A stretch of DNA of 64,000 nucleotides, taken from contig JAVCDE010000024.1 of the NCBI GenBank assembly GCA_030765185.1, positions 251,538 to 315,537 of the forward strand, in the 5' to 3' direction. A model generated the notes under the pieces. It ran no database searches, had not been told where the DNA came from, and saw only the letters and a list, made by a program, of their open reading frames with translations. The translations under genes were made by a program, and so were the position numbers. The stretch is from Candidatus Aceula meridiana. Its GTDB lineage: Bacteria; Omnitrophota; Gorgyraeia; Zapsychrales; Aceulaceae. Below, piece by piece: positions 1 through 64,000 of this stretch. How positions within the stretch are numbered: position 1 is the first letter of the stretch; the number at the start of each line of letters is the position of its first letter.

Positions 1-3000
1 GGTAGCATCCAAATTAAATTCAAATCCATGGCCCTCGGATTGAATATCTATATCCAATGTATCCGCGCCAAGATCGATACCACCGGGACTACTTGATAAT
101 TCTTTATCATCAGAAAAATCAAAAAACCCGTTAGGCCCAACAAGCTCTTTTATAAATTGAGAAGCTTTTCGTTGATCAGTACCAGGTGCTCCAGAATATC
201 CATACTTCAATGATTCTTTATACGTGTCAAAACTTTCTTTGCTATCAAGAACTAAAATAAATTGTATTTTTGCGTAATTCGCTTGAACTTGAGATCGCAA
301 AAAGTCTCCAAGACTCTTGTAATCTTTTATTTCCCCTTTAACAGTAATGGGAGTAAAAACTTGATTATTTGATTCTACCTGCTTTTGCCTTTCTGAAATC
401 TCTTTATCAAAATTGTGAGACCAATAAGGATCATTTAGATCAATACTTATCTGCTCTCCAAAAAGTGTTGGATGAGATTCGGTTAATGCTTGCGCAAAAT
501 CAGCTGGTGAATCATAAAAAACAACTGCATTCCTAAAATGTCCTGGTCGCACACCTTTAAAAAATTCGTTCATCTTCTCAACCTGCTCTTTGGTAACAGT
601 CGAAGAAACAGTTTTAATCTTAGAATTAAAATCTACCGTTTCACTGGTAAACGCAGGAACATTATTAAAATACTCATCCCATGTATAAATAAACTTTTCA
701 AAGAATTCATCGCCTTGAGCGAGGTTAGATCTTTTTCTAAACTGACGCAGCTGCGTATCGACAATATACCAACCATCGATGACAACAACAACATGATTAG
801 CTGTTTTCATGCCCTCAACAATATTTTGAGTATCCTCTGGAATATAAAAATCCATCTTTTTAAAATCATGATTCGTCATTAACTCCGTGTTTTCACGATA
901 ACTTCGCATGATATCGTCGCTTGCTCGCTGACATTGATTCCAATCATAATCATTGAGAACAGGGTATCGGCTTGCCGTGACATCAGCCAATTGCTTAAAC
1001 TGTTCAACCGTCCAATAATTTTCACCCATATTCGACGAACTCTTTTTTGGAGTTAATTTATACGCATCATTCGGAACGACAGGACCAAGCGTATGAGCTG
1101 GAAGCTTTAAGAAAACAGTCTCAATGTTAAAATCATTTAACATTTCTTCGCTTTGCAAAAACTGAGAACTCTTAGGCCCCGATTGCTCCATCTTAATCGG
1201 ATAGTTAAATACAATTTCAGCATCATCAGACAAGTATTCCTTAAATTTTATTAAATAATTAGCAAGATTTTCGGCAGAAGCCACATGCCGAAATCCCATG
1301 TGACCTGCAAGCACATCCACCTTAAGACCATCTTCTTCTAAAAGTTTAAAAAGCTGACGAAAATCAGCAAAATAAAATGTAATACGAGGATCTGCAAAAA
1401 CCCAATTTGGATCAAAGATGTCTCCCACGCCGATAAGCTTTATATTTGTGATTTCCGACGGAATTTGTCTAGCAATTTCATTAAGCGCTTCAGGGTTAAG
1501 CACGCCCGCATCCACATAGACAATGTCTTTTTTTTCTGAAGCATTTTTAGCACGTTCAATTAAATCAGAAACAACATCAATCTGTAAATTTGAATTAAAT
1601 ATATCCAAATCTGTACTCGTATACGTATAGCCCTGTTCTCCTAGCGTCGTCTCACTAAAATCAAAAACACCTTGAGGCTGATCCTTTTTTCCTTCAATAA
1701 TAATATATCGATTTTTATTTTCCAATAATCTTTTCAACTTTTCGCCCTGATCCTTGCTTTGCACCAAAGTTTTTATGGCTGGAGCGTTGCGCCCGGAAGA
1801 AATCTCAAATACTTGCGACTGCTCTGATATTCTACCATAAACCTCATCTGTATATTCTTGTGCGCTAACTGGTATATATCTTCCAAAGGGGATTTCACCG
1901 GATTGAATGTTGCTCCACAAACCAATATTTTTAGCATTCTTAGCTAGAATAACGTTTTTGAGCAACGGGGCAATTTCTTCCCAAAGAGCCCTTGTAATCA
2001 TTCCCTCGCCCTTTTCTCCAGATTGGGAAACTTCCGTTACCATTACATTCGCACCCATCGATCCAAATCTTTTTTCTATCGTCAAAAGATAGTCTTTGTC
2101 ATTAAATTCAAAATATATTGTATTTTCGCCCAAATGACGAATCTTAATCGTCCCTATTTTCTTATCCCCAGACTTTTTCCTATTATGACCAATCAATCCA
2201 TCTTTATCTGAAACAAATTCTCCATACTTGCTACTTGCTATTTCAACAAAAAGAGGAAACAATCCCCCTGGATCGTCCTTGGCAAATGCAAGAAATTGCT
2301 CAAAAGAAACAACAGTTGATCCGCTTAAGAAATGCCTGATTTGAGAAACGACGCTAGGATCTCCACCTTTCCACAAAACTTTTCCAATGTCTGTCTCGAC
2401 GCTAACAATAACATTGATATCTTTTCTAAGGTCCTTAAAATAATTTAGGATTTTATTGACAGATTCAATGTCTATCTCCAAATCTTTCTCTCCTTTGAAT
2501 ACTTTAAGAAAAAGGTTAACTTTTTCTTCATCATATTCTAATGCTTCCCAAATATGCTGAACTAAAAAACGATAGCCAATAGCATTTGCTCTATCATTAT
2601 TCTCGGCAACTCTTCCCTGCTCGTTAAAATCTAAAGTTTTTAACTGCTCCACTAATTCTTTTTGATAATCAGGATCCTTCATATATTCGGTGTAAAGCAC
2701 TTGATTCAAATCATAAGTCTTTAATTTCTTCATACCCCCTTTAATACGCTTGGCTAAAGTAGGATGAATCTTGATCTCTGCAGGATCTTTAATCTCGCTT
2801 TCTAGATCAATTGCATCTAAAAGCAACTGACTCGCTTTAAGGACTTCTTCTTCTGTTGGGTTCTGTTTATACATCAGCTGTGAGTTTGCCTGAATATCAA
2901 CAACAAAAAAATCCTTTTGCCCTTCTAGTTTCATTACCTGCAATTGATATCCATGATGATCGCCAGTTGTCTTACCAAATTTCTTTTGAACAGCATCAGA

Positions 3001-5352
3001 GTGGTGTATCCCTTTATGAAAATAAACTTCTCCAGTTTTAATATCCACAATTGCCTTAATCCCCGAATAATTACTAATTTGATCTTCTTTATATTTTCTA
3101 GCTATATCAGCAGGAACTTTTAGCGGTACTCTTAGTTGTGGTAGATTATAAGAATTGAGCTTATCTGAAAATTTCTCCTCGATGCCTTCTATGGCAGGAG
3201 AGCTTACCCTGACAAGATTTTTGTTTGTTTGAGCATACGGGACAAGGCTATATTCATAATCCCTATTTTCATCCTCTAAAATGATTTTAACCGGTATCTC
3301 CGTAAGGGGTTTTGCGTTAATCTTAATTTCTTGATTTGTTTTTCTAACCGTAGAAACAAACAGTGCGATTTCTTCAACACCTTTTTCAGGGTCATGTTCA
3401 ATATTCTTTGGTTTAATACGAATATCGGCAACGCCTAAATTTCTCATCTCATCAAAAATTTTCTCATAAAATTTAATAACTTCGCGCCCTTTGTCCGTAT
3501 TTGGAAATGTCATTTCAAAATTAAAAGTTCCATCAAGGGCTAAATTTTTATTAAACAAATTTAGCCAAATAGCAATAGGATCCGGATCGTATTGCGCAAC
3601 AAACATTGACATAATCAAATCCATCTTAATAGGGTTACCCTTATCATCAAGGAATTTTACTGTCTTAATGTCCTCTTTTTTAAAAACAAAAGGTTTTTCA
3701 GGTCTTAAATAATCATCTACATTTTTGCCCGGATGCATCACTAAAAATCTTGCACGCCCATCAAGAGTCATTGTCTGGGAATTAATATTATTAAGATCTG
3801 CCCCAAAAACTTCAACAGCCTCTGGTCCAAATGTCTTTTTGCTTCTTACTCTTCGAATAGAACCTATATCTTCATGTCGAGAGCTTATCTCCTGTCTATA
3901 CTCATCCAAACTTTTATTTCCATACTGTTCCAAAATTTCTATCAATGTCATCCCCGCTCCACACCCTGCGTCTAAAACACGCAAAGGTCTACCGCGCTCA
4001 ATGCGGTGAGTTTCGCTAGAAAATCTTTTTAAAAATAGAGCTAAGGGATCTCTAGCTTGTGCTTTCTTAAACCTAAGATCAGCTTGATTGAGCCACCAAT
4101 CATAATTTTTTATTCCACGAAATGCCGTATATTCCCTCTGGCGCGACAACAAGTACTTCTGACTTTTTTGTAACGGTTTAGTTTCCAGAGTACTTGAAAC
4201 CTGACGTAATTTCGCAGGAGAACAGGCGCTCGTTACCTCGCCGATATCTCCAGTTGGCCGAATTATATCTTCTGTTTCGCCTAGCGAAAATCCACCTGAG
4301 AAATATTTGCGCGGAACATTACGCTGTTCGTACTGATCGTATTCAACTTTAACAAAATCACACACACCTTTTTTGAATGCATCAAGATATTGATTATAAA
4401 TTTTTTCTCCAGCCTCTTTATCTTCACCATCTACACCAGCAATCTTGGCCTTGTTGCTGTATTTCTGATTTAAAATAGAATTTTTAAGAGTATTTTTAAA
4501 CCATGTTGCCAGAATCAAAGAATTATAAATTTGACGAAGATTCGCAAAATTTTTGCCGTTGTTGACTTCCCTCTCAATTTGAGGCAAAACAATCTCTCGG
4601 ACAATCTTAGAAGATAAATTACTAACCTCTTTTGTTTCTTTAGCTTTATCTAATTTTGCTCCTATCTTTTGATTATCCAAATTATTCTCAAGAGACAAAT
4701 AATCTTCCTCCAGCATAACCTTAAGATAGCTGCTAACAACAAAAGCATGAGGTCCATTTTCATAAACAACAGCCTTTTGCGGCACAATCCAAACCTTATT
4801 AAAGGTATTAACGGGTATCTGCGTTGTTCCGTATTTCTCAAAAGCTTCTTTGTAAATTCGATCCCAAAATCTCTTGCCCAATTCATCTTCTGGGTAAATA
4901 AGCGACGCTGTAATTTGTTTTAAAATATAGTCTTGAGCCAAAAGGTCTTGGCCCATTTCTGTTTGACCAAAGGCATCTGGGACAATGCGGTCTTCTTCGT
5001 AGGGAGAAAGGTTGACCCAAAGCTCTTGCTTTGGAATCGTTATAGATGCCAAGAAATATTTGATGAGTTTTTCACTCTCTTTTTTAAACTCTTGATCGCT
5101 TAAAGAGGTGTCTCCAATATCCATAATAAAATCAAGCTTAAAAGGATTTTTAGGATCAACTCGTACGCCTCGAAGCAAAACAGGTGAAAAGCTTGGCGTA
5201 AGCGTGATCATAGCCCCAGGCGCAGGCAAAAAGCTTAAAGATTGCGCAAAAGAAGCCGAAGGCATAATCATATTGGCTAAGAATGCAAACATCACAAACC
5301 AGCTAAATAATTTATGATAACGTTTTGTTTTAATATATTTATACATATACAT
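1..5352 (-). CDS. Very large secreted protein (>1780 aa, 3' end beyond window start) with an internal class-I SAM-dependent methyltransferase-like domain; function unknown
   Basis: My own minus-strand translation runs from the ATG at 5352 to position 1 with no stop codon seen; the supplied track lists only short plus-strand ORFs here. N-terminus MYMYKYIKTKRYHKLFSWFVMFAFLANMIMPSASFA reads as a Sec signal peptide. Motif I VLDAGCGAGMTLIE followed by VFGADLN is typical of Rossmann-fold methyltransferases. K/E/D-rich composition matches neighbouring genes. Confidence 0.6.
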   Translation of the reverse strand, partial: MYMYKYIKTKRYHKLFSWFVMFAFLANMIMPSASFAQSLSFLPAPGAMITLTPSFSPVLLRGVRVDPKNPFKLDFIMDIGDTSLSDQEFKKESEKLIKYFLASITIPKQELWVNLSPYEEDRIVPDAFGQTEMGQDLLAQDYILKQITASLIYPEDELGKRFWDRIYKEAFEKYGTTQIPVNTFNKVWIVPQKAVVYENGPHAFVVSSYLKVMLEEDYLSLENNLDNQKIGAKLDKAKETKEVSNLSSKIVREIVLPQIEREVNNGKNFANLRQIYNSLILATWFKNTLKNSILNQKYSNKAKIAGVDGEDKEAGEKIYNQYLDAFKKGVCDFVKVEYDQYEQRNVPRKYFSGGFSLGETEDIIRPTGDIGEVTSACSPAKLRQVSSTLETKPLQKSQKYLLSRQREYTAFRGIKNYDWWLNQADLRFKKAQARDPLALFLKRFSSETHRIERGRPLRVLDAGCGAGMTLIEILEQYGNKSLDEYRQEISSRHEDIGSIRRVRSKKTFGPEAVEVFGADLNNINSQTMTLDGRARFLVMHPGKNVDDYLRPEKPFVFKKEDIKTVKFLDDKGNPIKMDLIMSMFVAQYDPDPIAIWLNLFNKNLALDGTFNFEMTFPNTDKGREVIKFYEKIFDEMRNLGVADIRIKPKNIEHDPEKGVEEIALFVSTVRKTNQEIKINAKPLTEIPVKIILEDENRDYEYSLVPYAQTNKNLVRVSSPAIEGIEEKFSDKLNSYNLPQLRVPLKVPADIARKYKEDQISNYSGIKAIVDIKTGEVYFHKGIHHSDAVQKKFGKTTGDHHGYQLQVMKLEGQKDFFVVDIQANSQLMYKQNPTEEEVLKASQLLLDAIDLESEIKDPAEIKIHPTLAKRIKGGMKKLKTYDLNQVLYTEYMKDPDYQKELVEQLKTLDFNEQGRVAENNDRANAIGYRFLVQHIWEALEYDEEKVNLFLKVFKGEKDLEIDIESVNKILNYFKDLRKDINVIVSVETDIGKVLWKGGDPSVVSQIRHFLSGSTVVSFEQFLAFAKDDPGGLFPLFVEIASSKYGEFVSDKDGLIGHNRKKSGDKKIGTIKIRHLGENTIYFEFNDKDYLLTIEKRFGSMGANVMVTEVSQSGEKGEGMITRALWEEIAPLLKNVILAKNAKNIGLWSNIQSGEIPFGRYIPVSAQEYTDEVYGRISEQSQVFEISSGRNAPAIKTLVQSKDQGEKLKRLLENKNRYIIIEGKKDQPQGVFDFSETTLGEQGYTYTSTDLDIFNSNLQIDVVSDLIERAKNASEKKDIVYVDAGVLNPEALNEIARQIPSEITNIKLIGVGDIFDPNWVFADPRITFYFADFRQLFKLLEEDGLKVDVLAGHMGFRHVASAENLANYLIKFKEYLSDDAEIVFNYPIKMEQSGPKSSQFLQSEEMLNDFNIETVFLKLPAHTLGPVVPNDAYKLTPKKSSSNMGENYWTVEQFKQLADVTASRYPVLNDYDWNQCQRASDDIMRSYRENTELMTNHDFKKMDFYIPEDTQNIVEGMKTANHVVVVIDGWYIVDTQLRQFRKRSNLAQGDEFFEKFIYTWDEYFNNVPAFTSETVDFNSKIKTVSSTVTKEQVEKMNEFFKGVRPGHFRNAVVFYDSPADFAQALTESHPTLFGEQISIDLNDPYWSHNFDKEISERQKQVESNNQVFTPITVKGEIKDYKSLGDFLRSQVQANYAKIQFILVLDSKESFDTYKESLKYGYSGAPGTDQRKASQFIKELVGPNGFFDFSDDKELSSSPGGIDLGADTLDIDIQSEGHGFEFNLDAT

Positions 5353-5750
5353 AATTACTCTATAAATTTTATTTTTAAGTCCACCCTAACGCATAAAGTA
5401 TATACTAATATATTAAGAAAAAAAGGGCATTTGGGCCCTTTTAAGAAAGCGTTTGCATGAAGATATATGTTACGGAATGCAGCGCTCGTAAGCTATTTGT
5501 CCAAATTAATACCAAACTCAAAGAGTGTCGGGAATCCTAATAATATTAGTAAGATTTATATTATTTGGGGAGACTTGAGATTTCTCAATTCGCCCCAAAT
5601 ATAACACATAATCTTTAATATTGCCACTTTATGCCAATTTTTTTAAAATGGTCATCACAAGACACCAATTTATAAAAACTTACTACAAAAAGTTGCTCCA
5701 ATAAACGCTGTAAACCATAAATAGCGAATATCCACCCAAATAGCTAAACG

Positions 5751-5807
5751 CCGTTAAAAAGAAAGAAGAAGAGCGGTTTGAAGAAAATTCTTCAAACCGC
5801 TCTTCTT
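5751..5807 (-). terminator. Rho-independent terminator of the metY-pspC transcript
   Basis: Perfect 17-bp inverted repeat AAGAAGAGCGGTTTGAA / TTCAAACCGCTCTTCTT at 5766-5782 and 5791-5807. A U-tract follows on the minus-strand RNA (plus-strand CCGTTAAAAAGAAAG at 5751-5765), immediately 3' of the pspC stop. Confidence 0.75.
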
Positions 5808-5828
5808 TAATACAAATATTAATATTTG

Positions 5829-6041
5829 TTATGCTTTTTTCTTGTCGCTTTTTTTAGGAATAACAAGCCACATGGCCAAATAGCCGACAATACCCCATCC
5901 AATTGTTAAAAGGGCAACCAGAACAAATAAAAGACGAAAAAGCGTCGCGTCTTTTTCAAAATATTCTGCTATGCCTCCGCAGACTCCACCGATTTTCTTG
6001 TCTTTCTCTGATAAATAAAGTTTTTTAACCTTTCCTGTCAT
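5829..6041 (-). CDS. pspC: PspC-domain membrane protein
   Basis: [23 protein letters not shown] matches the PspC signature KxLYRSxxDkxIaGVCgGlAeYf; one C-terminal TM helix. Confidence 0.8.
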
Positions 6042-6052
6042 AATATTTTCCC

Positions 6053-7354
<1,302 letters not shown>

Positions 7355-7417
7355 TTATTTAACAATGGCATCATTATACATATAAAAAAGATTTTTGGCA
7401 AAAAATGTATTCTTGCC

Positions 7418-7600
7418 CTATTTAATGCCCATCTTCCTCAAAATCGCCATCATCGGACACCATCCGGTAAAAGCAGACTGAAAAAGATTAAGCCCGACAA
7501 AGGCCGTAAACCACAACCAGTGAATATCGACTTTAACCGCTAAGACAACGCTTAAAAGAATAAAAAATCCCGCGACGCCCCGTAACATTTTTTCTATCAT
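7418..7600 (-). CDS. DUF2892 (YgaP C-terminal-like) small membrane protein
   Basis: 60 aa, two TM segments, conserved GWCP motif of DUF2892. Confidence 0.6.
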   Translation of the reverse strand: MIEKMLRGVAGFFILLSVVLAVKVDIHWLWFTAFVGLNLFQSAFTGWCPMMAILRKMGIK

Positions 7601-7623
7601 TTTTATACTCCTTAATAATGCCC

Positions 7624-7693
7624 AAGCTTACGAAGCAAAAGTGAGTGTAAGCTTTCAGGCCAAATTAATCCCGTGCGCGAAACGCATCGGGAT
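7624..7693 (-). promoter_or_regulatory. Structured 5' leader element, copy A (two hairpins, conserved spacing), upstream of the DUF2892 gene
   Basis: Hairpin 1 is ATCCCGTGCGCG/aaa/CGCATCGGGAT at 7668-7693 (one bulged T). Hairpin 2 is AAGCTTAC...GTAAGCTT at 7624-7654. Same architecture and arm sequences as copy B at 55962-56032. Confidence 0.55.
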
Positions 7694-7762
7694 AAATGAT
7701 ATTAATTATTTCTGCGTTGATCCTGGCTGTTTGGGCCAAAATTTCCTTAATGTTAATTTCTT

Positions 7763-9034
7763 CTAAAAGCTATATCTAACACGCAGATACATATTTTTAT
7801 TTTTTTTCATTTGTCCAAACGCAGTATGCTCATCTTCGCCCCAAGGAAGATTCGCCCCTAAAGTTGTTCTCCATCTATCGGTAATATCGTAGCTGACCGA
7901 AGGCCTAATATAACCATCATTATCCGTCGGTGAATAAAACGTAAAAAGCGACACACGAACAGTTTGATTCTTAAATAATTTAGTAATGCGATTAGCGAGA
8001 AGATGGCGATGTTGATCCCAGCGGTAATCCTGACTCAAAAGATTATCACGATATTTCGCATAATTCATCATCTGCTCATAAAGATACTGAAAACCAATTT
8101 TAAAATCATTGCCTAAATCTTTTTCATATCCGCTCATCACCTGCAATTTAGAATTAGCAACCGTTCTCTTCACCCCTAAAGGATCCTCTCGTGAATAGTT
8201 GTAACCGACCTCAACGTTTCCTATGCCGCTTGCAATAGGCCCGCGCAGGCTTGCTCCATAAACATCGCGCTTCTCGTGATAAAGCTGACGCAGAGCTTCA
8301 TTTTTATAACTTTCAGGATTTTTGTTATAACCCCAAAAACCATAAAATGCCAATTCATTGCTGCCAAGGCCCTTATAAACCCGCAAGGCGTATTCCGTAT
8401 TTGATAATTGAAATGGCGGTGAAATAATATGTCGGTCAGAATTTCTTCCGGCAATACCACCTTGAAAACTATCGAAAAAAGAAAGCCTGTCCCCTTTTGG
8501 CAACGTGTTAGGCGTAAAATATGGAATCATAACAAAGTCAATATTAGCAAATTTTGGATAAAAAGAAGTTTTAATAGCATCCGATGGTTTCTTCAAATAT
8601 TCATCATCACGTCCGGCATAAAAGGATTCATAATCCTTAGGAAACTGATCGTTAATAAAAAGGTAATCTCCTGTTCCCCAGGTTAAAACTTGACGCCCGG
8701 CTTTTAAATCCATAAAACGAAAAGGGCTTAGAAGAACATTAGCTTCTCTTAAATCAAAGTCTGTTTTTCCCGAGTAATACCAATCTACAAGAAAATCGCC
8801 CCGAAAATTTAAAACCGCACCTTTATTCGCTAAATAGTTTTCCCCGGAAAAATAATGAGTCAGCTTAAGCTGAAGGCGTTGCTCAAGGAGGTTATAGTTA
8901 TCTCTCTTGGTGTTATCATCGCTTAGCTTGAGGCCATAATCAAATTCAACAAACCCATGAAGCTTTGGCAATGCCGCAAAGGCAAGCTGAGGAACAAAAA
9001 TAGCAATAACAAATAAAGGTAGAATCTTCTTCAT
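7763..9034 (-). CDS. Outer-membrane beta-barrel protein (DUF1302-like), partner of the MMPL exporter
   Basis: Signal peptide MKKILPLFVIAIFVPQLAFA; alternating amphipathic strands; C-terminal YLRVRYSF ending in Phe as in OM beta-barrels. Reading frame is contiguous with the next two genes. Confidence 0.5.
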   Translation of the reverse strand: MKKILPLFVIAIFVPQLAFAALPKLHGFVEFDYGLKLSDDNTKRDNYNLLEQRLQLKLTHYFSGENYLANKGAVLNFRGDFLVDWYYSGKTDFDLREANVLLSPFRFMDLKAGRQVLTWGTGDYLFINDQFPKDYESFYAGRDDEYLKKPSDAIKTSFYPKFANIDFVMIPYFTPNTLPKGDRLSFFDSFQGGIAGRNSDRHIISPPFQLSNTEYALRVYKGLGSNELAFYGFWGYNKNPESYKNEALRQLYHEKRDVYGASLRGPIASGIGNVEVGYNYSREDPLGVKRTVANSKLQVMSGYEKDLGNDFKIGFQYLYEQMMNYAKYRDNLLSQDYRWDQHRHLLANRITKLFKNQTVRVSLFTFYSPTDNDGYIRPSVSYDITDRWRTTLGANLPWGEDEHTAFGQMKKNKNMYLRVRYSF

Positions 9035-9035
9035 A

Positions 9036-9815
9036 TCACTGAATCCATTGCATGGCCGGCCGCCTTAAATAGCGTTCGGTAAAAACATTATCTTCTATGC
9101 CGACATCATAGCGAACATTTGTAAATTCCATAACTGTTTGTCCTCCGCGTGCAACATCGACAGAGCGAGACTTAACAACCGTTGGATGGCCATCAATATC
9201 TTTTACGTCTAGCGCCTCTATGGTGCGCATAAGATTACCATCTGCATCATAATACTCGGCCTTCATAGGCATAAAATTTCCTTTATCAATCAAAACAATA
9301 TAATAAGAAAATTCAAGACCCTTCGTATCTTTAGGCATATTTTTAATCTTGTAAGAGTTTTCCTCTTCGCCTAAAAGCTCATGTGTGTCAGCTTCGGTGC
9401 CTCGCCCGGAAACATCTTCGTAAACAAAATGCGACCCTACAAAGCTTGAACGTTTATCACTAGCGGCGATGCGGCGGACCAAATCTAAAGCCGGCAAATA
9501 AAGCCAACGGTCATCATCTTTTCCAATGTTTTTCCAAACCATATAGACCATTTTTTCAACATCCGTTGGCTTCTTAAAATATACATAAAACTTTTGCTCT
9601 GCCCCTTCTTTGACTGTCTTTCGCAAAATACGGAATTCGCGATTTCTTTCTCTTCCCTGAGAGTCTGTAATCGTCATCTTAGCGTCTGAAATTCCGTCCT
9701 TACCTGCATAATAAGAAACCATATTTGCCTTTGAAACAATCTCGTCTGCGGTTTGAGCAAAAGCAGAACCAGCCATTAAAAATAAAACGCCAGCAAGGAT
9801 TAATATTCTTTTCAT
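9036..9815 (-). CDS. LolA-like periplasmic protein (outer-membrane lipoprotein-sorting family, DUF1329-like), MMPL accessory
   Basis: Signal peptide MKRILILAGVLFLMAGSAFA; 259 aa. A 1-nt start/stop overlap with the upstream MMPL gene indicates translational coupling. Confidence 0.5.
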   Translation of the reverse strand: MKRILILAGVLFLMAGSAFAQTADEIVSKANMVSYYAGKDGISDAKMTITDSQGRERNREFRILRKTVKEGAEQKFYVYFKKPTDVEKMVYMVWKNIGKDDDRWLYLPALDLVRRIAASDKRSSFVGSHFVYEDVSGRGTEADTHELLGEEENSYKIKNMPKDTKGLEFSYYIVLIDKGNFMPMKAEYYDADGNLMRTIEALDVKDIDGHPTVVKSRSVDVARGGQTVMEFTNVRYDVGIEDNVFTERYLRRPAMQWIQ

Positions 9816-12331
9816 TATTTATTCCTTTCGGTTAAACAAATTTTTCTTTTTGAGGCAAAATAACACAGGCCTGAAAAAGCAACAATGACCCCAATTATAA
9901 TAAATGTTATTGGCTTCCACCCGGCTGCCGTATATCCAAACAATACATACGCAACTGCGCAGGCAACAAATAAAGCGATGAGCATGCAATTTGAGCATTT
10001 ACAGCTTAACCGCTTATCGCTTTCTTCAAAAATCCATGCCGGTCGAAATGAAACAATTGCCGGCAAGATAAATAATGTTGCGATAGATGAGACCGCCATA
10101 ATCGCAAACATAAAAAATCCAACAGTTTTATAAGGAACTAACGGAGCTGCCAAAAGTGGCAAAAATCCGATCGCCACCACAAGCGCATTGCGAATAATCG
10201 CACGTCCGGGCCCTGCGAACATTTCTTTAGCAGTTTCCTCCCAGGTCTTCTTTTCATGATAGACCTCGGTAGTCCGTTGAATAAAGTGTATTGCAAAATC
10301 AATCGAGAGCCCCAGAGTTAATGCCGAAAGAACAGCAACCGGCATATCATAATCTTTTCCAAAAAATCCTAAAAGACTATAAATAAAAATAATCGTTACC
10401 GTCAAAGGAATCATAGAAATTAGCGCTTTTATCGGTGAACGGAACAAAAAGAGCATCATAAAAAGAACAATGACAAAACTTCCTAAGAAATTCTTAAGCA
10501 TACCGACAACCATATTATTTTGCCAAATAACATTAATATAAGTCAAGCCTGCCCAATGGGACGTCAAAGGATAAGGCGGTGGGTTATCCTTAATATACTG
10601 GCGGATATCTTTGACAACAGCATCCATGTCTTTGTTATCCCCGCTCTTTAATTGAACCCAGATATTCAGCTTAGAATAATTCGGTGTTGTCATATGCCAA
10701 AGATCATCAGGCTTATGTGAATTCTCAAAAGAAATCAAGCACTGAGCTACGGCCTGCTTCGTTTTTGGAATAATATTATTTATCCTGTCTCCTCCTAAAA
10801 GCTCGTAATAAATTTTCTTGATGATATCCGCAAGCGACGTGGTCTTGCCAACATAGCCGGTTTCCATCAAATTGCTTTGAAGCTTTTCAACATAATGGAG
10901 CATCTTTGGCTGGATAAAAATTTCATCGTCTTTATTCTCAGCTTCTAAAACAAAATAGGCCTCATACGTTCCGGCAAAATGCTCATTTAGAACCTTATCC
11001 GCCACACGAATAGGATGCTTCGCCTCAAACCAGCGCACCGGATTGTCATTAACCTGAATGTGGCTAATACCATAAAACGAGATCACAACTAAAACAACCG
11101 TAACAGCCAAAACCGGCTTGAAGTGTCGAGTTGCGACAATTTTAATAATTCGTAAAACCTTATCAAGAAAAACAGTCTTCTCTTTCTTGTCTGCATGCCC
11201 AAACTTTAAGAAATGCTTAGCATTCATCAGCATCACATAGGCAGGAATCAAAGAAATTGTCAAAACCCAGGCAATCAAAACGCCTAAGCCAACAAAAATA
11301 CCAAAAACCTGAACCGGCGGTATCGGCGAGAACGACAAGGAGAAAAACCCAACCGCAGATGTGAGCGATGTAAAAAGCATCGGAGAAAAAAGCTCATCTA
11401 AAACAAACCGCATTGTTTTTTGCTTATCATTAAAAAGATGATATTTGTCAAAAAACTCACTTAGAATATGTACAGAATCTAAAACGGCTATAGGCATTAA
11501 AAAGATTGGAATCATCGAACTCATGATATGAACCGGAAAACCAAATCCGATTAAAAGCCCCATGGTCACTACTACTGTAGCCATCGCCACTAGCATAGGC
11601 GCCACAATTAATGAAACGGATTTAAAGAAAAACCACATTAAAAGAAAAATAACTAATCCTGCCAAAGGCGCGGAAATTGCCATCTGCTTAAACATTTCAA
11701 CGCCAAACTGGTCATTGGCAATCGGCAAGCCTGTATAATGAAATTCCTCTTCACCAGGGTATTTTTCGACAATCTTCTGAATTGCCTGCTTCACTTCATA
11801 GCTTATGTCCTTTTTCTCAATGGGGATATAAAGCGCTAAAGCCTTACCGTCTTCAGAAACAAGACTTCCGTGAAACATGGGATTGTCTTGCGCTTCATCG
11901 CGAACCAAAAGAGCCTCCTGTTGATTCTTGGGAGGAGCCTCCATCAACCAATTAAACCTTACCGTACCAACACCGGCTTGCTGAATATTGTCTTTTGTGG
12001 ACGGAGCAATAATCTCTGAAGCAATTACACCATCAACTTTCTTAATTTCTTCGGTAATGTTATAAATCTTTGTTAAAGTCTCAATATTAAAAACGCCGTT
12101 CGGATCTTCATTATTTATAACGCCGATAACAACAAGGTCGTATATCGCAAATTCTTTTTTCATCTCTCGGTTAAAAACACGCACCGGTGCATCAGAGGGA
12201 AGCATATTTTCTGGGTCTGTATCAACTTTGATGCGCGGATATTGAATAAGCGCAAGAATTGCAAAAGCCGCAATAATCCAAATAAGAACTTTAGGCTTAC
12301 GGATAGAAAATTCAACAAATCTTTTAATCAT
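9815..12331 (-). CDS. MMPL/RND-superfamily exporter (HpnN-like, 12 TM with two large periplasmic loops)
   Basis: 838 aa. Two repeated 6-TM bundles with SSD-like hydrophobic cores (PMLVAMATVVVTMGLL..., LSIDFAIHFI...). Confidence 0.8.
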   Translation of the reverse strand: MIKRFVEFSIRKPKVLIWIIAAFAILALIQYPRIKVDTDPENMLPSDAPVRVFNREMKKEFAIYDLVVIGVINNEDPNGVFNIETLTKIYNITEEIKKVDGVIASEIIAPSTKDNIQQAGVGTVRFNWLMEAPPKNQQEALLVRDEAQDNPMFHGSLVSEDGKALALYIPIEKKDISYEVKQAIQKIVEKYPGEEEFHYTGLPIANDQFGVEMFKQMAISAPLAGLVIFLLMWFFFKSVSLIVAPMLVAMATVVVTMGLLIGFGFPVHIMSSMIPIFLMPIAVLDSVHILSEFFDKYHLFNDKQKTMRFVLDELFSPMLFTSLTSAVGFFSLSFSPIPPVQVFGIFVGLGVLIAWVLTISLIPAYVMLMNAKHFLKFGHADKKEKTVFLDKVLRIIKIVATRHFKPVLAVTVVLVVISFYGISHIQVNDNPVRWFEAKHPIRVADKVLNEHFAGTYEAYFVLEAENKDDEIFIQPKMLHYVEKLQSNLMETGYVGKTTSLADIIKKIYYELLGGDRINNIIPKTKQAVAQCLISFENSHKPDDLWHMTTPNYSKLNIWVQLKSGDNKDMDAVVKDIRQYIKDNPPPYPLTSHWAGLTYINVIWQNNMVVGMLKNFLGSFVIVLFMMLFLFRSPIKALISMIPLTVTIIFIYSLLGFFGKDYDMPVAVLSALTLGLSIDFAIHFIQRTTEVYHEKKTWEETAKEMFAGPGRAIIRNALVVAIGFLPLLAAPLVPYKTVGFFMFAIMAVSSIATLFILPAIVSFRPAWIFEESDKRLSCKCSNCMLIALFVACAVAYVLFGYTAAGWKPITFIIIGVIVAFSGLCYFASKRKICLTERNK

Positions 12332-12343
12332 TTTTATCTCCTT

Positions 12344-14050
12344 CTAACTGACAGTCTTTGTTACTTTTGGAAAAATTTTCTCAAACGGCCACATAAGAAT
12401 TCCACCATCCATAACCTTAACATTTGAAAATCCTGCAGATTTTAAAATCAAAGCTGCTTCATAACCACGTAAAGAAATCTTACAAAAAGTAATAATTTCC
12501 TTATCCTTAGGAAGCTCATCAACTCTGCGTCGAAGCTGCCCCAAAGGAACAAGAATAGAATCTTTAATTTTTGCCTCATTGTATTCTTCAGGACTTCTGA
12601 CGTCAAGAAGAACAATATCTTCACCCTTGATAATCTTCTCGTAAACTTCATCAGGAGTCAACGATTCATACATTCCGTCAATCTTATTACGGGCAATGTT
12701 AGCTGCCGTAAGAATATTATCCATAGCCGGAGAATAAGGCGGAGCATAACATAAATCCAAGTTTGCGATTTGATCAACTGTCATCTTTGCCGTAATAGCT
12801 GTTGCCGCTACGTCGATTCTCTTATCGACAGCTCCCGGCCCAATCGCTTGAAAGCCTAAAAGACGCCGACTCTGGCGGTCAGCGATTAATTTTATAAAAA
12901 TAAGTTTTGCGCCAGGATAAAAATGTGCCTTATCCGGAGCAGGACTTAAAAGTGAAACAACGTCAAACCCTTCTTCTTTGGCCTGCGCCTCGCCCAAACC
13001 TGTACGCCCAACATTAAAGTCAAAAACCTTGCAAACTGTTGAGCCTAAGACCCCCGGAAAACTATCATGCCTCCCACAAATATTATTCGCAGCAACACGT
13101 CCTTGTTTGTTTGCGGTTGACCCTAAAGGGACAAAGCAGGGTTTTTCTGTCAATAAATCGATAGATTCGACACAATCACCAACCGCAAAAATATTTGGAT
13201 CACTAGTTTGCATTTGCTCATTGACAGTAATCCCTCCTGTTTTTCCAACTTTAAGCCCACTTTCTTTTGCTAAAACAGTATTCGGTCTAACTCCAACTGC
13301 ACTAATAACAAAATCACACGCTATTCTTCCTTTGTCCGTCATCACAGCGCTGACTTCTTCACTCCCTTCGATAGCCTGAACAGTTGTCTGGGTCTTAATC
13401 TTAACACCTTTGGCCTCCATATGCCTGACGACATGAACTGCCAGCTCTTTATCCAACATAGGAAGAATTTGAGGAAGTCTCTCAATAATTGTAACGCGGG
13501 CACCTCTCTCAGCTAAAGCTTCTGTCACTTCAACACCAATTAAACCTCCTCCAATAATCACAACGTCTTTAGCCCCACCGTCGTCTAACATAGCTTTAAT
13601 ACCCTCAGCATCTTCGATGGTTTGCAGCGTAAAAACATTCTTAAGCTTTATACCTTCGACCGGTGGAATAACAGGACGAGCTCCTGTGGCAAGGACAAGC
13701 GTGTCATAGGAAATTTCTTTTTCCTCTAAGGTCTCATAATCCTTAACGAAAATTTTCTTTAATTTAGCATTAACTGATATAACTTCCATTTTATTAAAAA
13801 CTTTAACGTTCTTAACTTCATGAAAAAAGATGGGATCACGTACTGCCCCGATAGCCGTGCACATTAATTCTTTCTGATCTTCAACTACCCCTGAAATATA
13901 ATAAGGAAGGCCGCACCCGGCATAAGAAAGAAATGTCCCCTTTTCAATAAGTATAATTTCTGCATCCGGACAAAGTCTGCTAATCTTTGATCCAACTTTT
14001 GGCCCAGCAGCAACGCCCCCGATAATTACAATTTTTTTCTTTTGGCTCAT
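12344..14050 (-). CDS. CoA-disulfide reductase / NAD(P)H persulfide reductase with C-terminal rhodanese domain (CoADR-RHD)
   Basis: N-terminal IVIIGGVAAGPKVGSK FAD fold; second Rossmann VVIIGGGLIGVEVTEAL; C-terminal rhodanese DVRSPEEY...ITFCKISLRG with active-site Cys. Confidence 0.85.
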   Translation of the reverse strand: MSQKKKIVIIGGVAAGPKVGSKISRLCPDAEIILIEKGTFLSYAGCGLPYYISGVVEDQKELMCTAIGAVRDPIFFHEVKNVKVFNKMEVISVNAKLKKIFVKDYETLEEKEISYDTLVLATGARPVIPPVEGIKLKNVFTLQTIEDAEGIKAMLDDGGAKDVVIIGGGLIGVEVTEALAERGARVTIIERLPQILPMLDKELAVHVVRHMEAKGVKIKTQTTVQAIEGSEEVSAVMTDKGRIACDFVISAVGVRPNTVLAKESGLKVGKTGGITVNEQMQTSDPNIFAVGDCVESIDLLTEKPCFVPLGSTANKQGRVAANNICGRHDSFPGVLGSTVCKVFDFNVGRTGLGEAQAKEEGFDVVSLLSPAPDKAHFYPGAKLIFIKLIADRQSRRLLGFQAIGPGAVDKRIDVAATAITAKMTVDQIANLDLCYAPPYSPAMDNILTAANIARNKIDGMYESLTPDEVYEKIIKGEDIVLLDVRSPEEYNEAKIKDSILVPLGQLRRRVDELPKDKEIITFCKISLRGYEAALILKSAGFSNVKVMDGGILMWPFEKIFPKVTKTVS

Positions 14051-14073
14051 CTTTTTAGTATCCTCTCTAAAAA

Positions 14074-14559
14074 TTAGTTAACAATAACATTTTTAAGCAT
14101 TTCATGTTCTTCAGGGCCAACCCTGCCTCCCATAATTTCAGCAATTTTACCTCCGAGCATTCTTCCCATGAGGCCTGTATTCATTTTTGAAACCATTACG
14201 CGTCCGTCATCTGTCTCCCAGACAGAAAAACTACAAGGCATTAAGCAAGAAACAAAACGAGAAGATTCACTCATCAAAATTTCTTTTGCGTAAATTGCCC
14301 TGCAGAGCTTAATTCCTGCAACCTTGACTCCAAAGTCTTCACCTGTTTTACTTTTTATTTCTTCACTCATCATGTCCGTTCCCTTATGATTCCATCCAGC
14401 CTTTTTGATACTCTCTTCAATGTGACGAATGGTCTCATAAAAATCATACTTACTTTCTTTGGAAACAATCATCATTTTTGGTATTAAAATAAAAATAGAA
14501 AGTCCTGCAAAAACGACCCCAGAAATAAACAAAAGAATAAAACTTATTATTGTATTCAT
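14074..14559 (-). CDS. DUF302 domain protein with N-terminal TM anchor
   Basis: DUF302 fold with MPCSFSVWE-type motif; commonly found in sulfur/persulfide gene clusters. Confidence 0.6.
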   Translation of the reverse strand: MNTIISFILLFISGVVFAGLSIFILIPKMMIVSKESKYDFYETIRHIEESIKKAGWNHKGTDMMSEEIKSKTGEDFGVKVAGIKLCRAIYAKEILMSESSRFVSCLMPCSFSVWETDDGRVMVSKMNTGLMGRMLGGKIAEIMGGRVGPEEHEMLKNVIVN

Positions 14560-14579
14560 TGCTTTTTTCCTTTCAAAAT

Positions 14580-14900
14580 TTATAAAATTTTATTTATTTT
14601 TTCCTCTAAAGATTCTTTAGGAAGAACCCCTACAACATTATCAACGACCTTACCACCTTTAAAAAAGAAAAGGGACGGAATAGAAGAAATTTGATATTGA
14701 GTGGCCAACCCAGAGCTTTCGTCAACATTAATTTTCCCAATTTTACATTTTCCTTCATACTGGTCAGATAATTCTGCCAGAATCGGAGCAACCATACGGC
14801 ATGGTCCGCACCAATCTGCAAAAAAATCAACGATGACGGGTTGTTCAGATTCTAAAACTTCTTTTGTAAAATTCTCATTACTTAAGTGTAAAATAGGCAT
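14580..14900 (-). CDS. trxA: Thioredoxin
   Basis: WCGPC active site; 106 aa. Confidence 0.95.
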   Translation of the reverse strand: MPILHLSNENFTKEVLESEQPVIVDFFADWCGPCRMVAPILAELSDQYEGKCKIGKINVDESSGLATQYQISSIPSLFFFKGGKVVDNVVGVLPKESLEEKINKIL

Positions 14901-14910
14901 CTTGCCCTCC

Positions 14911-15174
14911 TTATGTTTGTTTAAAAATATTTATAATCTTTTCTACATCCTGGTCAACAACTCTGTAGCAGGTTTCAACTCCCTGCTTTTGCGGAACAAG
15001 AACTCCGGCATTCTTTAAAATTCCTAAATGCTGCGAAACAGTTGATTGCGGCAACTTTAAATTTTTAACAATTTTTGAGACGTTGCACTCATGACGCAAA
15101 AGACCTTCAACCATCCTTAGTCGAACCGGATGCCCCAAAGCCTTTAGCATTTCGCTTTTCTTTTTATAGTTCAT
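14911..15174 (-). CDS. ArsR/SmtB-family transcriptional repressor (two Cys; possible SqrR/BigR-like persulfide sensor)
   Basis: Winged HTH LGHPVRLRMVEGLL...VSKIVKNLKLPQSTVSQHLGILKNAGVL; Cys in HECNV and ETCYRV. Confidence 0.8.
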   Translation of the reverse strand: MNYKKKSEMLKALGHPVRLRMVEGLLRHECNVSKIVKNLKLPQSTVSQHLGILKNAGVLVPQKQGVETCYRVVDQDVEKIINIFKQT

Positions 15175-15208
15175 CTTCAGCTCCTAAAATTAAGAATAAA
15201 AAACTATT

Positions 15209-15249
15209 TAATCAATCGTGATATTACGATAATACGATTAATTTGTCAA
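15209..15249 (-). promoter_or_regulatory. Sigma70-like promoter (TTGACA-17-TAATAT on minus strand) with overlapping inverted-repeat operator AATCGT-N14-ACGATT
   Basis: Reverse complement of 15213-15249 reads TTGACAaattaatcgtattatcgTAATAT. The inverted repeat at 15213-15238 overlaps the spacer and -10, 40-70 bp upstream of the arsR start. Confidence 0.5.
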
Positions 15250-15260
15250 GAATATTTTTT

Positions 15261-15304
15261 AGAAAAGAAAAAAGGCCAGTCCCCGCTAACAGTGGGAACT
15301 GGCC
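15261..15304 (-). terminator. Rho-independent terminator after cspA
   Basis: AAGGCCAGTCCCC/.../GGGAACTGGCCTT stem (one mismatch) at 15271-15304, followed on the minus RNA by UUUUCUUUUC. Confidence 0.7.
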
Positions 15305-15333
15305 TTTCTCTTATCTATATGTCTGTTTAATCC

Positions 15334-15546
15334 CTAAAGCTTTGTTACATTCTTAGCTTTAAGGCCTTTGTCGTCTTTTTCAACTTCAAATTCTACGTCT
15401 TGCCCTTCCTCTAGTGACTTATAACCGTCCTCTTGGTTAATTTCACTAAAATGCACAAAAACATCTTCACCGCCTTCAGAAGATATGAATCCATATCCCT
15501 TTTTGGCATTAAACCATTTTACTTTTCCTTTTGTCATTACTTCCAT
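15334..15546 (-). CDS. cspA: Cold-shock protein (CspA family)
   Basis: [19 protein letters not shown] motifs; 70 aa. Confidence 0.95.
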
Positions 15547-15709
15547 CCTTGTAAAGCGATTCTGAAAATAAACTTTTTTAAAGCCTTATCCTCCAAAAAC
15601 TTAACCTTTTTTTCACTTTACCCTAGAGAAATCTTTTTGTCAATAATCATTCATTGAAAAGTATTTCTTTTTGAAAATCTTTTCAGAGGAATTAAGAATA
15701 TATTTTTAG

Positions 15710-16798
15710 TTAACAAATGCGTGGCAGCTGACCGCCGGAAAGCATGTCAATTATGCGGAGGGTTCCAATTTGATTTTGCATTATAACATCAGCATTCTTA
15801 TCTTTTTTTACATATCCGATTATCCCAGCCCCTTTTCCTTGGGGATGGCTCATCATAACCTTTAAAACCTTATCTGCGTCTTGAGGTGGTACAAAACAAA
15901 TAAAGCGGCCTTCATTAGCTACATAAAGCGGATCTAATCCTAAAATTTCACAAGCAGCATTTACATCTTCACGAACAGAAATCTTTTTCTCTTCAATTTC
16001 AATACTCAACCCAGAAGTCTTTGCGATCTCAACTAGTGATGTAGCCAATCCTCCACGCGTTAAATCGCGTAAACACTTTATCGAAGCCTTTGTATCAAAG
16101 ATTTTCATGACCAAATCTGATAAAGAGGCTGCGTCACTTTTAATTTCGCTCTCAAATGACAAGCCCTCCCTGACCGCCATAATCGCAATTCCATGCCGTC
16201 CAATATCTCCGCTTAAAACAATAACATCACCCTCTTCAATCGACTGAGGTAAAATTTCTCTGTCATGCTCTATAATCCCAATGCCGGTTGTATTAATAAA
16301 AATTCCGTCTGCTTTTCCTTTATCAACAACCTTAGTATCACCAGCTACAATCTGAACACCTGCATCTTGCGCTGCCTGCTGCATCGAATTTACAACGCGC
16401 CAAAGTGTTTCCATGGGCAATCCTTCTTCTAAAATAAACCCTGCTGTAAGATACTTGGGTCGAGCTCCGCACATAGCCAAATCATTAACCGTACCATGAA
16501 CAGCCAAAGAACCAATATCGCCTCCCGGAAAGAACAACGGATAAACCACAAAAGAATCTGTTGTCGTTGCTATTTTACCACCAGAAATATCTAAAACAGC
16601 CCCATCATGCGCTTGGTCAAGTATTGGATTCTTAAAAACAGCGTGAAATATCTTTTCAATAAGCTGATGCATCAAAACTCCTCCGCTTCCGTGAGCTAAC
16701 AATACTTGCGGATAATCTTTAATCGGAATCGGGCAGCTTAATTGGAAATCTTTATCTTTTTTCATTTTTGTTTCCGGTAACGATAATATGCAGAACAC
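15710..16798 (-). CDS. hypE: Hydrogenase maturation protein HypE (true start probably the second Met, about 16765)
   Basis: AIR-synthase-like fold; LLAHGSGG; C-terminal PRIC with the thiocyanate-carrying Cys. Confidence 0.9.
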
Positions 16799-17850
16799 GC
16801 TCCTTCTGTAGAAACCATCGGGGCGCCTAAAGGATGCTCAGGTCGACAGATTTTTCCAAAAGCCTCGCACTCATAAGGTTTTTTGACGCCTTGCAAAACA
16901 AGCGCGCTAATGCATTCTTTTGGTTCATGTGTCTCTATTCCTTCAAGAGGAAAAATTTTCTCAGCATCAAAAGCGGAAAATTCTTCTTTTAAAACAAGAC
17001 CACTTTTAGGAATCTCTCCTATGCCGCGCCATTTACGCACAGCAACATCAAATACTTTAGAAATAATTTCTTGAGCAGACTTATTGCCGCCCTCGTGAAC
17101 TGAACGCGCATATTGATTCTCAACTTCACAGCTACCCTGTTCAAGCTGCTTAACGCACATATAAACACCCTGTAAAATATCAATAGGCTCAAAACCTGTA
17201 ACAACAATTGGAACTTTATATTTCTTTGCTAAAGGAAAATATTCATCATAACCCATAATTGTACAGACATGACCAGCGGCCAAAAAACCCTGTATGCGAT
17301 TTAAGGAAGATGATAAAACAGCTTCCATCGCAGGTGGCACAAGAACATGGGAAACCAAAAGAGAAAAATTTGTAATTCCCTCTTTTCTAGCTTGATACGC
17401 TGCCCAGGCATTGCCGGGGGCTGTGGTTTCAAACCCTATCGCAAAGAAGACAACTTTCTTGCTAGGATTTTCTTTTGCAATCTTCAAGGCATCTGCCGGT
17501 GAATAAACAATGCGCACATCGCCTCCTTGGGCCTTTACAGTCAGCAAATCTTTTTCACTTCCCGGAACACGCAACATATCTCCAAAGGAGCAAAAAATAA
17601 CATCATCTCTCAGAGCAAGAACAATGGCCTTATCAATCGATTCGAGTGGTGTTACACAAACAGGACAGCCCGGCCCGTGGACAAGTTCTATTCCTTTAGG
17701 CAAAAGCGTATCAAGACCAAAACGGATAATACTATGTGTCTGGCCTCCACAAATTTCCATAATGGTCCAAGGCTTTGTAGTAATCTTGGCAATGCCTTTA
17801 GCTAGATTCTTTGCATCTTGCGCATAACGATATTCATCCACAAACTTCAT
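16762..17850 (-). CDS. hypD: Hydrogenase maturation protein HypD
   Basis: [13 protein letters not shown] and GFETTAP motifs. Confidence 0.92.
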
Positions 17851-18092
17851 TGAGCGTCTCCGTAAAGTTCATCAATTTCTCTAAGATACTCAAAAGTTTT
17901 CTTCGCTTCTTCTTCATCTAGCTGGCTAATAGCAAAACCGGTATGAACAATGACATAATCCCCTTGCTTTGCTTCCGGGACATAGGCCAAATTGATTTCT
18001 TTGATAACGCCTGAGAAATCTACTTTACCCATCCTCAAAAGAGGATCATTGCCTTCAACGCTTATAATTTTTCCTGGAACAGCTAAGCACAT
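17847..18092 (-). CDS. hypC: Hydrogenase maturation protein HypC
   Basis: N-terminal MCLAVPGKI (essential Cys2); 81 aa. Confidence 0.9.
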
Positions 18093-18093
18093 A

Positions 18094-20352
18094 TTATGAT
18101 TTTAACTCCTTATGCGCAGCAACAACCTGCCCTAAAGAAATTCCACCATCATTGGGTGGGATTCTCTGGTGCCAATAAACAGAAAGCTTCTGTGCGCGTA
18201 ATCTTTGTATGGCATGCTCTAACAAATATTTATTCTGAAAACAACCGCCGGTTAAAACAATCTTTTCCATGCCGCTTCTTTTGACAATGGCTGCAATAAT
18301 ATCTACTAATGTATTATGAAATTTAGCACAAATAAAGGATGCATGAAAGTCCTTTTCTATGTCGACTAAAATTTCTTTGATGGATGGCCCATCGATTAAA
18401 AGACTCTCCCCTTTTTCAATTGAAAACGAATAAACCTTATCTGTTGTCTCAAGCCCAGCAGCAAACTCAAGCATCATAGCTGCCTGACCTTCAAATTGCA
18501 TAATCTGACAAAGCCCTGTTAAAGATGCAACTGCATCAAAAATCCGTCCTACGCTTGATGTTAACGGGCTATTAATTTTCTTTCGCAACATCGTTCTTAG
18601 ATCTTGAAATTCTTTAACATCAAAGCCCTTATAGGCTTTAATATTCTTAAGTTTAAAAGCCTTTTCCTTAAAGATACTGTAGAGAAGCCCCATGGCCGAA
18701 CGTCTTGGCTCTTTAATCGCTTTTTCACCGCCTGGCAAAGGAAATGGACGAAAATGCGCAAATCGCGTAAAACCTTTGTTGTCGACTTTAAAAAACTCTC
18801 CACCCCAGATGGTTGTATCTAACCCGTAACCTGTTCCGTCCCACGCGACTCCTAAGACCTCGCCTTCAATCTCATTTTCTGCCATACAAGATAGCACATG
18901 AGCATAATGATGTTGAACCTGGATAACAGGAAGGCCCATTTTTCTAGCAAACTGAGTCGAAAGATAATCGGGATGAACATCACAGGCAACAACTTTTGGT
19001 CTAATATCGTAAAGCGTACCCAAATCCTTAATTGTTTCTTCAAATGTATAAAAGCTTTTTGCGGTTTCCAAGTCTCCAATATGTTGGCTAACAAAAATAT
19101 TATTGTCGCGGCTTAAAGAAACAGTATTTTTTAAGTGCGGCCCAACCGATAAAACCATATCGCCTGCGCCCTGACAAGGAATCGGCAAAGGCGCAAAGCC
19201 GCGTGCGCGTCTCAAAACCATTTCACGTCCCTCTATAATTCTCACAATAGAATCATCCACATGACGCGCAATAGGCCTACTGTGCATAAGAAAAACATCA
19301 GCAATGCCGCAAAGAGTCTCTGCTACTTCTTGCTCATCGATACAAATCGTTTCCTCTGTAATATTGCCACTAGTTGCAACAACAGGAAACTTTAAATTCT
19401 CCATCAACAAAATATGTAAAGGCGTGTAGGGCATCATCACGCCTAAGTAAGGGTTGCAGGGTGCAACATCTTCGCACACGCTTGTTTTTTCTTTTTTTGT
19501 CAAAAGAACAATCGGCGTTTCCGGCGATGTCAAAAGCCTTTCTTCTAAAACAGAAACATTGCAGTCTTTTTTAATTTCTTCAAGACTCGGATACATCACA
19601 GCAAATGGTTTAGCTTCGCGGTGTTTGCGTTCTCGCAAGCGTTTAACAACGTCAAAACTTCTTGCGTCAGCCATTAAGTGAAATCCACCTATTCCTTTAA
19701 CCGCAGCAATTTTTCCGTCTTTGATCATTTGCGCGCAACCTAAAAGGGCTGCATCGCAATCTGCTAAAACTTTTTTATTTCTATCCCAAAGTTCAAGGTG
19801 TGGTCCACACTCTGCGCATGCATTTGGCTGTGCATGAAATCGTCTATTTTGAGGATCGTCATATTCACCTTGGCAATCAGAGCACATTTTAAAATTCTTC
19901 ATTGTTGTGTTGGCCCTGTCGTAAGGAAGGCTTTTAATAATGCTATATCGTGGGCCGCAATTGGTACAGTTCGCAAAAGGATATCGGTATCGTCGGTTTT
20001 TAGAATCTAATATTTCCGCTCGGCAATCAGGGCACGTGGCAATATCAGGTAAAATCAGCGCAGTCTTTTCTCCACCTTTGCTTTCTCGGATTTCAAAGCC
20101 TTGATACCCTTTTACATCTAAAAATGAAGATTCCATGCTTTGAATAGAGCTAAGCGCCGGCTTTTCTTTTTTGATGCGCAGCAAAAATTCTTCTAAAGTT
20201 TTTTGCTCTCCCTCGGCCTCAATCGTAACACCTTGGCCTGAATTTAAGACCCATCCTTGGAGCTCTAGATTTTCAGCCAATTTATAAATAAATGGACGAA
20301 AACCCACGCCTTGAACAGCGCCTCGGATAAATATACGCAATCTACTTTTCAT
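18094..20352 (-). CDS. hypF: Carbamoyltransferase HypF
   Basis: Acylphosphatase N-terminus, two CxxC-x18-CxxC zinc fingers (CPDC...CTNCGPRYS), YrdC and Kae1-like domains; 752 aa. Confidence 0.92.
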   Translation of the reverse strand: MKSRLRIFIRGAVQGVGFRPFIYKLAENLELQGWVLNSGQGVTIEAEGEQKTLEEFLLRIKKEKPALSSIQSMESSFLDVKGYQGFEIRESKGGEKTALILPDIATCPDCRAEILDSKNRRYRYPFANCTNCGPRYSIIKSLPYDRANTTMKNFKMCSDCQGEYDDPQNRRFHAQPNACAECGPHLELWDRNKKVLADCDAALLGCAQMIKDGKIAAVKGIGGFHLMADARSFDVVKRLRERKHREAKPFAVMYPSLEEIKKDCNVSVLEERLLTSPETPIVLLTKKEKTSVCEDVAPCNPYLGVMMPYTPLHILLMENLKFPVVATSGNITEETICIDEQEVAETLCGIADVFLMHSRPIARHVDDSIVRIIEGREMVLRRARGFAPLPIPCQGAGDMVLSVGPHLKNTVSLSRDNNIFVSQHIGDLETAKSFYTFEETIKDLGTLYDIRPKVVACDVHPDYLSTQFARKMGLPVIQVQHHYAHVLSCMAENEIEGEVLGVAWDGTGYGLDTTIWGGEFFKVDNKGFTRFAHFRPFPLPGGEKAIKEPRRSAMGLLYSIFKEKAFKLKNIKAYKGFDVKEFQDLRTMLRKKINSPLTSSVGRIFDAVASLTGLCQIMQFEGQAAMMLEFAAGLETTDKVYSFSIEKGESLLIDGPSIKEILVDIEKDFHASFICAKFHNTLVDIIAAIVKRSGMEKIVLTGGCFQNKYLLEHAIQRLRAQKLSVYWHQRIPPNDGGISLGQVVAAHKELKS

Positions 20353-20357
20353 ATTTC

Positions 20358-20804
20358 TTAGAATTCTTTTTTGCGAAGAGCTTTTTCAATAAAGGTTATC
20401 GCATCTAAAAGATTATTTTGTGCTTGGCCGGATAGTTTCTCGCCGAATTCATTAAACTCATAACCGCGAATGGCTAAAACATATCCTTTTGTTTTTGCGG
20501 AAAAAAGCTGATACGCAAGCCCTAAAACACTTTCAGGATCAATGCTGTGGGTGGTAAAACTAATGTCAACCTTGGGTTGTATTTGGGTAAAAGTGAAAGG
20601 TTCCCCGCAGTTAACAGAAGCGTCAGCAAAAATGACAACATCATGGTTGGAAACTTCAGAGGCATCTTCAACGGTAAGTTGATAATTGGAGTCAACGTCG
20701 ACACCATCAACGTTAAGCTTTTCAATGGCGTCGGCTAAGGCTGGACCCAAGCCATCATCTAAGCGGCCTGGGTTGCCAAATCCTATGAGCAGGACATTGC
20801 CCAC
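20358..20804 (-). CDS. hoxW: Hydrogenase maturation endopeptidase (HoxW/HycI family)
   Basis: GFGNPGRLDDGLG motif; 148 aa; lies between the large-subunit gene and hypF. Confidence 0.8.
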   Translation of the reverse strand: MGNVLLIGFGNPGRLDDGLGPALADAIEKLNVDGVDVDSNYQLTVEDASEVSNHDVVIFADASVNCGEPFTFTQIQPKVDISFTTHSIDPESVLGLAYQLFSAKTKGYVLAIRGYEFNEFGEKLSGQAQNNLLDAITFIEKALRKKEF

Positions 20805-20809
20805 AAAAA

Positions 20810-22252
20810 TTATTCCTTTGTTTTCTTATCGACAAGCTCGCCTTTATAATTAAAAAGGCTTATGGCCAACGGCATTTTACCTAAAGCATGCGTCGCGCAA
20901 GAAAGGCATGGATCATAAGCGCGAATGGCAACTTCGATATGGTTAAGCAAGCCTTCTGTAATTTCCGGCTTTCCGCTTAAATGCACTTGGGCAACCTTTT
21001 TAACAGCCTCGTTCATCGGAATGTTGTTATTTGTTGTTGAGACAATAAGGTTAGCCATGGTGACTTGGTCATTTTTGTCAACTTTATAATGATGAAACAA
21101 TGTTCCTCTTGGTGCTTCAATTAGACCAACGGCCTCTTCTCTACGTTTGCCGGTAACGACAAGGTCCTTTCCTTGAAGATCAGAATCATTTAAAAGCTCC
21201 TTGATCTTCTCAGCGGAGTGAAGTACCTCGATCATGCGTGTCCAATGATAGGCTAAGGTCATATTATTTGGCTTGCCATTTGTTAAGGCCATAAACTCTT
21301 GTCGTTCTTTTTCGGCTAACGGCGTGTCTATAAAATCGCATGTGTTGATGCGTGCTAAAGGCCCGACACGGTACCAACCTTTTTCAGGGCCTATAGATTT
21401 AATAAACGGAAATTTCATGTAAGACCAGTCGCGAACTTCTTCAGCGATATAGTCAGCATAATTTTGATAATCGACTTGATCAAAAATTTTGTTGCCATCT
21501 TTATCAATTGCACGAAGATTTCCATGATAAAGGTCCAAAGCTCCATCTTCACGAACTAAGCTCATGTGATTGGAATCAAACGATCCAAATTCTTTAGCAA
21601 GCTCAAGATTCTCAACGCTATAATCTTTGGCAATTTTTAAAGCCCCCAAAGACCACTCAAGCATTTGATCGATATCTTTTAAAAATTCATCACGCTCGGC
21701 AATAGAAAGATTTTTGTTAACCCCTCCTGGAATAGCGCCTGTGCCATGAATTTTCTTACCGGCTGTGGCCTTAATAATTTCCTGACCATATTTGCGCATC
21801 ATGACACCTTGAACCGCAAGCTCAGGATGTTTTTGCGCTACACCAATAACATTGCGAATAGCTGGGTCAGCATCAAATCCAAAAAGAAGATCCGGCGAAC
21901 ATAGATGAAAGAAATGCAAAACATGTGACTGGAATGTTTGACCATAGTGCATCAGTCTACGCATTTTTTCTGCCGTTGGAGTTAATTTATCGACGCCCAC
22001 AATGAGATCCATGGCTTTGGCTGCGGCCAAGTGATGGCTAACTGGACAAATACCACAAAGTCTTTGAACCAGCACTGGAACCTCCCAGTAGGGACGCCCG
22101 ATAATAAAGCGTTCAAACCCACGAAACTCAACAATATGAAGCCTCGCTTGTTTAATATTGTTCTCTTCATCCATCAAAAGAGAAACCTTGCCGTGACCCT
22201 CAACGCGGGTAACCGGCTCAATAACAATTCGTTTTAAGTTTTTATCGCTCAC
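20810..22252 (-). CDS. hoxH: [NiFe] hydrogenase large subunit, group 3 (bidirectional, HoxH-like)
   Basis: N-terminal RLCGICPVSH (L1) and C-terminal DPCLSCATH (L2) Ni-Fe ligand motifs. A 25-aa C-terminal tail after the His is the expected protease-cleaved peptide. Confidence 0.92.
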   Translation of the reverse strand: MSDKNLKRIVIEPVTRVEGHGKVSLLMDEENNIKQARLHIVEFRGFERFIIGRPYWEVPVLVQRLCGICPVSHHLAAAKAMDLIVGVDKLTPTAEKMRRLMHYGQTFQSHVLHFFHLCSPDLLFGFDADPAIRNVIGVAQKHPELAVQGVMMRKYGQEIIKATAGKKIHGTGAIPGGVNKNLSIAERDEFLKDIDQMLEWSLGALKIAKDYSVENLELAKEFGSFDSNHMSLVREDGALDLYHGNLRAIDKDGNKIFDQVDYQNYADYIAEEVRDWSYMKFPFIKSIGPEKGWYRVGPLARINTCDFIDTPLAEKERQEFMALTNGKPNNMTLAYHWTRMIEVLHSAEKIKELLNDSDLQGKDLVVTGKRREEAVGLIEAPRGTLFHHYKVDKNDQVTMANLIVSTTNNNIPMNEAVKKVAQVHLSGKPEITEGLLNHIEVAIRAYDPCLSCATHALGKMPLAISLFNYKGELVDKKTKE

Positions 22253-22266
22253 TGTGCAAATCTCCT

Positions 22267-22812
22267 TTAATCATATTTAATTAATTCGTAAGGAAGCTCT
22301 AAGGGTTTATTGTTTAATAAGGCAACTAACGCCTCCCAGAGCGTATCTGCCGACGGAGGACATCCGGGCAGGTAATAATCAATTTTAACCACATGGTGGC
22401 ATGGATAAACTTTATCTAACAAAAGCGGAAGCTCCTTATCAGATGGAACAATTCCCTCTGGATTATAAACAGTCGGTCCGTTTAAATAAGCCTCATCAAG
22501 ACACTCCTTTAAAGGCATCACGTTGCGCATCGCAGGCAATCCGCCATTAATCGCGCAGTCGCCAACAGATATTAAAATATCGCAATGTTTACGAAATTCC
22601 TTTAAGTTATGAACATTTTCTTCGTTAGCACATCCTCCCTCAATGAGGCCAACTAAACAACGGCCAGAAAACTTCTTAATATCGTCAATCGGTGATTTAT
22701 CAAAATCAACAAGTTCAACAAGTTTAAGAATTCGGTCATCAATGTCTAGTAAAGACATGTGACATCCGAAACATCCGGCTAAAGAGGCTGTTGCAATTTT
22801 TGGTTTTCCCAT
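22267..22812 (-). CDS. hoxY: [NiFe] hydrogenase small subunit (HoxY, NuoB-like)
   Basis: LAGCFGCHMS, GDCAINGG and GCPP proximal-cluster motifs; 181 aa. Confidence 0.9.
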   Translation of the reverse strand: MGKPKIATASLAGCFGCHMSLLDIDDRILKLVELVDFDKSPIDDIKKFSGRCLVGLIEGGCANEENVHNLKEFRKHCDILISVGDCAINGGLPAMRNVMPLKECLDEAYLNGPTVYNPEGIVPSDKELPLLLDKVYPCHHVVKIDYYLPGCPPSADTLWEALVALLNNKPLELPYELIKYD

Positions 22813-22828
22813 AGTAATTATCCTTCTG

Positions 22829-23539
22829 TTATGATTTCTTCTGCTCTATATCTGAGCCAATTGGTTTTTCGTCATAAGTTCTTTGACCGACAGGCGTCGC
22901 AAATCCAATACGTTTTTTGATAATTGCACCAACCGGACAAATATCCGTAGCTTTATCCACAACATCCATATTGGTGTCTGATAATTTGGCTTCGGCATTA
23001 ACAGCTAGTTTCTTTTCAGGGCCACGGCCAACAAACTCAAAAACACCTTTTCCGTCGAGATCTTTCGAGGCCTGAACACAGCGGCCACAAAGAATACAAC
23101 GATTTTTATCAATAAAAATATCAGGATGAGAGCCGTCGATTTCAGCATCTGGAAACAGGTATGGATATTTTGGCGCTAAAATACCTAAACGATATGCAAC
23201 AGCTTGAAGTTCGCAATTACCGCTTTTTTCGCAAAACATACAAAAATGATTGCCTTCGACAAAAAGCATATCCACGATGTCTCGGCGGATTTGTTTAATC
23301 TCGTCTGTATTGTTTTCAATTTCAGCCCCATCAACAACTGGCTCCGTGCAAGCGGTCTGAAATTTCCCGCCAACCTTAACTAAACAAACGCGGCAGCTTC
23401 CGTGTGGAGATAATTCTTTAAGATAACAAAGCCTAGGAATATAAATCCCGGCTTCTTCAGCAGCTTCTAAAATAGTCTGGCCAGCTTTTGCCTTTACTTC
23501 GGCTCCATCAATTTTAATTGTCAATGTTTTTTCGCTCAT
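22829..23539 (-). CDS. hoxU: Diaphorase subunit HoxU (2Fe-2S plus 4Fe-4S, NuoG N-terminal-like)
   Basis: CYLKELSPHGSCRVC 2Fe-2S motif; CMFCEKSGNCELQ and CILCGRCVQAS 4Fe-4S motifs. Confidence 0.88.
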   Translation of the reverse strand: MSEKTLTIKIDGAEVKAKAGQTILEAAEEAGIYIPRLCYLKELSPHGSCRVCLVKVGGKFQTACTEPVVDGAEIENNTDEIKQIRRDIVDMLFVEGNHFCMFCEKSGNCELQAVAYRLGILAPKYPYLFPDAEIDGSHPDIFIDKNRCILCGRCVQASKDLDGKGVFEFVGRGPEKKLAVNAEAKLSDTNMDVVDKATDICPVGAIIKKRIGFATPVGQRTYDEKPIGSDIEQKKS

Positions 23540-23554
23540 GATAATCCTTTATGG

Positions 23555-25372
23555 TTAATCAGTATAGATAACGGATTTTCGTCCTGCAATGCGCTCGGCA
23601 TCACCCAAAGCCGCTTTAATGTCAAAAGACGGCTGCATACCCTCTTCTTGCTTTTTCATAAGCTTCTCATACAAGGGTTTAAAATTCTTAATTGTTGTTA
23701 AAATAGGATTCGGTGATGTTTGCCCAAGGCCGCATCGGCTTGCTTTTTTAATCGTGCCGCCTAAATCTTCAAGATAGGCAAGGTCTGCAATCTCGCCACG
23801 CCCAGCTAAAATATAACCTAAGCGTTCTTTCATAAGAACATTTCCTGCACGGCAAGGCGTGCAATAACCGCAGGACTCTTCAACAAAGAATTCCATATAC
23901 TCTTCGACAACTTTTAGCAAATCACTTTTCGTATCAAAAACAACCATAGACCCACCAGTTGCCAAATCACTAAAACAAATGCTGCGTGAAAACTCGCTAG
24001 GATTAATAAACTGGCCTGATGGGCCACCAACTAAAACAGCCTGAGTATTTTCCGCTCCAGCATCTTTTAAAATATCTTGAATTTTAGCACCGAAAGGATA
24101 TTCATAAATTCCAGGATTCTTGCAGGCACCGGATATGCTTAAAACCTTTGTGCCAGCGCTATCTACTGAGCCAATATCTGAGAACCAATCTGCCCCCTTC
24201 TCTAGTATACGTGTGACAGAGCAAAAAGTTTCAACATTGTTAACGCTTGTTGGCTTGGCTAAATATCCTCTTTGTGCTGGAAACGGCGGGCGGGTCTTAG
24301 GATCACCGCGCAAACCTTCACAAGAACTAATCAAGGCGCTTTCTTCCCCACAAATATAAGCTCCAGCTCCCATTTGAATACGGATATCAAAATCAAAACC
24401 GTCTTTGCCGCAAACTTTTTTTCCAAGAAACGAAGCATCTCTTCTTTCTTTAAGTTTTTTTTCTAAGAAAGTGCGTAGATATGCATATTCACCGCGAAGG
24501 TACAATACGCCTTCTGTTGCGCCAATGGCATAGCCTGCAATGGTCATTCCTTCGAAAACTAAATCAAATTTTTCTGTTAAAAGAACCCTGTCTTTAAATG
24601 TTCCGGGTTCTCCCTCGTCAGCATTACAAATAATATATTTTTGATCGCCTTGAGCTGCACGAGTAAATTGCCACTTTAAACCTGTCGGGAAACCTGCGCC
24701 CCCGCGTCCGCGAAGATTTGAAATCTTAACCATATCGACAACTTCTTCAGGACTTAACGTAATAGCTTTTTTAAGGCCGGTGCCGGATTCATTATCCGCA
24801 AAAATAACATCGCCTTTTTTAATAATATTGTTATTAACCGCAGATCCAACAAGGCTATCGGCGTTATTGCCATCTCCCAGCCCTAAAGAAATCTTTGAAG
24901 GGTCGGTATCTTTTTGAAGGCCAGCAACAATAGCTTTAACTTTTTCAACGGTAAGACTTGGCGCAACAACTTGATTTAAAAGAGCTGCCGGTGCTTGATC
25001 ACACATACCAATACAAGGTGTGTTTTCTAAGGTAATTTTTCCATCAGAAGTGGTCTGTCCAACTTCGATTCCTAATTCTTTTTCAAAGGCCTTAGCAATC
25101 TCGTCAGCACCTTTCATTTTATCAACGCTATCATTGCATAAACGGATAGCGACTTTTCCTTTAGGTCTTTTGGAAAGAAATGCATAAAAAGAAATAACGC
25201 TTTCGACTTCGACGCGGTGACAACCAATTTCTTCAGCAATAAGATTCATGGCATCAGAGCTGACGCATCCAACGCTCTCTTGAATCGCCTCAACAATATC
25301 CATAAGTCGTGTGCGGTCTTTGTTGTTGGCTTCACAAACTTCTTTGATGATTTTAGAAATGTTTTCGCTCAT
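23555..25372 (-). CDS. hoxF: NAD(H)-binding diaphorase subunit HoxF (NuoE-like plus NuoF-like fusion)
   Basis: GRGGAGFPTGLKW FMN/NADH motif; ESCGYCTPCR 4Fe-4S; N-terminal thioredoxin-like 2Fe-2S module (CNDS...CIGMCDQAP). Confidence 0.9.
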   Translation of the reverse strand: MSENISKIIKEVCEANNKDRTRLMDIVEAIQESVGCVSSDAMNLIAEEIGCHRVEVESVISFYAFLSKRPKGKVAIRLCNDSVDKMKGADEIAKAFEKELGIEVGQTTSDGKITLENTPCIGMCDQAPAALLNQVVAPSLTVEKVKAIVAGLQKDTDPSKISLGLGDGNNADSLVGSAVNNNIIKKGDVIFADNESGTGLKKAITLSPEEVVDMVKISNLRGRGGAGFPTGLKWQFTRAAQGDQKYIICNADEGEPGTFKDRVLLTEKFDLVFEGMTIAGYAIGATEGVLYLRGEYAYLRTFLEKKLKERRDASFLGKKVCGKDGFDFDIRIQMGAGAYICGEESALISSCEGLRGDPKTRPPFPAQRGYLAKPTSVNNVETFCSVTRILEKGADWFSDIGSVDSAGTKVLSISGACKNPGIYEYPFGAKIQDILKDAGAENTQAVLVGGPSGQFINPSEFSRSICFSDLATGGSMVVFDTKSDLLKVVEEYMEFFVEESCGYCTPCRAGNVLMKERLGYILAGRGEIADLAYLEDLGGTIKKASRCGLGQTSPNPILTTIKNFKPLYEKLMKKQEEGMQPSFDIKAALGDAERIAGRKSVIYTD

Positions 25373-25398
25373 AAAATTACCTTTTTTTGAGATGGTTA

Positions 25399-25464
25399 AA
25401 TCGTGAATTTTGGAACAATTGTGTCTATTATACTAATATCTTTTTTCTTTGCAAGTATTAATTA
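25399..25464 (-). promoter_or_regulatory. hoxF promoter (TTGCAA-16-TATAAT, minus strand) with Rex-like operator TTGTTCCAAAATTCACGA at the transcription start region
   Basis: -35 at 25449-25454 and -10 at 25427-25432 (reverse complement), 16-bp spacer. An 18-bp 7+4+7 site at 25401-25418 has right half TTCACGA against the Rex consensus TTCACAA. Confidence 0.55.
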
Positions 25465-25513
25465 ATGGATTATAGACTCAAACAAAAAAAGTGTCAAAGA
25501 AAATAAAAAGGCT

Positions 25514-26191
25514 CTATTCAGTAAAAAACTTGGCTTTTGCGCCTATATCCTTCTGGTGGCAGTCTTTAAGCCACTTAAGCCAATCCGCCATACCCTCTCC
25601 TGTTTGGCAAGAAATTTCTAAGATAGAAACATTGGCGTTAAGCCTTGCAATATCTTCTTTAACGCGCACCATGTCAAACTTTAAAACAGACAAAAGGTCT
25701 GATTTTGTCAGCAAAACAAGATCTGCGGCGCGAAAAATTGTTGGATATTTCGCAACTTTGTCATCCCCTTCCGGAATACTTAAAAGGATAACCTTAAGAT
25801 TCTCTCCTAAATCAAATTCTCCCGGACAAACCATGTTGCCAACGTTTTCAATAAACAGATAATCGGCCTCTTTTAAAGGAAGGTCGCTTAAGCTTTCCGT
25901 AATTTGATTCGCATAAAGATGACAGCTCATGCCTGTATTAATCTGAACAACATCTAAGGCGCACTCTTGAACGCGTTCGGCGTCGCGGGCGGTCTGAAGG
26001 TCTCCGACGATAACAAGAGATTTCTGAGGCTTAAGCGCAGGAATAGTTTCTTCAAGCAGCGTTGTCTTACCGCTTCCTGGCGAGCTAATCAAATTAAGAG
26101 CAATAAGCCCTGCTTTTTGAAAAATTTCACGATTTTTTCGAGCTATTTCATTGTTGGCATCTAAAACACGTTTAACAACTTTCACTTTCAT
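25514..26191 (-). CDS. hypB: Hydrogenase nickel-incorporation GTPase HypB
   Basis: GSPGSGKTTLL P-loop; ENVGNMVCP; CH-containing metal site. Confidence 0.92.
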   Translation of the reverse strand: MKVKVVKRVLDANNEIARKNREIFQKAGLIALNLISSPGSGKTTLLEETIPALKPQKSLVIVGDLQTARDAERVQECALDVVQINTGMSCHLYANQITESLSDLPLKEADYLFIENVGNMVCPGEFDLGENLKVILLSIPEGDDKVAKYPTIFRAADLVLLTKSDLLSVLKFDMVRVKEDIARLNANVSILEISCQTGEGMADWLKWLKDCHQKDIGAKAKFFTE

Positions 26192-26562
26192 GGCTTTTCC
26201 TCTTTTCCGATAACTGCTTTTAAAATAATATCATCCCCTTTAAGAGTTACAACATCGGCTTTTATGCATTTGGGACATAAAAAATTATCTAGCTCAGGGG
26301 TAAATTCTTCTTTGCAAAGGTTGCACTTAGCAAGGGCTGATATCTCGGTTATTTTAAGGACTGCGTTCTCTGCGATAGTACCTTTGATGACGGCCTTAAA
26401 AGCCTCTTGCATCACATCAGGAATAATCTGCTTCAGATATCCTGTTTCAATTTCAACTTCATCAACGCATACGATGCTGTTTTCTTTGGCTACAGATATA
26501 ATCTGCTCAATCAGGCTTTCAGCGATAGACATCTCGTGCATATTTACCTTTGGATATCGCAA
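26188..26562 (-). CDS. hypA: Hydrogenase nickel insertion protein HypA
   Basis: N-terminal MHE; zinc finger CNLC...CPKC; 124 aa. Confidence 0.9.
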   Translation of the reverse strand: MRYPKVNMHEMSIAESLIEQIISVAKENSIVCVDEVEIETGYLKQIIPDVMQEAFKAVIKGTIAENAVLKITEISALAKCNLCKEEFTPELDNFLCPKCIKADVVTLKGDDIILKAVIGKEEKP

Positions 26563-27170
26563 AAAAGCGATAAAAACTCAATGGTTAAGTCAATGTCCCG
26601 GACAACAATATTCTTGGGAACCGTAATAGACGTTGGTGCAAAATTAATGATGCCTTTAAGTCCACCAAGCACAATAACGTCTGCGACTTCTTGAGAATAT
26701 TCTTCAGGAACGGCAATAATTCCAATTTCACTATGCGTCTTTTTAATAATCTGAGGAGCTTTGCCAATAGCATAAACTGGCACATCATTAATCTTCTTGA
26801 TAATTTTCCGCTTATCATTATCAAAAGCAGCCATAATCTTAATACGATCTTTTTGAAACCCAGGGTATTTTAAAATCGCTGAGCCTAAATTTCCAACTCC
26901 AAAAAGAACCGCATGAACCACATTGCCTTGAAGAACAAAACGCTCTAAAATGTCACGCAATTCAATTGTTTTATAGCCAATGCGTGGAGTGCCAACTTTC
27001 CCAAACTTTGAAATGTCTTTACGAATTTGCACATCTGAGAAACCTGTCATTGTGGCAAGCTCTGAAGACGAAACAAGATAACGCTTGGCCTTAATGAGCC
27101 CTTCAAGAGTACGAATATATAAAAGGGCACGCTCAATTGTTCTTTTCGGAATTTTCTTCATAAATTTCAT
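26544..27170 (-). CDS. rex: Redox-sensing transcriptional repressor Rex
   Basis: Winged helix (SSELATMTGFSDVQIRKDISKFG) plus Rossmann NAD(H) domain (VLFGVGNLGSAIL); 208 aa. Overlaps the hypA start by 19 nt. Confidence 0.9.
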   Translation of the reverse strand: MKFMKKIPKRTIERALLYIRTLEGLIKAKRYLVSSSELATMTGFSDVQIRKDISKFGKVGTPRIGYKTIELRDILERFVLQGNVVHAVLFGVGNLGSAILKYPGFQKDRIKIMAAFDNDKRKIIKKINDVPVYAIGKAPQIIKKTHSEIGIIAVPEEYSQEVADVIVLGGLKGIINFAPTSITVPKNIVVRDIDLTIEFLSLFCDIQR

Positions 27171-27171
27171 A

Positions 27172-27213
27172 AAATAAATAGCCTCCTTTTTTTTTGCAGG
27201 AGGCTATTTATTT
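27172..27213 (-). terminator. 16-bp perfect hairpin (terminator-like) after the nikM-like gene that embeds the rex Shine-Dalgarno
   Basis: AAATAAATAGCCTCCT / loop TTTTTTTTGC / AGGAGGCTATTTATTT. The right arm AGGAGG is the rex RBS, 11 nt before the rex start codon. Confidence 0.6.
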
Positions 27214-27228
27214 GCTTCAATATAATTC

Positions 27229-28137
27229 TTAGGCAACTGATCGGCTCAATGAATGCAAACCCTTACCTAAAACCCATGCAAAAGCAAACGTGATCAATGC
27301 GCCGGCCAAGCCCGCCAACCCAACGCTTATCATTTGATGAGAAATGACCGGAATTGCATAATCCGGCATGGGGCTAACAAATGCTGGCGCGCTTTCATGT
27401 AGAAACTGATATTTCTGAGCGACCCATTCCAATCCATCCGGCCAACCACTCGCAAAAGGACTTAGCATAGCCGCAATAACCATGGCGGCGGCCGCAGGAG
27501 CGGCAACAGCCCACCTTGTCCGGATAAGCCCTTCTTGAGCAAAAAAAGGAAGGGCTATCAAAGTGATGGTCGCTTCCCCAATTCCAATAAGTGCATGCGT
27601 GCTCAACATTGCGCCGGACACTTGAGTAAACGCAACCGTTCCCGAAACAGCCAGTTCAACACTACAGGCCAGGGCTGCCAATAGAGTCGACACCCAAGCG
27701 GCAAGCCCAATTCCGATGCCCCGCTGAAAGACCGTCCGCCCTTCTTTTTGAAGGAAATACTGATAGAAAAAACCGCCCGCACCAGCGCCAAGCACCGCCA
27801 TATTTAAAATATTGGCCCCAAGGACCGCGAGCCCCCCATCGGAAAAAACAAGACATTGAACGGTCAAAACCAGCGCGACCGCTAGGACTCCAAAAGGAAT
27901 CCCAAGCAATGCGGAAGCCAAAACACCCCCTAATAGATGCCCGGATGTTCCGCTCTGGATGGGGAAATTCATCATCTGTCCTGCAAAAATTAATGCGGTA
28001 ACTGCCGCAAACCTGGCGGCAGAAGGCTTATTGCTTATTTTTGTTGCGGCATAAGCCGCACCCGCTAAGCTTATCGTGCTCACGGCTGCCGTAACCGGGC
28101 AAATGGCACCATGCAGCATGCTGCTAGGAATATGCAT
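27229..28137 (-). CDS. CbiM/NikM-family Ni/Co ECF-transporter metal-capture component with C-terminal PDGLE domain
   Basis: NFPIQSGTSGHLLGGVLASALLG...GGLAVLGANILNMAV matches CbiM/NikM. The start was moved to the second ATG to give an MHIP N-terminus (Met1-His2 metal ligands), consistent with the AAGGAG SD. C-terminal SGWPDGLEWV is the PDGLE domain signature. GC content is clearly higher than neighbouring genes. Confidence 0.8.
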   Translation of the reverse strand: MHIPSSMLHGAICPVTAAVSTISLAGAAYAATKISNKPSAARFAAVTALIFAGQMMNFPIQSGTSGHLLGGVLASALLGIPFGVLAVALVLTVQCLVFSDGGLAVLGANILNMAVLGAGAGGFFYQYFLQKEGRTVFQRGIGIGLAAWVSTLLAALACSVELAVSGTVAFTQVSGAMLSTHALIGIGEATITLIALPFFAQEGLIRTRWAVAAPAAAAMVIAAMLSPFASGWPDGLEWVAQKYQFLHESAPAFVSPMPDYAIPVISHQMISVGLAGLAGALITFAFAWVLGKGLHSLSRSVA

Positions 28138-28168
28138 CTTCATCTCCTTTTAAAAATATAATTTAAAT

Positions 28169-28230
28169 TGTGAAATTTAGAACAATTAAAATATTATAAA
28201 ACCTATTTCTTCTTTTTCAAGAGTTATTTA
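28169..28230 (-). promoter_or_regulatory. Promoter (TTGAAA-16-TATAAT, minus strand) plus Rex-like operator TTGTTCTAAATTTCACAA upstream of nikM-rex
   Basis: -35 at 28225-28230 and -10 at 28203-28208 (reverse complement). The 18-bp site at 28169-28186 has a perfect right half TTCACAA and shares 16/18 positions with the hoxF site. Confidence 0.55.
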
Positions 28231-30348
28231 TAAGATAATTCTTGCGTCCACTGCAAAGCTTCCTTCTTTATTCGTCACCAAAGGATTGATATCAATCTCT
28301 TTGACAAGCGGAGCAAGTTTTTGGACAGAATAAAGCGTCTGAATAATAGACGGTTTGTGTGCCTCGAGGCCGCGAAAGCCATCGAGAATTTTACTAGAGC
28401 GGATATCTTTAATAAGCCGACCTGCTTCCATTTTTCCAAACGGTACGATGCGAAAAGAAACGTCTTTAAAAGCTTCTACGAAAACACCACCTAACCCAAA
28501 CATCACAACCGGCCCAAATTGTGGGTCGTTGCTCATGCCGACGATGCATTCGATGCCTTTCATCATTTTAATGAGGTTGACACCTAAAATATTGGCATCA
28601 GGTACCGCGGCTGAAACATTGTTCATCATTTTCTCAAATTTCTCTCGAAGCTGCTCTTCGTTCTGAATATTTAAGGCAACACCACCAACATCTGATTTGT
28701 GAATAATTTCAGGTGAGGTAATTTTCATTGCCAGCGGATAAATATTCTTAGACTTAGCGTATTCGATGGCTTCTTCGATTGTCTTTGCAAAATGCCATGG
28801 TGGGGTCGGAACTCCGCAAAGCTCTAAAATCTTTCGGGCTTCGTGTTCCATTAAAATTGTTCTGCCAACACCTTTAATCTTTTCAATAATATCAATAACT
28901 TCTTGAGGAGCAGATTCAATTTTTGGAACATCTTTTTTACGAGTAGAAATTTCTTTCCAGAGATAAAGTGCCTTAAGTGCTGAGACCGCTTCGTTAACCT
29001 CGCCAAAGGCAGGGATATGATTATCATTTAAATAATGGAGGGCCTCTTGTGTCCTCTCGCCTCCGACCATTGCAATAACAGCCGGCTTATTGCGGTTAGA
29101 ATTCTTATATTCCTCGACTATAACCTTGGCAATATCCGTTGGATTAGTAACCGCAGTCTCGCAATAAAGAACAATGACAGATTTAATTTTATCTTCACGA
29201 AGGGCTATCTTAATAGATTCTTCGTACCCCTTGATTCCGCTTCCACCGGTAATATCAATAGGATTCTTGGTGCTGCCAAAATCCGGCATAGTCTTGCGGA
29301 ATTTTTCTTCAAGCCATGCAGCATCATCTAAAAGTTTAATACCAACAACTTCGCACTCATCTGTTGTTGCAACGCCAATACCACCGCCGTTGGTAATAAT
29401 TACGGTCTCATCTCCTTTAGGTAAAGGAAGCTCAAAAGCACGAACCCAGTCAAACGCTTGCGTAAATGAGTTGGCCCGCAAAAATCCTAATTGTTTGAAA
29501 ACACCTTCATAAATTTTATCTGACCCGGAAAGAGATCCAGTATGAGACGCAGCTGCTGTGGCTCCTCTTTTGGAAGACCCAACCTTTAAAACAACAACCG
29601 GTTTTTTAATCTCTGTTTCTAAAAATTTTCTTCCTTCGCGGATACCTTCCATGTAGATTAAAATTGCGTTCACATTTTCATCATTATTAAAATATTCAAT
29701 TAAATCCTTTTCGTCGATATCGGCCTTATTGCCAAGATTTACTAAAGACGCAAGCCCTATTTTTTCAAGCGCTGTCCATCCCATCAAAGAAATCGCCAAA
29801 GCTCCGCTTTGTGAAATAAAAGCAATTCTTCCTTGGCTAATATCCGCAGGCCCAAAACTAGCATTTAGCTTTGAGGGAGTATACACATAGCCAAACATAT
29901 TTGGCCCAAGAAGCGCGATATTATTTTTATCTGCAATTTTCTTTAATCGCTCTTCTTCGTCAATGTTTCCTACTTCTCCAAATCCAGAAGTAATAACCGC
30001 AACAGCTTTGATTCCCTTGCGCGCGCAGCCTTCTAAAGTCTGAATAACTAGAGGAGCCGGAATCGCGATAATCGCAGCATCAACCTCACCTTCAATTTCT
30101 TCAACAGTTTTATAAGCCTTCTTTCCTAAAACTTCATCATCTTTGGGATTAACAGGATAGATACCACCCTCGTATCCGCCATCAATAATATTTTTAAGGA
30201 TTTGATAACCCACTTTTCCAGGCTTTGAGGATGCGCCGACAATGGCAATGCCTTTGGGTTTGAAAACAGCGTCTAAATCTTTTTTGTGATTGTTGTCGTA
30301 ATGATTTTTCGAACCAAGGTTAATGCGAAGAAGGTCGCTAAGCGACAT
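28228..30348 (-). CDS. Acetyl-CoA synthetase (ADP-forming), fused alpha/beta (CoA-binding, CoA-ligase and ATP-grasp domains)
   Basis: GIAIVGASSKPGKVGYQILKNI CoA-binding Rossmann; succinyl-CoA-synthetase-like flavodoxin domain; C-terminal ATP-grasp; 706 aa. Confidence 0.85.
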   Translation of the reverse strand: MSLSDLLRINLGSKNHYDNNHKKDLDAVFKPKGIAIVGASSKPGKVGYQILKNIIDGGYEGGIYPVNPKDDEVLGKKAYKTVEEIEGEVDAAIIAIPAPLVIQTLEGCARKGIKAVAVITSGFGEVGNIDEEERLKKIADKNNIALLGPNMFGYVYTPSKLNASFGPADISQGRIAFISQSGALAISLMGWTALEKIGLASLVNLGNKADIDEKDLIEYFNNDENVNAILIYMEGIREGRKFLETEIKKPVVVLKVGSSKRGATAAASHTGSLSGSDKIYEGVFKQLGFLRANSFTQAFDWVRAFELPLPKGDETVIITNGGGIGVATTDECEVVGIKLLDDAAWLEEKFRKTMPDFGSTKNPIDITGGSGIKGYEESIKIALREDKIKSVIVLYCETAVTNPTDIAKVIVEEYKNSNRNKPAVIAMVGGERTQEALHYLNDNHIPAFGEVNEAVSALKALYLWKEISTRKKDVPKIESAPQEVIDIIEKIKGVGRTILMEHEARKILELCGVPTPPWHFAKTIEEAIEYAKSKNIYPLAMKITSPEIIHKSDVGGVALNIQNEEQLREKFEKMMNNVSAAVPDANILGVNLIKMMKGIECIVGMSNDPQFGPVVMFGLGGVFVEAFKDVSFRIVPFGKMEAGRLIKDIRSSKILDGFRGLEAHKPSIIQTLYSVQKLAPLVKEIDINPLVTNKEGSFAVDARIIL

Positions 30349-30516
30349 AGTGATACCTTTCTATTGTTCTATTATGATAAATATAAGACTGTTAAAGACG
30401 CGCTCATTATAGCAAATAATCTTTTTTTTGCAACGGAGTAATTTCTACAAATAGGATGCCTAGAAATTAGGCGGAAATCCCAATTTTCCGCATAGTGAAA
30501 GAATGGATCAACGAAG

Positions 30517-30540
30517 ATTTACCCCGCACCTGCGGGGTAA
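30517..30540. promoter_or_regulatory. GC-rich palindrome TTACCCCGCA-cc-TGCGGGGTAA (candidate CsoR/RcnR-type operator or REP-like hairpin)
   Basis: Perfect 9-10 bp inverted repeat in an otherwise AT-rich intergenic region, 170 bp upstream of the acs start. No U-tract on either side. Confidence 0.3.
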
Positions 30541-30591
30541 ATTCGCCCGACAAGCTTATGTTCATTTGTCGCTCCATAAGTTTGGGCTTAT

Positions 30592-32601
30592 TTAGAATTC
30601 AAAACTTGCACCTCCCACATAGTTGCGCCCGGGTGCGGGATAAAATCCCATATCTCCTGCCCCGGAAGAATAGACTCCATAAGCATCGTGTTCGCGGTCA
30701 AACACATTCTTAACGCCAAACCAAACATCAATCCCCTTCCACTTGTAATCAACCTTAAAATCAAATGTAATAAACGAGTTTAACTTAGGCTGATTATTGT
30801 TCTGATCACTTATTGCAAAACGTTTATCAATCCACGCCAAAGAAATAGTTGTCTGCAGCCCGTCGAGAGGACTTACTGTCACACCAGAAGAAATTTTATT
30901 CTTAGGGACAAACGGTACTTTGTTCCCCCCGTACTCTCCTCCTTTAAAAAAAGCATCCTGCCAGGTCCAATGAATAAAAGGTTGAAAAAGCCCATCAAAA
31001 AAATCTGTTTTTCCCTCAACCTCAAACCCCCAATGGCGCGTCTTTGGCACATAATTAGAATTCTGAAAGGTTACAGGATCAAAATAAATTTCATTCTCAA
31101 TATCCATAAAGAAAAAATTGGCACCTGTCTTAACCCATGAAAAAGAAATATCTCGAATACCAAATTCATAATTATGGCCGACTTGATGCTTAAGGCTTGT
31201 GTTCAGCCCCCCTCCGCTACCCCACACATATTGCCACTTATTTTGATAGAATTCATCCGTAGCCGGAAGCCTCAACGATCGGCTGTAATCAAAATAAATT
31301 TGAGAATTCTTATTGTATTTGTATCCAAGCCCAAAATTCATTGACCCATCGGTGATAGATTTTCTTTCTTTATTCGCTACAACAGCGATTTGGTCAAACA
31401 GATATTCTGCCCGTGTTGCCCTTCCTCCGAAATTAATGAGAAACTTATCAAAAAGCTGCATCCTCTCTAAAGCGTAAAATTCATAAGTTTGTTTTATGAT
31501 ACCTGTAAAATCTTGAGCTGAGACCTGATTGCCAGAACGTACTTTATCTTTTGCGTAAAAAAAGTCGACCCCAGCGGTAAGATTGTTATTAAATCCTTCT
31601 TCCGCGCTGCTTTCTATCTCAAACTTTGGGCGTGATTCGATGCTTTGAATCTGATGAGATGTTTCATAATTTCCAAAGCTCGAGACATTAAGGCCCTTGT
31701 TATAGCGCTTACGATAAGAATTAAACCAAGAAAATTTTGCATCACTTCCCCCTATGTCAAAATCAATCTCAGGCTCAGCATTCACAAAAACATCAGACGT
31801 CCACCCTCGGTCATTGGCATGCGTCGTCCCTGTCCGGCCAACGGTTGCAATATCCGAGGCAAAGAGTGCACCCGGCTGACCATACTTGTCGCGATGGTAT
31901 CCAGAGGAAAAATTCAACGCAAAGCTGTCCGTTAAGCTTGTCGATAAATTTCCAAAATAATCATTAGCCCAGTAGTCTCCATTAGAACGATAACCGGATG
32001 TCTGCTCATGAGCATAACTCAAGAAATAATCCATATTCTTAAACGTTGAGCCATTGGAAATCATTTCCTTGTGATATTGATAACTTCCGACTTCTGTCCG
32101 TATTTTTGTGGGCGCGCTAGCATCACGATGCCCTTTTTTTGTGATGATGTTAATAACCCCGGCAGAAGCGTTGTCTCCATAAAGAACTGTTGATGCCCCT
32201 CTTAAAATTTCAACACGCTCAACAGAATCTAAACTTATTTGACCCCAATCTACACCGGATAGATCAACCTGATTGGTTCTTCTTCCATCCACTAAAACAA
32301 GAATATTGGCGTTACTAGTCTCACCAAATCCGCGAATATCAACACTAATACCTTTTGGATTATTTAATTGGTTATTAACAACAATCCCGCTGCGCGTATT
32401 AATAAGTTCCGGGATAGATGTTGCGCTCGATTTCTCAATATCATCAGAAGTAATAATACTCACGCCCTTGCTGATATCAGAAGCCAGAAGACTCGTGCGA
32501 CTCGTTAAGACATTGATAGTTCCTAAGTCTAAAAGCTCTTCAGCATGGACCGGCAAAGATATAAAAAATAAAAATCCAATGACGACAAAAACTCTTTTCA
32601 C
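30592..32601 (-). CDS. btuB: TonB-dependent outer-membrane receptor (BtuB-like, given the cobalamin riboswitch leader); GTG start
   Basis: Signal peptide; plug domain; C-terminal GGASFEF ending in Phe; 669 aa. The reverse complement at the start reads AGGAGGaaaaaGTG. Confidence 0.8.
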   Translation of the reverse strand: MKRVFVVIGFLFFISLPVHAEELLDLGTINVLTSRTSLLASDISKGVSIITSDDIEKSSATSIPELINTRSGIVVNNQLNNPKGISVDIRGFGETSNANILVLVDGRRTNQVDLSGVDWGQISLDSVERVEILRGASTVLYGDNASAGVINIITKKGHRDASAPTKIRTEVGSYQYHKEMISNGSTFKNMDYFLSYAHEQTSGYRSNGDYWANDYFGNLSTSLTDSFALNFSSGYHRDKYGQPGALFASDIATVGRTGTTHANDRGWTSDVFVNAEPEIDFDIGGSDAKFSWFNSYRKRYNKGLNVSSFGNYETSHQIQSIESRPKFEIESSAEEGFNNNLTAGVDFFYAKDKVRSGNQVSAQDFTGIIKQTYEFYALERMQLFDKFLINFGGRATRAEYLFDQIAVVANKERKSITDGSMNFGLGYKYNKNSQIYFDYSRSLRLPATDEFYQNKWQYVWGSGGGLNTSLKHQVGHNYEFGIRDISFSWVKTGANFFFMDIENEIYFDPVTFQNSNYVPKTRHWGFEVEGKTDFFDGLFQPFIHWTWQDAFFKGGEYGGNKVPFVPKNKISSGVTVSPLDGLQTTISLAWIDKRFAISDQNNNQPKLNSFITFDFKVDYKWKGIDVWFGVKNVFDREHDAYGVYSSGAGDMGFYPAPGRNYVGGASFEF

Positions 32602-32611
32602 TTTTTCCTCC

Positions 32612-32848
32612 TAAAATAAATGCCCTCCCGGCCGCATACTTCGCAGCTGGGAGGGCATCCTCGTTATAACTCTCAACTTTATATATTCTCTGCATTGTCC
32701 TTACGCAATACAGTTGAATAAAATTTAATTCTTAGGATAAGGCATTCTGGCTCTTTTGATTTTTCAACCAAAATTACAGCAGCGGGACTGCTTCGGAATC
32801 TCACCGAATTTCCCTTATTAAGACCTAATAAATAGGCCACCTAAAAGT
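32612..32848 (-). ncRNA. Cobalamin (B12) riboswitch with terminator-type expression platform
   Basis: The minus-strand RNA contains GGUGGCC...AAUAAGGGAAAUUCGGUGAGAUUCCGAAGCAGUCCCGCUGCUGUAA, matching the consensus AAnAGGGAA..GGUGnnAnUCC..GCnGnCCCGCnACUGUAA. A B12-box-like GAGCCAGAAUGCC follows. A terminator hairpin GCCCUCCC...GGGAGGGC followed by AUUUAUUUU sits just 5' of the RBS. Confidence 0.65.
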
Positions 32849-32850
32849 CT

Positions 32851-33420
32851 CTAAAGAACAAACGCCAAGCGTGTATTTTTAACGCGCGCAGCAATAATTT
32901 CATAAACTCCAAAAAGTGCAACGCTATAAACCAATGTGCTTGCCAGCGTAGAACGGAAAAATGGAATAGCCATCATATAGCAAGTGGTAAGGCCTTCAAA
33001 AGTTGGCGGATAATACCCGGCGAGCCAAAATCCAAAATTGGTCACAATAAAAAACACAACAGCAGAAACCAAACTTGTGCCTGCTATGCCAAGCCAATTC
33101 TTGTTCTTACGCAGCTTAAGCCCTAGCACTGATACCAAAATAAGGCTTCCCCAAGTAAAAAGCATCATAGAGTGTATCCCTAAAATAATATCTGTTACCA
33201 CCATCAAAAAAATAGGAAGTAAAAGAGCGTATTTTTTATCAAGATAAACACCGCCAAACAAAATAAGCGCAATGACAGGGGTAAAATTTGGCACATGTGC
33301 GATTACTCTCGCAAAAAAACCAAGAAGCAACAAAAATAAAACTAACATATTATCTCCCTTTTTTAATTTTGTACTGATTATAGTGTCATCTAAAGATAAT
33401 CGCAACAAAAAAATGCCCAA
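32851..33420 (-). CDS. Polytopic small membrane protein (5 TM), function unknown
   Basis: Hydrophobic profile; likely start at MLVLFLLLLGFF. Last gene of the HK-REC operon; its stop abuts the riboswitch 5' end. Confidence 0.5.
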   Translation of the reverse strand: MGIFLLRLSLDDTIISTKLKKGDNMLVLFLLLLGFFARVIAHVPNFTPVIALILFGGVYLDKKYALLLPIFLMVVTDIILGIHSMMLFTWGSLILVSVLGLKLRKNKNWLGIAGTSLVSAVVFFIVTNFGFWLAGYYPPTFEGLTTCYMMAIPFFRSTLASTLVYSVALFGVYEIIAARVKNTRLAFVL

Positions 33421-33426
33421 ACTCTT

Positions 33427-33807
33427 TTAAGCCGGCACCAACCACTCAATCTCATTTAAAAGTTTTTCAATAGAAAAAGGTTTTGTGATGTATCTCTCAG
33501 CTCCGACAACTTTTCCAATCAAGCGGTCAGCATCTTCCTGCACGGCCGTCAACATCAGAATCGGAGTCTCAAGATCATTATTTTCTCGTCTAATTTTTTT
33601 ACAAACAGCAAATCCGTTTAATTTTGGCATCTTCAAATCTAAAATAATTAAACTCGGCTTGCCCTTAAGGTATTTTTCGTAACCAGATTCTCCATCAAAC
33701 GCAAAATCAATTTCATATCCGGCACTCTCCAGTTCGCCTTTTAACAGAACGACAAGGTCTTCTTCATCATCGATAATTAATATTTTTTTCTTTAGGCTCT
33801 CGGTCAC
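33427..33807 (-). CDS. Single-domain response regulator (REC only)
   Basis: ILIIDDEEDLV...SLIILDLKMPKLNGF..., CheY-like; 126 aa. Confidence 0.9.
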   Translation of the reverse strand: MTESLKKKILIIDDEEDLVVLLKGELESAGYEIDFAFDGESGYEKYLKGKPSLIILDLKMPKLNGFAVCKKIRRENNDLETPILMLTAVQEDADRLIGKVVGAERYITKPFSIEKLLNEIEWLVPA

Positions 33808-33821
33808 TTTTATGTCCTTTC

Positions 33822-36632
33822 TTAAGATTTTATAGGAAAGGTTACTGTAAATTTTGTCCCCTTGCCTACTTCACTCTCAACTTTTATATCCGCGCTATGT
33901 CGCTGCAAAACCATATAAGAAATACTTAACCCCAAACCGGTTCCCTTTCCTTCTTCTTTAGTTGTAAAAAATGGCTCAAAAATTCTTGAAGCGACATCCG
34001 GAGGCATGCCTTCGCCATTATCTTCAACTTCAATGATAAGCTTCTCTTGAAATGTTTTTTCATCTATTTTTTTATTCGCCCTAATAGTAATTGTTCCTCT
34101 TCTTTTAATGGCATCTGCCGCATTTGCAAACAAATTGAAAAAAACCTGCTCCATTAAAATTTTATCTGCCATAACTTCAACTGTCTGACTCGGATATTCT
34201 TTTTTAAAAACAATTTTTTGTGTTGAAAAAGCTGTCTTGGCGAAAGAAACCGAATCATCTAAAATCTCTTGAATAGAAACATGACCTAGTCGAACTTCCG
34301 TATCGCGCGAAAGACTCAAAAGATCCGTAATAACTCTATTAGCTCGCTCAGCCGCATTTCGAATCATGCCGAGATGCTCTTTTTCTTGCTTATCAAGCCC
34401 AGAAACTTTTTTCAACAAAACATTAGCCCCTAAAAGAATAATCGCTAAAGGATTCTTAACTTCATGGGCAACACCTGCGGAAAACTGACCAACAGCAACC
34501 ATCTTCTCAGATTGGAGAAGCTGATCTTGTGTTCCTCGAAGCTCTTTATTGATAGCTTGAAGGTCTAAATACATTTTTTCCAATTGTTGCTCAGCCTCTT
34601 TACGCCTAGAAATATCTGTCCCGATGCAAAGAATCTCTTCTTGTCCCTGCTTATTAATAATTCGTCGATTGGTCCAGGCAATCCAAACTCTTTTTTCGTC
34701 TCTCCGAATATTTTGATTTTCATTCAAAGAATGTTCCTCCGGCTCCATGCAAATCGCCTCTATAATTTCTTTCAAATTTCTTCCACCGTCTTCTTTTAAA
34801 GGGACAATCGTTCCTACAACATTTTTTCCAAGAATTTCTTTCTCGCTAAACCCAAAGAAATGCTGAGCATATTCATTAAAAAAGGTAACATTTCCTTCCT
34901 TGCTCATTCGCAAAATAATACTGTTTGCGTTTTGAACAAGCTCTCGATATTTTTCTTCACTTGTGCGTAAGTCTTCTTCAACTTTAATACGCTCAATAAC
35001 ACCTCCAAAGCTAGATGTAATAACCTCAACAGCGTGCCGAGTTCTTAAAGGCGTGTCTTGGTGCATGTGCGATGCAAGATTTAGGACAGCAACGACCTTG
35101 CCTCTATCGTGGATTGGAACAACAGCCATTGCACGCAAACCTTCTCTTTGGCGAGCTAAATTTATCTCTAGACTAATCTCAGTATGAGACTTATAGAGTG
35201 GCCTTCCCTCAAAAACAAGCTTAGCCTGCGGAGATTGAAAGTCATATTGAACACTCGTCTTAACAAATTCTAAATCAAGGCCTCGGTGAGCCACTAAAAC
35301 CAAAGCTTGCTTCTGCTCATCAACGATGTAAACCCCTCCGGAATCAAAACCTTCAATCTTTAGAGCTGCATCTAAAAGATGCGCAACAGCTTCTTTTAAA
35401 TCATGTGTTGAAGAAAGAGCAATCCCTAAATCTTTCTGAATAGTCATAACCTTTTCAGAGCGTCTTCTTTCCGTGACGTCTTCTCCAGAGCTCAAAACCC
35501 CAACCACCTTGCCTTCCTTGTCTTTTAGAAGGCAATTGTTCCATAAAATAACTCTCTCTTCTTGTTTTTTTGTTACAATCGGATTTTCATGATATCTTAA
35601 AAGCTCTGTTTCCCCGGTCATCAAGCGACCATGAACCTCCCTTACTTGGTTAACAGACTTATGAGGCAAAAAACGACTAAACCAATTTTTTCCAATAATC
35701 TCGTCTTTCGAATATCCTAGAATTTCACACCCACGTTCATTGATAAGAATAACATCACCCTTAGTATCTAATGCCATCATCATAATCCCGGCGACATCCA
35801 AATACTGCTGCGCCCTATTTTTTTCTTGACGCAAATCTTCTTCAATCTTTTTGCGACGATCAATCTCATTATTTAAATCATCACGAGAAGCTGTAATCTT
35901 TTTTAGATTTGATGCCATCACATTAAACGCAGAAGCCAAATCTCCTATTTCATCATGAGTTCCTAAATCAATCTGATAATCCAAATTCCCCTTGCCGATA
36001 AGTGAAACACCTTCGGTAAGTTTTTGAATAGGGCCTAAAATTCCAAAACTAAAAAACCAATAAACCAAAAAACTTGCAACGGCTGCTACGACGAGGGCTA
36101 AGACGATATAGAAATTGCGAAGGCGCAAAACTTCATCATAAATAATTCTAGAATCAACCCCGATACGCAGATAACCGGCAATGTCGCTATTTGACCCAAA
36201 AAGAGGAACAGAATAATCATAAACAACACCCGTCCCTTTAAGAAAATAACGCTGAGAAAAAGGCTTAGAAGAATTTAAGACATTTTGTGTAACAGAATCT
36301 GTGTACGTCTTAAGCCGCTGCTGAAGGTCGTTATGATAAAAAACCTTTCCTGCCTTATCAGTAATAAAGCAATAACGCCCATAAGGGATTGAAACGACCA
36401 TCTTCTTACATTCCTGACTTAAGCCTCTGAGCTCTCCAATATTAAGCCCGAGCTCGGTCACGTCTTCAATCAGTACTTTTAGCCCATCGGCCTGGGCAAA
36501 AATTCTTTCCCCAACAGTCTTTTCATAAGAGTGGACAAAATGATGAAAGGCAATAAGCGTTCCGACAGAGCACGCCGTCAAAACAACAACGATTGTAATG
36601 AGGATAAATTTTGTTTGAATTTTAAGGCGCAT
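33822..36632 (-). CDS. Sensor histidine kinase (periplasmic Cache-like sensor, HAMP, PAS/GAF/PAS, HisKA, HATPase_c)
   Basis: Two TM helices flank a 150-aa periplasmic domain. H-box [15 protein letters not shown]; G-boxes DNGEGMPP and [10 protein letters not shown]; 936 aa. Confidence 0.9.
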
Positions 36633-36708
36633 ATTCCTTGATCCTTAAAAGGATAAATGAGAGCTTGCCCTCATTTGACCCCTTACGGGGTAATAAGGAG
36701 CCAGCTCC

Positions 36709-37701
36709 TTATTTTATAATTCGGCTTGCTGTTCGCAAAACCTGGATAGGAATTGTTATTCCCATCTTATGAGCCGCGTTAAGATTAATGACCAATAAAT
36801 ATTTTTGATCTACTGTTATAGGCATATGACCCGGGGGTACACTAGATTTTAAAATTTTATAGGCCTTTTCCCCTGCCATTGCCCCGATATTCTTGAAATC
36901 CATCCCAAGCGAAATTAACGCTCCAGCAGAAAGAAGATGGGTTAAAGATGTATACGTGGGGATGCTGGACCTAAGACCAATATCAACCATGCCCTTGCCA
37001 TAACGCGCTAAGGAAGTATCTTGGAGCGCGATAAGAACCTCTACTTTATCAACAATTTTCTTTGTGGCCTGTGCAACTTCATGCTCGCTTCGGCAATCTG
37101 GAGAAACAGAAGCTGTCAGAATATTTAAATTAAGTTCTTTGGCAGCAGCTTGAAAATCTTGAAGTTGGATTTCAGCGTTCGGCTCATCCCTAGTGTAAAC
37201 AATGCCCAGCGTTCTAACAAAAGGAAAAATCTTTAAAATCGTTTTAAGCTGTGCGTAAGCCGGAACCTCGCAATGAGTTCCGGTAACATTTTCCTCTCTT
37301 CTTGCGAGACTCTTAACAACTCCGGCTTTGACAGGAGCAGCTACGGCGCTGAAAACAATAGGCACTTTTGAAGAATATTGAATGGCGGGTATTGTACTGC
37401 GCGTTCCTGTTGTAAAAATAAGGTCCACTTTATCTTCCTCGACAAAACGCTTGAGGCCTTTTTGATACGACTCAAGATCTCCGTAAGCATCTAAAAGTTT
37501 AAAATGAACATGAAAATCCATTTTTTCCTCTAAGACACTTACAAAAGCTGTTCGCGCTGCGTGATAATCAGCATTATCCTTTAAAACGGCAAGGCCTACA
37601 GTAAGCTCAGGAGAAGCTTCTCCTGTGGGGTGTGAAAAACTTTGAGGAGCCACTAAGGCAAGCAAAAGATTGATACTAATAAAAATATTAAATAGTTTCA
37701 T
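36709..37701 (-). CDS. Periplasmic substrate-binding protein (COG2984-type ABC periplasmic component, often paired with sensor kinases)
   Basis: Signal peptide; type-I periplasmic binding fold; 330 aa; immediately upstream of the HK gene. Confidence 0.65.
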   Translation of the reverse strand: MKLFNIFISINLLLALVAPQSFSHPTGEASPELTVGLAVLKDNADYHAARTAFVSVLEEKMDFHVHFKLLDAYGDLESYQKGLKRFVEEDKVDLIFTTGTRSTIPAIQYSSKVPIVFSAVAAPVKAGVVKSLARREENVTGTHCEVPAYAQLKTILKIFPFVRTLGIVYTRDEPNAEIQLQDFQAAAKELNLNILTASVSPDCRSEHEVAQATKKIVDKVEVLIALQDTSLARYGKGMVDIGLRSSIPTYTSLTHLLSAGALISLGMDFKNIGAMAGEKAYKILKSSVPPGHMPITVDQKYLLVINLNAAHKMGITIPIQVLRTASRIIK

Positions 37702-37816
37702 TTTTTTAATGAATAGATTGAAGTTAGAATAATTTATTATACCGCAAAATAAAAAAGGAGAGGATTATTTTTTAGAGAGATAAGACAGCATCTCTCTTGA
37801 GAGTAATAGAAGAATT

Positions 37817-38716
37817 TTATGTTTCTTTGAACATTCCTTTAACAAAGCCTTCTGCGCGTTGAAATAGCTGAGTTTCTCCATCGTAAAGAAGAACAGAAAT
37901 ATCTTTACCGACAATGCTATTTTTAATTTTACGCAATTCATTGCCGCCATAAACGGCAATAGGAATACCTCTTAAACGCGACATCCCCTGCAATAGATCA
38001 ATAAGTTGATTCGCCGGCATGCCGCAAAAAACATTTTTAATTAAAATAAGGTCAGGAAGATACCCTACCGCTTCTTCAAGGCATTTTGACGGAGTCAACG
38101 TAATCCGCGTAAAACAATTAATTTTAAAAAATATCTGCTGCAATTTGTTGTGAATGCGGGGATCGTCCTCACCTAAAAGAATCTTCCAAGTCCTTTTTAT
38201 CTTTTCAGCTTCAATGCTTGGAACAGTAGCCCCACCGCCTGAAGCATGAACCATATCAGAGTTTAAGACCCCTTCTGCCTGTGAAGAAATTTTAATCTTT
38301 GGCCTTAATGGTGCTCCCGGTTTTGCCTCTTTTTTTGCTTCATCGGAATTACAAGGCGCTAAAACTTTCTCTATTTTTGCGATGAGCTCCGCCATTTTAA
38401 AAGGTTTTTCGATAAAACCATCCACCTCAACCATTTCAAAGTAATCTTTCATATTGGCGTGTGCCGTTACAACGATAAAAGGAATATTTTTTCCAAAAGC
38501 CGATGACCGTAACAACTTTAAAAGATCATTGCCGCTTTGCCCCGGCATCACAACATCAGAAACAACGATATCCGGCATTTCATCATGCGCCATTACAAAA
38601 GCCCCTTCTCCGCTTGAGGCCTGGCACACTTCAAACCCATGTTTTTCCAATGCCGCAGCAACTATCTCTCTTAAGCTCGTTTCATCTTCGGCTAAAAGAA
38701 TCTTTTTCTTTTCCAT
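37817..38716 (-). CDS. Response regulator with tandem receiver domains (second degenerate), no output domain
   Basis: REC1 ILLAEDETSLREIV...DIVVSDVVMPGQSG; REC2 ILLGEDDPRIH...PDLILIKNVFCGMPANQ. Confidence 0.8.
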   Translation of the reverse strand: MEKKKILLAEDETSLREIVAAALEKHGFEVCQASSGEGAFVMAHDEMPDIVVSDVVMPGQSGNDLLKLLRSSAFGKNIPFIVVTAHANMKDYFEMVEVDGFIEKPFKMAELIAKIEKVLAPCNSDEAKKEAKPGAPLRPKIKISSQAEGVLNSDMVHASGGGATVPSIEAEKIKRTWKILLGEDDPRIHNKLQQIFFKINCFTRITLTPSKCLEEAVGYLPDLILIKNVFCGMPANQLIDLLQGMSRLRGIPIAVYGGNELRKIKNSIVGKDISVLLYDGETQLFQRAEGFVKGMFKET

Positions 38717-38721
38717 ATGAT

Positions 38722-39174
38722 TTAAAATTCTCCTAAAACACGGTGAACGATTTCTTCCAAATCCTTTTTAGAAAATGGCTTTCCTAAAAAATCAACAGCG
38801 CCAAACGTTTTTGCAACCATCTGCCTGTCTTGATAAGAAATTTTTCCCTTCTCATCCAACCGTAGTTTTTCGAATTCCTTGATATCCGCATACGGCATGG
38901 ATGTTGCTCCTCCGGAACCGCTGATAATAACAATCGGGATATCTTTTGTTTTTGGATCTTCTTTAAGCAACCGTAAAACGCTCTCCCCTCTCATTTTGGG
39001 CATCACATAATCAAGAAAAACTAAATCCGGATTTTGCTCAACGACAAGGTCTCTACCGGAGACCCCATCATACGCTGTTAAAATTTCAACATCGCCCATC
39101 TTTTGAAGAACCTCTTTCATCAATTCACAGAAAGCTTTTTCATCATCAATGATAATAATTTTCTTTTTGCCCAT
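38722..39174 (-). CDS. Single-domain response regulator (REC only)
   Basis: KIIIIDDEKAFCELMKEVL...DLVFLDYVMPKMRG; 150 aa. Confidence 0.9.
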   Translation of the reverse strand: MGKKKIIIIDDEKAFCELMKEVLQKMGDVEILTAYDGVSGRDLVVEQNPDLVFLDYVMPKMRGESVLRLLKEDPKTKDIPIVIISGSGGATSMPYADIKEFEKLRLDEKGKISYQDRQMVAKTFGAVDFLGKPFSKKDLEEIVHRVLGEF

Positions 39175-39211
39175 AAAATACCTCTTTTAAAATTTTAAGT
39201 TTAAAAAATCT

Positions 39212-41653
39212 CTACACCCTAGCGCCCAATGGAAAAGTTACAAAAAAAGTTGTCCCTTTGCCAATCTCACTTTTGACAGAAATTTCTCCGCTGTGCCGCT
39301 CCATAATCTTATAAGCGGTACTTAACCCTAAGCCTGTCCCTTTGCCTTGTTCTTTGGTTGTAAAAAATGGATCGAAAATCCTTTTTTGAGCTTGCTCAGA
39401 AATTCCGCTGCCTGTATCAGAGATCTCAACGACAGCCTTCTGTTCGCTTATTTTTGTTTTGATCATAATCGTTCCAGATTCTTCAATAGAATCAACGGCG
39501 TTGGAAATAATATTAAAAACCACTTGGCCTATAAGGATATCGTTTCCTTTAATCAATATTCTTTCATTAGCATACTGACTCACAAATTCGATCTCTTTAT
39601 TTTTACAAGATTGCTTTACCATAAAAATAACGCCATCTAAAGACTTGTGAATATCAACGTCACTGCGTTTTTCTTCCGAAGACCTTGCAAATTCTAAAAG
39701 CTCTTTGACAACCCGATTAGCCCTATTTGCGGCATCCACAATAAGATCAAAATGTTTTTTTGTTTCCTCGCTAAACCCTTTCTCCTCATCCTTAATCAAA
39801 TCTGCACTTAATAAAATAATGGCTAAAGGATTTTTAACCTGATGCGCCACGCCCGCCGACAGTTGGCCGACAGCTGCCATTTTTTCGCTCTGCAAAAGTT
39901 GATCTTGCGCCTCTCTAAGCTCTTTATTTGTTTCTTGCATATCGCGAAGCATATTTTTTAAAGCCCTCTCGCTGTCGTACAATTCTTTATTCGCTCTTGC
40001 TAGCTCCTTCTCTGATTTCTTTTCTTCTGTCAAATCTCTCCAAAGGCAATGGAGCAAGGTTTTACCTTTATAGGAAACAGGGGTAAGCGAAACCTCAAGA
40101 GGAAAATCTTCACCTGTTTTCTTACGATGCGTCCATTCAAACCGATGAAACCCACTCTCAAAGGCAATCCGCATCATCTCATTGGCTTTTTCAAAGGACT
40201 TTTGGCCATCAGGCTGGTTAGGCGGTGACAATTCCGAAGGATGGGTCATCAAAAAATCCTCGCGGGTGGAATATCCAAGCATCCGCGCCGTAGCTTCATT
40301 GGCATCTACAAACTTCTCAGAATCAATCAGAAGAATAGCATCCTGTGCAGAATGCAAAACATCCATAAAACGTTTTTCGCTCTGGTAAAAATCTTCCTGG
40401 GCTTTTTTACGTTGCTCTATTTCTTTTTGTAGATCATCACGCGAAACAGTAACTCCTTTTAAGTCCACCACCATCTGATTAAATGATTGCGCAAGTTCTC
40501 CAATCTCACCTTTTGGATCAATATCTATTTTTACGCCCAAATTGCCTTTTCCGATTTGAGCTGTTGCAGCTTTCATCTTTGAGATAGCACGAACCAAGGG
40601 GAGAAACATAAACAATCCAACGCCAACAACTAATGCCAAAACAACAAAAGCTGCCTTTAAAAGAGTGTCTCTCAGCTCCTTAATTGGTAAAAATATTTCC
40701 TTCGCATCATATTCCATGATTAAAACCCAGCCGAGGCCTTTAAACTTTCGATAGCCTCTTGAATGTGCATGAGCAAATAATTTGACTTTATGGTCTACGC
40801 TATCCTCTTTAACTTCCCATAAAACATGCTGTTTGCCCTCCGCATGTCCGAAGATTGAATCAAGGGGATGCAAAGAATTCTCGCCAAGAAACTTTTTGGC
40901 GTTGTTATAAATTATCCTTCCCTCTTTAGAAACTAGTTCAACGCCAAGGCTTTTGCTCTTAATATTCTTTTTTGATTCTTCAATGATTTGCCCAACTCCT
41001 TCTAGATTCTCGACTGCTTTGATTATCCCTAAAAAATTTCCGTTTTCGTCACTAATCCTTACGCACAAATCAATAGAAAAAAAACCAGAACTCTCATCGT
41101 ATCCAATATCGCTCACATAGGATCCTTCTTCCTTGGCTTGGGTCCACCACTGTTCATCCGCCTGATAATAATCTGATGTCTTGTCTGTTTGCGCAATATT
41201 GACCCCATATTTATTTGTAACAATAATCTCGCCAAAAACAGGATAACCATACCTCTCTTTTTGAAAATCTAGAAGAACTCTTAAATTTTGGGATAACGGA
41301 GTGTTGATTATTTTTTCCATAAAAGGGGTTATCGTCTCTTTTTTTTCTGAAGCCCACGCCTTGTCGTTCTCAAGAATATAATCTTGTTTTTTTTCAATCT
41401 TGCTAAAAGCGTCATTCTCTTTTTGGAGCATCCTTTTTAAGAATAAATCTTCAAAGTACAGCGATACCTCCTCAAGCCTAAAATAAATCAGTTGATCAAT
41501 CTTGTCCAATGCCTGCTGGGCAATGACCGCAGAATTCTGTCCGATAGACTCTTGTAAAGTTGTTTGGCTTTTACGAAGAGCAAAAAATCCTCCTGTTGTT
41601 CCTAACAAGACGATTAAAAAAAGCATAAGAATTAACTTAAAGAGTGCTCTCAC
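39212..41653 (-). CDS. Sensor histidine kinase (dCache-like periplasmic sensor, HAMP, PAS, HisKA, HATPase_c)
   Basis: H-box [15 protein letters not shown]; DTGSGISEQ; [12 protein letters not shown]; 813 aa. Confidence 0.9.
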   Translation of the reverse strand: MRALFKLILMLFLIVLLGTTGGFFALRKSQTTLQESIGQNSAVIAQQALDKIDQLIYFRLEEVSLYFEDLFLKRMLQKENDAFSKIEKKQDYILENDKAWASEKKETITPFMEKIINTPLSQNLRVLLDFQKERYGYPVFGEIIVTNKYGVNIAQTDKTSDYYQADEQWWTQAKEEGSYVSDIGYDESSGFFSIDLCVRISDENGNFLGIIKAVENLEGVGQIIEESKKNIKSKSLGVELVSKEGRIIYNNAKKFLGENSLHPLDSIFGHAEGKQHVLWEVKEDSVDHKVKLFAHAHSRGYRKFKGLGWVLIMEYDAKEIFLPIKELRDTLLKAAFVVLALVVGVGLFMFLPLVRAISKMKAATAQIGKGNLGVKIDIDPKGEIGELAQSFNQMVVDLKGVTVSRDDLQKEIEQRKKAQEDFYQSEKRFMDVLHSAQDAILLIDSEKFVDANEATARMLGYSTREDFLMTHPSELSPPNQPDGQKSFEKANEMMRIAFESGFHRFEWTHRKKTGEDFPLEVSLTPVSYKGKTLLHCLWRDLTEEKKSEKELARANKELYDSERALKNMLRDMQETNKELREAQDQLLQSEKMAAVGQLSAGVAHQVKNPLAIILLSADLIKDEEKGFSEETKKHFDLIVDAANRANRVVKELLEFARSSEEKRSDVDIHKSLDGVIFMVKQSCKNKEIEFVSQYANERILIKGNDILIGQVVFNIISNAVDSIEESGTIMIKTKISEQKAVVEISDTGSGISEQAQKRIFDPFFTTKEQGKGTGLGLSTAYKIMERHSGEISVKSEIGKGTTFFVTFPLGARV

Positions 41654-41698
41654 TTATTTTTTTCCTCTTCTTATATACATTTTCGTTTTATAAAACAT

Positions 41699-42901
41699 CT
41701 ATTCCAAAAAAGACAAATCATACAGGACCTCTCTGCCCAGCTCTTGAGACAAGCTATTAACTTGTTTTTTTAGCTTGACCATCATCTTTTCTCGGTCAAT
41801 TGTTGCTTCTTTAAACTGCTGCAAGTCCTTTAAGTTTTGCTCCAATTCCTGCCTTGACCTGTTGCGATCGGTAATATCATATCCATAAAAATTTACATAC
41901 CCACTTTCTTTAACCGGTGAAACAGTAATTAAGAATACTCTGTCTTCTTCTTCTTCTTCTTCTAAGTTTTTATTTAATTCCAATGATTTTGAAATTATAT
42001 CCTGCCACCTCTCCGGCACAGGTTGCCCAACTCCACACTCCCACTTGCTAAGTAATAACTCCCCTGATTTATTGGAATATAGCACTTTCCCATCTTTATT
42101 AATGCGCATCACTGGATTAGGATTTTCAGAAGGAAAACTCATGAGGTTTTTCATTTCTTCTTCTGCTTTTTCGCGCTCAGTAACGTCCTGGCCTGTGGAA
42201 AGAATTCCCAAAATATTTCCGTCGCTATCTTTCAAGGTCTTGCCATGCCATTCAATAGACCTTAATGAGCCGTCTTTTGTGACAATAGAATTAATATTCC
42301 CTTCGATTGAAATGCCACGAGCTGCTTCTTTAAAAACTTTCGCTATTCTTTCCTTGTCAGACTCTAGAATAAATGTTTGAATCCAGTCTTTTCCAACTAC
42401 TTCTTTTAATGTGTATCCAGAAATCTTTTCCATGTACGGATTAAAATCAAGAATTTTTCCTTCCAAGTCTAAAGTCATAATAATTACTTGTGCAGTTTTA
42501 ATCACTTTTTTTAAAAAATAATGTTCTTTCCGTAAAGACTCCCGCGCCTGCTTGCGCTCAGTAATATTTTTCAAAATAACGACAATTTGCGTCTTTTCTT
42601 CATTTAAAATCGATGAAGATACCTCAAGATCTAGAGTAGTTCCATCTTTGCAGCGATGCTTTGTTTCAAAGCAATCACTCCCTTTTTCCTTAATTAATCG
42701 AATATGATTTTTAATCTCTTCGGGAGTTTCAATAACATCAAAATCAGGAATTTTCAAAGAAAGAACTTCCTCTCTGCTATATCCTGTCATGTTACAATAC
42801 GCAGGATTAACATCAAGAATCTTACCATGTAAATCAACAACCCGAATTCCATCTAGGGAATTATCAAATATTTTCTTGTATTTTTCGTCATGATTTTTCA
42901 T
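41699..42901 (-). CDS. Triple-PAS-domain protein with C-terminal coiled coil, no kinase domain
   Basis: Three PAS S-box repeats (…GYSREEVL…, …GYTLKEVVGKDWIQ…, …) and a coiled-coil tail; 400 aa. Confidence 0.8.
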   Translation of the reverse strand: MKNHDEKYKKIFDNSLDGIRVVDLHGKILDVNPAYCNMTGYSREEVLSLKIPDFDVIETPEEIKNHIRLIKEKGSDCFETKHRCKDGTTLDLEVSSSILNEEKTQIVVILKNITERKQARESLRKEHYFLKKVIKTAQVIIMTLDLEGKILDFNPYMEKISGYTLKEVVGKDWIQTFILESDKERIAKVFKEAARGISIEGNINSIVTKDGSLRSIEWHGKTLKDSDGNILGILSTGQDVTEREKAEEEMKNLMSFPSENPNPVMRINKDGKVLYSNKSGELLLSKWECGVGQPVPERWQDIISKSLELNKNLEEEEEEDRVFLITVSPVKESGYVNFYGYDITDRNRSRQELEQNLKDLQQFKEATIDREKMMVKLKKQVNSLSQELGREVLYDLSFLE

Positions 42902-42949
42902 AAAGCCACCCTTTCTTTAAGTTAACCGCAATGCCTCGCAAATTCAAAC

Positions 42950-43000
42950 AAGCTAATAACATAAAAGCTCCGCATATCGTTATAAAATGTGCGGAGCTTT
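42950..43000 (-). terminator. Rho-independent terminator of feoB
   Basis: AAAGCTCCGCA / 13-nt loop / TGCGGAGCTTT at 42963-43000, followed on the minus RNA by UUAUGUUAUU. Confidence 0.75.
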
Positions 43001-43217
43001 AAAAAATCCATGTAAACGCAAAACGCGTTTTCTATCTTTTTCAACTAGTATCTTGCATAATCCCTCTTCTATTTCCCTTCCTTCGCTATTACTAACCTCT
43101 ACACGCCTACTCTACACCCCTTATTACAAAAGTCGATGCAATTAAATAAGGGTAAAATGAATAAAAATCCTCATAAAAAGACAAAATTTTATGTTTCTTT
43201 TAACATTTCTTAAATTT

Positions 43218-45473
43218 CTATAAGCACAAAAACCTTTTTTGTCTCTTTAAAAAGAAATAAACCCCTACAAAAGCAACAGCAATGCTTACAATATACCTTA
43301 GCGAAGCCAAAGGATGCGAAACGAAAGTCATAACTTGATAGAATACCGTTGCAGCACTCCAAGCCAAAAACAACGAATAAATAACGCTAAAGGCCATCCA
43401 TCTTAAATTGAGCTCTTGATAAATCGCCCCGGCAGTTGCAATGCAGGGAATATAAAGAAGAATAAAAAGAAGATATGCAAAAGCGCCTTTTTGGCCGTCA
43501 AAACGCTTAGTCATGGAATTCTTTAAAGATCGGGAAATCTCCGGAGAGCCGGGTGCCTGCTTTGAAAATGAAAACGGCCATGTAATTTCTTTTAAATTTC
43601 TAAAAATACTTTCAAAAGCCAAAGAAACCTTGCCTGAGAAATTTTCCTTTTTTTCATCAGTAACCTGGTCTGAGTCCAAATTACCATATAAAGAATCGAG
43701 CGTGCCGATAACAGATTCCTTGGCAAAAATCCCTGTAAAAATTCCAACGACCGCAGGCCAATTTTCTTCCTGAATCCCCATAGGCGCAAACAAAACCGTA
43801 ACGGGTCTTGCAATTTTTCCTAAAAAAAGATCTTCAGGTTGTTTGCGCGGCGATCTAACATCTTGCGCAAATCCAAACATGTTTAATATCACAATCACTA
43901 AAAGAATAGCCCGTCCGGCTTTGATGATAAATCCTTTTAGCCTTCCCCATGTATGAATTAATATCCCTTTTAATGTCGGCAGATGATACGGAGGAAGCTC
44001 AAATATAAAACTTGAAGGCTGGCCTTTAAGCGCAGTATTCTTTAATAAAAATGCCGTCATAATGCCGAAAAAAATCCCGATTAAATAAAGCGAGAAAATA
44101 ACGATCCCTCCTATTTTTGGGAAAAAAGCTGCCGCGAATAAAGCATAAACCGGCAAGCGGGCAGCACACGACATAAACGGATTCATCATAACAGCCAATG
44201 CGCGGTCTCTGGCGTTCTCCAGTGTCCGTGTTGCCATAATCGCAGGAACATTGCAGCCAAACCCAATCAGCATTGGAACAAAGGCCTTGCCCGGCAGCCC
44301 CACCGACCGCATTAGTCCATCAGCGACAAAAGCCGCCCGCGCCATATAGCCGGAATCTTCCAAAATCGCCATGCAGAAAAAAATAAAGAATATCGGAGGA
44401 ATAAAAGTAGAAACAGTCTGGAGGCCTCCCCCAATTCCATTGGCAAAAAATGTTATTAAAAGCTGTGGCGCACCAACAACGGTTAAAAGATTTCTTGTGC
44501 CATCCACAAAAATAGCCCCGAAAAGAATCTCAAAAAAATCGATAAAACACCCTCCGAGGTTAATCGTAACCCAAAACATCAAATACATTGTAAGAAGAAA
44601 AAAAGGAATCCCTAAAAATCGATTTAAAACAACTTTGTCAACCGCATCGGAAATATCTCTACGAAAAGAATCTGAGCGCTGAATTGTTTTTTTGCAAACC
44701 GAATGAACAAAACCATAACGGCTATCGGCAATAACAACATCCACGTCTTCGCCAATGATTTCTTTGATGCGTTTACGGCCTAAAGCAATAATCTCTTCTA
44801 GCGAGCCTTCTCCTTGAAATTTTTTTCCGAGGGCATCGCCTTCCAAAATTTTTATCGCCATCCACCGAGGGTCATAAAATGAAAATTCTTTTTTATTTTT
44901 AATATACAAAATAATTTTTTGAAGGGTGTCTTCAGCCTCTTGCGGAAAATAAATATTTACGCTGGACACTTCTTTTTTATCGGCAGATGCCGCAATCGCA
45001 TTTTTAAGAGCATTAATGCCTTCGCCTCTGCTGGCAACAGTGCCGACAACCGGGCAACCTAAGGCCCTTGAGAGTTCTTCAATGTTAATCTGTATTTTCT
45101 TCTGACGTGCCCGGTCCATCATGTTAAGGACCAAAACACATGGGATGCGCATCTCTAGAAGCTGAACGGTAAGATACAAATGCCTCTCAAGGCTTGAGGC
45201 ATCGGCGATGTTAATAACAACATCCGGGCTTTCCTTTAGAATAAAATCTCTAGCAACTTTTTCATCTAACGAAGATGTCAACAAAGAATAAATGCCGGGA
45301 AGGTCTACTACGTGGATATTGCTTTTGCCGTGTTGGTAGCTGCCGGTTTTCTGCTCAACCGTAACACCCGGCCAATTGCCTACGTGCTGTTTTGCGCCGA
45401 CCAACGCATTAAACAGCGACGTCTTACCGCTGTTGGGGTTGCCCAAAATTCCTATTTTTATTTTTTTAGCCAT
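43218..45473 (-). CDS. feoB: Ferrous iron transporter FeoB
   Basis: G-domain GNPNSGKTSLFNALVG...DLPGIYSL plus the polytopic Gate/nucleoside-recognition membrane domain; 751 aa. Confidence 0.95.
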   Translation of the reverse strand: MAKKIKIGILGNPNSGKTSLFNALVGAKQHVGNWPGVTVEQKTGSYQHGKSNIHVVDLPGIYSLLTSSLDEKVARDFILKESPDVVINIADASSLERHLYLTVQLLEMRIPCVLVLNMMDRARQKKIQINIEELSRALGCPVVGTVASRGEGINALKNAIAASADKKEVSSVNIYFPQEAEDTLQKIILYIKNKKEFSFYDPRWMAIKILEGDALGKKFQGEGSLEEIIALGRKRIKEIIGEDVDVVIADSRYGFVHSVCKKTIQRSDSFRRDISDAVDKVVLNRFLGIPFFLLTMYLMFWVTINLGGCFIDFFEILFGAIFVDGTRNLLTVVGAPQLLITFFANGIGGGLQTVSTFIPPIFFIFFCMAILEDSGYMARAAFVADGLMRSVGLPGKAFVPMLIGFGCNVPAIMATRTLENARDRALAVMMNPFMSCAARLPVYALFAAAFFPKIGGIVIFSLYLIGIFFGIMTAFLLKNTALKGQPSSFIFELPPYHLPTLKGILIHTWGRLKGFIIKAGRAILLVIVILNMFGFAQDVRSPRKQPEDLFLGKIARPVTVLFAPMGIQEENWPAVVGIFTGIFAKESVIGTLDSLYGNLDSDQVTDEKKENFSGKVSLAFESIFRNLKEITWPFSFSKQAPGSPEISRSLKNSMTKRFDGQKGAFAYLLFILLYIPCIATAGAIYQELNLRWMAFSVIYSLFLAWSAATVFYQVMTFVSHPLASLRYIVSIAVAFVGVYFFLKRQKRFLCL

Positions 45474-45482
45474 ATGAGAATT

Positions 45483-46175
45483 TTATTCTTCAAAGATAAA
45501 AATATTTTGAGCTTCACCTCGGCCAATGGCCAAACGAGAATCCTTCAGCTCAACAATAAGAGGCCCAAAGTATGAATTCTTGATAATTTTAATGGTGGCG
45601 TTAGGCACAAACCCTAAGTCCATTAACCTTCGCTTTAAATGTAACCCACCCTCAATCTTTGAAAGTTTAACAGTTTTATTTTCAGGGATAAGCGTAATCG
45701 GAACCACTTTTTTGCTGGCCGGATGGCATTCGCCACAAACTCCATAAACTTCAAGCTTATGGAAAAGAGGCCGCGCTCCTTTTTCAAAAATCAAAGAATC
45801 TTGCAGCTTCTCGAGCTGAATATTGCTAAATTCAATAATCTTTTTGCATTTAACGCAAATAAAATGGTCATGGTGTTTGTCCGACCGAAGCGGTTCATAG
45901 CGCTTAAAATCTTCCCCCTCAAATTGAAGATATGCCGCAAAACCAATTTCCGAAAACAGTTGAAGAGCGACATCAACGATTTGATCGCTAACATCAATCC
46001 CCTCGCTTTGCAAGATTTCATGAAACTCTTCAGCAGAGACATGGCTTTTAATAGCGGAAAACTCCGCAACGATCCGAGAGCAGATATCTTGAGGGATATT
46101 CTCTTTTTTATGCAAAAGCTCGCTCAAATGATCCTGAATTTCCTTTTCAATAATCTGAACATCTCCATAGAGCAT
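45483..46175 (-). CDS. Fur-family regulator fused to a C-terminal FeoA (SH3-like) domain
   Basis: HVSAEEFHEIL...FEGEDFKRYE...HHDHFICVKCKKIIEF...YGVCGEC aligns residue-for-residue with E. coli Fur (HHVSAEDLY...HHDHLICLDCGKVIEF...YGHC). C-terminal VKLSKIEGGLHLKRRLMDLGFVPNATIKIIK...LAIGRGEAQNIFI is a canonical FeoA. Confidence 0.8.
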   Translation of the reverse strand: MLYGDVQIIEKEIQDHLSELLHKKENIPQDICSRIVAEFSAIKSHVSAEEFHEILQSEGIDVSDQIVDVALQLFSEIGFAAYLQFEGEDFKRYEPLRSDKHHDHFICVKCKKIIEFSNIQLEKLQDSLIFEKGARPLFHKLEVYGVCGECHPASKKVVPITLIPENKTVKLSKIEGGLHLKRRLMDLGFVPNATIKIIKNSYFGPLIVELKDSRLAIGRGEAQNIFIFEE

Positions 46176-46178
46176 GTA

Positions 46179-46664
46179 TTACCTCTTTTTTGTGCAAGAA
46201 ATAACCTTTCCCTTCTTGCAATACGTTTTAAAATGTGTAAGCCATTGAGGCTCCTGATTCTTAGATTTTTTATCCATAAATTCAATAAGCTTGTAAAATC
46301 GTCCAAAAGTTTTTGGGCTCATCGCATGCTCCATTTTACAGGCATCCTCTGAAGCTATTTTTGAATCAACACCCAAAATTTCACAAATAAACCGCGTCAA
46401 CGTCTTATGACGCTGATAAACACTCTCGGCGAGGGCCGCTCCTTGCTTAGTAAGTTCAACTCCTCCATAGCGCTCGTGTACAACTAACCCTTTTTGAGAC
46501 AACACCCCCAAGGCCTCAGTTACACTTGGTCGTTTTACCTTTAAAAGCGTACTTAAATCAACAGAGCGCACACGCTCGTTTTGCTTTTTTAAGATAGAAA
46601 TCGCCTCTAAATAATCCTGCATTTTTGGGCTCAAATCTTCAATAGACGCTACAATATTATTCAC
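46179..46664 (-). CDS. DtxR/MntR-family metal-dependent repressor (HTH plus dimerisation domains only, no SH3 domain); GTG start
   Basis: MQDYLEAISIL...RVRSVDLSTLLKVKRPSVTEALGVLSQKGLV matches the DtxR N-terminal domain; 161 aa. Confidence 0.85.
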   Translation of the reverse strand: MNNIVASIEDLSPKMQDYLEAISILKKQNERVRSVDLSTLLKVKRPSVTEALGVLSQKGLVVHERYGGVELTKQGAALAESVYQRHKTLTRFICEILGVDSKIASEDACKMEHAMSPKTFGRFYKLIEFMDKKSKNQEPQWLTHFKTYCKKGKVISCTKKR

Positions 46665-46677
46665 AGGAACCCCCCCC

Positions 46678-46720
46678 CTATTTGTTAGGTTAGCCTAACA
46701 AATAGCACCCTCCCTGTCAA
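46678..46720 (-). promoter_or_regulatory. DtxR box (TTAGGTTAGCCTAAC, 15/19 match to consensus TTAGGTTAGCCTAACCTAA) overlapping the -10 of a TTGACA promoter, upstream of dtxR-fur::feoA-feoB
   Basis: 12-bp perfect inverted arms CTATTTGTTAGG/CCTAACAAATAG at 46678-46705. -35 TTGACA (reverse complement) at 46715-46720. Confidence 0.7.
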
Positions 46721-46828
46721 GAAAATTAAAAGGACAAAATTTAACTATTGCCTTCAAAAGATTTTATGCTAAAATCACTTTTAATTAGAAAAAACTTAAC
46801 CTTAGTTTCTAAGAAAGGACATGCATAG

Positions 46829-46999
46829 ATGACACACAAAATTACAGACAAATGTACTGCCTGCGGTAGCTGCAAGCCAGAATGCCCTGTTGAGGCAATT
46901 TCTGAAGGCGATCCAAAGTACACCATTGACCCAGAAAAGTGTATCGATTGTGGCGCTTGCGTTTCTGTTTGCCCAACAGACGCGATTGAAGCTGAATAA
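46829..46999 (+). CDS. 2x[4Fe-4S] clostridial-type ferredoxin (56 aa; below the ORF-track size cut-off)
   Basis: My own translation gives MTHKITDKCTACGSCKPECPVEAISEGDPKYTIDPEKCIDCGACVSVCPTDAIEAE with two CxxCxxCxxxCP motifs. SD AAAGGA lies 10 nt upstream; a terminator follows. Confidence 0.85.
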   Translation: MTHKITDKCTACGSCKPECPVEAISEGDPKYTIDPEKCIDCGACVSVCPTDAIEAE

Positions 47000-47014
47000 A
47001 TTTAAAAGGCATAA

Positions 47015-47052
47015 AAAAGAGCCCCGTCAAAAGACGGGGCTCTTTTGCTTTC
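47015..47052 (+). terminator. Rho-independent terminator of the ferredoxin gene (probably bidirectional, also serving phoH2)
   Basis: AAAAGAGCCCCGTC / aaaa / GACGGGGCTCTTTT, a 14-bp perfect stem, followed by TGCTTTCTC. Confidence 0.85.
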
Positions 47053-47069
47053 TCTGTTAATAAGCTCTT

Positions 47070-48404
47070 CTAAAGTTCTTCTACGGCCAACGATGCAAGT
47101 TCCGACCGTTCACTTTTTGTCAAAAGAATATGCCCAAAAAGCTTATATTTTTTAAGCCTTTCGACGGTATAAGATAATCCGTTAGAATTGGCATCCAAAT
47201 ACGGATTGTCAATCTGGTCTGGGTCTCCGGTCAAAATAATCTTGGTCCCTTCCCCAGCGCGCGAAACAATCGTTTTGACTTCGTGCGGAGTTAAATTCTG
47301 AGCTTCGTCAACAATCATAAACTGATTCGGGATACTTCTTCCGCGAATATACGTTAACGCCTCAACTTCGATTGTGTCAGAATGCATGAGGCCCTCAACC
47401 GTCAAATCGCTTGTCACAACACCTTCTGGTTTTGAAGCTAAAGATGTCTTTAAAATAAAATCCAAATTATCATAAATTGGCTGCATCCAATATGTCAGCT
47501 TCTTTTCTTTGCTTCCTGGCAAATATCCAATATCTTTTCCTAAAGGAATAATCGGCCTTGCCACCAAAAGCCTTTCATAAGACGATTCTTTATGCATAAC
47601 CTTAGAAAGACCACACGCTAAGGCCATTAATGTTTTTCCTGTTCCGGCCTGACCAACTAAAGTCACTAGCTTAATTTTATCGTTAAGCAAAAGATCAAAG
47701 GCAAAGCGCTGTTCCATGTTCATCGGGCGGATCCCCATTGCGGAAAACTCTTCCCGAATAGGAACAAGACTGGTATCTATGCTATGGTAATGACAGATTA
47801 CAGAAGACCCGGAATTATCTTTCGCCCTCGCTAAGACGTGCTCATTCTCAAGAAAAGTATAACCTTTAAGGTCTAGCTTATTCTCTGTATAAAGCTTATT
47901 GACCTCCTCCTTTGGAATGTTAATCTCCCTCCAGCCTTTATAAAGATTAGAATACTCAACTTTTTCTTTTTCATAATCAGAAGATTTAATCCCTAAGGCT
48001 TCTGCCTTAATGCGAGCATTGATATCTTTTGAAATAAAAAAGACCAAGTTTCCTTTTCTCTGCAAAAACCAAGCCACAGCGAGAATTTTGTTATCCGTTA
48101 GCTGCGGGTCCATATCCGGAAGTTTTGATTCCTTAGGGCCAAAGGCAATCATCAAAGTTCCGCCATTAGCCATTTTAGCACCTTTTTTTAAAGCCCCTTT
48201 TTTAATAAGTCCATCGATCTCACGTAAAACTTCTCTTGCATTCATTCCCTTTTTATCAGGGCTGGCTTTAAAGCTATCTAACTCCTCAATAACCATCACC
48301 GGAACAATCACCGTATTATCTGCAAACGAATGGATAGAATGCGGATTATGGAGTAGCACGTTTGTGTCTAAGACAAAACATTTTTTCTTCATGGATTTCC
48401 TCAT
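47070..48404 (-). CDS. phoH: PhoH2: PIN-domain RNase fused to PhoH-like ATPase
   Basis: N-terminal PIN (FVLDTNVLL...VIVPVMVIEELD); P-loop LVTLVGQAGTGKTLMALA; 444 aa. Confidence 0.88.
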   Translation of the reverse strand: MRKSMKKKCFVLDTNVLLHNPHSIHSFADNTVIVPVMVIEELDSFKASPDKKGMNAREVLREIDGLIKKGALKKGAKMANGGTLMIAFGPKESKLPDMDPQLTDNKILAVAWFLQRKGNLVFFISKDINARIKAEALGIKSSDYEKEKVEYSNLYKGWREINIPKEEVNKLYTENKLDLKGYTFLENEHVLARAKDNSGSSVICHYHSIDTSLVPIREEFSAMGIRPMNMEQRFAFDLLLNDKIKLVTLVGQAGTGKTLMALACGLSKVMHKESSYERLLVARPIIPLGKDIGYLPGSKEKKLTYWMQPIYDNLDFILKTSLASKPEGVVTSDLTVEGLMHSDTIEVEALTYIRGRSIPNQFMIVDEAQNLTPHEVKTIVSRAGEGTKIILTGDPDQIDNPYLDANSNGLSYTVERLKKYKLFGHILLTKSERSELASLAVEEL

Positions 48405-48411
48405 TTTGTGA

Positions 48412-50157
48412 TTAAAGGTCTTTTAAGACAGCGCCTGTATCGGCTGATGTAACAAATGCGGCATAGCGTTTGAGCCATCCACCCTGCACTTTTGATTTAA
48501 AAGGTTTTAATCTTTTTAAGCGCTTCTTTATTTCAGCTTTTGAAAGTTTAACGTTCAGTTTATTTTTGTGCGCATCGATTTCAATGATATCCCCGTTTTT
48601 AATAATCGCAATTTCCCCTCCGGCGGCTGCCTCAGGCGAAACATGGCCGATGCAAAGCCCTCTGGTTCCTCCTGAAAAACGTCCGTCCGTGATTAGGGCT
48701 GCACGAACACCAGACCCTTTAATCGCGGAAGTAGGTGATAACATCTCTTGCATGCCAGGGCCCCCTTTAGGACCCTCGTAGCGGATAACAACCACATCTC
48801 CGTCTTTTACCTTTCCTTTTAAAATACCATCAAGCGCGTCTTCTTGAGATTCAAAGATCTTAGCCGGTCCGGAGAAGGTCATCATATCGCTCTCGACTCC
48901 GCTTAGCTTTACAACAGAACCAAGCCGTGCAATATTTCCAAATAAAATTGTTAAGCCCCCTTCCTGCGAAAATGCCTTTTTTACTGTCTTTAAAACTTTT
49001 CCATCCGGCTTAGGTGATTTCTTAACATATGCACCCAATGTTCCATAAACTGTTTTTGCATTTAATCTTAACGGTGCCTTGCTTCCGTCAGAAACAGCGC
49101 GCAAGATTGCACCGATGCCGCCTACGCGATGAACATCTTGAAGATGAACATCCATCCTCGATGGAGAAATTTTGATGACATTAGGCGTAACCTTTGAAAG
49201 CTGATTAATACGCTTAAGATCATAAGAAATGCCTGCCTCGTGAGCAAGTGCTAAAACATGTAAAACCGTATTGGTTGACCCACCCATGGCCATATCTAAA
49301 ATAAACGCATTATCAATCGAATGCTTTTTTAGAATATCCAGAGGACGAATATTCTTTTTTAACAAATATAACAGTCGATTAGCGGCATCTTTAACAAGTC
49401 CGATTCTTTTTGGATTAATTTTATATTGATGCGCTTTTCCTTTTACAGGAACAGTGGCGGTAATCGTTCCGTTTCCGGGAAGCGCAAAGCCTAATGCCTC
49501 GCCTAAACAATTCATAGAGTTAGCTGTAAACATTCCTGAACAACTGCCAAAGCTTGGGCAGGCATGCGTCGTTAAGTTTTCGAGTTTAGACTTGCTCATT
49601 TTTCCGGCGCTGTGCTGCCCCACGCCTTCAAAGATTGAAATTAAATCTGTACAGCGACTGCCGGCTAACATCGGTCCGCCTGAAACATAAATAGATGGAA
49701 TATTAATCCGCACCATCGCGTTATACATCGCCGGCACAATCTTGTCGCAATTGCCAATGCCAATCCAAGCGTCACAAGGATGCGCTCCAATAATAGTTTC
49801 AATTTGATCGGCAATAAGCTCGCGGGATGCCAGCGAATACTTCATGCCAAAATGCCCCATGGCAATACCATCACAAATTGCTCCGCCGATATTGGCATAC
49901 CAGACATTAACACCCTTAGACTCGAGTTCTTTCTTAACAATATGTCCCAATTCCTCCAAATGAGCGTGGCCGGGAATTTGATTGGTGTAAGAATTAATAA
50001 CCGTAACAAAAGGTTTTTTTAAATCTTTGATGTTCTTTAAAACTCCTTCGGCCATCATCAGCGAAATATTCGGAAGTCGATGAGCTCCTTCTCGGAAGAC
50101 TCCGCTTCCGCTTTTTCGCACGTTTTCGATTCCTTGATTAACAGCATGTTTAGACAT
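48412..50157 (-). CDS. ilvD: Dihydroxy-acid dehydratase (IlvD/EDD family)
   Basis: CDGIAMGH 2Fe-2S motif; 581 aa. Confidence 0.88.
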
Positions 50158-50286
50158 AATAAATCTCCTCTGGTTATATTTAAGGTGAACATCCTCCGAA
50201 ACCTTGGCGAAGGATGGATAAGGTTGGATTATATTTTAGCGCTTTGCTAGACTTGGGACAAGACAAAAAGAAAAGTTTCTTGTCTG

Positions 50287-50958
50287 TTATCTAGCCTTTC
50301 TTAAAATGAATTTATACGCTAGAAGTGTAAATCCAAGGTAAGAAAAGTTATAAACAAAATCTTCTAGAGGAATAGAAATGATACGCAGCCCCCCAATAAA
50401 TTGGGGATTATACTGAACAACCGGGATGCCGGTTAAAATCCCGTTAAAAATTACAAATGGAATATAACAAATCAGGATATATCGCCAAAAATTTAGAGAA
50501 AAAAGAATATTCGGAAAGAATTTAACAGCAATAAAGAAAAATCCGGCCGTTGCGATAAAAGCCAAGGCAGTATAAGCTTGAGCATAACAAGCAAGGGCCA
50601 TTCCCAAAAAGAAAAGAATAACCCCATAAACACGATTTTCTTTAAAAGTAATTATTTTATCTTTCTTAAAATAGTTTATGACTTCATAGACAAAAAGACA
50701 ACTAAACGGCGTGGTGATAAAAAATAGTATTTCCTCTACCGGAAGATTAAAAATTCGCAGATGCCCTACATAGCGGGGATTAAAAGCCCAATGACCGTTG
50801 GCCGTAGCTACCATATCCCAAACAATATACAAAACGCCGACTGTTAGGATAGAAAAAAAGACCGCTGGCCACCTTTTAACATACCGGACCCGACTTTCGA
50901 AGGACAACAAAAGCGGAATACTAATAATAAAAATATTTAAAGAGAGATAAAAACTCAT
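50287..50958 (-). CDS. Lycopene cyclase domain protein (fused CrtYc/CrtYd-type, 7 TM)
   Basis: Two repeats of the lycopene-cyclase domain with the NLPVEEILFF and SIPLEDFVY motifs; 223 aa. Confidence 0.7.
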   Translation of the reverse strand: MSFYLSLNIFIISIPLLLSFESRVRYVKRWPAVFFSILTVGVLYIVWDMVATANGHWAFNPRYVGHLRIFNLPVEEILFFITTPFSCLFVYEVINYFKKDKIITFKENRVYGVILFFLGMALACYAQAYTALAFIATAGFFFIAVKFFPNILFSLNFWRYILICYIPFVIFNGILTGIPVVQYNPQFIGGLRIISIPLEDFVYNFSYLGFTLLAYKFILRKAR

Positions 50959-51045
50959 CGTTAAAAACTATTGTAAGTGAACGCTTAAATGTAAGCAAAC
51001 AAATTTTTTCTTGGTTTTTATACCGGCTCCCATTACAATAAATTT

Positions 51046-51933
51046 GTGACAAACAAATCAAAAAAACTTGCTCAAAAAGGTTTTGTCCAAGCTAAAGCTA
51101 TCACGAAACAAGCTTCCCGAACATTTTATTTTGCGTCTTGTTTCTTGCCGAGAAAAAAGCGCCTTGCCGCTTATAGCATTTATGCCATATGCCGCTTAAG
51201 TGATGAAGCCGTTGACGGCCCTCAAGAACAAAAAAAACAATCACTAGAAGATATTCGTCAAAACATTCAGCAGGCCTATGGGCTTATTGAAATCACAGAC
51301 CCCCTTCTTTTTGCATTTCGCGCAACAGTCCAGGCCCATGGAATCCCCAAGAAATATTTTGATGAGTTAATTAGCGGTATGCGGATGGATTTAACTAAAA
51401 CACGTTATCAAAATTTTAACGAACTTTATCCTTATTGCTATAAAGTCGCCGGCGTAATTGGCCTTATTATGCTTAAAGTTTTCGATTATGAAAATATTAT
51501 TGCCGAAAAATACGCTGTAGATTTAGGAGTGGCCATGCAGTTGACGAACATCTTAAGAGATATAAAAGAAGATTGTAGCCGTGGCCGCATCTATTTGCCT
51601 ATCGATGAACTTGCAAAACAAAGAATTCATGATGAAAATATTCAGAACAATATTGTTGATGATAAATTCAAGAATCTAATAAAATTTCAGATAAAACGTG
51701 CCCGCTCTTATTATGTTCAAGCCAGCTATGGTATTGATCTCATTACAGATAAACGCTGTCGCCTTGTGGCCTTCTTGATGCTAGAACTTTATGCGGGAAT
51801 CTTAAAAAAGATAGCAGAAAATAACTACGACGTGTTTAAGCAAAGGGCTTGCGTTCCCTCCAAGCAAAAATTTGCCTTATTACCGGGCTTGATGATCCGG
51901 TTTGCCCGAGGCAAATTCCTTTTTACTGGCTAA
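51046..51933 (+). CDS. crtB: Phytoene synthase (squalene/phytoene synthase family); GTG start
   Basis: YCYKVAGVIGLIML and DLGVAMQLTNILRDIKEDCSRGRIYLP aspartate-rich motifs; 295 aa. Confidence 0.88.
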   Translation: MTNKSKKLAQKGFVQAKAITKQASRTFYFASCFLPRKKRLAAYSIYAICRLSDEAVDGPQEQKKQSLEDIRQNIQQAYGLIEITDPLLFAFRATVQAHGIPKKYFDELISGMRMDLTKTRYQNFNELYPYCYKVAGVIGLIMLKVFDYENIIAEKYAVDLGVAMQLTNILRDIKEDCSRGRIYLPIDELAKQRIHDENIQNNIVDDKFKNLIKFQIKRARSYYVQASYGIDLITDKRCRLVAFLMLELYAGILKKIAENNYDVFKQRACVPSKQKFALLPGLMIRFARGKFLFTG

Positions 51934-53359
51934 TCATATCCGCAACAATTTTTGACGATGCAATCACAACCGGCAGGCCTCCTCCGGGTTGTGTGCTAGC
52001 ACCGACATAATAAATATTTTTATAATTGGCGTCTTGATTGGCAGGCCTAAAAAACGCGCTTTGCATCAAATTGTGAGCCAGGCCAAAGGTTGCGCCATAT
52101 TTGATGTTGTATTGAGTAATAAAGTCTTTAGGATAAAATTTGTGTTCAACTTCAATTAAGTCTTCGATATTCTCGCCTGTCACTTCATTAATTTTTTGAT
52201 AAATAATCTTTTTGAGCTTTTCCTCATAATTCTTGATGTCATCTTCCTTTCCCTTAAGGTTCGAGACTGGAATAAGGATATAGACAATTTCTTTATTCTT
52301 CGGTGCCAAGGATGGGTCCGTTACCGTCGGGACGTGGATATAAAAGGACGGGTCATCGGGCATAATATTTTTCTTAAAAATATCTTCTAAATTCTTATTA
52401 AGGTCATTGGCAAAAAATAAATTATGGTGATCAAGTCCGTTTAGTTTTTTTGATAACCCTAGATACAACAAAAAAACAGAGCAAGAATACCGATAATCCG
52501 GAATCTGCCGTCTAAAAATATTTGTCTGCGCATAAGGAAGGTCCGCGTTGATAACAACCTCATCAAAAACTTGCGGCTGGCCTTGTGCCTGAAGGGCAAC
52601 CCCTTTTCCTCGCGGGTATATGGATCTTATCTCACAATTATAATGAAACACGGCTCCGTTTTTCTTTGCGATTTTCTCAAGAGCTTTCGGAATTTCGTAC
52701 ATCCCTCCCATTGGATGCGCAATTTTCTGTACATGGTCTGAATATGTGATGATGCTGTAAAACCCAGGCGCCTCATAAGGCGAAACCCCCATAAACATAG
52801 CCTCAAAAGTAAAAGCATAACAGAGCTCTTCACTTTTAAAAAACTCTTTGGCGAGCTTCCAGTATGATTTAAAAGGCTCAAGGTCAAACAAAAGCCTCCA
52901 ATGTTTTGGATTCAAAAGCTTTGAAGGTGTAAAGCATTCGTATAAAAGCGGCTCAACGGCTTTATAATACTTTTTAGTTTTCTTAATAAATTCATCAAAG
53001 CCAACAGAGCTGTTGGGTTCAAATTCTTCTATCTCCTGCTTCGTCTTTTCACAGTCTTTATGAACAGTTAAAACTCTTTTGTCAGGATAAAAAATCTTAT
53101 AATTGATATCAAGGACTTTTAAGTTAAGATGGTCTTCAATCTTCTCACCGCAATCATCAAAAACTTCCTTAAAAAAATCCGGCATTAAAACAAACGAAGG
53201 CCCCATATCAAATTTAAAACCCTTATCTTCCAACATGTGACAACGGCCACCGCATTCACCCAACTTCTCAAAAACTTCAACATCATGGCCTCTGCAAGCC
53301 AAACGTGCCGCGGTAGCCAGCCCTCCAACGCCGGCACCAATAACAGCAATCCTTTTCAT
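51923..53359 (-). CDS. crtI: Phytoene desaturase
   Basis: N-terminal IAVIGAGVGGLATAARLACRGHDVEVFEK FAD fold; 478 aa. Convergent 11-nt overlap with crtB. Confidence 0.88.
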   Translation of the reverse strand: MKRIAVIGAGVGGLATAARLACRGHDVEVFEKLGECGGRCHMLEDKGFKFDMGPSFVLMPDFFKEVFDDCGEKIEDHLNLKVLDINYKIFYPDKRVLTVHKDCEKTKQEIEEFEPNSSVGFDEFIKKTKKYYKAVEPLLYECFTPSKLLNPKHWRLLFDLEPFKSYWKLAKEFFKSEELCYAFTFEAMFMGVSPYEAPGFYSIITYSDHVQKIAHPMGGMYEIPKALEKIAKKNGAVFHYNCEIRSIYPRGKGVALQAQGQPQVFDEVVINADLPYAQTNIFRRQIPDYRYSCSVFLLYLGLSKKLNGLDHHNLFFANDLNKNLEDIFKKNIMPDDPSFYIHVPTVTDPSLAPKNKEIVYILIPVSNLKGKEDDIKNYEEKLKKIIYQKINEVTGENIEDLIEVEHKFYPKDFITQYNIKYGATFGLAHNLMQSAFFRPANQDANYKNIYYVGASTQPGGGLPVVIASSKIVADMISQ

Positions 53360-53369
53360 TCTTCTCTCC

Positions 53370-54239
53370 TTATTCTAAACAAATAAAAAAACATTCTCCG
53401 GAATTAATGTCAATGGCTAATTCATTGCCCGGATCAAGCTCAAAAGCCTTGTTTATTAATTCTTCGTATTTTTTCATGTCCCCTTTTTTCTTATAAATCT
53501 GGGCAAGCCGCACATAGGGATTAGCAAAAAGTGGGTCTGCTGCAATGGCTTTTTCTAAATACCCTTGAGCTTTATCAAAATTTTGGCCAAGCGCAACCGA
53601 AACAAGCATGTAATAACTTCCTAACCCAAAATTAACAACCGGTGAATCAGGAGCAAGTTTTTGAATAATGTTAAGATGCTTTAAAACCCCTGCTCCGTTG
53701 ATGGCCTTTGAAATCGGGCCACCATAATGAGCAATCATGCCCTTGGCCGCAGCATAAAGTCCGTGCGCTCTTAGGAAATTTGCCTCATCGACATTCTCCC
53801 GGCGCTGATTAATGACTTGGCCGGTTAACCGAATGCTCCCATCAAAATCTTTTTGAATATACCGAATATATGCTAATGTAATCAATGCCGGCGAATAGCT
53901 GGAATTTTCTTTAATAATTTTCTCGAGCATGCCTGCCGCCTCATCTGTTTTATGTTCTCGCCTTAAAATCTCAGCTATTCCCCAGCGCCCCTCAATGCTT
54001 TTGGGGTCAAGTTCTAAAACTTTTTCAAAGACTGCTTTAGAATTTTGTATTTCATAAAAGTTTAAATAGACAAGGCCTAAAACATAAAGATGGTCTATAG
54101 AATTGGGATTTTGGGCAAGTTCTTCTTGCGCTGTCGCAAGGTCAATTAAGTCAGCCTTGTTATGTAAATCTTTCCATTCAAGCGCAAAGCACGAGGTTAC
54201 CAACAAGAAAAAAACTAATAAAATTCCTAAAGTTTTCAT
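53370..54239 (-). CDS. Secreted tetratricopeptide-repeat protein
   Basis: Signal peptide MKTLGILLVFFLLVTSCFA; several TPR units. Confidence 0.75.
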   Translation of the reverse strand: MKTLGILLVFFLLVTSCFALEWKDLHNKADLIDLATAQEELAQNPNSIDHLYVLGLVYLNFYEIQNSKAVFEKVLELDPKSIEGRWGIAEILRREHKTDEAAGMLEKIIKENSSYSPALITLAYIRYIQKDFDGSIRLTGQVINQRRENVDEANFLRAHGLYAAAKGMIAHYGGPISKAINGAGVLKHLNIIQKLAPDSPVVNFGLGSYYMLVSVALGQNFDKAQGYLEKAIAADPLFANPYVRLAQIYKKKGDMKKYEELINKAFELDPGNELAIDINSGECFFICLE

Positions 54240-55537
54240 TCTTGTTCTCTTCTCGGGTCTTTTAAAAACTGAACAATATCTTTTTTAAAGAAGAGCGCCA
54301 AGACCCAGGAAATCCAGACGCGTTTTTTCTTTTCCAAGCGAGGCAGCTTCATTAAATAAACATCACGCCATAAAAGCCATGCCAAAAGGCCTTTAATCTT
54401 AATCCCAAAAATTGACGCAACCCCTTTAAAGCCTCCGATGTTGGCCAGCTGGCCCAAGGATTGAAACGTAAAAAGTTTTTTAGGTTGATTTTTAATCTCA
54501 GCGATAAGATTTTGAGCTAATGCTTTTGCCTCACGTGTAGCGTGTTGAGCCGTCGGAGGATGAGCCCCTCCATTTTGAGTATTGGGAACATACGCGCAAT
54601 CGCCTAAAGCCCATACTCCCTGATGGTCCGGCACCTGAAAATATTTATCGATAATAACGCGGCCTTTTTCTTTAGATAAACCTAAAGCATCAACAACAGG
54701 GCTAATGGTATTGCCAGCTGTCCAAATAATATTGGAAGAATCGACAACCTCATCTGTGCTTAAACCCACCTTGTTATCTGAAAAATCAACAACCTTTGTA
54801 TTCAACTTTATTTCAATTCCTCTTTTTTCAAAAGCTCTTTGGGTATAAACGCCTAAATCCTGATCCATTTCAGGTAAAAGCGTATCCCCCGGATGGATTA
54901 AAACCATGCGCAGCATTTGTTTTGTTAAATTTGGATACCAACAAATAGCGTCTTTGGCCAGGTCATCAACTGCCCCCATGGTTTCTACGCCGGTAAATCC
55001 GCCGCCGGCGACAACAAAAGTTAGAATCTTTTTTTGTAAGCCTTTGTCTTTTATGGAATCAGCTTGCTCAAGGCAGCTAATAATACGGTTTCGAATGGCA
55101 ATGCCATCATGTAAGCTTTTCATCGTGAGAGCGCCTTGCTCTAAATTCTTATTGCCAAAAAAGTTTGGCACAGCCCCTAACGCCAATACCACGTGATCGT
55201 AAGAAATTTCTCTCCTGGAAGATTCAAGGAAAATTTTCCTTACCTTTAGGTCAGCGGAAACAACTTCCGCTTTGATGAATTTTGTATATCTTAAAAGCTT
55301 GCGAAGAGGATTGGCAATGCTGATGCCACCTAAACTGCTCGAGGCAACCTCGTGTAGCATAGGCGTAAAAAGGAAGAAATTCTCTTTGTCGATAAGCGTT
55401 ATCTCGGCGGGCAAACCCTTTTTAACGGCTTTCTCAAGCTCAAGAGCCGTATAGAGCCCTGAAAAGCCGCCGCCTAAAATAACAATTTCTTGTAAGTTTG
55501 ATGAGGGCATTCTTATTTTTGCTTTCGAAGGTGGCAA
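54236..55537 (-). CDS. Type II NADH:quinone oxidoreductase (NDH-2)
   Basis: IVILGGGFSGLYTALEL and VVAGGGFTGVETMGAV dinucleotide folds; C-terminal amphipathic membrane anchor; 433 aa. Confidence 0.85.
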   Translation of the reverse strand: MPPSKAKIRMPSSNLQEIVILGGGFSGLYTALELEKAVKKGLPAEITLIDKENFFLFTPMLHEVASSSLGGISIANPLRKLLRYTKFIKAEVVSADLKVRKIFLESSRREISYDHVVLALGAVPNFFGNKNLEQGALTMKSLHDGIAIRNRIISCLEQADSIKDKGLQKKILTFVVAGGGFTGVETMGAVDDLAKDAICWYPNLTKQMLRMVLIHPGDTLLPEMDQDLGVYTQRAFEKRGIEIKLNTKVVDFSDNKVGLSTDEVVDSSNIIWTAGNTISPVVDALGLSKEKGRVIIDKYFQVPDHQGVWALGDCAYVPNTQNGGAHPPTAQHATREAKALAQNLIAEIKNQPKKLFTFQSLGQLANIGGFKGVASIFGIKIKGLLAWLLWRDVYLMKLPRLEKKKRVWISWVLALFFKKDIVQFLKDPRREQE

Positions 55538-55962
55538 ATAATTCCGTCTAAAGATAGCTTTCCGCTGCCATATTGCAAAAAGACAAACGCGCTTAGGGCA
55601 ATCATTGCCGGATAATAAAAATCATCAGGATGAACTTTGGCAACCGCAACAATCATAATAATGATAACAGGAACAGCTGCGATACGGCTTAAAAACCCAA
55701 TAGCGAGAAGCCCGCCGCAAATAATTTCTGACCACCCGACAACATAGGCCATCATCTTAGGAAATATAATTCCTAGCGTCGATAAATATCCTCCAAAAGC
55801 AGCCAAACCCGGCCCGTCAAACATGCCATATACTTTTCCTAATCCTGCTTTAATGAAAATCCAAGCCACAAAAAGTCTTAATATCCCAATGCTCCATCCG
55901 GTATAAAAACAGCATTTCCCGTTCGTCTCGTGTGTCATTTTCTCCTCCTTCAATGAAGCCAT
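55513..55962 (-). CDS. DoxX-family membrane protein (true start likely the second ATG at about 55938, behind GAAGGAGG)
   Basis: DoxX fold LRLFVAWIFIKAGLGKV...; 4 TM. Confidence 0.8.
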   Translation of the reverse strand: MASLKEEKMTHETNGKCCFYTGWSIGILRLFVAWIFIKAGLGKVYGMFDGPGLAAFGGYLSTLGIIFPKMMAYVVGWSEIICGGLLAIGFLSRIAAVPVIIIMIVAVAKVHPDDFYYPAMIALSAFVFLQYGSGKLSLDGIICHLRKQK

Positions 55963-56032
55963 AGTTTACGGAGCAACAGCGGTCGTAAACTATATGGCTG
56001 AATTGATCCCGTGCACGTAAGTGCATCGGGAT
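55962..56032 (-). promoter_or_regulatory. Structured 5' leader element, copy B, upstream of DoxX
   Basis: Hairpin 1 is ATCCCGTGCAC/gtaa/GTGCATCGGGAT at 56006-56032 with the same bulged T as copy A. Hairpin 2 is TAGTTTACG...CGTAAACTA at 55962-55992. The 13-nt spacing between hairpins is identical in both copies. Confidence 0.55.
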
Positions 56033-56037
56033 TTCCT

Positions 56038-57444
56038 CTATTTAAAACAATACGGATCTTTGTCTTTTAAAATATCTTTTTTGCAACCGCTTGTAACCGC
56101 TAAGCATCCTCCGCACGCATGACGCAAAGAACATCCATCGCATTCTTTGGCCCCTCTGCGATATCTTTTTGCCATCTTTGAATCATAAATTTCTTGAAGG
56201 CTCTGTTTTAAAATATTTCCTATCAAAGACGGAAACTTGCGGCAGGCATGCACTTCTCCGTCGGCGAGAACAGCTACAAAATTAAATGCAGCGCCGCACC
56301 CAAACCCTGTACAGCCACTAAACAGTTTATCATTCTCACGCTCTAAAACAATATTAATTAAATTATCTTTAAAACCTATAATCGGATTTGTCTCTGACGC
56401 TTTGATATATTCCTCTAAAAACCGCTGATAATCTTCTTTTTTCGGAAGCCCTAAACCCTCCCCCTCTCCTGTTTGCGACAAACGATTAAATGTAAAATAT
56501 TCTGCATGCCCTCTAAGTTTCTTAGCTAAAGGTAGAATCTGGCTCATATTCTCTTTTGTCAAAGTCAGCATCACCGCAGAAGAAATCTTTAACTCTCTTA
56601 AAATCTTTAAAAACTTTATCACAGCGCTAAAATTATTTTTTCCTCGAATATAATCGTTATGTTCAGGTAACCCTTCCAGGCTAACCTGGTAATATCCGGG
56701 CTTTTGAATCTCAATAACTTTTTTTAAATCTTCCCTTGAAACAGGATTGCCTAAAATAGATGTTGAAAATCCCTTTTGCTCAGCTCTTTTATAAAGTTTA
56801 AAGAAATGAGGAGATAAAAATGGATTCCCTCCTGAGAAACAGACATGCCCTCGGACGCGGTTTGTCCGAGTAAAGCGCTCGAGGCCATCAAGAACCTTAT
56901 ACCCTTGCTCTAATGTAAAAGGTGAACGTCTTGTTCTGTCGTAGCAATGTTTGCAATGCAAATCGCAAACATTCGTAATATGCCATTGCAGGGTGAATGT
57001 ATCAGAAATAATAAATTTTTGATCAATATTCTTTGTATTCTTAAAAATTCGCGTATTTCGTTTTAGCTTTGGCGTTGGCTTTAAAATGATTCCTTTTTTT
57101 GCGGCTCTTTTTAAGTTTAACTCAAGCGCCTTAACGGAGATGTTTCCTTGTTGCGCGGCTTGTTCTAGAGAAATATTTTCAGCCACCATTTTAAGCGCTA
57201 AAAGTTCTTCTTTTGAAGCCGGCTTAGCTTGAATACTTACGTCTCCTTGTTTTTTCCAAACAAGAAGCCATTCTTTTTGTTTTTTAGGATTCGTTCGTGA
57301 TTGTGAAAATTTCCAATTGGAGAGAAAAATTTCCAAGGTAGGATTGATTTGGAAATTGTTTACCTTTTTAGGCCAGTGCGGCTTTAGAGAGAAAACTTTT
57401 CTTTCAAGCTTTTCAAGTTTTTGAAGTTCTTTAGTAAAATCCAT
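56038..57444 (-). CDS. Radical SAM / SPASM-domain enzyme with a 150-aa N-terminal extension carrying a sigma70-region-4-like HTH (candidate peptide/protein-modifying maturase)
   Basis: HITNVCDLHCKHCY (CxxxCxxC) at about residue 160. C-terminal SPASM Cys array GCTGFGC...HAC...ECDGCSLRHACGGC...SGC...YCF. N-terminal ISLEQAAQQGNISVKALELNLKRAAKKG resembles a region-4/RRE-like helix-turn-helix. Confidence 0.8.
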   Translation of the reverse strand: MDFTKELQKLEKLERKVFSLKPHWPKKVNNFQINPTLEIFLSNWKFSQSRTNPKKQKEWLLVWKKQGDVSIQAKPASKEELLALKMVAENISLEQAAQQGNISVKALELNLKRAAKKGIILKPTPKLKRNTRIFKNTKNIDQKFIISDTFTLQWHITNVCDLHCKHCYDRTRRSPFTLEQGYKVLDGLERFTRTNRVRGHVCFSGGNPFLSPHFFKLYKRAEQKGFSTSILGNPVSREDLKKVIEIQKPGYYQVSLEGLPEHNDYIRGKNNFSAVIKFLKILRELKISSAVMLTLTKENMSQILPLAKKLRGHAEYFTFNRLSQTGEGEGLGLPKKEDYQRFLEEYIKASETNPIIGFKDNLINIVLERENDKLFSGCTGFGCGAAFNFVAVLADGEVHACRKFPSLIGNILKQSLQEIYDSKMAKRYRRGAKECDGCSLRHACGGCLAVTSGCKKDILKDKDPYCFK

Positions 57445-57456
57445 AATATAGTAATA

Positions 57457-57487
57457 AAGGGCCCCCGCTTAATCAGCGGGGGCCCTT
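57457..57487 (-). terminator. Very strong GC hairpin (partial terminator or attenuator) between the Cys/Met-rich protein gene and the rSAM gene
   Basis: AAGGGCCCCCGC / ttaatca / GCGGGGGCCCTT, a 12-bp perfect stem. U-rich sequence follows on both strands. The rSAM start 13 nt downstream has no purine-rich SD. Confidence 0.65.
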
Positions 57488-57512
57488 GTTTCATGCATTT
57501 CTTTCTAAGATT

Positions 57513-57956
57513 TTATTTTCCGCAGGAGCCTTTACCGCAAGAAGATTTGGCATCTTCATCCATCTCTTCGTCTTCAGTCATTACATCTTCCTCTCCCATC
57601 ATCTCCCCTTCGTCCATATCCTCATCTTCGCCCACCATTCCATTTTCGCCCATATCCTCGTCTTCAGCTGCCATTTCTTCCTCGCCCATGGCTTCATCAT
57701 CTGCCATCATTTCGTCTTGTTCAACCATTTCATCTTCAGCGGCTTCTTGAGCAACAGCTTCTTTTTCAGCAGCTTCCATTTTTGCCCCACAAGAACCTTT
57801 ACCGCAAGAAGCTGTTCCTTCTTCAGCAGCCTTACCACAAGAACCTTTGCCGCAACTCCCCTTACCGGCAAAAACGTCTTTAACAACGCCAAAGCTTGCC
57901 ACAAGGCTTGCGATGCTAATCCCTGTTAAAATCTTTTTAATTTTTCTCTTGTCCAT
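57513..57956 (-). CDS. Sec-secreted 147-aa protein: three SCGKGSCG repeats (6 Cys) flanking a hyper-acidic, periodically Met-rich 90-aa core; candidate rSAM substrate and/or periplasmic Cu/Ag-binding protein
   Basis: Signal peptide MDKRKIKKILTGISIASLVASFGVVKDVFA. Mature protein GKGSCGKGSCGK...ASCGKGSCG...(E/D-x-M heptad-like repeats)...SCGKGSCGK. Strong RBS GAGGAGG and its own consensus promoter. Confidence 0.75.
   Translation of the reverse strand: MDKRKIKKILTGISIASLVASFGVVKDVFAGKGSCGKGSCGKAAEEGTASCGKGSCGAKMEAAEKEAVAQEAAEDEMVEQDEMMADDEAMGEEEMAAEDEDMGENGMVGEDEDMDEGEMMGEEDVMTEDEEMDEDAKSSCGKGSCGK
57520..57860 (-). repeat. Intragenic direct DNA repeats (three copies of the about 25-nt Cys-motif-encoding unit; short-period CATCTTC-type repeats in the acidic core)
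   Basis: ccacaagaacctttaccgcaagaag, ccacaagaacctttgccgcaact and ccgcaggagcctttaccgcaagaag recur at 57786-57810, 57835-57857 and 57520-57545. Confidence 0.6.
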
Positions 57957-57972
57957 CTGTTCCTCCTCATTA

Positions 57973-58039
57973 ATCCCGCGCGCGGGACTTTCTTGGTTTA
58001 TAATAAAGCAATTATACCAACTGCCCTAACGGTGTCAAT
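57973..58039 (-). promoter_or_regulatory. Consensus sigma70 promoter TTGACA-16-TATAAT (minus strand) followed by a 14-bp perfect GC palindrome TCCCGCGCGCGGGA in the 5' UTR of the Cys/Met-rich protein gene
   Basis: -35 at 58034-58039 and -10 at 58012-58017 (reverse complement). Palindrome at 57973-57986, about 20 nt before the RBS. Confidence 0.6.
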
Positions 58040-58066
58040 TGGTTTCACGCCTATCAGGATTATCTC

Positions 58067-61000
58067 TTAAGATTGCTCTTTTTGTAATTTTCGCTCTTTC
58101 ATCCAGCTATATAAAACAGGAACAAGAATTAAATTAGCTGCTGTTGCCGTCAGCAACCCTCCTACGGTCGGCGCGGCCATCGGCTTCATGACCTCTGAGC
58201 CTGTTCCGCTTGAGAACATTACAGGCATTAAGGCAATAATCGTTGTCATGGTTGTCATAAGGGCTGGGCGTACCCTCTGAAGGCCAGCCCTTATGACAGT
58301 CTGGCGTATTTCTTCAATTGTTTTTGGCAATTTTTCCTTAAATAAATTCTCTAAAGTTGAAAGCAACACAACCGCATTATCTGTCGCGACTCCAAAAAGT
58401 GCAATAAAACCAACCCATACGGCTGTAGAAAATCGAAAATTCAAAAGAAACAAAAGAATAACACCGCCGGTAAGCGAAAGCGGCAATACCGCAGTTAAAA
58501 TCCCTAAAATTTTTATGTCTTTAAATGCCATGTACAGCAAAACTAAAATAACCATTAAGGCAAGCGCCATCGAAGGCAACAAGCGCTTTCTCGATTCCAT
58601 CTCAGCTTCAAATTGCCCCGACCAGCTGATAAAGTATCCGGTAGGAATTTTAAGATTCCCTCGGCTTATCTCTTTCTGAACAGTTTCTTGCGCTTTCTTA
58701 ACAAAATCAACCAACCCAATCTGGCTTTGATTCACATTAATAAAAACGCGGCCATAAGGCACCGTGTTTTCCGAAAAAATCATCGACGGTCCGGCAACAG
58801 TTTTAAATTCCGCTAATTGAGCCAAAGGAATTTGCGCAGGCTTAGGCGCGTTACGCCAATGCCAACGGGTCGGCACAAAAATTCTCTTTAAGGCTTCTGG
58901 ATCATCGCGAAGCTCCCGCAGATACCGGACTCTCACCGGATACCGCTCTCGGCCCTCCACCGTGGTTGTGATATTCATCCCCCCGATGCCTGACATAATT
59001 AAGTCCTGAATATCTTGAACATGGATACCATAACGCGCTGCCTGCGGGCGGTCAATCTCAATCTCAAAATAAGGGCGCCCGCCGATGCGCTCAGCGTAAG
59101 GCGAGACCGCACCCTCAACACGGCCAACAATCTGTTCGAGTTGAATACCGATTTTCTCGATTTCTTTTAAATCCGGCCCAAAAACCTTAATCCCGACGGG
59201 CGTCTGAATGCCTGTTGCGAGCATATCAATGCGGTTGCGAATCGGTTGCGTCATAATAGGACTGACACCCGGCATTTTTGTTTTTTGCTGGATTTCATCG
59301 ATAATTTTCTCCCGGGTCATCCCTTTACGCCAATACTTTTTATTTTTAAGGTGGATAATTGTTTCAATCATTGTCACCGGGGCCGGGTCCGTGGCCGTTT
59401 CGGCGCGCCCCAGCTTTCCGACAACACCCTCAACTTCAGGAATTTCATTTTTAATAATGATATCCTGCTTTTGCATCACATCCGCGACTTGCGTCAGAGA
59501 AGCGCCAGGAAGCAAGACAGGCATAAACAACAAATCGCCTTCGTTTAAAGGCGGCATGAATTCTTGTTTCATTAGCACGCTGAAAATAAGCCCCACGGTA
59601 AAGACCGCTAACGCAATAAAAACAATCACGCGTTTATGTATCAAAGCCCAGCCTAGCAAGGGCTTGTATTTTCCATGTAAATATTTAGCGGTTTTATTTT
59701 CTTCAACGGGTTTTAGCTTTCCCTTTAACGCAAAATAGCTTAACGTCGGCAAAAGCGTTAAAGCAATAATCGCGGCGGCCACCATGACAAAAGTTTTGGT
59801 ATAAGCAAGAGGGCTAAAAAGTTTTCCGGCCTGCCCGGTTAAAACAAAAACCGGAATAAAACTAACAATCGTCGTTAAAAGGGCAAAAAGCACAGGCCGG
59901 CCCACTTCGCCTGCCGCGTCACTGCAGATCTTTAACCGGTTTTCTGAAGTCAGGTTTTCTGTCGAGTGCTCGGAGAGCTTGCTGTAGATATTTTCGACCA
60001 TGACGCAACCCGAGTCGACCATAACGCCGATAGCAATCGCGATGCCACCTAAAGACATAATATTGGCATCCACGCCAAATTGCTTCATAAAAATAAACGC
60101 AATCAAAATACCAATCGGCAAAACAGCCGCAATGACAAGGCTCCCCCAAAAATGAAGAAGAAAAACAACAATCACAAAAATTGTAATAATAATTTCCTGA
60201 ATGAGTGCGCTAGAAAGCGTATGAATAGAGCGATGGATAAGTCCTGTGCGGTCATAAAAAGGAACAATCTTCATCCCCTTAGGAAGTCCGACTTCGATTT
60301 CCTGAATTTTTTTCTTTACTCTCTCAATAACTTTTAAAGGATTTTCGCCGTAGCGCATGACCACAACTCCGCCGGTGGCTTCCCTACCTTCTTTATCCAA
60401 AACACCTCTTCGAAAATCCGCCCCTAAGGCTACACGTCCGATGTCTTTAATGGTCACGGGCGTTCCCGCATGCACGCCGATGACAATATCTTCGATATCT
60501 TTAATGCTTTTAATAAAACCGAGGCCGCGTACAACATATTCGACGCTATTTTGCTCAAAGACTTTTGCGCCCACGTCAATATTGGATAACTTGATCGCCT
60601 CCATAACGTGCAAAAGGCTGACGTCATAAGCAAATAATTTGTTCGGGTCGACATCCACCTGATATTGCTTGACGTACCCACCGACGGAAGCCACTTCGGA
60701 GACACCTTCAACGCTCGTCAATTGATAGCGGACATACCAATCTTGGATAGAACGCAATTCTTCCAAGGAATACCCATCGCCCTCAACCGTATACCAGAAA
60801 ATCTGACCCAAGGCCGTCGCATCCGGCCCTAAAGAAACACTGACATCTTTAGGAATATTTTTTTTAGCTAAATCAAGTCGCTCTAAAACACGTGTTCGGG
60901 CCCAGTAATAATCTGTCCCTTCTCGAAAAATCATATTAACCAAGCCAAAGCCAAAACCAGACGACGAACGAACCACTTTGACTTTCGGCGTTCCCATGAG

Positions 61001-61216
61001 CCCTGTTGTCAAAGGATAGATCACTTGGTCCTCAACATCCTGTGGGCTGCGCCCTGGCCAGTCTGCATATACAATAACCTGAAGCTCGCCGATATCCGGA
61101 ATTGCATCAACAGGGGTTTCTTTCATGGAAGAAAACCCTAGAATCATCATCAACACAAAAACCGATAAAACAAGAAATCGATTACGGATACATGTTTCAA
61201 TAATGCGATTAATCAT
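58067..61216 (-). CDS. cusA: Heavy-metal efflux RND pump, CusA/CzcA family
   Basis: 1049 aa, 12 TM, HME-RND architecture. Context csoR-cusC-cusB-cusA. Confidence 0.88.
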   Translation of the reverse strand: MINRIIETCIRNRFLVLSVFVLMMILGFSSMKETPVDAIPDIGELQVIVYADWPGRSPQDVEDQVIYPLTTGLMGTPKVKVVRSSSGFGFGLVNMIFREGTDYYWARTRVLERLDLAKKNIPKDVSVSLGPDATALGQIFWYTVEGDGYSLEELRSIQDWYVRYQLTSVEGVSEVASVGGYVKQYQVDVDPNKLFAYDVSLLHVMEAIKLSNIDVGAKVFEQNSVEYVVRGLGFIKSIKDIEDIVIGVHAGTPVTIKDIGRVALGADFRRGVLDKEGREATGGVVVMRYGENPLKVIERVKKKIQEIEVGLPKGMKIVPFYDRTGLIHRSIHTLSSALIQEIIITIFVIVVFLLHFWGSLVIAAVLPIGILIAFIFMKQFGVDANIMSLGGIAIAIGVMVDSGCVMVENIYSKLSEHSTENLTSENRLKICSDAAGEVGRPVLFALLTTIVSFIPVFVLTGQAGKLFSPLAYTKTFVMVAAAIIALTLLPTLSYFALKGKLKPVEENKTAKYLHGKYKPLLGWALIHKRVIVFIALAVFTVGLIFSVLMKQEFMPPLNEGDLLFMPVLLPGASLTQVADVMQKQDIIIKNEIPEVEGVVGKLGRAETATDPAPVTMIETIIHLKNKKYWRKGMTREKIIDEIQQKTKMPGVSPIMTQPIRNRIDMLATGIQTPVGIKVFGPDLKEIEKIGIQLEQIVGRVEGAVSPYAERIGGRPYFEIEIDRPQAARYGIHVQDIQDLIMSGIGGMNITTTVEGRERYPVRVRYLRELRDDPEALKRIFVPTRWHWRNAPKPAQIPLAQLAEFKTVAGPSMIFSENTVPYGRVFINVNQSQIGLVDFVKKAQETVQKEISRGNLKIPTGYFISWSGQFEAEMESRKRLLPSMALALMVILVLLYMAFKDIKILGILTAVLPLSLTGGVILLFLLNFRFSTAVWVGFIALFGVATDNAVVLLSTLENLFKEKLPKTIEEIRQTVIRAGLQRVRPALMTTMTTIIALMPVMFSSGTGSEVMKPMAAPTVGGLLTATAANLILVPVLYSWMKERKLQKEQS

Positions 61217-61237
61217 GTTCTCTCCTTAAAAATATTA

Positions 61238-62410
61238 CTACATTTGCATTCCGGGCATTCCGGGCATCGCGGAAGCCGCTGGTTGCTTTTTCTCATTACC
61301 CAAGGCCCCGGAAAAAGCCGAAGACGCAACCCCGGTAATTTGACTTTGAGAATCAATCAAAAAATTACCTTGCGTGACGACCCGCTCCCCTTCGTTTAAT
61401 CCTTTTAAAACCGGATAAAATTTTCTTGGATTATCCGAATGGTCAATGGCTTCAGGCCCCACAGTAACTTTACGCCCCTCGAATTGCCCATCACCTTTAT
61501 CAACCCATACAATTTGTCGCCGACCGGTATCCAAAAGCGCGCTTTTAGGAATAGATAAAACGTCCATATTCCCGTTATCGTCTTGATACTGGCTCATAAT
61601 TTCAATATCAACATACATTTCCGGTTTTAATTTTTTCTCCGGATTATCGACCAAGGCGCGAAAACGAACAGACCGAGTCTGAGGATCAACCACAGGATTA
61701 AGGGAAACAACTTTTCCGTAAAACTCTTCTCCTGCCAAGCTCAAAGGGCTCACCTTAACATAAGCGCCTTCTTTAACCCAGTTAAGTTCATATTCATAGA
61801 CATCACCATAAATCCACATCTTGTCTCCCGGCAAAACCAAATTGTTTTGAACTTTTTTTGATTTTTGCAGGCCATCAATTTGTTCCTGGCTTAGGCCCAT
61901 CAAAAGAAGCTTGCGCTGCGAAGAGTCCACCAAAGATTTGGCCCTATCCACGATTTCTTCAATGCCGCCGGAAAGAGCTTTTTCGTAAGATTGAACTGAA
62001 GAAATAAATTCATCCTGTGCAACGGCTAACTGCGGGTCATAGGCAACGCGCCCAACAGCCCGAATTTCCTTAAAAAGCTGCCGCTTTTCAATAGGCTCGG
62101 TTTTAACGCCGGCCAACTTTAATTCAGAGGCCTTAAGCGCAACCTGGCTTATGACATTTTCATCCGATGTCTCCATGTTCATGCTTGACTTTATTACCGG
62201 CATTAACGGCATAAAACAAATCGGACACTTCGTATCCCCTTTTTCATAGTTTTCAACCGTCACCTTAACGCTCGGATGCATGCCGCAAGTATAATAAGAT
62301 ATCGGCTCATCAAGACCTTGATGGTTCACATGATTCTGTTGAGCGAATAGTTGCGTTGAAAACATCAACGTAAAAAGAATGACGAGAGCAACCCTTATAA
62401 TCTTTTCCAT
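61238..62410 (-). CDS. cusB: RND membrane-fusion adaptor (CusB-like) with N-terminal YTCGMHP heavy-metal-binding domain and Met-rich C-terminal tail
   Basis: YYTCGMHPSVKV...CPICFMPLMP (HMBD). C-terminal AMPGMPGMQM. Confidence 0.85.
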   Translation of the reverse strand: MEKIIRVALVILFTLMFSTQLFAQQNHVNHQGLDEPISYYTCGMHPSVKVTVENYEKGDTKCPICFMPLMPVIKSSMNMETSDENVISQVALKASELKLAGVKTEPIEKRQLFKEIRAVGRVAYDPQLAVAQDEFISSVQSYEKALSGGIEEIVDRAKSLVDSSQRKLLLMGLSQEQIDGLQKSKKVQNNLVLPGDKMWIYGDVYEYELNWVKEGAYVKVSPLSLAGEEFYGKVVSLNPVVDPQTRSVRFRALVDNPEKKLKPEMYVDIEIMSQYQDDNGNMDVLSIPKSALLDTGRRQIVWVDKGDGQFEGRKVTVGPEAIDHSDNPRKFYPVLKGLNEGERVVTQGNFLIDSQSQITGVASSAFSGALGNEKKQPAASAMPGMPGMQM

Positions 62411-62419
62411 TTCTCCTCC

Positions 62420-63691
62420 TTATAAATCTCTTCCAACCATTTGTTCTAAATAAGCAATTGCTTTTCGATAATCAACAATCGATTTATAATACGCCAAACG
62501 CGTCTGAAGATATGTCCGCTCGGCATCAAGCCAATCAATAAAAGAAATTCCGCTGGTTTCAAACCCTGTCTGTGAACCGTCAAAAGCCTGTTTGGCCTGA
62601 GGCAACAGGGCTGTTTCATATAAAAGGACGACGTCCTTGTAGGCTATAATTTTAAAATAAGCGTCCTTCACTTCAAGTTCAGCTTGATTTTCGACTTGCT
62701 CTTTATTTTTTTGAGCTGATTTTAATTGAGCCTCTTTTTCTTTGACTTGAGCATCTAATTTCCAAAACCATATCGGAACATTAACCGAAACCATAGCTGC
62801 CCAGGCATCCTGTCCGTCATCCATAGAAGTCGTCGTGCCGCTGCCGATTTCGATATATTCTGCCCCGATCGTAAAATTCGGCAAATATGCCATCTTCGAT
62901 AAAGTTTTTTCCTTCTGGGCCTTTTCAAATAAGAAATCAGCTTCGATTAAATCCTGACGGGTTTCTTTTGCATATCCTAACAATTCATCAAGATTATAAG
63001 AGAAGGAAATGTTCTTTAACGATAAAACCTTATTGATTTCTCCGCCTGAGGGGTTGTTGATTAGGGTATTAAGTTTTACGCTTAGACTTTCTCTGTTCTG
63101 CTTTAACAAAAATATCTTCTGAAGAATTTTAGAAAGTTCCACCTGGATCTTAAGAATGTTTTGTTGCGTTCCAAGGTTAGACTCGTATTTCTTCTGAGCC
63201 GAGCCCTCTAAATCTTCCAGGATAGATTTTTCTTCTTCGTTTATTTCGATTGATTTATCTACCCAAAATAAATCATAGTAAGTAGCTTTTACCTGGGCAA
63301 TAATGGCACGTCTTGCTTTTTCATATTCTTGTTCAAGCATCTTGGCCTGCGCGGCCTGGGCCTTTCCCTTTAAGCTTAATTTTCCCGGGAAAGGAATCTT
63401 TTGAGAAACATTGAATTTTTGCTCCTGCGGCCCCACGCGGGTTTGCACTTCTTCGCCAAAATAGGTATAACCGACCATCGGATCGTCTAAAGCGCTAATG
63501 CTTTGCGTTTTGTATTGTTCGGCCTTCCACTTCTGATAAACCTGCTGGATTTGTGGATTGTTTTCTAAGGCCTCCTGAACAAAGCGGTCAAGAATGCTTT
63601 CTCCTTTATCCTGGCCAAAAGAAAAACAAGGCAAAAAAATTAAGCTTAGAATTGCTATAAAAATAAATTTAAAATAACGATTGGGATTCAT
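62420..63691 (-). CDS. cusC: Outer-membrane efflux channel (TolC/CusC family)
   Basis: Signal peptide; two OEP repeats; 423 aa. Confidence 0.85.
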   Translation of the reverse strand: MNPNRYFKFIFIAILSLIFLPCFSFGQDKGESILDRFVQEALENNPQIQQVYQKWKAEQYKTQSISALDDPMVGYTYFGEEVQTRVGPQEQKFNVSQKIPFPGKLSLKGKAQAAQAKMLEQEYEKARRAIIAQVKATYYDLFWVDKSIEINEEEKSILEDLEGSAQKKYESNLGTQQNILKIQVELSKILQKIFLLKQNRESLSVKLNTLINNPSGGEINKVLSLKNISFSYNLDELLGYAKETRQDLIEADFLFEKAQKEKTLSKMAYLPNFTIGAEYIEIGSGTTTSMDDGQDAWAAMVSVNVPIWFWKLDAQVKEKEAQLKSAQKNKEQVENQAELEVKDAYFKIIAYKDVVLLYETALLPQAKQAFDGSQTGFETSGISFIDWLDAERTYLQTRLAYYKSIVDYRKAIAYLEQMVGRDL

Positions 63692-63692
63692 T

Positions 63693-63971
63693 TTAACCCC
63701 CGCAATGTTTATTTAAAATGTTGATAACTTCGTTAATTTTCTCCTGCTTTTCAACTTGAGACTGGCCTTTAAGCGTATCAGCAACACAACTTTCTAAATG
63801 TTTTTGAAGAATCTTTTCCTTAACCCTACTGATTGCTTTTGTAACCGAACGAATTTGAATTAGTACGTCAATGCAATAGCGCCCTTCTTCAATCATTCCT
63901 TGGATACCGCGAACTTGTCCCTCAATTCTTTTAAGAGCATTAATCTGTTCTTTATGACTTGAATGTTTCAT
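63693..63971 (-). CDS. csoR: CsoR/RcnR-family metal-sensing repressor with a Cu(I)-type C-H-C ligand set
   Basis: KRIEGQVRGIQGMIEEGRYCIDVLIQ...KHLESC: Cys about 31 and His-x3-Cys as in CsoR; 92 aa. Confidence 0.85.
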   Translation of the reverse strand: MKHSSHKEQINALKRIEGQVRGIQGMIEEGRYCIDVLIQIRSVTKAISRVKEKILQKHLESCVADTLKGQSQVEKQEKINEVINILNKHCGG

Positions 63972-64000
63972 AGCGTTCTCCTTTTCAATGCAAGGATACC

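What the first reader, a model, noticed from the sequence alone, without database searches (positions are those of the whole stretch)
1..5352. Over-1780-aa secreted protein with an embedded SAM-methyltransferase fold, invisible to the ORF track because it runs off the window
5.3 kb with no stop on the minus strand. Signal peptide. Motif I VLDAGCGAGM and post-I acidic VFGADLN at about residues 470-520 of the visible portion. The rest is K/E/D-rich with no repeats I can assign. A methyltransferase domain in an exported giant protein is odd because SAM is cytoplasmic. It may methylate before export, be a cell-surface adhesin with a degenerate MTase-fold binding module, or be a toxin or effector. 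The gene is preceded by a 475-bp structured non-coding region (hairpins at about 5406-5426 and 5565-5602), unusually long for this compact genome.
Basis: partly seen in the sequence, partly recalled or inferred. Interest (0 to 1): 0.6.

Follow-up and report, generated by a model that had tools for sequence, protein, structure and literature searches.

The report
Exported modular enzyme-carrier protein, Omnitrophota
The 5.3-kb open frame is real and encodes one member of a very large family, not found described in the literature searched, from the tiny and possibly predatory Omnitrophota bacteria: a fixed head and tail bracket a swappable cargo of normally intracellular enzymes, here a genuine methyltransferase, apparently for use outside the producing cell.

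Summary
Window 5352..1 (minus strand) is 1784 codons with no stop. It is 100% identical to a 1827-aa hypothetical protein of Candidatus Aceula meridiana (Omnitrophota), so only 43 residues are missing. The methyltransferase is real: motif I and the beta2 Asp are conserved, and Pfam PF13489 passes its cut-off once a 31-aa lineage-specific insertion is removed.

The larger finding is the architecture. A Sec-type signal peptide is followed by a ~320-aa conserved N-terminal "cap" that has no Pfam, NCBIfam or PDB relative. Then come a hypervariable payload and a ~70-aa conserved C-terminal tail (GGIDL...G-F-x-PVIINI-x-P-x-x-NLP-x-x-LG). About 8,000 protein clusters at 50% identity carry the cap, and every named source organism but one is Omnitrophota. 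Their payloads are cytoplasmic-type enzymes: methyltransferases, enolase, GAPDH, PGK, UbiB kinases, GNATs and receiver domains.

Four syntenic orthologues keep cap and tail (75-87% and 53-77% identity) but have largely different payloads. The family has about 8-fold less cysteine than its neighbours (0.13% against 1.08%), yet it keeps catalytic cysteines. This points to active enzymes that work outside the producer's cytoplasm. My preferred reading is host- or prey-directed effectors or surface enzymes, and that step is inferred.

The 476-bp upstream region holds a conserved promoter-like element, a hairpin and a terminator-like element.

The parts
1..5352 (-). Visible 1784 of 1827 codons of the gene (Ca. 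Aceula meridiana P9M07_04510). The start codon is at 5352-5350. The last 43 aa lie beyond the window start.
5245..5352 (-). Sec-type signal peptide, aa 1-36. Predicted signal peptidase I site is SFA|Q between A36 and Q37.
   Evidence: rule-based; the pattern is conserved across the family
4291..5244 (-). Conserved N-terminal cap domain, aa 37-354 (LPxPGxMV ... WVNLSPYE ... QDYxLKQ ... NTFNKVW ... PRKYFSGG). It defines the family.
   Evidence: 7998 cluster representatives at E<=1e-3, always N-terminal. 119 of 119 fetched homologues align here. No Pfam, NCBIfam or PDB match. AlphaFold2 model: mean pLDDT 72, mixed alpha/beta.
3187..4155 (-). Methyltransferase module 1, aa 400-722, including N- and C-terminal extensions shared with P0002, P0005, P0006 and P0007.
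3433..4020 (-). Class I SAM-dependent methyltransferase core, aa ~445-640. Motif I VLDAGCGAGM is at nt 3949-3978. The beta2 acidic motif VFGADLN is at nt 3790-3810.
3826..3918 (-). 31-aa insertion (aa 479-509) between the motif I helix and beta2. It is absent from the paralogues and lowers the Pfam score.
2218..3123 (-). Module of unknown function, aa 744-1045, shared at 24-31% identity with P0017, P0008, P0002, P0003 and P0004.
1201..1743 (-). Second methyltransferase-like domain, aa 1204-1384. It is homologous to both Pfam-positive methyltransferase domains of P0021, but the GxGxG motif is replaced by AGVLN, so it is probably not SAM-binding.
610..1002 (-). Module with invariant Cys, His and Asp (NQC...H..V.IDG.Y..DTQL.QF), aa 1451-1581, shared with P0003 and P0006. 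C1474 is one of only 4 cysteines in the protein. It is a candidate thiol hydrolase, unconfirmed.
   Evidence: Profile searches found no known family.
1..102 (-). First 34 residues of the conserved ~70-aa C-terminal tail (SSSPGGIDLGADTLDIDIQSEGHGFEFNLDAT...). The hydrophobic, Pro-rich half lies beyond the window.
5353..5828 (-). 476-bp upstream non-coding region, the longest intergenic gap in the window.
5766..5807 (-). Intrinsic terminator (19-bp stem) of the upstream PspC-domain gene.
5598..5608 (-). Extended -10-like element TGTGTTATATT, conserved in the four orthologous loci.
5567..5596 (-). Conserved hairpin directly after the -10-like element (GGGGCGAATTGAG...CTCAAGTCTCCCC). One G-C to A-T compensatory change is seen in L080.
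5415..5442 (-). Conserved terminator-like hairpin plus T7 run, 63 nt upstream of the start codon. It could be a leader attenuator or the end of a small RNA; this is unresolved.
   Evidence: No Rfam family.

Best explanation
What it is (shown). The gene encodes a 1827-aa member of an Omnitrophota-wide paralogous family with a fixed 'cap - payload - tail' design. The parts are a Sec-type signal peptide, a ~320-aa conserved N-terminal cap of unknown fold, a hypervariable payload, and a ~70-aa conserved C-terminal tail. In this member the payload holds an intact class I SAM-methyltransferase with a 31-aa insertion, a second methyltransferase-like domain with a degraded SAM loop, a Cys/His/Asp module, and unassigned modules.

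How it works (inferred). The protein is exported by Sec and probably cleaved after A36. Cap and tail supply the function common to the family: recognition by a post-Sec secretion, anchoring or delivery route, or assembly on the cell surface. The payload supplies the member-specific activity. Payloads across the family are catalytically competent enzymes that need SAM, ATP, NAD or acetyl-CoA. The proteins are purged of every cysteine except functionally essential ones. I therefore think the enzymes act outside the producer's cytoplasm. The most likely site is at or inside a contacted host or prey cell, where this member's methyltransferase would use the target cell's SAM. Payload replacement at a fixed chromosomal locus between close relatives fits conflict-driven diversification.
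For: Family and architecture: 3819+ hits sharing only the N-terminal ~20%; 7998 representatives, cap always N-terminal; tail at the extreme C-terminus in 169 of 207 members, the rest mostly short fragments; tail-only ORFs are the 3' halves of split genes; 585 loci in GTDB species genomes; of the 78 loci kept, all named ones are Omnitrophota, and the rest carry only generic labels.

Export: positively charged n-region, one hydrophobic h-region, conserved A-x-A|Q site, no internal transmembrane segment in the query and none in 155 of 207 members; cysteine 0.13% in the family against 1.08% in 425 neighbouring ORFs of the same loci and 1.65% in window neighbours; 75 of 169 payloads have no cysteine at all.

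Active payload: the GAPDH catalytic Cys in SCTTN is kept in P0112 and in both GAPDH domains of P0039, although almost all other cysteines are gone; motif I and the beta2 Asp are invariant; Pfam methyltransferase above cut-off; enolase 2e-48, GAPDH 1e-51, PGK 3e-36, GNAT.

Payload turnover: same synteny: MMPL, LolA-like, 423-aa ORF, YgaP-like gene, then this gene, rubredoxin, flavodiiron; flanking proteins 70-90% identical, cap 84-87%, tail 73-76%, most of the payload with no detectable similarity.

Lifestyle context: Omnitrophota are ultra-small with predicted predatory or parasitic traits (PMC10066038). Giant exported multi-enzyme proteins in the phylum have been proposed to act on prey (bioRxiv 10.1101/2023.11.21.568195).
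Against: There is no experimental localisation. The signal peptide was judged by rules, not by a trained predictor. No secretion or delivery machinery is linked to these genes: no neighbour family is conserved, and this gene sits among housekeeping genes. The functions of cap and tail are unknown, and their predicted folds are of moderate or low confidence with no structural match. Glycolytic enzymes are unusual effectors. Delivery into another cell is pure inference. Cysteine exclusion supports an extracytoplasmic or unfolded-transit life, but it does not say where the enzymes end up.
Confidence: 0.5

Rival explanations
1. Surface coat or periplasmic scaffold. The protein is exported but stays on the producer. 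Cap and tail anchor it, or link members head-to-tail, in the envelope (a 'velamen'-like coat). The payload enzymes or binding modules act in the periplasm or on the surface on material released from hosts, and are not delivered into another cell.
For: The export evidence is the same as for the best explanation. The tail is hydrophobic and Pro-rich and is predicted as beta-strands, which suits docking or membrane or wall association. No delivery machinery is linked to the genes. [quoted passage not shown] The query's second methyltransferase-like domain looks non-catalytic.
Against: Payloads keep their catalytic residues and need SAM, ATP, NAD or acetyl-CoA, which are not expected outside a cytoplasm. 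Interaction between cap and tail could not be tested.
Confidence: 0.28
2. Cytoplasmic, membrane-tethered enzyme scaffold. The N-terminal hydrophobic segment is an uncleaved anchor, or is non-functional, and the payload stays in the producer's cytoplasm. There the methyltransferase and the metabolic enzymes use the cell's own cofactors.
For: This removes the cofactor paradox. Payload enzyme families are typical cytoplasmic ones. A 2026 preprint reads about 46% of very long Omnitrophota proteins as membrane-anchored with cytoplasmic domains (10.64898/2026.06.07.730766).
Against: The positive charge lies N-terminal of the hydrophobic segment, and an A-x-A|Q site follows it, which predicts an N-in, C-out topology with cleavage. 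The roughly 8-fold cysteine depletion relative to cytoplasmic neighbours is hard to explain for cytoplasmic proteins. The conserved extreme C-terminal tail looks like a sorting or assembly signal.
Confidence: 0.12
3. One reading: a one-off giant adhesin with a degenerate methyltransferase-fold binding module, or an enzyme that methylates a substrate or itself before export.
For: One of the two methyltransferase-like domains has a degraded SAM loop. Most of the payload has no assignable function.
Against: It is not a one-off. The first methyltransferase domain has conserved SAM-binding motifs. There are no adhesin-type repeats or domains.
Confidence: 0.05

Closest known systems
'Archaeovorin'-type giant proteins of Omnitrophota (West-Roberts et al. 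2023, bioRxiv 10.1101/2023.11.21.568195; Seymour et al. 2023, PMC10066038; 2026 preprint 10.64898/2026.06.07.730766)
   Same: Same phylum. Signal-peptide-bearing polypeptides that string together methyltransferases, NUDIX, kinases, sugar-metabolism enzymes, HATPase, GNAT and receiver domains. Proposed roles are extracellular or prey-directed.
   Different: Those proteins are 10-147 kaa with tens to hundreds of transmembrane helices, and most lie next to a T2SS/T4P-like locus and PilZ genes. This protein is 1.8 kaa with no internal transmembrane segment, among housekeeping genes. The cap and tail that define its family are not mentioned in those papers. Whether the giants carry the cap or tail was not tested.
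MARTX toxins (own knowledge)
   Same: Conserved N- and C-terminal regions bracket a mosaic of interchangeable effector domains that differ between strains. Effectors use host-cell cofactors. A cysteine-protease module is embedded.
   Different: MARTX toxins have glycine-rich RTX repeats, lack a Sec signal and leave the cell by type I secretion. No RTX or CPD profile matches here. The Cys/His/Asp module is unassigned.
Type IX secretion cargo proteins with a C-terminal domain (own knowledge)
   Same: Sec signal peptide plus a conserved sorting domain of about 70-100 aa at the extreme C-terminus, on otherwise unrelated enzymes.
   Different: No match to the NCBIfam or Pfam sorting-tail models. 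T9SS is a Bacteroidota system. T9SS cargo has no common N-terminal domain.
Polymorphic toxins with conserved N-terminal trafficking domains (MafB, CdiA/TpsA, LXG, Rhs; own knowledge)
   Same: A conserved N-terminal module, hypervariable functional modules exchanged between paralogues and strains, and tandem arrays with gene fragments (L018, L039).
   Different: In those systems the variable toxin is C-terminal and is paired with an immunity gene. Here the payload is internal, consists mostly of metabolic or regulatory enzyme families, and no immunity-like neighbour recurs. No TPS, LXG or Rhs profile matches.
Class I SAM-dependent methyltransferases (Pfam PF13489 Methyltransf_23 and relatives)
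   Same: Motif I (V/I)LDxGCGxG, an acidic residue at the end of beta2, and a profile match above the cut-off after the insertion is removed.
   Different: The domain is embedded in an exported 1827-aa protein, carries a 31-aa insertion and family-specific N- and C-terminal extensions, and has no close solved structure by sequence. The substrate is unknown.

Membership tests
Class I SAM-dependent methyltransferase (PF13489 / Rossmann-like methyltransferase clan) | Glycine-rich motif I (E/D-x-G-x-G-x-G) that binds SAM | tested here: met
   VLDAGCGAGM at aa 459-468. L61, D62, A63, G64, C65, G66 and G68 are invariant in the paralogue alignment A1.
Class I SAM-dependent methyltransferase (PF13489 / Rossmann-like methyltransferase clan) | Acidic residue at the end of beta2 that binds the ribose hydroxyls | tested here: met
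   The D in VFGADLN (aa 515-521) is invariant in A1 as G118/D120.
Class I SAM-dependent methyltransferase (PF13489 / Rossmann-like methyltransferase clan) | Profile score above the curated gathering cut-off | tested here: inconclusive
   The native sequence scores 19 bits, below 27. With the 31-aa insertion deleted it scores 31.2 bits, E=2.3e-7. The syntenic orthologue P0002 scores 34.8 bits and passes four families.
Class I SAM-dependent methyltransferase (PF13489 / Rossmann-like methyltransferase clan) | Seven-stranded Rossmann-like fold, SAM binding and methyl transfer | not tested
Activity cannot be tested with these tools.
Omnitrophota cap-payload-tail family (unnamed; defined here) | N-terminal Sec-type signal peptide followed directly by the conserved ~320-aa cap | tested here: met
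Omnitrophota cap-payload-tail family (unnamed; defined here) | Conserved ~70-aa tail at the extreme C-terminus | tested here: met
   The first 34 tail residues are in the window. The full tail is in the 100%-identical P0001.
Omnitrophota cap-payload-tail family (unnamed; defined here) | Strong cysteine depletion | tested here: met
   4 Cys in 1827 aa (0.2%). Family mean 0.13% against 1.08% in neighbours.
Archaeovorin-type giant proteins (West-Roberts 2023) | Giant size (tens of kaa) with many transmembrane helices | tested here: not met
   1827 aa. The only hydrophobic segments are the signal peptide and the tail.
Archaeovorin-type giant proteins (West-Roberts 2023) | Preceded by a T2SS/T4P-like secretion locus and followed by PilZ genes | tested here: not met
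   Upstream are MMPL, LolA-like, a PLP enzyme and PspC. Downstream in the orthologous loci are rubredoxin, flavodiiron and FUR genes.
Archaeovorin-type giant proteins (West-Roberts 2023) | Mosaic of methyltransferase, glycosyltransferase, hydrolase, peptidase and NUDIX domains in an exported Omnitrophota protein | tested here: inconclusive
   Methyltransferase domains are present here. Other family members carry NUDIX, peptidase M48 and kinases. Shared ancestry of cap or tail with the giants was not tested.
MARTX toxin | RTX-type glycine-rich repeats, a type I secretion signal and a CPD protease | tested here: not met
   No such Pfam or NCBIfam hits. A Sec signal peptide is present instead.
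T9SS cargo (Por secretion tail) | Match to C-terminal sorting-domain models | tested here: not met
   NCBIfam scans of full-length P0001 and P0083, and Pfam scans of full-length P0002, P0005, P0006 and P0021, give nothing at the tail.
Two-partner-secretion or polymorphic toxins (TPS, LXG, Rhs, MafB) | Match to the known N-terminal trafficking domains; a downstream immunity gene | tested here: not met
   No Pfam hit in the cap at E<=1. No recurrent neighbour gene.

The most novel reading that the evidence does not exclude
The cap and tail are the handles of a phylum-wide protein export and delivery (or surface-display) system that I did not find described in the literature searched. Through it, Omnitrophota would send thousands of different, catalytically active, cysteine-purged copies of 'cytoplasmic' enzymes out of the cell. 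These include methyltransferases, kinases, acetyltransferases and even glycolytic enzymes. They would reprogramme or exploit the metabolism of a contacted host or prey cell, or run metabolism in an extracytoplasmic compartment. Payloads would be swapped by recombination between the conserved ends.
Probability: 0.3. Interest if true: 0.85.

Novelty: new variant of a known kind. Interest (0 to 1): 0.66.

Why it matters
Omnitrophota are globally abundant, uncultured ultra-small bacteria, and how they interact with hosts or prey is an open question. Attention so far has gone to their rare giant ORFs. This finding points to a far more numerous family of 1-5 kaa proteins (about 8,000 clusters at 50% identity, several per genome, sometimes in tandem). 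The family has a recognisable head and tail and is not covered by Pfam or NCBIfam.

The architecture gives a searchable handle for cataloguing the phylum's exported repertoire. The cysteine-exclusion signature, combined with retained catalytic cysteines, gives a testable prediction: active enzymes working outside the producer's cytoplasm. The family also matters for annotation. Glycolytic and other 'metabolic' genes counted in Omnitrophota MAG reconstructions may in part be payloads of these proteins rather than housekeeping enzymes.

Tried and rejected
1. I recalled 'SPEARE proteins' as an Omnitrophota feature. The literature search showed that the Ace Lake paper does not mention them, so I dropped the lead.

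2. Sequence profiles against PDB found nothing: methyltransferase module A1, cap A2, Cys/His/Asp module A5, and the whole protein (only Hbl-L1 at E=0.39).

4. I suspected a CHAP or papain-like fold for the NQC...H...D module. Pfam and PDB profile searches do not support it, so it stays a candidate only.

The full-length P0153 model gives the tail only pLDDT 50-74, and no contact information is returned.

6. A payload-only homologue search returned just P0001 and P0002. A tail-profile search returned only short C-terminal fragments. Both were uninformative.

7. NCBIfam, PADLOC and Rfam gave nothing relevant. NCBIfam. PADLOC. Rfam: and the sub-threshold hits nearly all fall on the PspC terminator hairpin.

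8. A search for a conserved neighbour gene in 78 GTDB loci found none. The best candidate was a receiver-domain ORF in 11 loci.

9. A phage origin is unlikely: only 3 loci in 2.9 million viral contigs.
Full report
**Observation.** Translating window 5352..1 on the minus strand gives 1784 codons without a stop. The ORF lister omits this frame because it runs off the window. The product is 100% identical over its whole length to P0001, a 1827-aa 'hypothetical protein P9M07_04510' from a metagenome-assembled genome of Candidatus Aceula meridiana (Omnitrophota, Ace Lake, Antarctica) (genus described in PMC8542988). Only 43 C-terminal residues are therefore missing. There are no tandem repeats. The upstream gap 5353-5828 (476 bp) is the longest in a window whose median gap is 14.5 bp and which is 94% coding.

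**The methyltransferase is genuine.**
- On the native sequence Pfam gives only PF13489 at E=1.3e-3, 19 bits, below the cut-off of 27.
- Alignment with the homologous modules of P0002, P0005 and P0006 (P0007's module is homologous by BLAST) shows a 31-aa insertion (aa 479-509) between the motif I helix and beta2. It also shows an invariant LDAGCGxG motif and an invariant Asp at the end of beta2.
- With the insertion removed, PF13489 scores 31.2 bits, E=2.3e-7.
- The syntenic orthologue P0002 passes the cut-off for four methyltransferase families.
- A second region, aa 1204-1384, is homologous to both Pfam-positive methyltransferase domains of P0021 (E=7e-14 and 2e-9). Its GxGxG loop reads AGVLN, so it is probably a non-catalytic derivative.
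- The module at aa 1451-1581 is shared with P0003 and P0006 and has an invariant Cys, His and Asp. Profile searches did not assign it to a family.
- The module at aa 744-1045 is shared with five paralogues and has no assignable function.

**The family.**
- The homologue search returned more than 3800 significant hits, but nearly all cover only the first ~20% of the query.
- An exhaustive phmmer of aa 37-380 against 1.84 billion cluster representatives found 7998 proteins (6222 at E<=1e-30). In the 150 best hits listed, the match begins within about 160 residues of the N-terminus, usually at residues 30-75, at 55-65% identity. Total lengths range from about 420 to 4783 aa.
- The fetched sequences also share a ~70-aa C-terminal tail with consensus GGIDLNP..L.L...G.G......(16)..I.GF.PVIINI.P..NLP..LG. 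An HMM of it hits 169 of 207 fetched members within about 70 residues of the C-terminus (130 within 20). Most of the others are short fragments.
- In GTDB genomes, tail-only ORFs are the 3' halves of split genes.
- Neither cap nor tail matches Pfam, NCBIfam or PDB sequences.
- An AlphaFold2 model of the cap (38-sequence alignment, mean pLDDT 72, pTM 0.63) is a mixed alpha/beta domain with no significant Foldseek match in PDB.
- In a full-length 633-aa member the tail is predicted as three short strands at pLDDT 50-74.
- Every named source organism is Omnitrophota, except generic 'uncultured Planctomycetales', 'MAG: bacterium' and unnamed entries, and one probably misbinned 'Pacearchaeota' entry.
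- A scan of one genome per GTDB species found at least 585 loci, several per genome and sometimes in tandem: three in L018, and two plus fragments in L039.
- Only three loci turned up in 2.9 million viral contigs.

**Payloads across the family.** The regions between cap and tail carry families normally found in the cytoplasm:
- SAM methyltransferases, UbiB/ABC1 kinases with M48 peptidases, receiver domains, HATPase, GNAT, NUDIX, radical SAM and HEAT repeats;
- central-metabolism enzymes.

I re-scanned examples that all have signal peptide, cap and tail:
- enolase (E=2e-48; its C-terminal domain precedes its N-terminal domain);
- GAPDH (1e-51);
- PGK (3e-36);
- GNAT.

**Export signature.** The query has a basic n-region, a single hydrophobic h-region (aa 15-33) and the c-region PSASFA|Q. 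Apart from the tail it has no other hydrophobic segment, and 155 of 207 members have no internal transmembrane-like segment. Across the family the residue at -3 is small in 146 of 174 members and +1 is Gln in 154 of 174.

**Cysteine exclusion.** Independently of the signal peptide, the family is almost free of cysteine:
- 0.13% overall and 0.10% in payloads;
- 75 of 169 payloads (median length 1259 aa) contain none;
- this compares with 1.08% in 425 neighbouring ORFs from the same loci and 1.65% in the window's other genes.

The cysteines that remain are the functional ones. In P0112 the only non-signal cysteines are C600 and C603 in the GAPDH active-site motif SCTTN. In P0039 both GAPDH domains keep their catalytic Cys. 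The query's four cysteines include C464 in motif I and C1474, the invariant Cys of the Cys/His/Asp module. Cysteine exclusion is a known property of proteins that work outside the cytoplasm or are secreted unfolded (my own knowledge, e.g. Gram-positive exoproteins and RTX toxins). Together with the retained catalytic residues, it argues for active enzymes that live outside the producer's cytoplasm.

**Payload turnover at a fixed locus.** P0002, P0003 and P0004 are encoded at the same chromosomal position as the window gene. Upstream lie MMPL, a LolA-like gene, a 423-aa ORF and a YgaP-like gene (plus PspC in some). Downstream lie rubredoxin, a flavodiiron protein, PNPOx and FUR.
- Between the window and loci L080 and L079, flanking proteins are 81-90% and 70-80% identical.
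- The cap is 84-87% identical and the tail 73-76%.
- Only aa 357-721 (51%) plus about 140 aa (27%) of the payload align with L080, and only about 280 aa (28%) with L079.
- P0002, P0003 and P0004 share a ~950-aa block at 30-45% identity that P0001 largely lacks.

Payloads therefore evolve by module replacement between conserved ends.

**Mechanism.** Shown: the architecture, the size and taxonomic range of the family, the methyltransferase assignment, cysteine exclusion with retained catalytic cysteines, and payload swapping. Inferred: Sec export with cleavage after A36; cap and tail as common handles for secretion, anchoring or delivery; and payload action at or inside a contacted host or prey cell, where SAM, ATP and NAD are available. 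This reading fits the predicted predatory or parasitic biology of these nanobacteria (PMC10066038) and proposals for the phylum's giant multi-enzyme proteins (10.1101/2023.11.21.568195). I give it 0.5 overall. Export itself I put at about 0.8, and delivery into another cell at about 0.35-0.4.

**Rivals.** A surface coat or periplasmic scaffold: 0.28. A cytoplasmic membrane-tethered scaffold: 0.12; this is disfavoured by the charge distribution, the cleavage motif and the cysteine depletion.

**What weakens the effector reading.** No secretion machinery or immunity-like gene is linked to these genes. The folds of cap and tail remain unassigned.

**Upstream region.** After the PspC-domain gene and its strong terminator (5807-5766), four orthologous loci share these elements in order:
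- an extended -10-like TGTGyTATATT (5608-5598);
- an adjacent hairpin (5596-5567), with one G-C to A-T compensatory change in L080;
- a variable spacer, with about 80 extra nt in the window;
- a terminator-like hairpin plus T7 run (5442-5415);
- the conserved blocks GTATATACTT and GTTAGGGTrG, about 25 nt before the ATG.

The motifs occur only at this locus among the 86 loci fetched. They match no Rfam family. The region folds better than shuffled controls (z=-3.5). It is either an attenuating leader or a small RNA gene; I could not decide which.

**Comparison and novelty.** The protein resembles the Omnitrophota giant 'Archaeovorins' in phylum and domain content but fails their defining features of size, transmembrane helices and genomic context. 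It works like MARTX toxins (conserved ends, swappable effectors) and like T9SS cargo (Sec signal plus C-terminal sorting domain), but it matches none of their defining sequence features. The papers I could search describe the giants, not this cap-tail family. I rate it a new variant of a known kind. The individual gene is already deposited as a hypothetical protein.

Noticed in passing
window 32718-32859 (-): Cobalamin riboswitch (RF00174, 57.6 bits, E=1e-11). It is the only Rfam gathering-level hit in the window.
   Followed up: no
window 5415-5608 (-); L079 5825-5964; L080 5825-5968; L082 4547-4736: A unit made of a promoter-like element, a hairpin and a terminator-like element is conserved upstream of the four orthologous genes. 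It is absent upstream of other paralogues. The window copy has an insertion of about 80 nt. It may be an unannotated small RNA or an attenuator.
   Followed up: partly
window 6053-7348 (-): A Cys/Met-metabolism PLP-dependent enzyme gene lies between the YgaP-like and PspC genes here. It is absent from that position in the syntenic loci L079, L080 and L082, so it is a local insertion.
   Followed up: partly
P0011 (family member), aa 742-1261: The enolase payload has its domains in swapped order: Enolase_C at 742-1026 comes before Enolase_N at 1054-1261. This suggests a circularly permuted enolase.
   Followed up: no
P0112 aa 597-606; P0039 aa 630-640 and 1070-1080: GAPDH payloads keep the catalytic Cys of SCTTNC but replace the second Cys with Ala (SCTTNA). 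This fits family-wide purging of non-essential cysteines.
   Followed up: partly
window 1-6000 versus the rest: The gene is about 4 points lower in G+C (0.355-0.367) than most of the window (about 0.39-0.44). Similar dips occur at 14-16 kb and 42-44 kb.
   Followed up: no
window 7763-12331 (-): A conserved trio of an MMPL/RND-like transporter, a LolA-like (TP_0789-like) protein and a 423-aa ORF with no Pfam match. All four genomes have the trio, at 70-90% identity in the two compared (L079, L080). It is likely a lipid or lipoprotein export operon with an uncharacterised third component.
   Followed up: no
window 15710-20352 (-): Hydrogenase maturation genes: a HypE-like AIR-synthase-family gene, HypD and HypF. 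This fits the single NiFe hydrogenase reported for Ca. Aceula.
   Followed up: no
L018, L039, L026, L038, L057 (GTDB Omnitrophota loci): Family genes occur in tandem arrays (three in L018; two plus cap-only fragments in L039) and as genes split into a cap-bearing ORF and a tail-bearing ORF. These could be pseudogenes, assembly frameshifts, or raw material for payload exchange.
   Followed up: partly
cap domain, aa ~190-300 of the query: Two independent but non-significant hints point to ClyA-family alpha-pore-forming toxins. phmmer finds Hbl-L1 (7nmq_A) at E=0.39. Foldseek finds NheA, MakA and MakE at probability 0.15 or less. This is a lead only.
   Followed up: partly
L084-L086 (IMG/VR contigs): Three contigs classified as viral encode cap-bearing proteins (51-54% identity). 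They may be misclassified cellular fragments or prophage-adjacent genes.
   Followed up: no

What the first reader, a model, noticed from the sequence alone, without database searches (positions are those of the whole stretch)
7624..7693. About 100-nt structured leader duplicated at two loci (copy A here, copy B at 55962-56032) with compensatory base changes
Both copies, on the minus-strand RNA, have the same layout. Hairpin 1 is AUCCCGAUGCrC / loop / GyGCACGGGAU with an identical bulged nucleotide. A 13-nt spacer GCCnnnAnAGyUU follows. Hairpin 2 has the inner end ...UUAC / loop ACnCnCUnUUGCUyC / GUAA... Then comes GGCnUnAUUrAAGGAG and the AUG. Hairpin-2 arms differ between copies (AAGCUUAC versus UAGUUUACG) but stay complementary. 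The hairpin-1 loop differs (gcgaaacgc versus acgtaagt) while the arms stay identical. This is the covariation signature of a selected RNA structure rather than a recent DNA duplication. Both copies sit 5' of small membrane proteins tied to sulfur/thiol handling (DUF2892/YgaP-like and DoxX) and 3' of an upstream operon. I cannot assign it to a known riboswitch or RNA family.
Basis: seen in the sequence. Interest (0 to 1): 0.7.

Follow-up and report, generated by a model that had tools for sequence, protein, structure and literature searches.

The report
Dispersed two-hairpin leader RNA cassette
The duplicated ~80-nt element is real and its two-hairpin RNA fold is under selection. It is a gene-independent cassette found just upstream of the ribosome-binding sites of unrelated genes in a few Omnitrophota (Ca. 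Aceula) genomes, not a sulfur/thiol riboswitch.

Summary
Copies A (7693-7613, minus strand) and B (56032-55951, minus strand) share a two-hairpin layout, P1 then P2, that ends 12 nt before the AUG. No Rfam family matches.

A covariance model found more copies:
- a third intact copy in the window (C, 30521-30593, plus strand, antisense to its neighbours);
- a decayed copy (D, 5534-5455);
- P1-only forms;
- five more full copies in other contigs, upstream of mlaD (two species), ilvD, a CitMHS transporter and a histidine kinase.

Over 7 copies, 94% of pair cells form pairs and 16 of 27 pairs changed on both sides. G-U pairs place the fold on the mRNA strand.

The sulfur link fails. At the orthologous ygaP, doxX, mlaD and citMHS junctions, close relatives have 12-44-nt (citMHS: no element) gaps with no element. 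In filled mlaD sites the element sits immediately 5' of the same native Shine-Dalgarno sequence.

Best reading: a low-copy, dispersed, structured 5'-UTR or intercistronic cassette that acts in cis after transcription. An unknown factor probably recognises the near-invariant P1. The closest known kind is the Neisseria REP2/CREN-type upstream repeat. How it works and how it spreads are inferred, not shown.

The parts
7668..7693 (-). Copy A, hairpin P1 (AUCCCG-A-UGCG-loop-CGCA-CGGGAU, with a bulged A)
   Evidence: Sequence. The pattern occurs twice in the window and 0 times in shuffles. Fold. Covariance-model hit of 86.6-91.6 bits.
7613..7667 (-). Copy A, hairpin P2. Its parts are UAAU/AUUA, an internal loop, GCCU/GGGC, AAGCUUAC/GUAAGCUU and the loop ACUCACUUUUGCUUC.
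7598..7612 (-). Shine-Dalgarno AGGAG plus AUG of the 60-aa YgaP-like gene. There are 12 nt between the end of P2 and the AUG.
7694..7762 (-). Extra 69 nt between the stop codon of the 423-aa gene (no Pfam hit) and P1. It is absent from the orthologous 12-nt junction in relatives L252/L253. It holds a -10-like TAATAT (7704-7699) and a small hairpin UGGCCCAAACAGCCA.
56006..56032 (-). Copy B, hairpin P1. It starts 5 nt after the TAG of the radical-SAM/SPASM gene.
   Evidence: 92.6 bits.
55951..56005 (-). Copy B, hairpin P2. Its parts are CAAU/AUUG, a UC/UC internal loop, AGCCA/UGGCU, UAGUUUACG/CGUAAACUA and the loop ACCGCUGUUGCUC.
55936..55950 (-). Shine-Dalgarno AAGGAGG plus AUG of doxX, 12 nt after P2
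30521..30593 (+). Copy C, a third intact copy. P1 is a short form, ACCCCG...CGGGGU. P2 has AAAU/AUUU, GCCC/GGGC and AAGCUUAUG/CAUAAGUUU. It lies antisense between the TonB-receptor stop codon and that gene's terminator, with no Shine-Dalgarno sequence or AUG after it.
   Evidence: Covariance-model hits of 37.8 bits (E=5e-8) and 66.2 bits. Sequence, fold, context.
5455..5534 (-). Copy D, a probable decayed copy. It is 68% identical to B over 79 nt, and its 3' half no longer pairs. It lies between promoter-like sites and a terminator-like hairpin (5442-5421), upstream of a gene of more than 1795 aa.
   Evidence: Covariance-model hits of 18-22.8 bits (E=0.003-0.011). blastn.. The score lies within the range of chance P1-bearing sequences, so this copy is tentative.
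57969..57988 (-). P1-only form: G-UCCCG-cgcg-CGGGA-U followed by UAAU, then the Shine-Dalgarno GAGGAGG of the 147-aa Cys-rich protein. It lies about 23 nt downstream of the -10 of a TTGACA-16-TATAAT promoter (58038-58011). The orthologous site in L260 (3020-3045) carries a long P1, AUCCUG-A-UGCAC-uuc-GUGCA-UGGGGU.
50191..50215 (-). P1-like hairpin AUCCUUCG...CGGAGGAU in the ilvD 5' region. At the same site, downstream of the same TATAAT, relative L259 has a full P1+P2 copy (11353-11439).
   Evidence: Homology of this hairpin to P1 is inferred, not shown.

Best explanation
This is a small family of ~80-nt structured RNA cassettes, dispersed in Ca. Aceula and related Omnitrophota genomes.

Anatomy:
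- P1 is a GC-rich hairpin with a bulged A and a near-invariant stem.
- P2 follows with no linker. It is a long irregular hairpin made of NAAU/AUUN', a UC/UC internal loop, two covarying stems and a U/C-rich 13-17-nt loop.

What is shown:
- The cassette is folded on the mRNA strand.
- It lies immediately 5' of the native Shine-Dalgarno sequence of unrelated genes.
- At each orthologous site examined it is found in only one species or one small clade.
- Where it is retained, it is kept by selection on its fold.

What is inferred:
- It acts in cis and after transcription on the downstream cistron, altering translation initiation and/or mRNA stability at a 5'-UTR or intercistronic position.
- The sequence-conserved P1 and the P1-P2 junction are the recognition site for an unknown trans factor. 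Insertion of the cassette would then tie unrelated genes to a common control, as proposed for Neisseria REP2/CREN repeats.
- It is not a sulfur/thiol-specific riboswitch.
- How it spreads is unknown.
For: Real family, not in Rfam:
- Covariance-model hits of 47-93 bits cover 8 intact copies: A, B and C in the window, L066, L257, L259, L266 and L246.
- As a control, 757 kb of unrelated DNA that carries the exact P1 19-mer scored at most 26.7 bits.
- No Rfam match appeared at E<=10.

RNA fold under selection:
- 94.3% of pair cells are paired, against 78.5 +/- 2.0% in shuffles (0 of 500 shuffles reached it).
- 16 of 27 pairs changed on both sides, against 7.3 +/- 1.8 in shuffles.
- Controls with the 3' partners slid by 1-3 columns gave 23-41% paired.
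- The pair closing P2 is U-A, C-G or A-U in different copies.
- In the copy upstream of citMHS, both P2 stems have entirely different sequences, yet the loop and the junction are conserved.
- Several G-U pairs exist only on the sense strand.
- The P1 half-sites are separated by 6 to 20 nt. That excludes a dimeric DNA operator.

Independent of gene function:
- Downstream genes are ygaP-like, doxX, mlaD, ilvD, citMHS and a histidine kinase.

Present or absent at orthologous sites:
- ygaP junction: 12 nt in L252/L253 against 162 nt in the window.
- doxX junction: 22 nt in L259/L260 against 99 nt in the window.
- mlaF-mlaD junction: filled only in A. lacicola and L257. It is empty (25-44 nt) in four relatives, including A. 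meridiana itself.
- citMHS: filled in A. lacicola and empty in L257.

Position next to the Shine-Dalgarno sequence:
- Filled and empty mlaD sites share the same AAGGGGA(A/G)U. The element ends exactly before it.
- P2 ends 12-13 nt before the AUG in A, B, L066, L257, L259 and L266.

Closest known kind:
- REP2 repeats are 120-150 bp with about 25 copies and no terminal inverted repeats. [quoted passage not shown]
Against: - No expression, processing or binding data exist, so the cis post-transcriptional role and the trans factor are inference.
- The sample is small: 8 intact copies from about 5 organisms, several of them found through the element itself.
- Copy C is antisense to both neighbours and has no gene after it. 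That fits a selfish repeat or an sRNA better.
- The Shine-Dalgarno sequence is not paired in any predicted fold, so there is no obvious switch.
- No terminal inverted repeats and no consistent target-site duplication were seen, so the way it spreads is unknown. 'Gain' could in principle be repeated loss.
Confidence: 0.5

Rival explanations
1. Selfish or neutral dispersed repeat (REP/REPIN- or MITE-like). The hairpins would serve transposition or recombination as single-stranded DNA, or be incidental, and the copies would have no regulatory role.
For: - The element is present or absent at four orthologous sites.
- There is one antisense copy (C) and one decaying copy (D).
- P1 comes in discrete sequence types that are shared between loci and species. 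The type-2 P1, with its UUUAAUGAA 5' extension, sits at mlaD in L257 and at citMHS in A. lacicola. This suggests exchange between copies.
- An 8-nt direct repeat, ATTAAGGA, flanks the insert at copy A.
Against: - Seven of 8 intact copies point the same way as the downstream gene and end exactly at its Shine-Dalgarno sequence.
- G-U pairs are strand-specific.
- The loop and the junction are conserved while the stems covary. The two mlaD copies keep identical junctions (AAAUUCGCAG ... CUGCUCAUUUAAGGGGA) although P1 and the P2 interior differ.
- There are no terminal inverted repeats, and no direct repeat at B or L066.
- Copy number is low.
Confidence: 0.2
2. Ligand-sensing riboswitch. This covers the first reader's sulfur/thiol version and a version that senses a global signal such as a second messenger or an ion.
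For: - The location is a 5' UTR.
- Stems covary while a bulge, an internal loop and the terminal loop are conserved.
- Copy D is followed by a terminator-like hairpin.
- Many downstream products are membrane or secreted proteins, or a kinase. That is a pattern seen with second-messenger riboswitches (own knowledge).
Against: - The downstream genes share no pathway.
- The element is absent from the orthologous leaders of ygaP and doxX in close relatives.
- No alternative pairing that sequesters the Shine-Dalgarno sequence was found.
- P1-only forms exist.
- There is no Rfam match.
Confidence: 0.12
3. RNA processing or elongation signal. The two coaxial hairpins would be a site for an endoribonuclease, giving differential stability of operon segments. 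Alternatively they would be a put/EAR-like RNA that modifies RNA polymerase to read through terminators. A self-cleaving ribozyme is a further variant.
For: - Copies B, L066 and L257 lie between cistrons of the same strand.
- The two hairpins have no linker between them. HK022 put RNA is two adjacent stem-loops (own knowledge).
- Copy D lies directly upstream of a terminator-like hairpin and a very long gene.
Against: - The strict adjacency to the Shine-Dalgarno sequence is not explained.
- L246 has only about 11 bp in P2, too short for RNase III.
- No known ribozyme or antiterminator family matches.
- D is the most degenerate copy.
Confidence: 0.1
4. Trans-acting small RNA family. Copies C and D would be stand-alone sRNA genes, and the U/C-rich P2 loop would pair with the Shine-Dalgarno regions of targets.
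For: - C has no downstream gene.
- D sits between promoter-like sites and a terminator-like hairpin.
- The P2 loops are pyrimidine-rich (CUCC, UUCC, CUUC).
Against: - Most copies are embedded in mRNAs directly before a start site.
- Loop-to-Shine-Dalgarno complementarity is no better than for shuffled loops.
- There is no terminator after C on its own strand.
Confidence: 0.05
5. DNA-level operator for a transcription factor (the P1 palindrome), or an intrinsic terminator of the upstream gene.
For: - P1 is a near-perfect inverted repeat with conserved arms.
- It lies downstream of upstream genes, and in the P1-only case just after a promoter.
Against: - Half-site spacing varies from 6 to 20 nt.
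- Compensatory and G-U changes keep a hairpin, not a sequence.
- No U-tract follows P1. The terminator scan did not call it, although it did call canonical terminators nearby.
Confidence: 0.03

Closest known systems
Neisseria REP2 (CREN) repeats and the similar Borrelia plasmid IR sequences (PMC3184786, sections 11-12)
   Same: - Low-copy dispersed intergenic repeats (REP2: 23-26 per genome) with no terminal inverted repeats.
- Two internal stem-loops predicted at the RNA level.
- They sit immediately upstream of unrelated ORFs, next to the ribosome-binding site, and so form part of the 5' UTR.
- They are proposed to put those genes under common control.
   Different: - No sequence relation was tested or is expected, because the phylum is different.
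- The core here is shorter (~81 nt against 120-150 bp).
- REP2 carries its own promoter, ribosome-binding site and ATG. Here the Shine-Dalgarno sequence is the native one, the same as in empty mlaD sites, and a promoter is only hinted at (-10-like hexamers upstream of A, D and L066).
- Some copies here are intercistronic.
- The RNA fold is supported by covariation here.
REP/BIME and REPIN elements, pneumococcal BOX, enterobacterial ERIC, Neisseria Correia elements (PMC3184786, PMC3116915, PMC2267715)
   Same: - Dispersed intergenic repeats that fold as stem-loops and are transcribed with neighbouring genes.
- They can change mRNA stability or expression.
- Presence varies between related genomes.
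   Different: - Those families have tens to hundreds of copies in both orientations, often at 3' ends or between convergent genes.
- Correia and RUP have terminal inverted repeats and target duplications. REPs are mobilised by RAYT transposases.
- Here the copy number is low and the orientation is biased toward the downstream gene.
- The 3' end abuts the Shine-Dalgarno sequence. No terminal inverted repeats or target-site duplications were seen.
Orphan cis-regulatory RNA motifs and riboswitch candidates (Rfam-type 5'-leader motifs)
   Same: - 5'-UTR position.
- Covarying stems with conserved unpaired nucleotides.
- Size of about 80 nt.
   Different: - The downstream genes have no coherent function.
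- The element is absent from orthologous leaders in close relatives.
- No expression platform was found.
- No match to any of the 4227 Rfam families.
Mycobacterial MIRU intercistronic repeats (own knowledge, not checked in a paper here)
   Same: - Short repeats inserted between cistrons of operons.
- Oriented with the operon and placed at the stop/start junction.
   Different: - MIRUs are direct repeats that carry short ORFs overlapping the flanking stop and start codons.
- Here there is no conserved ORF, because the AUG inside P1 is not conserved. The element is a structured RNA.
Phage HK022 put RNA and Bacillus EAR processive antitermination RNAs (own knowledge; the paper read did not cover put)
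   Same: Two adjacent stem-loops with essentially no linker, acting in cis on the transcript that carries them.
   Different: No sequence or family match. Adjacency to the Shine-Dalgarno sequence is not a feature of put or EAR. Only the degenerate copy D precedes a terminator.

Membership tests
   94.3% of pair cells are paired, against 78.5% in shuffles. 16 of 27 pairs changed on both sides.
   Downstream genes are ygaP-like, doxX, mlaD, ilvD, citMHS and a histidine kinase. One copy has no downstream gene.
   The ygaP junction is 12 nt in L252/L253 and the doxX junction is 22 nt in L259/L260. Only the mlaD copy is shared, by two close species. Four further relatives lack it.
   The Shine-Dalgarno sequence is unpaired in the predicted folds. 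The loop-to-Shine-Dalgarno duplex is no better than with shuffled loops. Only the degenerate copy D is followed by a terminator-like hairpin.
   Needs in-line probing or ITC.
Any described RNA family (Rfam 15) | Covariance-model match at or near the gathering score | tested here: not met
   Nothing was found at the element, even at E<=10. The only window hit is the cobalamin riboswitch at 32718-32859.
REP2/CREN-type upstream repeat cassette | Several dispersed copies in intergenic DNA of one genome | tested here: met
   There are 3 intact copies and 1 decayed copy in the 64-kb window, and 2 copies in 13.6 kb of A. lacicola.
REP2/CREN-type upstream repeat cassette | Immediately upstream of ORFs, next to the ribosome-binding site, in the gene's orientation | tested here: met
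   This holds for 7 of 8 intact copies. P2 ends 12-13 nt before the AUG in six copies and 0 nt before it in L246. Copy C is the exception.
REP2/CREN-type upstream repeat cassette | [quoted passage not shown] | tested here: met
   Folds, covariation. No terminal inverted repeats were found in filled-versus-empty comparisons or in the repeat search.
REP2/CREN-type upstream repeat cassette | The repeat itself carries the promoter, ribosome-binding site and ATG | tested here: inconclusive
   The Shine-Dalgarno sequence and ATG are native at mlaD, because the same AAGGGGA...ATG occurs in empty sites. -10-like hexamers lie 5-14 nt upstream of P1 in A, D and L066 but not in B.
REP2/CREN-type upstream repeat cassette | Co-regulation of the downstream genes | not testable with these tools
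   Needs transcriptomics.
REP2/CREN-type upstream repeat cassette | Sequence homology to Neisseria REP2 | not tested
   No REP2 sequence was compared. The claim is similarity of kind, not membership.
MITE | Terminal inverted repeats and target-site duplication | tested here: not met
   No terminal inverted repeats were found. An 8-nt direct repeat occurs at copy A only, at about the level expected by chance. There is none at B or L066.
REP/REPIN (RAYT-mobilised) | High copy number, both orientations, typically at 3' ends or between convergent genes | tested here: not met
   There are 3-4 copies per 64 kb, and 7 of 8 are sense and upstream of a start codon.
REP/REPIN (RAYT-mobilised) | Cognate RAYT (Y1 transposase) gene in the genome | not tested
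   Only 64 kb of the genome is available, and it was not scanned for PF01797.
Transcription-factor operator (DNA palindrome) | Fixed half-site spacing and conservation that is symmetric between strands | tested here: not met
   The spacing between ATCCCG and CGGGAT is 6, 14, 15, 16 or 20 nt. Strand-specific G-U pairs are present.
Intrinsic terminator | GC-rich hairpin followed by a U-tract | tested here: not met
   P1 is followed by NAAUUY. It was not called by the terminator scan, which did call nearby canonical terminators.

The most novel reading that the evidence does not exclude
The cassette is the portable operator of a post-transcriptional regulon. An unidentified RNA-binding protein, or a small-molecule or second-messenger ligand, recognises the near-invariant P1 hairpin and the P1-P2 junction. 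Each new insertion just 5' of a Shine-Dalgarno sequence then recruits another gene into that regulon. This would be a mobile, RNA-level way of rewiring gene control in a little-studied candidate phylum.
Probability: 0.25. Interest if true: 0.7.

Novelty: new member of a known kind. Interest (0 to 1): 0.45.

Why it matters
If the reading is right, this is an undescribed structured RNA family in the candidate phylum Omnitrophota. Its fold is under selection, yet it comes and goes at orthologous sites and always lands against a ribosome-binding site.

That combination is rare. The nearest precedent is Neisseria REP2/CREN. It would offer a natural experiment, filled against empty alleles in sister species, on how a portable 5'-UTR module changes translation or mRNA stability.

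It also removes a false lead. The element says nothing about sulfur or thiol sensing. The practical output is a covariance model (R2) that can be run on whole Omnitrophota genomes.

Tried and rejected
- Known RNA families. The Rfam gathering scan of the window and permissive scans around A, B and L066 found nothing at the element.
- Sigma-54 or sigma-70 promoter inside the element. By eye, the spacings do not fit and no hexamers are conserved between copies. The promoter scan did not call the element.
- Transcription-factor operator. Rejected because half-site spacing varies and G-U pairs are strand-specific.
- Terminator. P1 has no U-tract.
- Leader peptide. The AUG inside P1 (CCCGAUGC) opens short ORFs in A, B, L066 and L246, but it is absent from C, L257, L259 and L266, and the reading frames differ.
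- P2 loop acting as an anti-Shine-Dalgarno sequence. RNAduplex energies of each loop against its own 3' flank are no better than for shuffled loops, with 43-94% of shuffles at least as good.
- MITE-type ends. No terminal inverted repeats were found. An 8-nt direct repeat occurs only at copy A.
- Viral origin. There were 0 matches to the specific pattern in IMG/VR. A looser pattern gave only noise.
- Pattern scan of genomes. The metagenome scan gave 7 loci, of which only L245 (the same as L066) and L246 are true copies.
- Loose hairpin regex for P1-only forms in the window. It was too unspecific to use.
- Taxonomy of L246.
Full report
**1.

On the minus strand, copy A runs from 7693 to 7613 and copy B from 56032 to 55951. 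Both begin with the same hairpin, P1: AUCCCG, a bulged A, an inner stem UGC(N)/(N)GCA, a variable loop, then CGGGAU. The pattern ATCCCGATGC-N4-12-GCACGGGAT occurs exactly twice in the window. It occurred in none of 100 dinucleotide-preserving shuffles. A and B are 74% identical over 95 nt. Each folds as described, with z-scores of -3.5 and -4.8 against shuffles.

NAAU, directly after P1, pairs with AUUN' directly before the Shine-Dalgarno (SD) sequence, and GCC pairs with GGC. P2 is therefore one long irregular helix with these parts:
- an outer stem;
- a 2x2 UC/UC internal loop;
- stem P2a;
- a 2-3-nt bulge;
- stem P2b;
- a 13-17-nt loop.

The downstream genes are a 60-aa YgaP-like protein (PF11127) and DoxX (PF07681).

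**2. It is not a described RNA family.**

The Rfam gathering scan of the window finds only a cobalamin riboswitch at 32718-32859. Permissive scans (E up to 10) around A, B and a homologue in another genome find nothing at the element.

**3. There are more copies, upstream of unrelated genes.**

An exact-P1 scan of genomes returned 118 loci. Almost all were coding matches in GC-rich genomes. One was a true copy in Ca. Aceula lacicola (L066), between mlaF and mlaD. The metagenome scan added L246, upstream of a 920-aa histidine kinase.

The MetY protein encoded in the window is 100% identical to one from Ca. Aceula meridiana (Omnitrophota), on a 538-kb contig.

A covariance model built from four copies found further copies:
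- **C, window 30521-30593, plus strand (37.8 bits, then 66.2 bits with the second model).** It lies between the stop codon of a TonB-dependent receptor gene and that gene's terminator. It is antisense to both neighbouring genes, with no SD sequence or AUG after it.
- **D, window 5534-5455 (18-23 bits).** This is a weak, decayed copy upstream of a terminator-like hairpin and a gene of more than 1795 aa.
- **E, L257 9906-9988.** It sits at mlaF-mlaD in the assembly GCA_028693815.1.
- **F, L259 11353-11439.** It sits upstream of ilvD.
- **I, L266 10645-10732.** It sits upstream of a CitMHS transporter gene in A. lacicola.

As a specificity control, 757 kb of unrelated DNA in which every locus contains the exact P1 19-mer scored at most 26.7 bits. 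True copies scored 47-93 bits. Copy D falls inside that noise range, so its homology rests mainly on the 68% identity to B over 79 nt.

**4. The fold is under selection on the sense strand.**

The counts below come from a 7-copy alignment with 27 pairs:

| Measure | Observed | Shuffled control |
|---|---|---|
| Pair cells forming standard pairs | 94.3% | 78.5 +/- 2.0% (0 of 500 shuffles reach it) |
| Pairs changed on both sides | 16 | 7.3 +/- 1.8 |
| Pair cells paired when 3' partners are slid 1-3 columns | n/a | 23-41% |

One caveat applies. The structure was derived from these same sequences.

Individual cases are clear:
- The pair closing P2 is U-A, C-G or A-U in different copies.
- P1 changes from AUCCCG/CGGGAU to ACCCCG/CGGGGU (C), ACUCUG/CGGAGU (E), AUCCUG/CAGGAU (F) and GCUCCG/CGGAGU (I).
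- In copy I both P2 stems have completely different sequences (CCCCUGC/GCAGGGG and CGUUUUGC/GCAAAACG). The loop (UUCGCUUUUGCGC, against CACUUUUGCUUC in A) and the junction AAAUU...UCAUUU are kept.
- Several G-U pairs would be A-C mismatches on the other strand.
- The distance between the P1 half-sites varies from 6 to 20 nt. That rules out a dimeric DNA operator.

**5. The sulfur link and the 'conserved leader' idea fail.**

The downstream genes are ygaP-like, doxX, mlaD, ilvD, citMHS and a histidine kinase. Orthologous junctions in close relatives are empty:

| Junction | Sites with the element | Sites without it |
|---|---|---|
| 423-aa gene to ygaP | window, 162 nt | L252/L253 (MetY 85% identical), 12 nt |
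| radical SAM to doxX | window, 99 nt | L259/L260 (DoxX 86% identical), 22 nt |
| mlaF to mlaD | A. lacicola (164 nt) and L257 (127 nt; MlaD 84% identical) | relatives with MlaD 80, 69, 65 and 61% identical, 25-44 nt; the last is A. meridiana itself |
| upstream of citMHS | A. lacicola | L257 |

At every site examined the element is confined to one species or one small clade. Gain is therefore more parsimonious than repeated loss.

At mlaD, empty and filled sites share the same native SD sequence and spacer (AAGGGGA(A/G)U...AUG). The element ends exactly in front of it. This explains the constant 12-13 nt from P2 to the AUG in six copies.

No terminal inverted repeats and no consistent target duplication were found. 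An 8-nt direct repeat flanks the insert at A only, at about the level expected by chance.

**6. The element is modular.**

P1 also occurs alone. In the 5' UTR of the 147-aa Cys-rich protein gene, a short P1 (UCCCG-cgcg-CGGGA, then UUAAU) precedes the SD sequence. It lies about 23 nt downstream of the -10 hexamer of a consensus TTGACA-16-TATAAT promoter (window 57988-57969). The orthologous site in L260 has a long P1 whose inner stem matches that of copy B.

At ilvD the window has a P1-like hairpin (50215-50191), where L259 has the full element behind the same TATAAT.

P1 exists in discrete sequence types that cross loci and species. Type 1 occurs in A, B, L066 and L246. Type 2, with a shared UUUAAUGAA 5' extension, occurs at mlaD in L257 and at citMHS in A. 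lacicola. The two mlaD copies share their junction and P2a but carry different P1 types. This suggests exchange between copies, and sequence-specific recognition of P1.

**7. What it most likely is.**

Shown:
- It is a low-copy dispersed family, roughly one copy per 20-40 kb in the Aceula-like DNA sampled. That sample is biased.
- It is folded as RNA on the sense strand.
- It is placed against the SD sequences of unrelated genes.
- It is polymorphic between sister species, and kept by structural selection where it is retained.

Inferred:
- It acts in cis on translation initiation and/or mRNA stability of the downstream cistron, with P1 as the binding site of an unknown factor.

The closest described kind is the Neisseria REP2/CREN repeat, together with the similar Borrelia IR sequences. 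These are 120-150 bp with about 25 copies and no terminal inverted repeats. They have two RNA-level stem-loops and lie immediately upstream of unrelated, co-regulated genes (PMC3184786). The differences are that REP2 brings its own promoter, ribosome-binding site and ATG, whereas here the SD sequence is native and a promoter is only hinted at.

I file the element as similar in kind, not as a member. No sequence comparison was made.

**8. Rivals.**

- **Purely selfish repeat (0.2).** It explains copies C and D and the gain/loss pattern. It does not explain the orientation bias, the adjacency to the SD sequence, or the conserved loop and junction beside covarying stems.
- **Riboswitch (0.12).** It fits the architecture. 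It does not fit the gene contexts, the empty orthologous leaders, or the lack of an expression platform. Loop-to-SD complementarity is no better than chance.
- **Processing site, put-like antiterminator or ribozyme (0.1).** Cannot be excluded, but has little specific support.
- **sRNA family (0.05).** Cannot be excluded, but has little specific support.
- **DNA operator or terminator (0.03).** Disfavoured by direct tests.

**9. Limits.**

- The sample is 8 intact copies from about five organisms.
- The taxonomy of L246 is unknown.
- There are no expression data.

The decisive step is a covariance-model census of complete Omnitrophota genomes, followed by transcript mapping and reporter assays on the natural filled and empty alleles.

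Noticed in passing
window 32718-32859 (-): A cobalamin riboswitch (RF00174, 57.6 bits) lies upstream of a small ORF and a TonB-dependent receptor gene (30592-32601; Plug and beta-barrel domains). Copy C of the element sits antisense at the 3' end of this receptor gene.
   Followed up: partly
window 1-5385 (-): A stop-free reading frame of more than 1795 aa has a signal-peptide-like N-terminus and runs off the left end of the window. The 988 N-terminal residues have no Pfam hit. A giant secreted or surface protein is likely.
   Followed up: partly
window 57513-57956 (-), with 56038-57444 (-) and 58067-61216 (-): A 147-aa protein has a signal peptide, repeated GKGSCGK motifs at both ends and a very acidic Met/Glu/Asp-rich middle, with no Pfam hit. 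It sits between an AcrB-type RND pump gene and a radical-SAM/SPASM gene, behind a consensus TTGACA-16-TATAAT promoter. It could be a peptide-maturase pair or a metal-binding protein. The arrangement is conserved in L260.
   Followed up: no
window 6000-64000: Almost every ORF of 120 aa or more that looks like a gene is on the minus strand across about 58 kb. This is an unusually long co-oriented stretch. Copy C is the only element copy on the plus strand.
   Followed up: no
L252 11493-11550: Directly after the pspC stop codon in the relative there are pieces that resemble scrambled parts of the element: GGAAAUCCCA, CGCUUUUGCUCC and AAAUUCG. They have no covariance-model hit. They may be a remnant or chance.
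   Followed up: no
window 7724-7751 (-): The 69 nt upstream of copy A contain a second AAUUUUGGCC...GCC mini-hairpin and an ATTAAGGA that repeats the sequence at the P2/SD boundary (7609-7616). This could be a remnant of an earlier partial insertion or a target duplication. Statistically it is about what chance would give.
   Followed up: partly
L004, L005, L011, L021 and about 40 other genome loci: Many Gaiellales, Solirubrobacterales and other Actinomycetota contigs carry ATCCCGATGC-N6-GTGCACGGGATC inside a conserved coding region (peptide about IPMLNVHGI). This saturated the genome pattern scan. It is unrelated to the element.
   Followed up: partly
L267 817-1961: One A. lacicola-type contig has an IS3-family transposase pair (HTH_Tnp_1 and rve) inserted just upstream of the mla operon. 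Other contigs of the same locus lack it.
   Followed up: no
L244 1157-1194 (-): In a contig of GC 0.55 and unknown taxonomy, an exact type-1 P1 hairpin without P2 lies 35 nt upstream of the AUG of a 144-aa gene, followed by AAGGAGG. It could be a distant P1-only form or a chance match. A few chance hits were expected in the metagenome scan.
   Followed up: partly

Follow-up and report, generated by a model that had tools for sequence, protein, structure and literature searches.

The question raised by this locus is what is done by a protein in which a Fur-like metal sensor and a FeoA domain form a single chain, encoded between a dtxR-like gene and feoB: does it act on DNA, or on other proteins? 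The question was addressed in the stretch of 64,000 nt presented above, the whole of which is called the window here, and in related loci (designated by L numbers).

Architecture and authenticity of the fusion

The fusion ORF (45483..46175, minus strand) starts with ATG and encodes a product of 230 aa. This protein is identical to MDP8266225.1 of Candidatus Aceula meridiana, which was deposited on a 537,930-bp contig and annotated by PGAP as “transcriptional repressor”. Three domains were delineated.

45912..46175, minus strand: Fur-like N-terminal winged-helix domain (residues 1-88); fold kept, DNA-contact residues replaced
45720..45911, minus strand: Fur dimerisation and metal-binding domain (residues 89-152); S1 (Cys4 zinc), S2 and S3 sites intact
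45486..45710, minus strand: FeoA (SH3-like) domain (residues 156-230), as identified with Pfam FeoA

The preliminary description had called the ORF a Fur-FeoA fusion, and this was borne out: within the one 230-aa chain, both FUR (PF01475, residues 34-144, E 1.2e-17, 64.6 bits with a cut-off of 23.1) and FeoA (PF04023, residues 159-227, E 9.2e-17, 61.3 bits with a cut-off of 23) exceeded the Pfam cut-offs. An AF2 model of the protein had a mean pLDDT of 89.9. In this model, the N-terminal winged-helix domain (pLDDT >90) comprises helices 11-25, 29-40, 48-57, and 64-77 and a beta-wing at 80-95, and the FeoA domain (pLDDT >93) comprises five strands and one helix. Foldseek matched the protein to the holo-Fur structures 2xig, 5nbc, and 5fd6 (E 3e-10, target-normalised TM-score 0.70-0.79). 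Assignment to the Fur family was thus based on a profile score above the curated threshold together with the predicted Fur fold.

A frameshift or a lost stop codon, introduced by sequencing or assembly, could have produced a false fusion. No support for such an artefact was found. The same ca. 230-aa architecture, in an identical frame, occurs in 34 clusters (90% identity) that are 41-83% identical to the window protein; these were drawn from independent assemblies (NCBI, JGI, ENA, and Logan) and belong to Omnitrophota wherever they are named. Because the architecture is conserved across independent assemblies, down to 41% identity, and at least 105 further clusters from other phyla carry it, an artefact is excluded for practical purposes, and its residual probability is negligible. 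An exhaustive HMMER search yielded 104 clusters (50% identity) at E <= 1e-30. Altogether, there are at least about 140 clusters of Fur-FeoA fusions, roughly 1% of Fur-like clusters, and their hosts are uncultured anaerobes only (Omnitrophota, Desulfobacterales, Planctomycetota, and others). On the point of whether the architecture is common and already annotated, it is therefore not unique to this genome, but the annotations are only generic. No published description of a Fur-FeoA fusion was found in literature searches; a survey of Feo proteins (PMC8980893) left out regulator fusions. Text matches to “Fur-feoA” in the literature refer to the Fur-feoAB1 operator complex.

Metal sites of the Fur-like domain

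The metal sites were assigned by way of MgFur H33/H90 and E108/H125 (PMC4506495). The regulatory site comprises H45, E94, H102, H104, and E115, the second site H101, D103, E122, and H139, and the structural Zn(Cys)4 site C107, C110, C147, and C150 in two CxxC motifs. The remaining assignments follow the known metal sites of Fur. The structural-zinc motifs reported in the preliminary description are present as HHDHFICVKC (residues 101-110) and CGEC (residues 147-150). None of these ligands (H45, E94, H101, H102, D103, H104, C107, C110, E115, E122, H139, C147, and C150) varies among 32 fusion sequences, and the fusions keep every counterpart of the MgFur ligands H33/E81/H88/H90/E101 and H87/D89/E108/H125. 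Since the fold, the Cys4 zinc site, and both regulatory sites are kept, the Fur-FeoA protein is expected to have retained dimerisation and the binding of Fe2+ (or Mn2+).

DNA-reading surface of the Fur-like domain

The recognition-helix equivalent reads QIVDVALQLF in the window protein and ATVYRVLNQF in Fur, a divergence that had been pointed out earlier and that was confirmed. Seven DNA-contact positions were compared (MgFur numbering): K15, Y56, and R57, which read the DNA, and T17, Q19, R20, and T54, which contact its backbone. None of the seven is conserved in the window protein. The equivalents of K15, T17, R20, T54, Y56, and R57 are kept in 45-51 of 54 unfused Fur proteins. None of these contacts is kept in the Omnitrophota fusions (n=35), which have C/A/S at position 32, E/A/D/S at position 68, and L/V/K/I at position 69. 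On a five-position contact score, 29 of the 35 Omnitrophota fusions scored 0/5, whereas 45 of the 54 unfused Fur proteins scored 5/5.

Sequence variability followed the same division. In the fusions, no segment varies more than the recognition helix, the entropy of which is 2.33 versus 1.71 in unfused Fur; the order is reversed in the dimerisation domain (1.13 versus 1.94). The DNA-binding domain of the fusions is acidic, with a mean net charge of -5.0 versus +1.9 in ordinary Fur. In MgFur, the single substitution R57A abolishes DNA binding, and Y56A nearly does so (PMC4506495). Judged from residues, charge, and variability, DNA binding has probably been lost in the Fur-FeoA protein, although it may alternatively bind DNA in a non-canonical mode.

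These data bear directly on the reading that would keep the protein an ordinary DNA-binding, iron-responsive Fur repressor, with FeoA as an accessory resembling domain 3 of DtxR/IdeR and with a helix that has acquired a new operator specificity. The confidently predicted Fur fold, winged helix included, and the intact metal sites are what such a repressor would have, and the wing segment is well conserved in the fusions (entropy 1.32). Moreover, 12 of the 105 fusions outside Omnitrophota keep a canonical TVYR helix, and those proteins may be ordinary repressors. However, a new specificity would be conserved among relatives, and the helix is hypervariable even at 60% protein identity; all seven contact equivalents are replaced, the domain is acidic, and loss of either Y56 or R57 alone cripples DNA binding in MgFur. 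Together with the promoter data below, these features make an ordinary repressor quite unlikely for the window protein.

The DtxR-like and FeoB neighbours

Three neighbouring genes were characterised.

43218..45473, minus strand: feoB, Fe(2+) transporter of 751 aa, long E. coli type (NCBIfam, Pfam)
46179..46664, minus strand: dtxR-like gene, two-domain DtxR/MntR-family metalloregulator of 161 aa (Pfam, NCBIfam, PDB)
46829..46999, plus strand: divergent 2x[4Fe-4S] ferredoxin of 56 aa (Pfam Fer4), found likewise in L080 and L008

The dtxR-like gene and the fusion are separated by 3 nt, and the fusion stop and the feoB start by 9 nt. FeoB was identified by NCBIfam NF007105 (767.7 bits, cut-off 683) and by Pfam FeoB_N, FeoB_Cyto, two Gate domains, and FeoB_C. 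In the DtxR-like protein, Fe_dep_repress (PF01325, residues 10-69) and Fe_dep_repr_C (PF02742, residues 72-134) were above the Pfam cut-offs, and no FeoA/SH3 match was found in its 161 aa. It was matched best by MntR proteins (139-155 aa) in both NCBIfam and the PDB, and its ligand equivalents are D17, E20, H86, C109, E112, and H113. The preliminary description of an “SH3-less DtxR” was accordingly right in that only the HTH and dimerisation domains are present; it is not unusual, being the ordinary two-domain MntR architecture.

Type and origin of the FeoA domain

All eight PDB matches of the fused FeoA domain are transporter-type FeoA proteins, 3e19 (7e-8), 2k5i, 2k5l, 2k5f, 3mhx, and 7r7b among them, and no SH3 domain (domain 3) of DtxR/IdeR was matched in the PDB even at E <= 10. 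In WOR-3, Elusimicrobia, Margulisiibacteriota, Saganbacteria, WOR-1, and other Omnitrophota, there are fur - feoA - feoB operons in which the genes are not fused and the Fur helix is canonical. Among stand-alone FeoA proteins, those of these operons are most closely related to the fused domain (up to 37% identity). The simplest origin suggested by these sequences is therefore a fusion of the neighbouring fur and feoA genes in a fur-feoA-feoB operon; the DNA-reading surface would have decayed afterwards.

An apparent domain swap between the two iron-regulator families had been proposed earlier, in which the Fur paralogue acquired its SH3 module from the DtxR gene. It would account for a DtxR-like protein that lacks an SH3 domain beside a Fur-like neighbour that has one. 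Yet the fused domain has no sequence similarity to the DtxR/IdeR SH3 domains and is FeoA of the transporter type, the two-domain DtxR/MntR form is a standard and common architecture, and the unfused operons offer the simpler origin; the swap was hence abandoned as very improbable.

FeoA, free or as a domain, is present in every bacterial Feo operon that has been surveyed (PMC8749426). When the 64-kb window was scanned with an HMM in all six frames, no FeoA was detected besides the fused domain, which is also the sole FeoA in five of the six other syntenic loci. A separate FeoA is encoded at L010, L020, and L077, and the L014 protein has a second FeoA domain; where such an extra FeoA is present, the fused domain need not serve FeoB. 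The stand-alone FeoA of L010 adjoins a FeoB of the long E. coli type, the same type as the window FeoB. It gave no tblastn match to the fused FeoA domain at E < 1e-4 and was not among the blastp matches at E <= 10.

Promoter and putative operator of the operon

A promoter and a putative operator were located upstream of the dtxR-like gene.

46715..46720, minus strand: -35 hexamer TTGACA, followed by a 17-nt spacer; conserved layout
46692-46697, minus strand: weak -10 hexamer TAGGCT (3/6 consensus positions)
46683..46700, no strand: putative operator palindrome TGTTAG-N6-CTAACA with DtxR/IdeR-like half-sites, overlapping the -10 hexamer

This promoter was missed by a simple scan for consensus promoters because its -10 hexamer matches at only three of six positions. 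The assignment was made because the layout is conserved across loci: TTGACA/TTGACT, 17 nt, and TAGACT also occur in L003, L008, and L010. The palindrome extends in the window to CTATTTGTTAGGCTAACCTAACAAATAG, with 12-nt arms, and TGTTAG-N6-CTAACA has a single exact match in the 64-kb window. Upstream of dtxR, the motif is matched exactly in L008, L010, L011, and L012 and with a single mismatch in L003 and L080, such that the predicted operator lies over the promoter in 7/7 syntenic loci. The half-sites GTTAG/CTAAC resemble the DtxR/IdeR box. The classical 19-bp DtxR box was considered as the operator and rejected: its only occurrences were in the window and, as a weak match, in L011. The likeness between the window site and the full DtxR box stems partly from the window's own spacer, and the conserved motif is TGTTAG-N6-CTAACA.

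No Fur box was found in the window or in loci L001-L013, with up to four mismatches allowed, and the only conserved promoter palindrome is DtxR-like, which further counts against the ordinary-repressor reading. As judged from these sequences, the dtxR - fur::feoA - feoB operon appears to have its own conserved DtxR-type operator over its promoter, and the DtxR-like protein probably represses the operon by binding DNA. The divergent ferredoxin gene shares the operator-bearing intergenic region and is possibly co-regulated with the operon.

Context of the fusion in related loci

Among 11 Omnitrophota loci examined, feoB is encoded with the fusion in seven. In the remaining four, VIT1 and a CaCA exchanger flank the fusion, and neither feoB nor dtxR is present within 6-10 kb. 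Neither a conserved palindrome nor the TGTTAG-N6-CTAACA operator was found in the VIT1/CaCA-context operons, where only an extended -10 promoter, TTTTGGGATAATA, is conserved. The lack of a conserved operator there fits a post-transcriptional role, and it is again at odds with an ordinary repressor. Because a neighbour-joining tree of the Omnitrophota fusions separated the dtxR/feoB and VIT1/CaCA contexts only roughly (P0013 was an exception), two clean orthologous groups are not claimed. Fusions of the Desulfobacterales type sit among housekeeping genes. A structured RNA downstream of the latter was considered and discarded; it had no Rfam match, and the conserved sequence lies antisense to a 226-aa ORF.

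In the subclade of the window, dtxR adjoins the fusion in 7/7 loci, and in L003 the two overlap by 4 nt. Six clusters (50% identity) were found in which DtxR-HTH, DtxR-dimerisation, Fur, and FeoA domains form one chain; the domain order of these triple fusions is the gene order of dtxR and the fusion in the window. Their Fur helix is also non-canonical, and the C-terminal motif …QEPQWLTHFKTYCKKG… of the DtxR-like protein is common to their DtxR part. L077 encodes a triple fusion and, downstream of it, a separate pair of feoA and feoB. One other fusion variant had a weak match to a FeoB-associated membrane peptide ahead of Fur and FeoA. The triple fusions thus support a functional link between the DtxR-like and Fur-FeoA proteins, though not a swap.

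Proposed function

The best explanation of these features, to which we assign a probability of roughly 0.55, is that the Fur-FeoA protein is a metal sensor derived from Fur that has lost the ability to bind DNA and has been joined to FeoA as a protein-interaction module. It is likely to sense iron and to target partner proteins (FeoB and/or the DtxR repressor) instead of DNA. A metal-sensing, FeoA-type partner that is not a DNA binder had been suggested earlier, and the kept metal ligands, the lost DNA contacts, and the status of the domain as the only FeoA in the window favour that suggestion. Mechanistically, metal at the Fur sites would still shift the vestigial winged-helix domain relative to the dimerisation domain, as in Fur, and this movement would control the engagement of partners by the two FeoA domains of the dimer. 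In the window operon, the most likely partner would be the N-terminal GTPase domain of FeoB; the contact between FeoA and NFeoB depends on the nucleotide and slows GTP hydrolysis (PMC8980893). The protein would then be a metal-gated FeoA that exerts post-translational feedback on ferrous-iron import.

It may also serve the DtxR-type repressor as a second sensor or as an SH3 domain acting in trans. The triple fusions of other phyla suggest that the Fur-FeoA module also works physically with such a repressor. Tentatively, and with less confidence than in the explanation above, we propose that this is the first DNA-independent Fur-family protein, providing fast, Fe2+-gated FeoA-FeoB feedback and also docking on the DtxR repressor, whereby transport would be coupled to transcription.

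One could go further and propose that the main role of the protein is co-regulation with the DtxR/MntR-like repressor encoded next to it. A second metal sensor would be provided by the Fur-like domain, FeoA/SH3 would supply in trans the third domain that the DtxR-like protein lacks, both by protein contact, and the output would be transcriptional. The six triple-fusion clusters in the gene order of the window favour this account, as do the C-terminal motif that they have in common with the window protein, the persistent adjacency and tight spacing of dtxR and the fusion in the subclade, and the triple fusion of L077, which has a separate feoA-feoB pair downstream of it. The degenerate Fur helix of the triple fusions points the same way, since DNA binding must then come from the DtxR HTH. 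Against it, the fused FeoA resembles transporter FeoA and not a DtxR SH3 domain, the VIT1/CaCA and Desulfobacterales contexts have no adjacent dtxR, and the window operon would be left without a FeoA for FeoB. As the chief role, this is rather unlikely; it is compatible with the metal-gated, protein-directed sensor preferred here, and the protein may combine both roles.

The debate on the role of FeoA for FeoB has “failed to reach a consensus” (PMC8980893). Here FeoA is joined to a well-understood iron sensor that has lost its DNA surface and kept its metal ligands, a combination that argues for a protein-protein output. If the explanation is true, FeoA would gain a concrete regulatory role and a natural handle for testing that role, and the Fur family would extend beyond transcription factors. 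The annotation “transcriptional repressor” is probably wrong for most Fur-FeoA proteins. The impact is mechanistic, not medical; the family is small and confined to uncultured anaerobes.

Comparison with known systems

The protein has the two-domain fold, the Cys4 zinc site, and the two regulatory sites of the Fur family (H. pylori Fur, 2xig; M. gryphiswaldense Fur, 4rb3), but differs in its replaced DNA contacts, acidic N-terminal domain, hypervariable helix, and added C-terminal FeoA. Residues 156-230 resemble stand-alone FeoA (PF04023; 3e19, 2k5l, 7r7b) in sequence, in predicted fold, and in their place upstream of feoB. Whereas stand-alone FeoA is a protein of ca. 75 aa, the fused domain is the C-terminus of a putatively dimeric metal-binding protein, and it is divergent from the E. 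coli-type FeoA of L010. The FeoA-FeoB (NFeoAB) fusions of Bacteroides and Firmicutes (PMC8980893) are likewise a natural tether of FeoA to a Feo-related module and, as such, instructive about what FeoA does; the partner of FeoA is a Fur-like sensor in the present case and the FeoB G-domain in theirs.

Metalloregulators that end in one or more FeoA/SH3-like domains are known in the three-domain DtxR/IdeR/MtsR/SloR proteins and in P. gingivalis MntR with its twin FeoA (PMC4805248, PMC6698748). The triple fusions look as though a Fur-like module had been placed ahead of the SH3 domain in a three-domain DtxR. In the window, by contrast, the SH3-like domain is on a Fur-type chain and is transporter-type FeoA by sequence. 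The DtxR-like protein has the architecture of two-domain MntR (B. subtilis, 1on1; E. coli, 2h09), and five of its six ligands are identical to those of MntR (D17, E20, H86, E112, and H113); it differs in having C109 (cf. DtxR C102) and the extra C-terminal motif.

The fusion gene and its neighbourhood

The fur::feoA ORF lies in an operon between an upstream dtxR-family gene and a downstream feoB, with intergenic gaps of 3 nt (dtxR to fur::feoA) and 9 nt (fur::feoA to feoB).

43218..45473 (-), feoB, complete (NF007105, 767.7 bits)
45483..46175 (-), fur::feoA ORF, 230 aa
46179..46664 (-), dtxR-family gene, 161 aa, HTH and dimerisation domains only (Pfam)
46715-46720, -35 hexamer TTGACA of the dtxR - fur::feoA - feoB operon
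47070-48404 (-), PIN-PhoH fusion protein (PIN_4 + PhoH)
50287-50958 (-), lycopene cyclase domain protein
51046-51933 (+), phytoene/squalene synthase
51923-53359 (-), phytoene-desaturase-like amine oxidase

Both domains were located by Pfam in the single ORF, each far over the gathering score: FUR spans residues 34-144 (E 1.2e-17), and FeoA spans 159-227 (E 9.2e-17). The metal motifs named in the preliminary description are present as HHDHFICVKC (101-110) and CGEC (147-150), and its account of a Fur-FeoA fusion beside a DtxR lacking the SH3 domain was borne out. An identical protein has been deposited from Candidatus Aceula meridiana (Omnitrophota) on a 537,930-bp contig as MDP8266225.1, under the name “transcriptional repressor”.

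The last three genes listed form a carotenoid-type cluster (50287-53359). A strong, bidirectional, terminator-like hairpin with a 14-bp stem (47015-47046) is located between the PIN-PhoH gene and a ferredoxin gene. The feo operon is flanked by genes for a PAS-domain protein and a PAS/HAMP histidine kinase (39212-42901, -). In L080 (1-7021), a locus of the same gene order, the neighbours of the homologous operon are genes for large PAS histidine kinases and a response regulator, and linkage of the feo locus to a sensory system may be conserved between the two.

Distribution of the architecture

A word-indexed search returned the FUR+FeoA architecture in 34 clusters at 90% identity (ca. 230 aa, 41-83% identical), all named ones being from Omnitrophota. 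These clusters derive from NCBI, JGI, ENA, and Logan assemblies, and an assembly artefact was thus eliminated. A profile was also searched exhaustively against 1.84 billion representatives and yielded 13,226 Fur-like matches (104 with E <= 1e-30). From those listed, 183 proteins were retrieved and, together with the window protein and the E. coli Fur reference, classified with an HMM for each half; both domains were present in 139 of the 185, and 105 of these were outside the Omnitrophota clade. When one genome per GTDB species was scanned, the fusion was found in about 20 species: six Omnitrophota and, for the rest, mainly Desulfobacterales/“Deltaproteobacteria” MAGs, with one WOR-3 and one Actinomycetota MAG.

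The architecture is rare (ca. 1% of Fur-like clusters) but recurrent. In public databases it goes by generic names (“transcriptional repressor”, “FeoA domain-containing protein”). No paper describing a Fur-FeoA fusion was found in the literature. The family is in the databases and, as far as we found, uncharacterised; its label of transcriptional repressor is probably an annotation error. A variant with FUR and two FeoA domains (323-357 aa; P0040, P0047, P0056, P0057, P0064, and P0082) occurs in “Deltaproteobacteria” MAGs, and one such gene (L014, 9962-10990) has a second fur-like gene on one side and feoB on the other.

Metal sites and DNA contacts in the Fur half

In an alignment of 32 Omnitrophota fusions, all three metal sites were invariant: H45, E94, H102, H104, and E115 (the regulatory site linking both domains), H101, D103, E122, and H139 (the second site), and C107, C110, C147, and C150 (the structural zinc site). 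An AlphaFold2 model (102-sequence alignment; mean pLDDT 89.9) matched holo-Fur crystal structures with target-normalised TM-scores of 0.70-0.79.

In the Fur-DNA co-crystal, DNA is read by Lys15, Tyr56, and Arg57, and the backbone is held by Thr17, Gln19, Arg20, and Thr54; R57A abolishes DNA binding and Y56A nearly does so (PMC4506495). In a set of 54 unfused Fur proteins, which took in those of the fur-feoA-feoB operons, the contact positions were basic in 45, T/S in 51, R in 49, T in 50, Y/H/F in 48, and R in 50. None was conserved in 35 Omnitrophota fusions (e.g. C/A/S at position 32, E/A/D/S at 68, and L/V/K/I at 69). A five-residue DNA-contact score was 5 in 45/54 unfused Fur and 0 in 29/35 fusions. 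Within the DNA-binding domain of unfused Fur, no part is better conserved than the recognition helix (entropy 1.71); in the fusions, the helix ranks with the least conserved segments (2.33), and the mean net charge of the DNA-binding domain falls from +1.9 to -5.0. The dimerisation domain of the fusions is very well conserved (1.13). The recognition helix of the window protein is divergent, as described earlier.

In fold and metal sites the fusion is a member of the Fur family, but it differs from it in the DNA-reading residues, which are absent. From these alignments, the canonical DNA-binding mode appears to have been lost and metal sensing kept under strong selection. That the protein is a classical repressor whose specificity has changed is considered improbable; we favor, at somewhat better than even odds, action through protein contacts rather than Fur-type DNA binding.

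Origin of the fusion

Every PDB chain that matched the fused FeoA domain is a transporter-type FeoA (3e19 at 7e-8; also 2k5i, 2k5l, 2k5f, 3mhx, 7r7b, 2h3j, and 2k4y), and no DtxR/IdeR SH3 domain was among the matches even at E <= 10. The C-terminus is a FeoA in sequence, fold, and position, and is unrelated to DtxR domain 3. Unfused fur, feoA, and feoB genes, often overlapping, make up operons in Elusimicrobia (L028), other Omnitrophota (L029, L030), WOR-3 (L033, L035-L037), Saganbacteria (L038), Margulisiibacteriota (L046), WOR-1 (L047), and L045; their Fur helix is canonical (GYATVYRTL and similar). Among stand-alone proteins, the FeoA proteins of these operons are most closely related to the fused domain (28-37% identity). 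Because of these operons and this relationship, fusion of neighbouring fur and feoA genes is the simplest origin. The “domain swap” between iron-regulator families that had been proposed is accordingly not supported: a DtxR/MntR with two domains is nothing unusual, and no transfer of SH3 from DtxR is needed.

In a nearest-neighbour analysis of the dimerisation domain alone, Omnitrophota fusions formed an exclusive group, degenerate-helix fusions mostly neighboured one another, and 12 canonical-helix fusions neighboured unfused Fur. These groupings suggest several fusion events, with the DNA-binding surface decaying in established lineages.

Operator and DtxR-like repressor

The palindrome CTATTTGTTAGGCTAACCTAACAAATAG lies between the -35 hexamer and the ribosome-binding site. 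Its core, TGTTAG-N6-CTAACA, overlaps the promoter and is conserved across the window and six other dtxR - fur::feoA - feoB loci (exact in L008, L010, L011, and L012; one mismatch in L003 and L080). The 64-kb window contains a single exact copy. The GTTAG/CTAAC half-sites resemble the DtxR/IdeR box. No Fur box was found at <=4 mismatches in the window or loci L001-L013. The DtxR-family protein aligned best with two-domain MntR structures, and its ligand set (D17, E20, H86, C109, E112, and H113) is MntR-like apart from a DtxR-like cysteine. It stands out as the candidate for binding this operator, with either Fe2+ or Mn2+ as its possible metal.

Past its dimerisation domain, this protein has a C-terminal extension (46179-46270; approximately CPxxxxxW(L/M)xxFxx(F/Y)CK(K/Q)G) with no Pfam match. 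The extension is also present in L008, L010, L011, L080, P0098, P0102, and P0106, and it may be the peptide on which the SH3-like FeoA domain docks.

Possible partners and mechanism

Six clusters carry Fe_dep_repress, Fe_dep_repr_C, FUR, and FeoA in a single chain, in the order of the two window genes.

Triple-fusion representatives: P0096, P0098, P0102, P0105, P0106, and P0132 (chains of 389-458 aa)

A Phycisphaerae MAG is the source of one, and a second lies on a 6.15-Mb contig. Their Fur helix is likewise non-canonical, and their DtxR part shares the CPxxxxxW motif with the window's DtxR. In L077 (6001-7302), the triple fusion is followed by oprB, a separate feoA, and feoB. These chains point to the DtxR-like repressor as a possible target; a pure DtxR co-regulator, a reading that overlaps the favored one, is considered rather unlikely.

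FeoA or a FeoA domain was found in every bacterial Feo operon surveyed (PMC8749426), and the FeoA-NFeoB contact is nucleotide-dependent, with FeoA slowing GTP hydrolysis (PMC8980893). A sensitive six-frame HMM scan detected no other FeoA in the window, L003, L008, L011, L012, or L080; L010 alone has an additional feoA (76 aa, E. coli-type, 1489-1722) between the fusion and feoB. In L080, feoB is followed by feoC (11021-11251) and an OprB porin (11474-12859). P0134 (Ca. Adiutrix sp. MAG; L078, 1066-2103) has a weak match to an FeoB-associated Cys-rich membrane peptide before Fur-FeoA (PF12669, 24.1 bits, under the cut-off of 27); on this sub-threshold match, the Fur-like protein would be anchored in the membrane.

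We read the protein as a Fur-derived sensor put to new use within a FeoA protein, each functional step being inferred. The fusion would dimerise via the Fur dimerisation domain and bind Fe2+ (or Mn2+). As is typical of Fur, metal would re-orient the vestigial winged helix, which would alter the presentation of the two FeoA domains to a partner. In the window operon, the likeliest target would be the FeoB GTPase domain, resulting in post-translational feedback on uptake, and the DtxR-like repressor may be a second or alternative target, as the triple fusions indicate. Gating of FeoB specifically is put forward tentatively, at somewhat less than even odds. The fusion is directly relevant to the debated role of FeoA.

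Contexts without feoB or dtxR

In four Omnitrophota loci, the fusion is part of a tightly packed operon of CNNM/CBS, a DAO-type oxidoreductase, VIT1, the fusion, and a CaCA (Na_Ca_ex) exchanger.

L001, 3818-7659
L004, 2632-7697
L006, 1813-3528
L079, 4697-9665

VIT1 is an iron/manganese exporter family. Neither feoB nor dtxR was present within 6-10 kb of the fusion in these loci, and no conserved operator or palindrome was found near the operons; a conserved extended -10 element, TTTTGGGATAATA, precedes them. The FeoA-domain invariants L187, G188, N200, P205, R214, A216, and G218 are common to both Omnitrophota contexts, which suggests one common partner; in the VIT1/CaCA-context genomes, it would be encoded elsewhere. 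Desulfobacterales fusions are surrounded by housekeeping genes, and these contexts speak against the FeoB and DtxR readings. In two Desulfobulbia/“Pseudomonadota” MAGs, a gene for a protein of about 580 aa (L025, 2475-4211; L026, 10779-12536) comes after the Fur-FeoA gene; by eye, this protein resembles an IspH/LytB Fe-S enzyme with a C-terminal extension.
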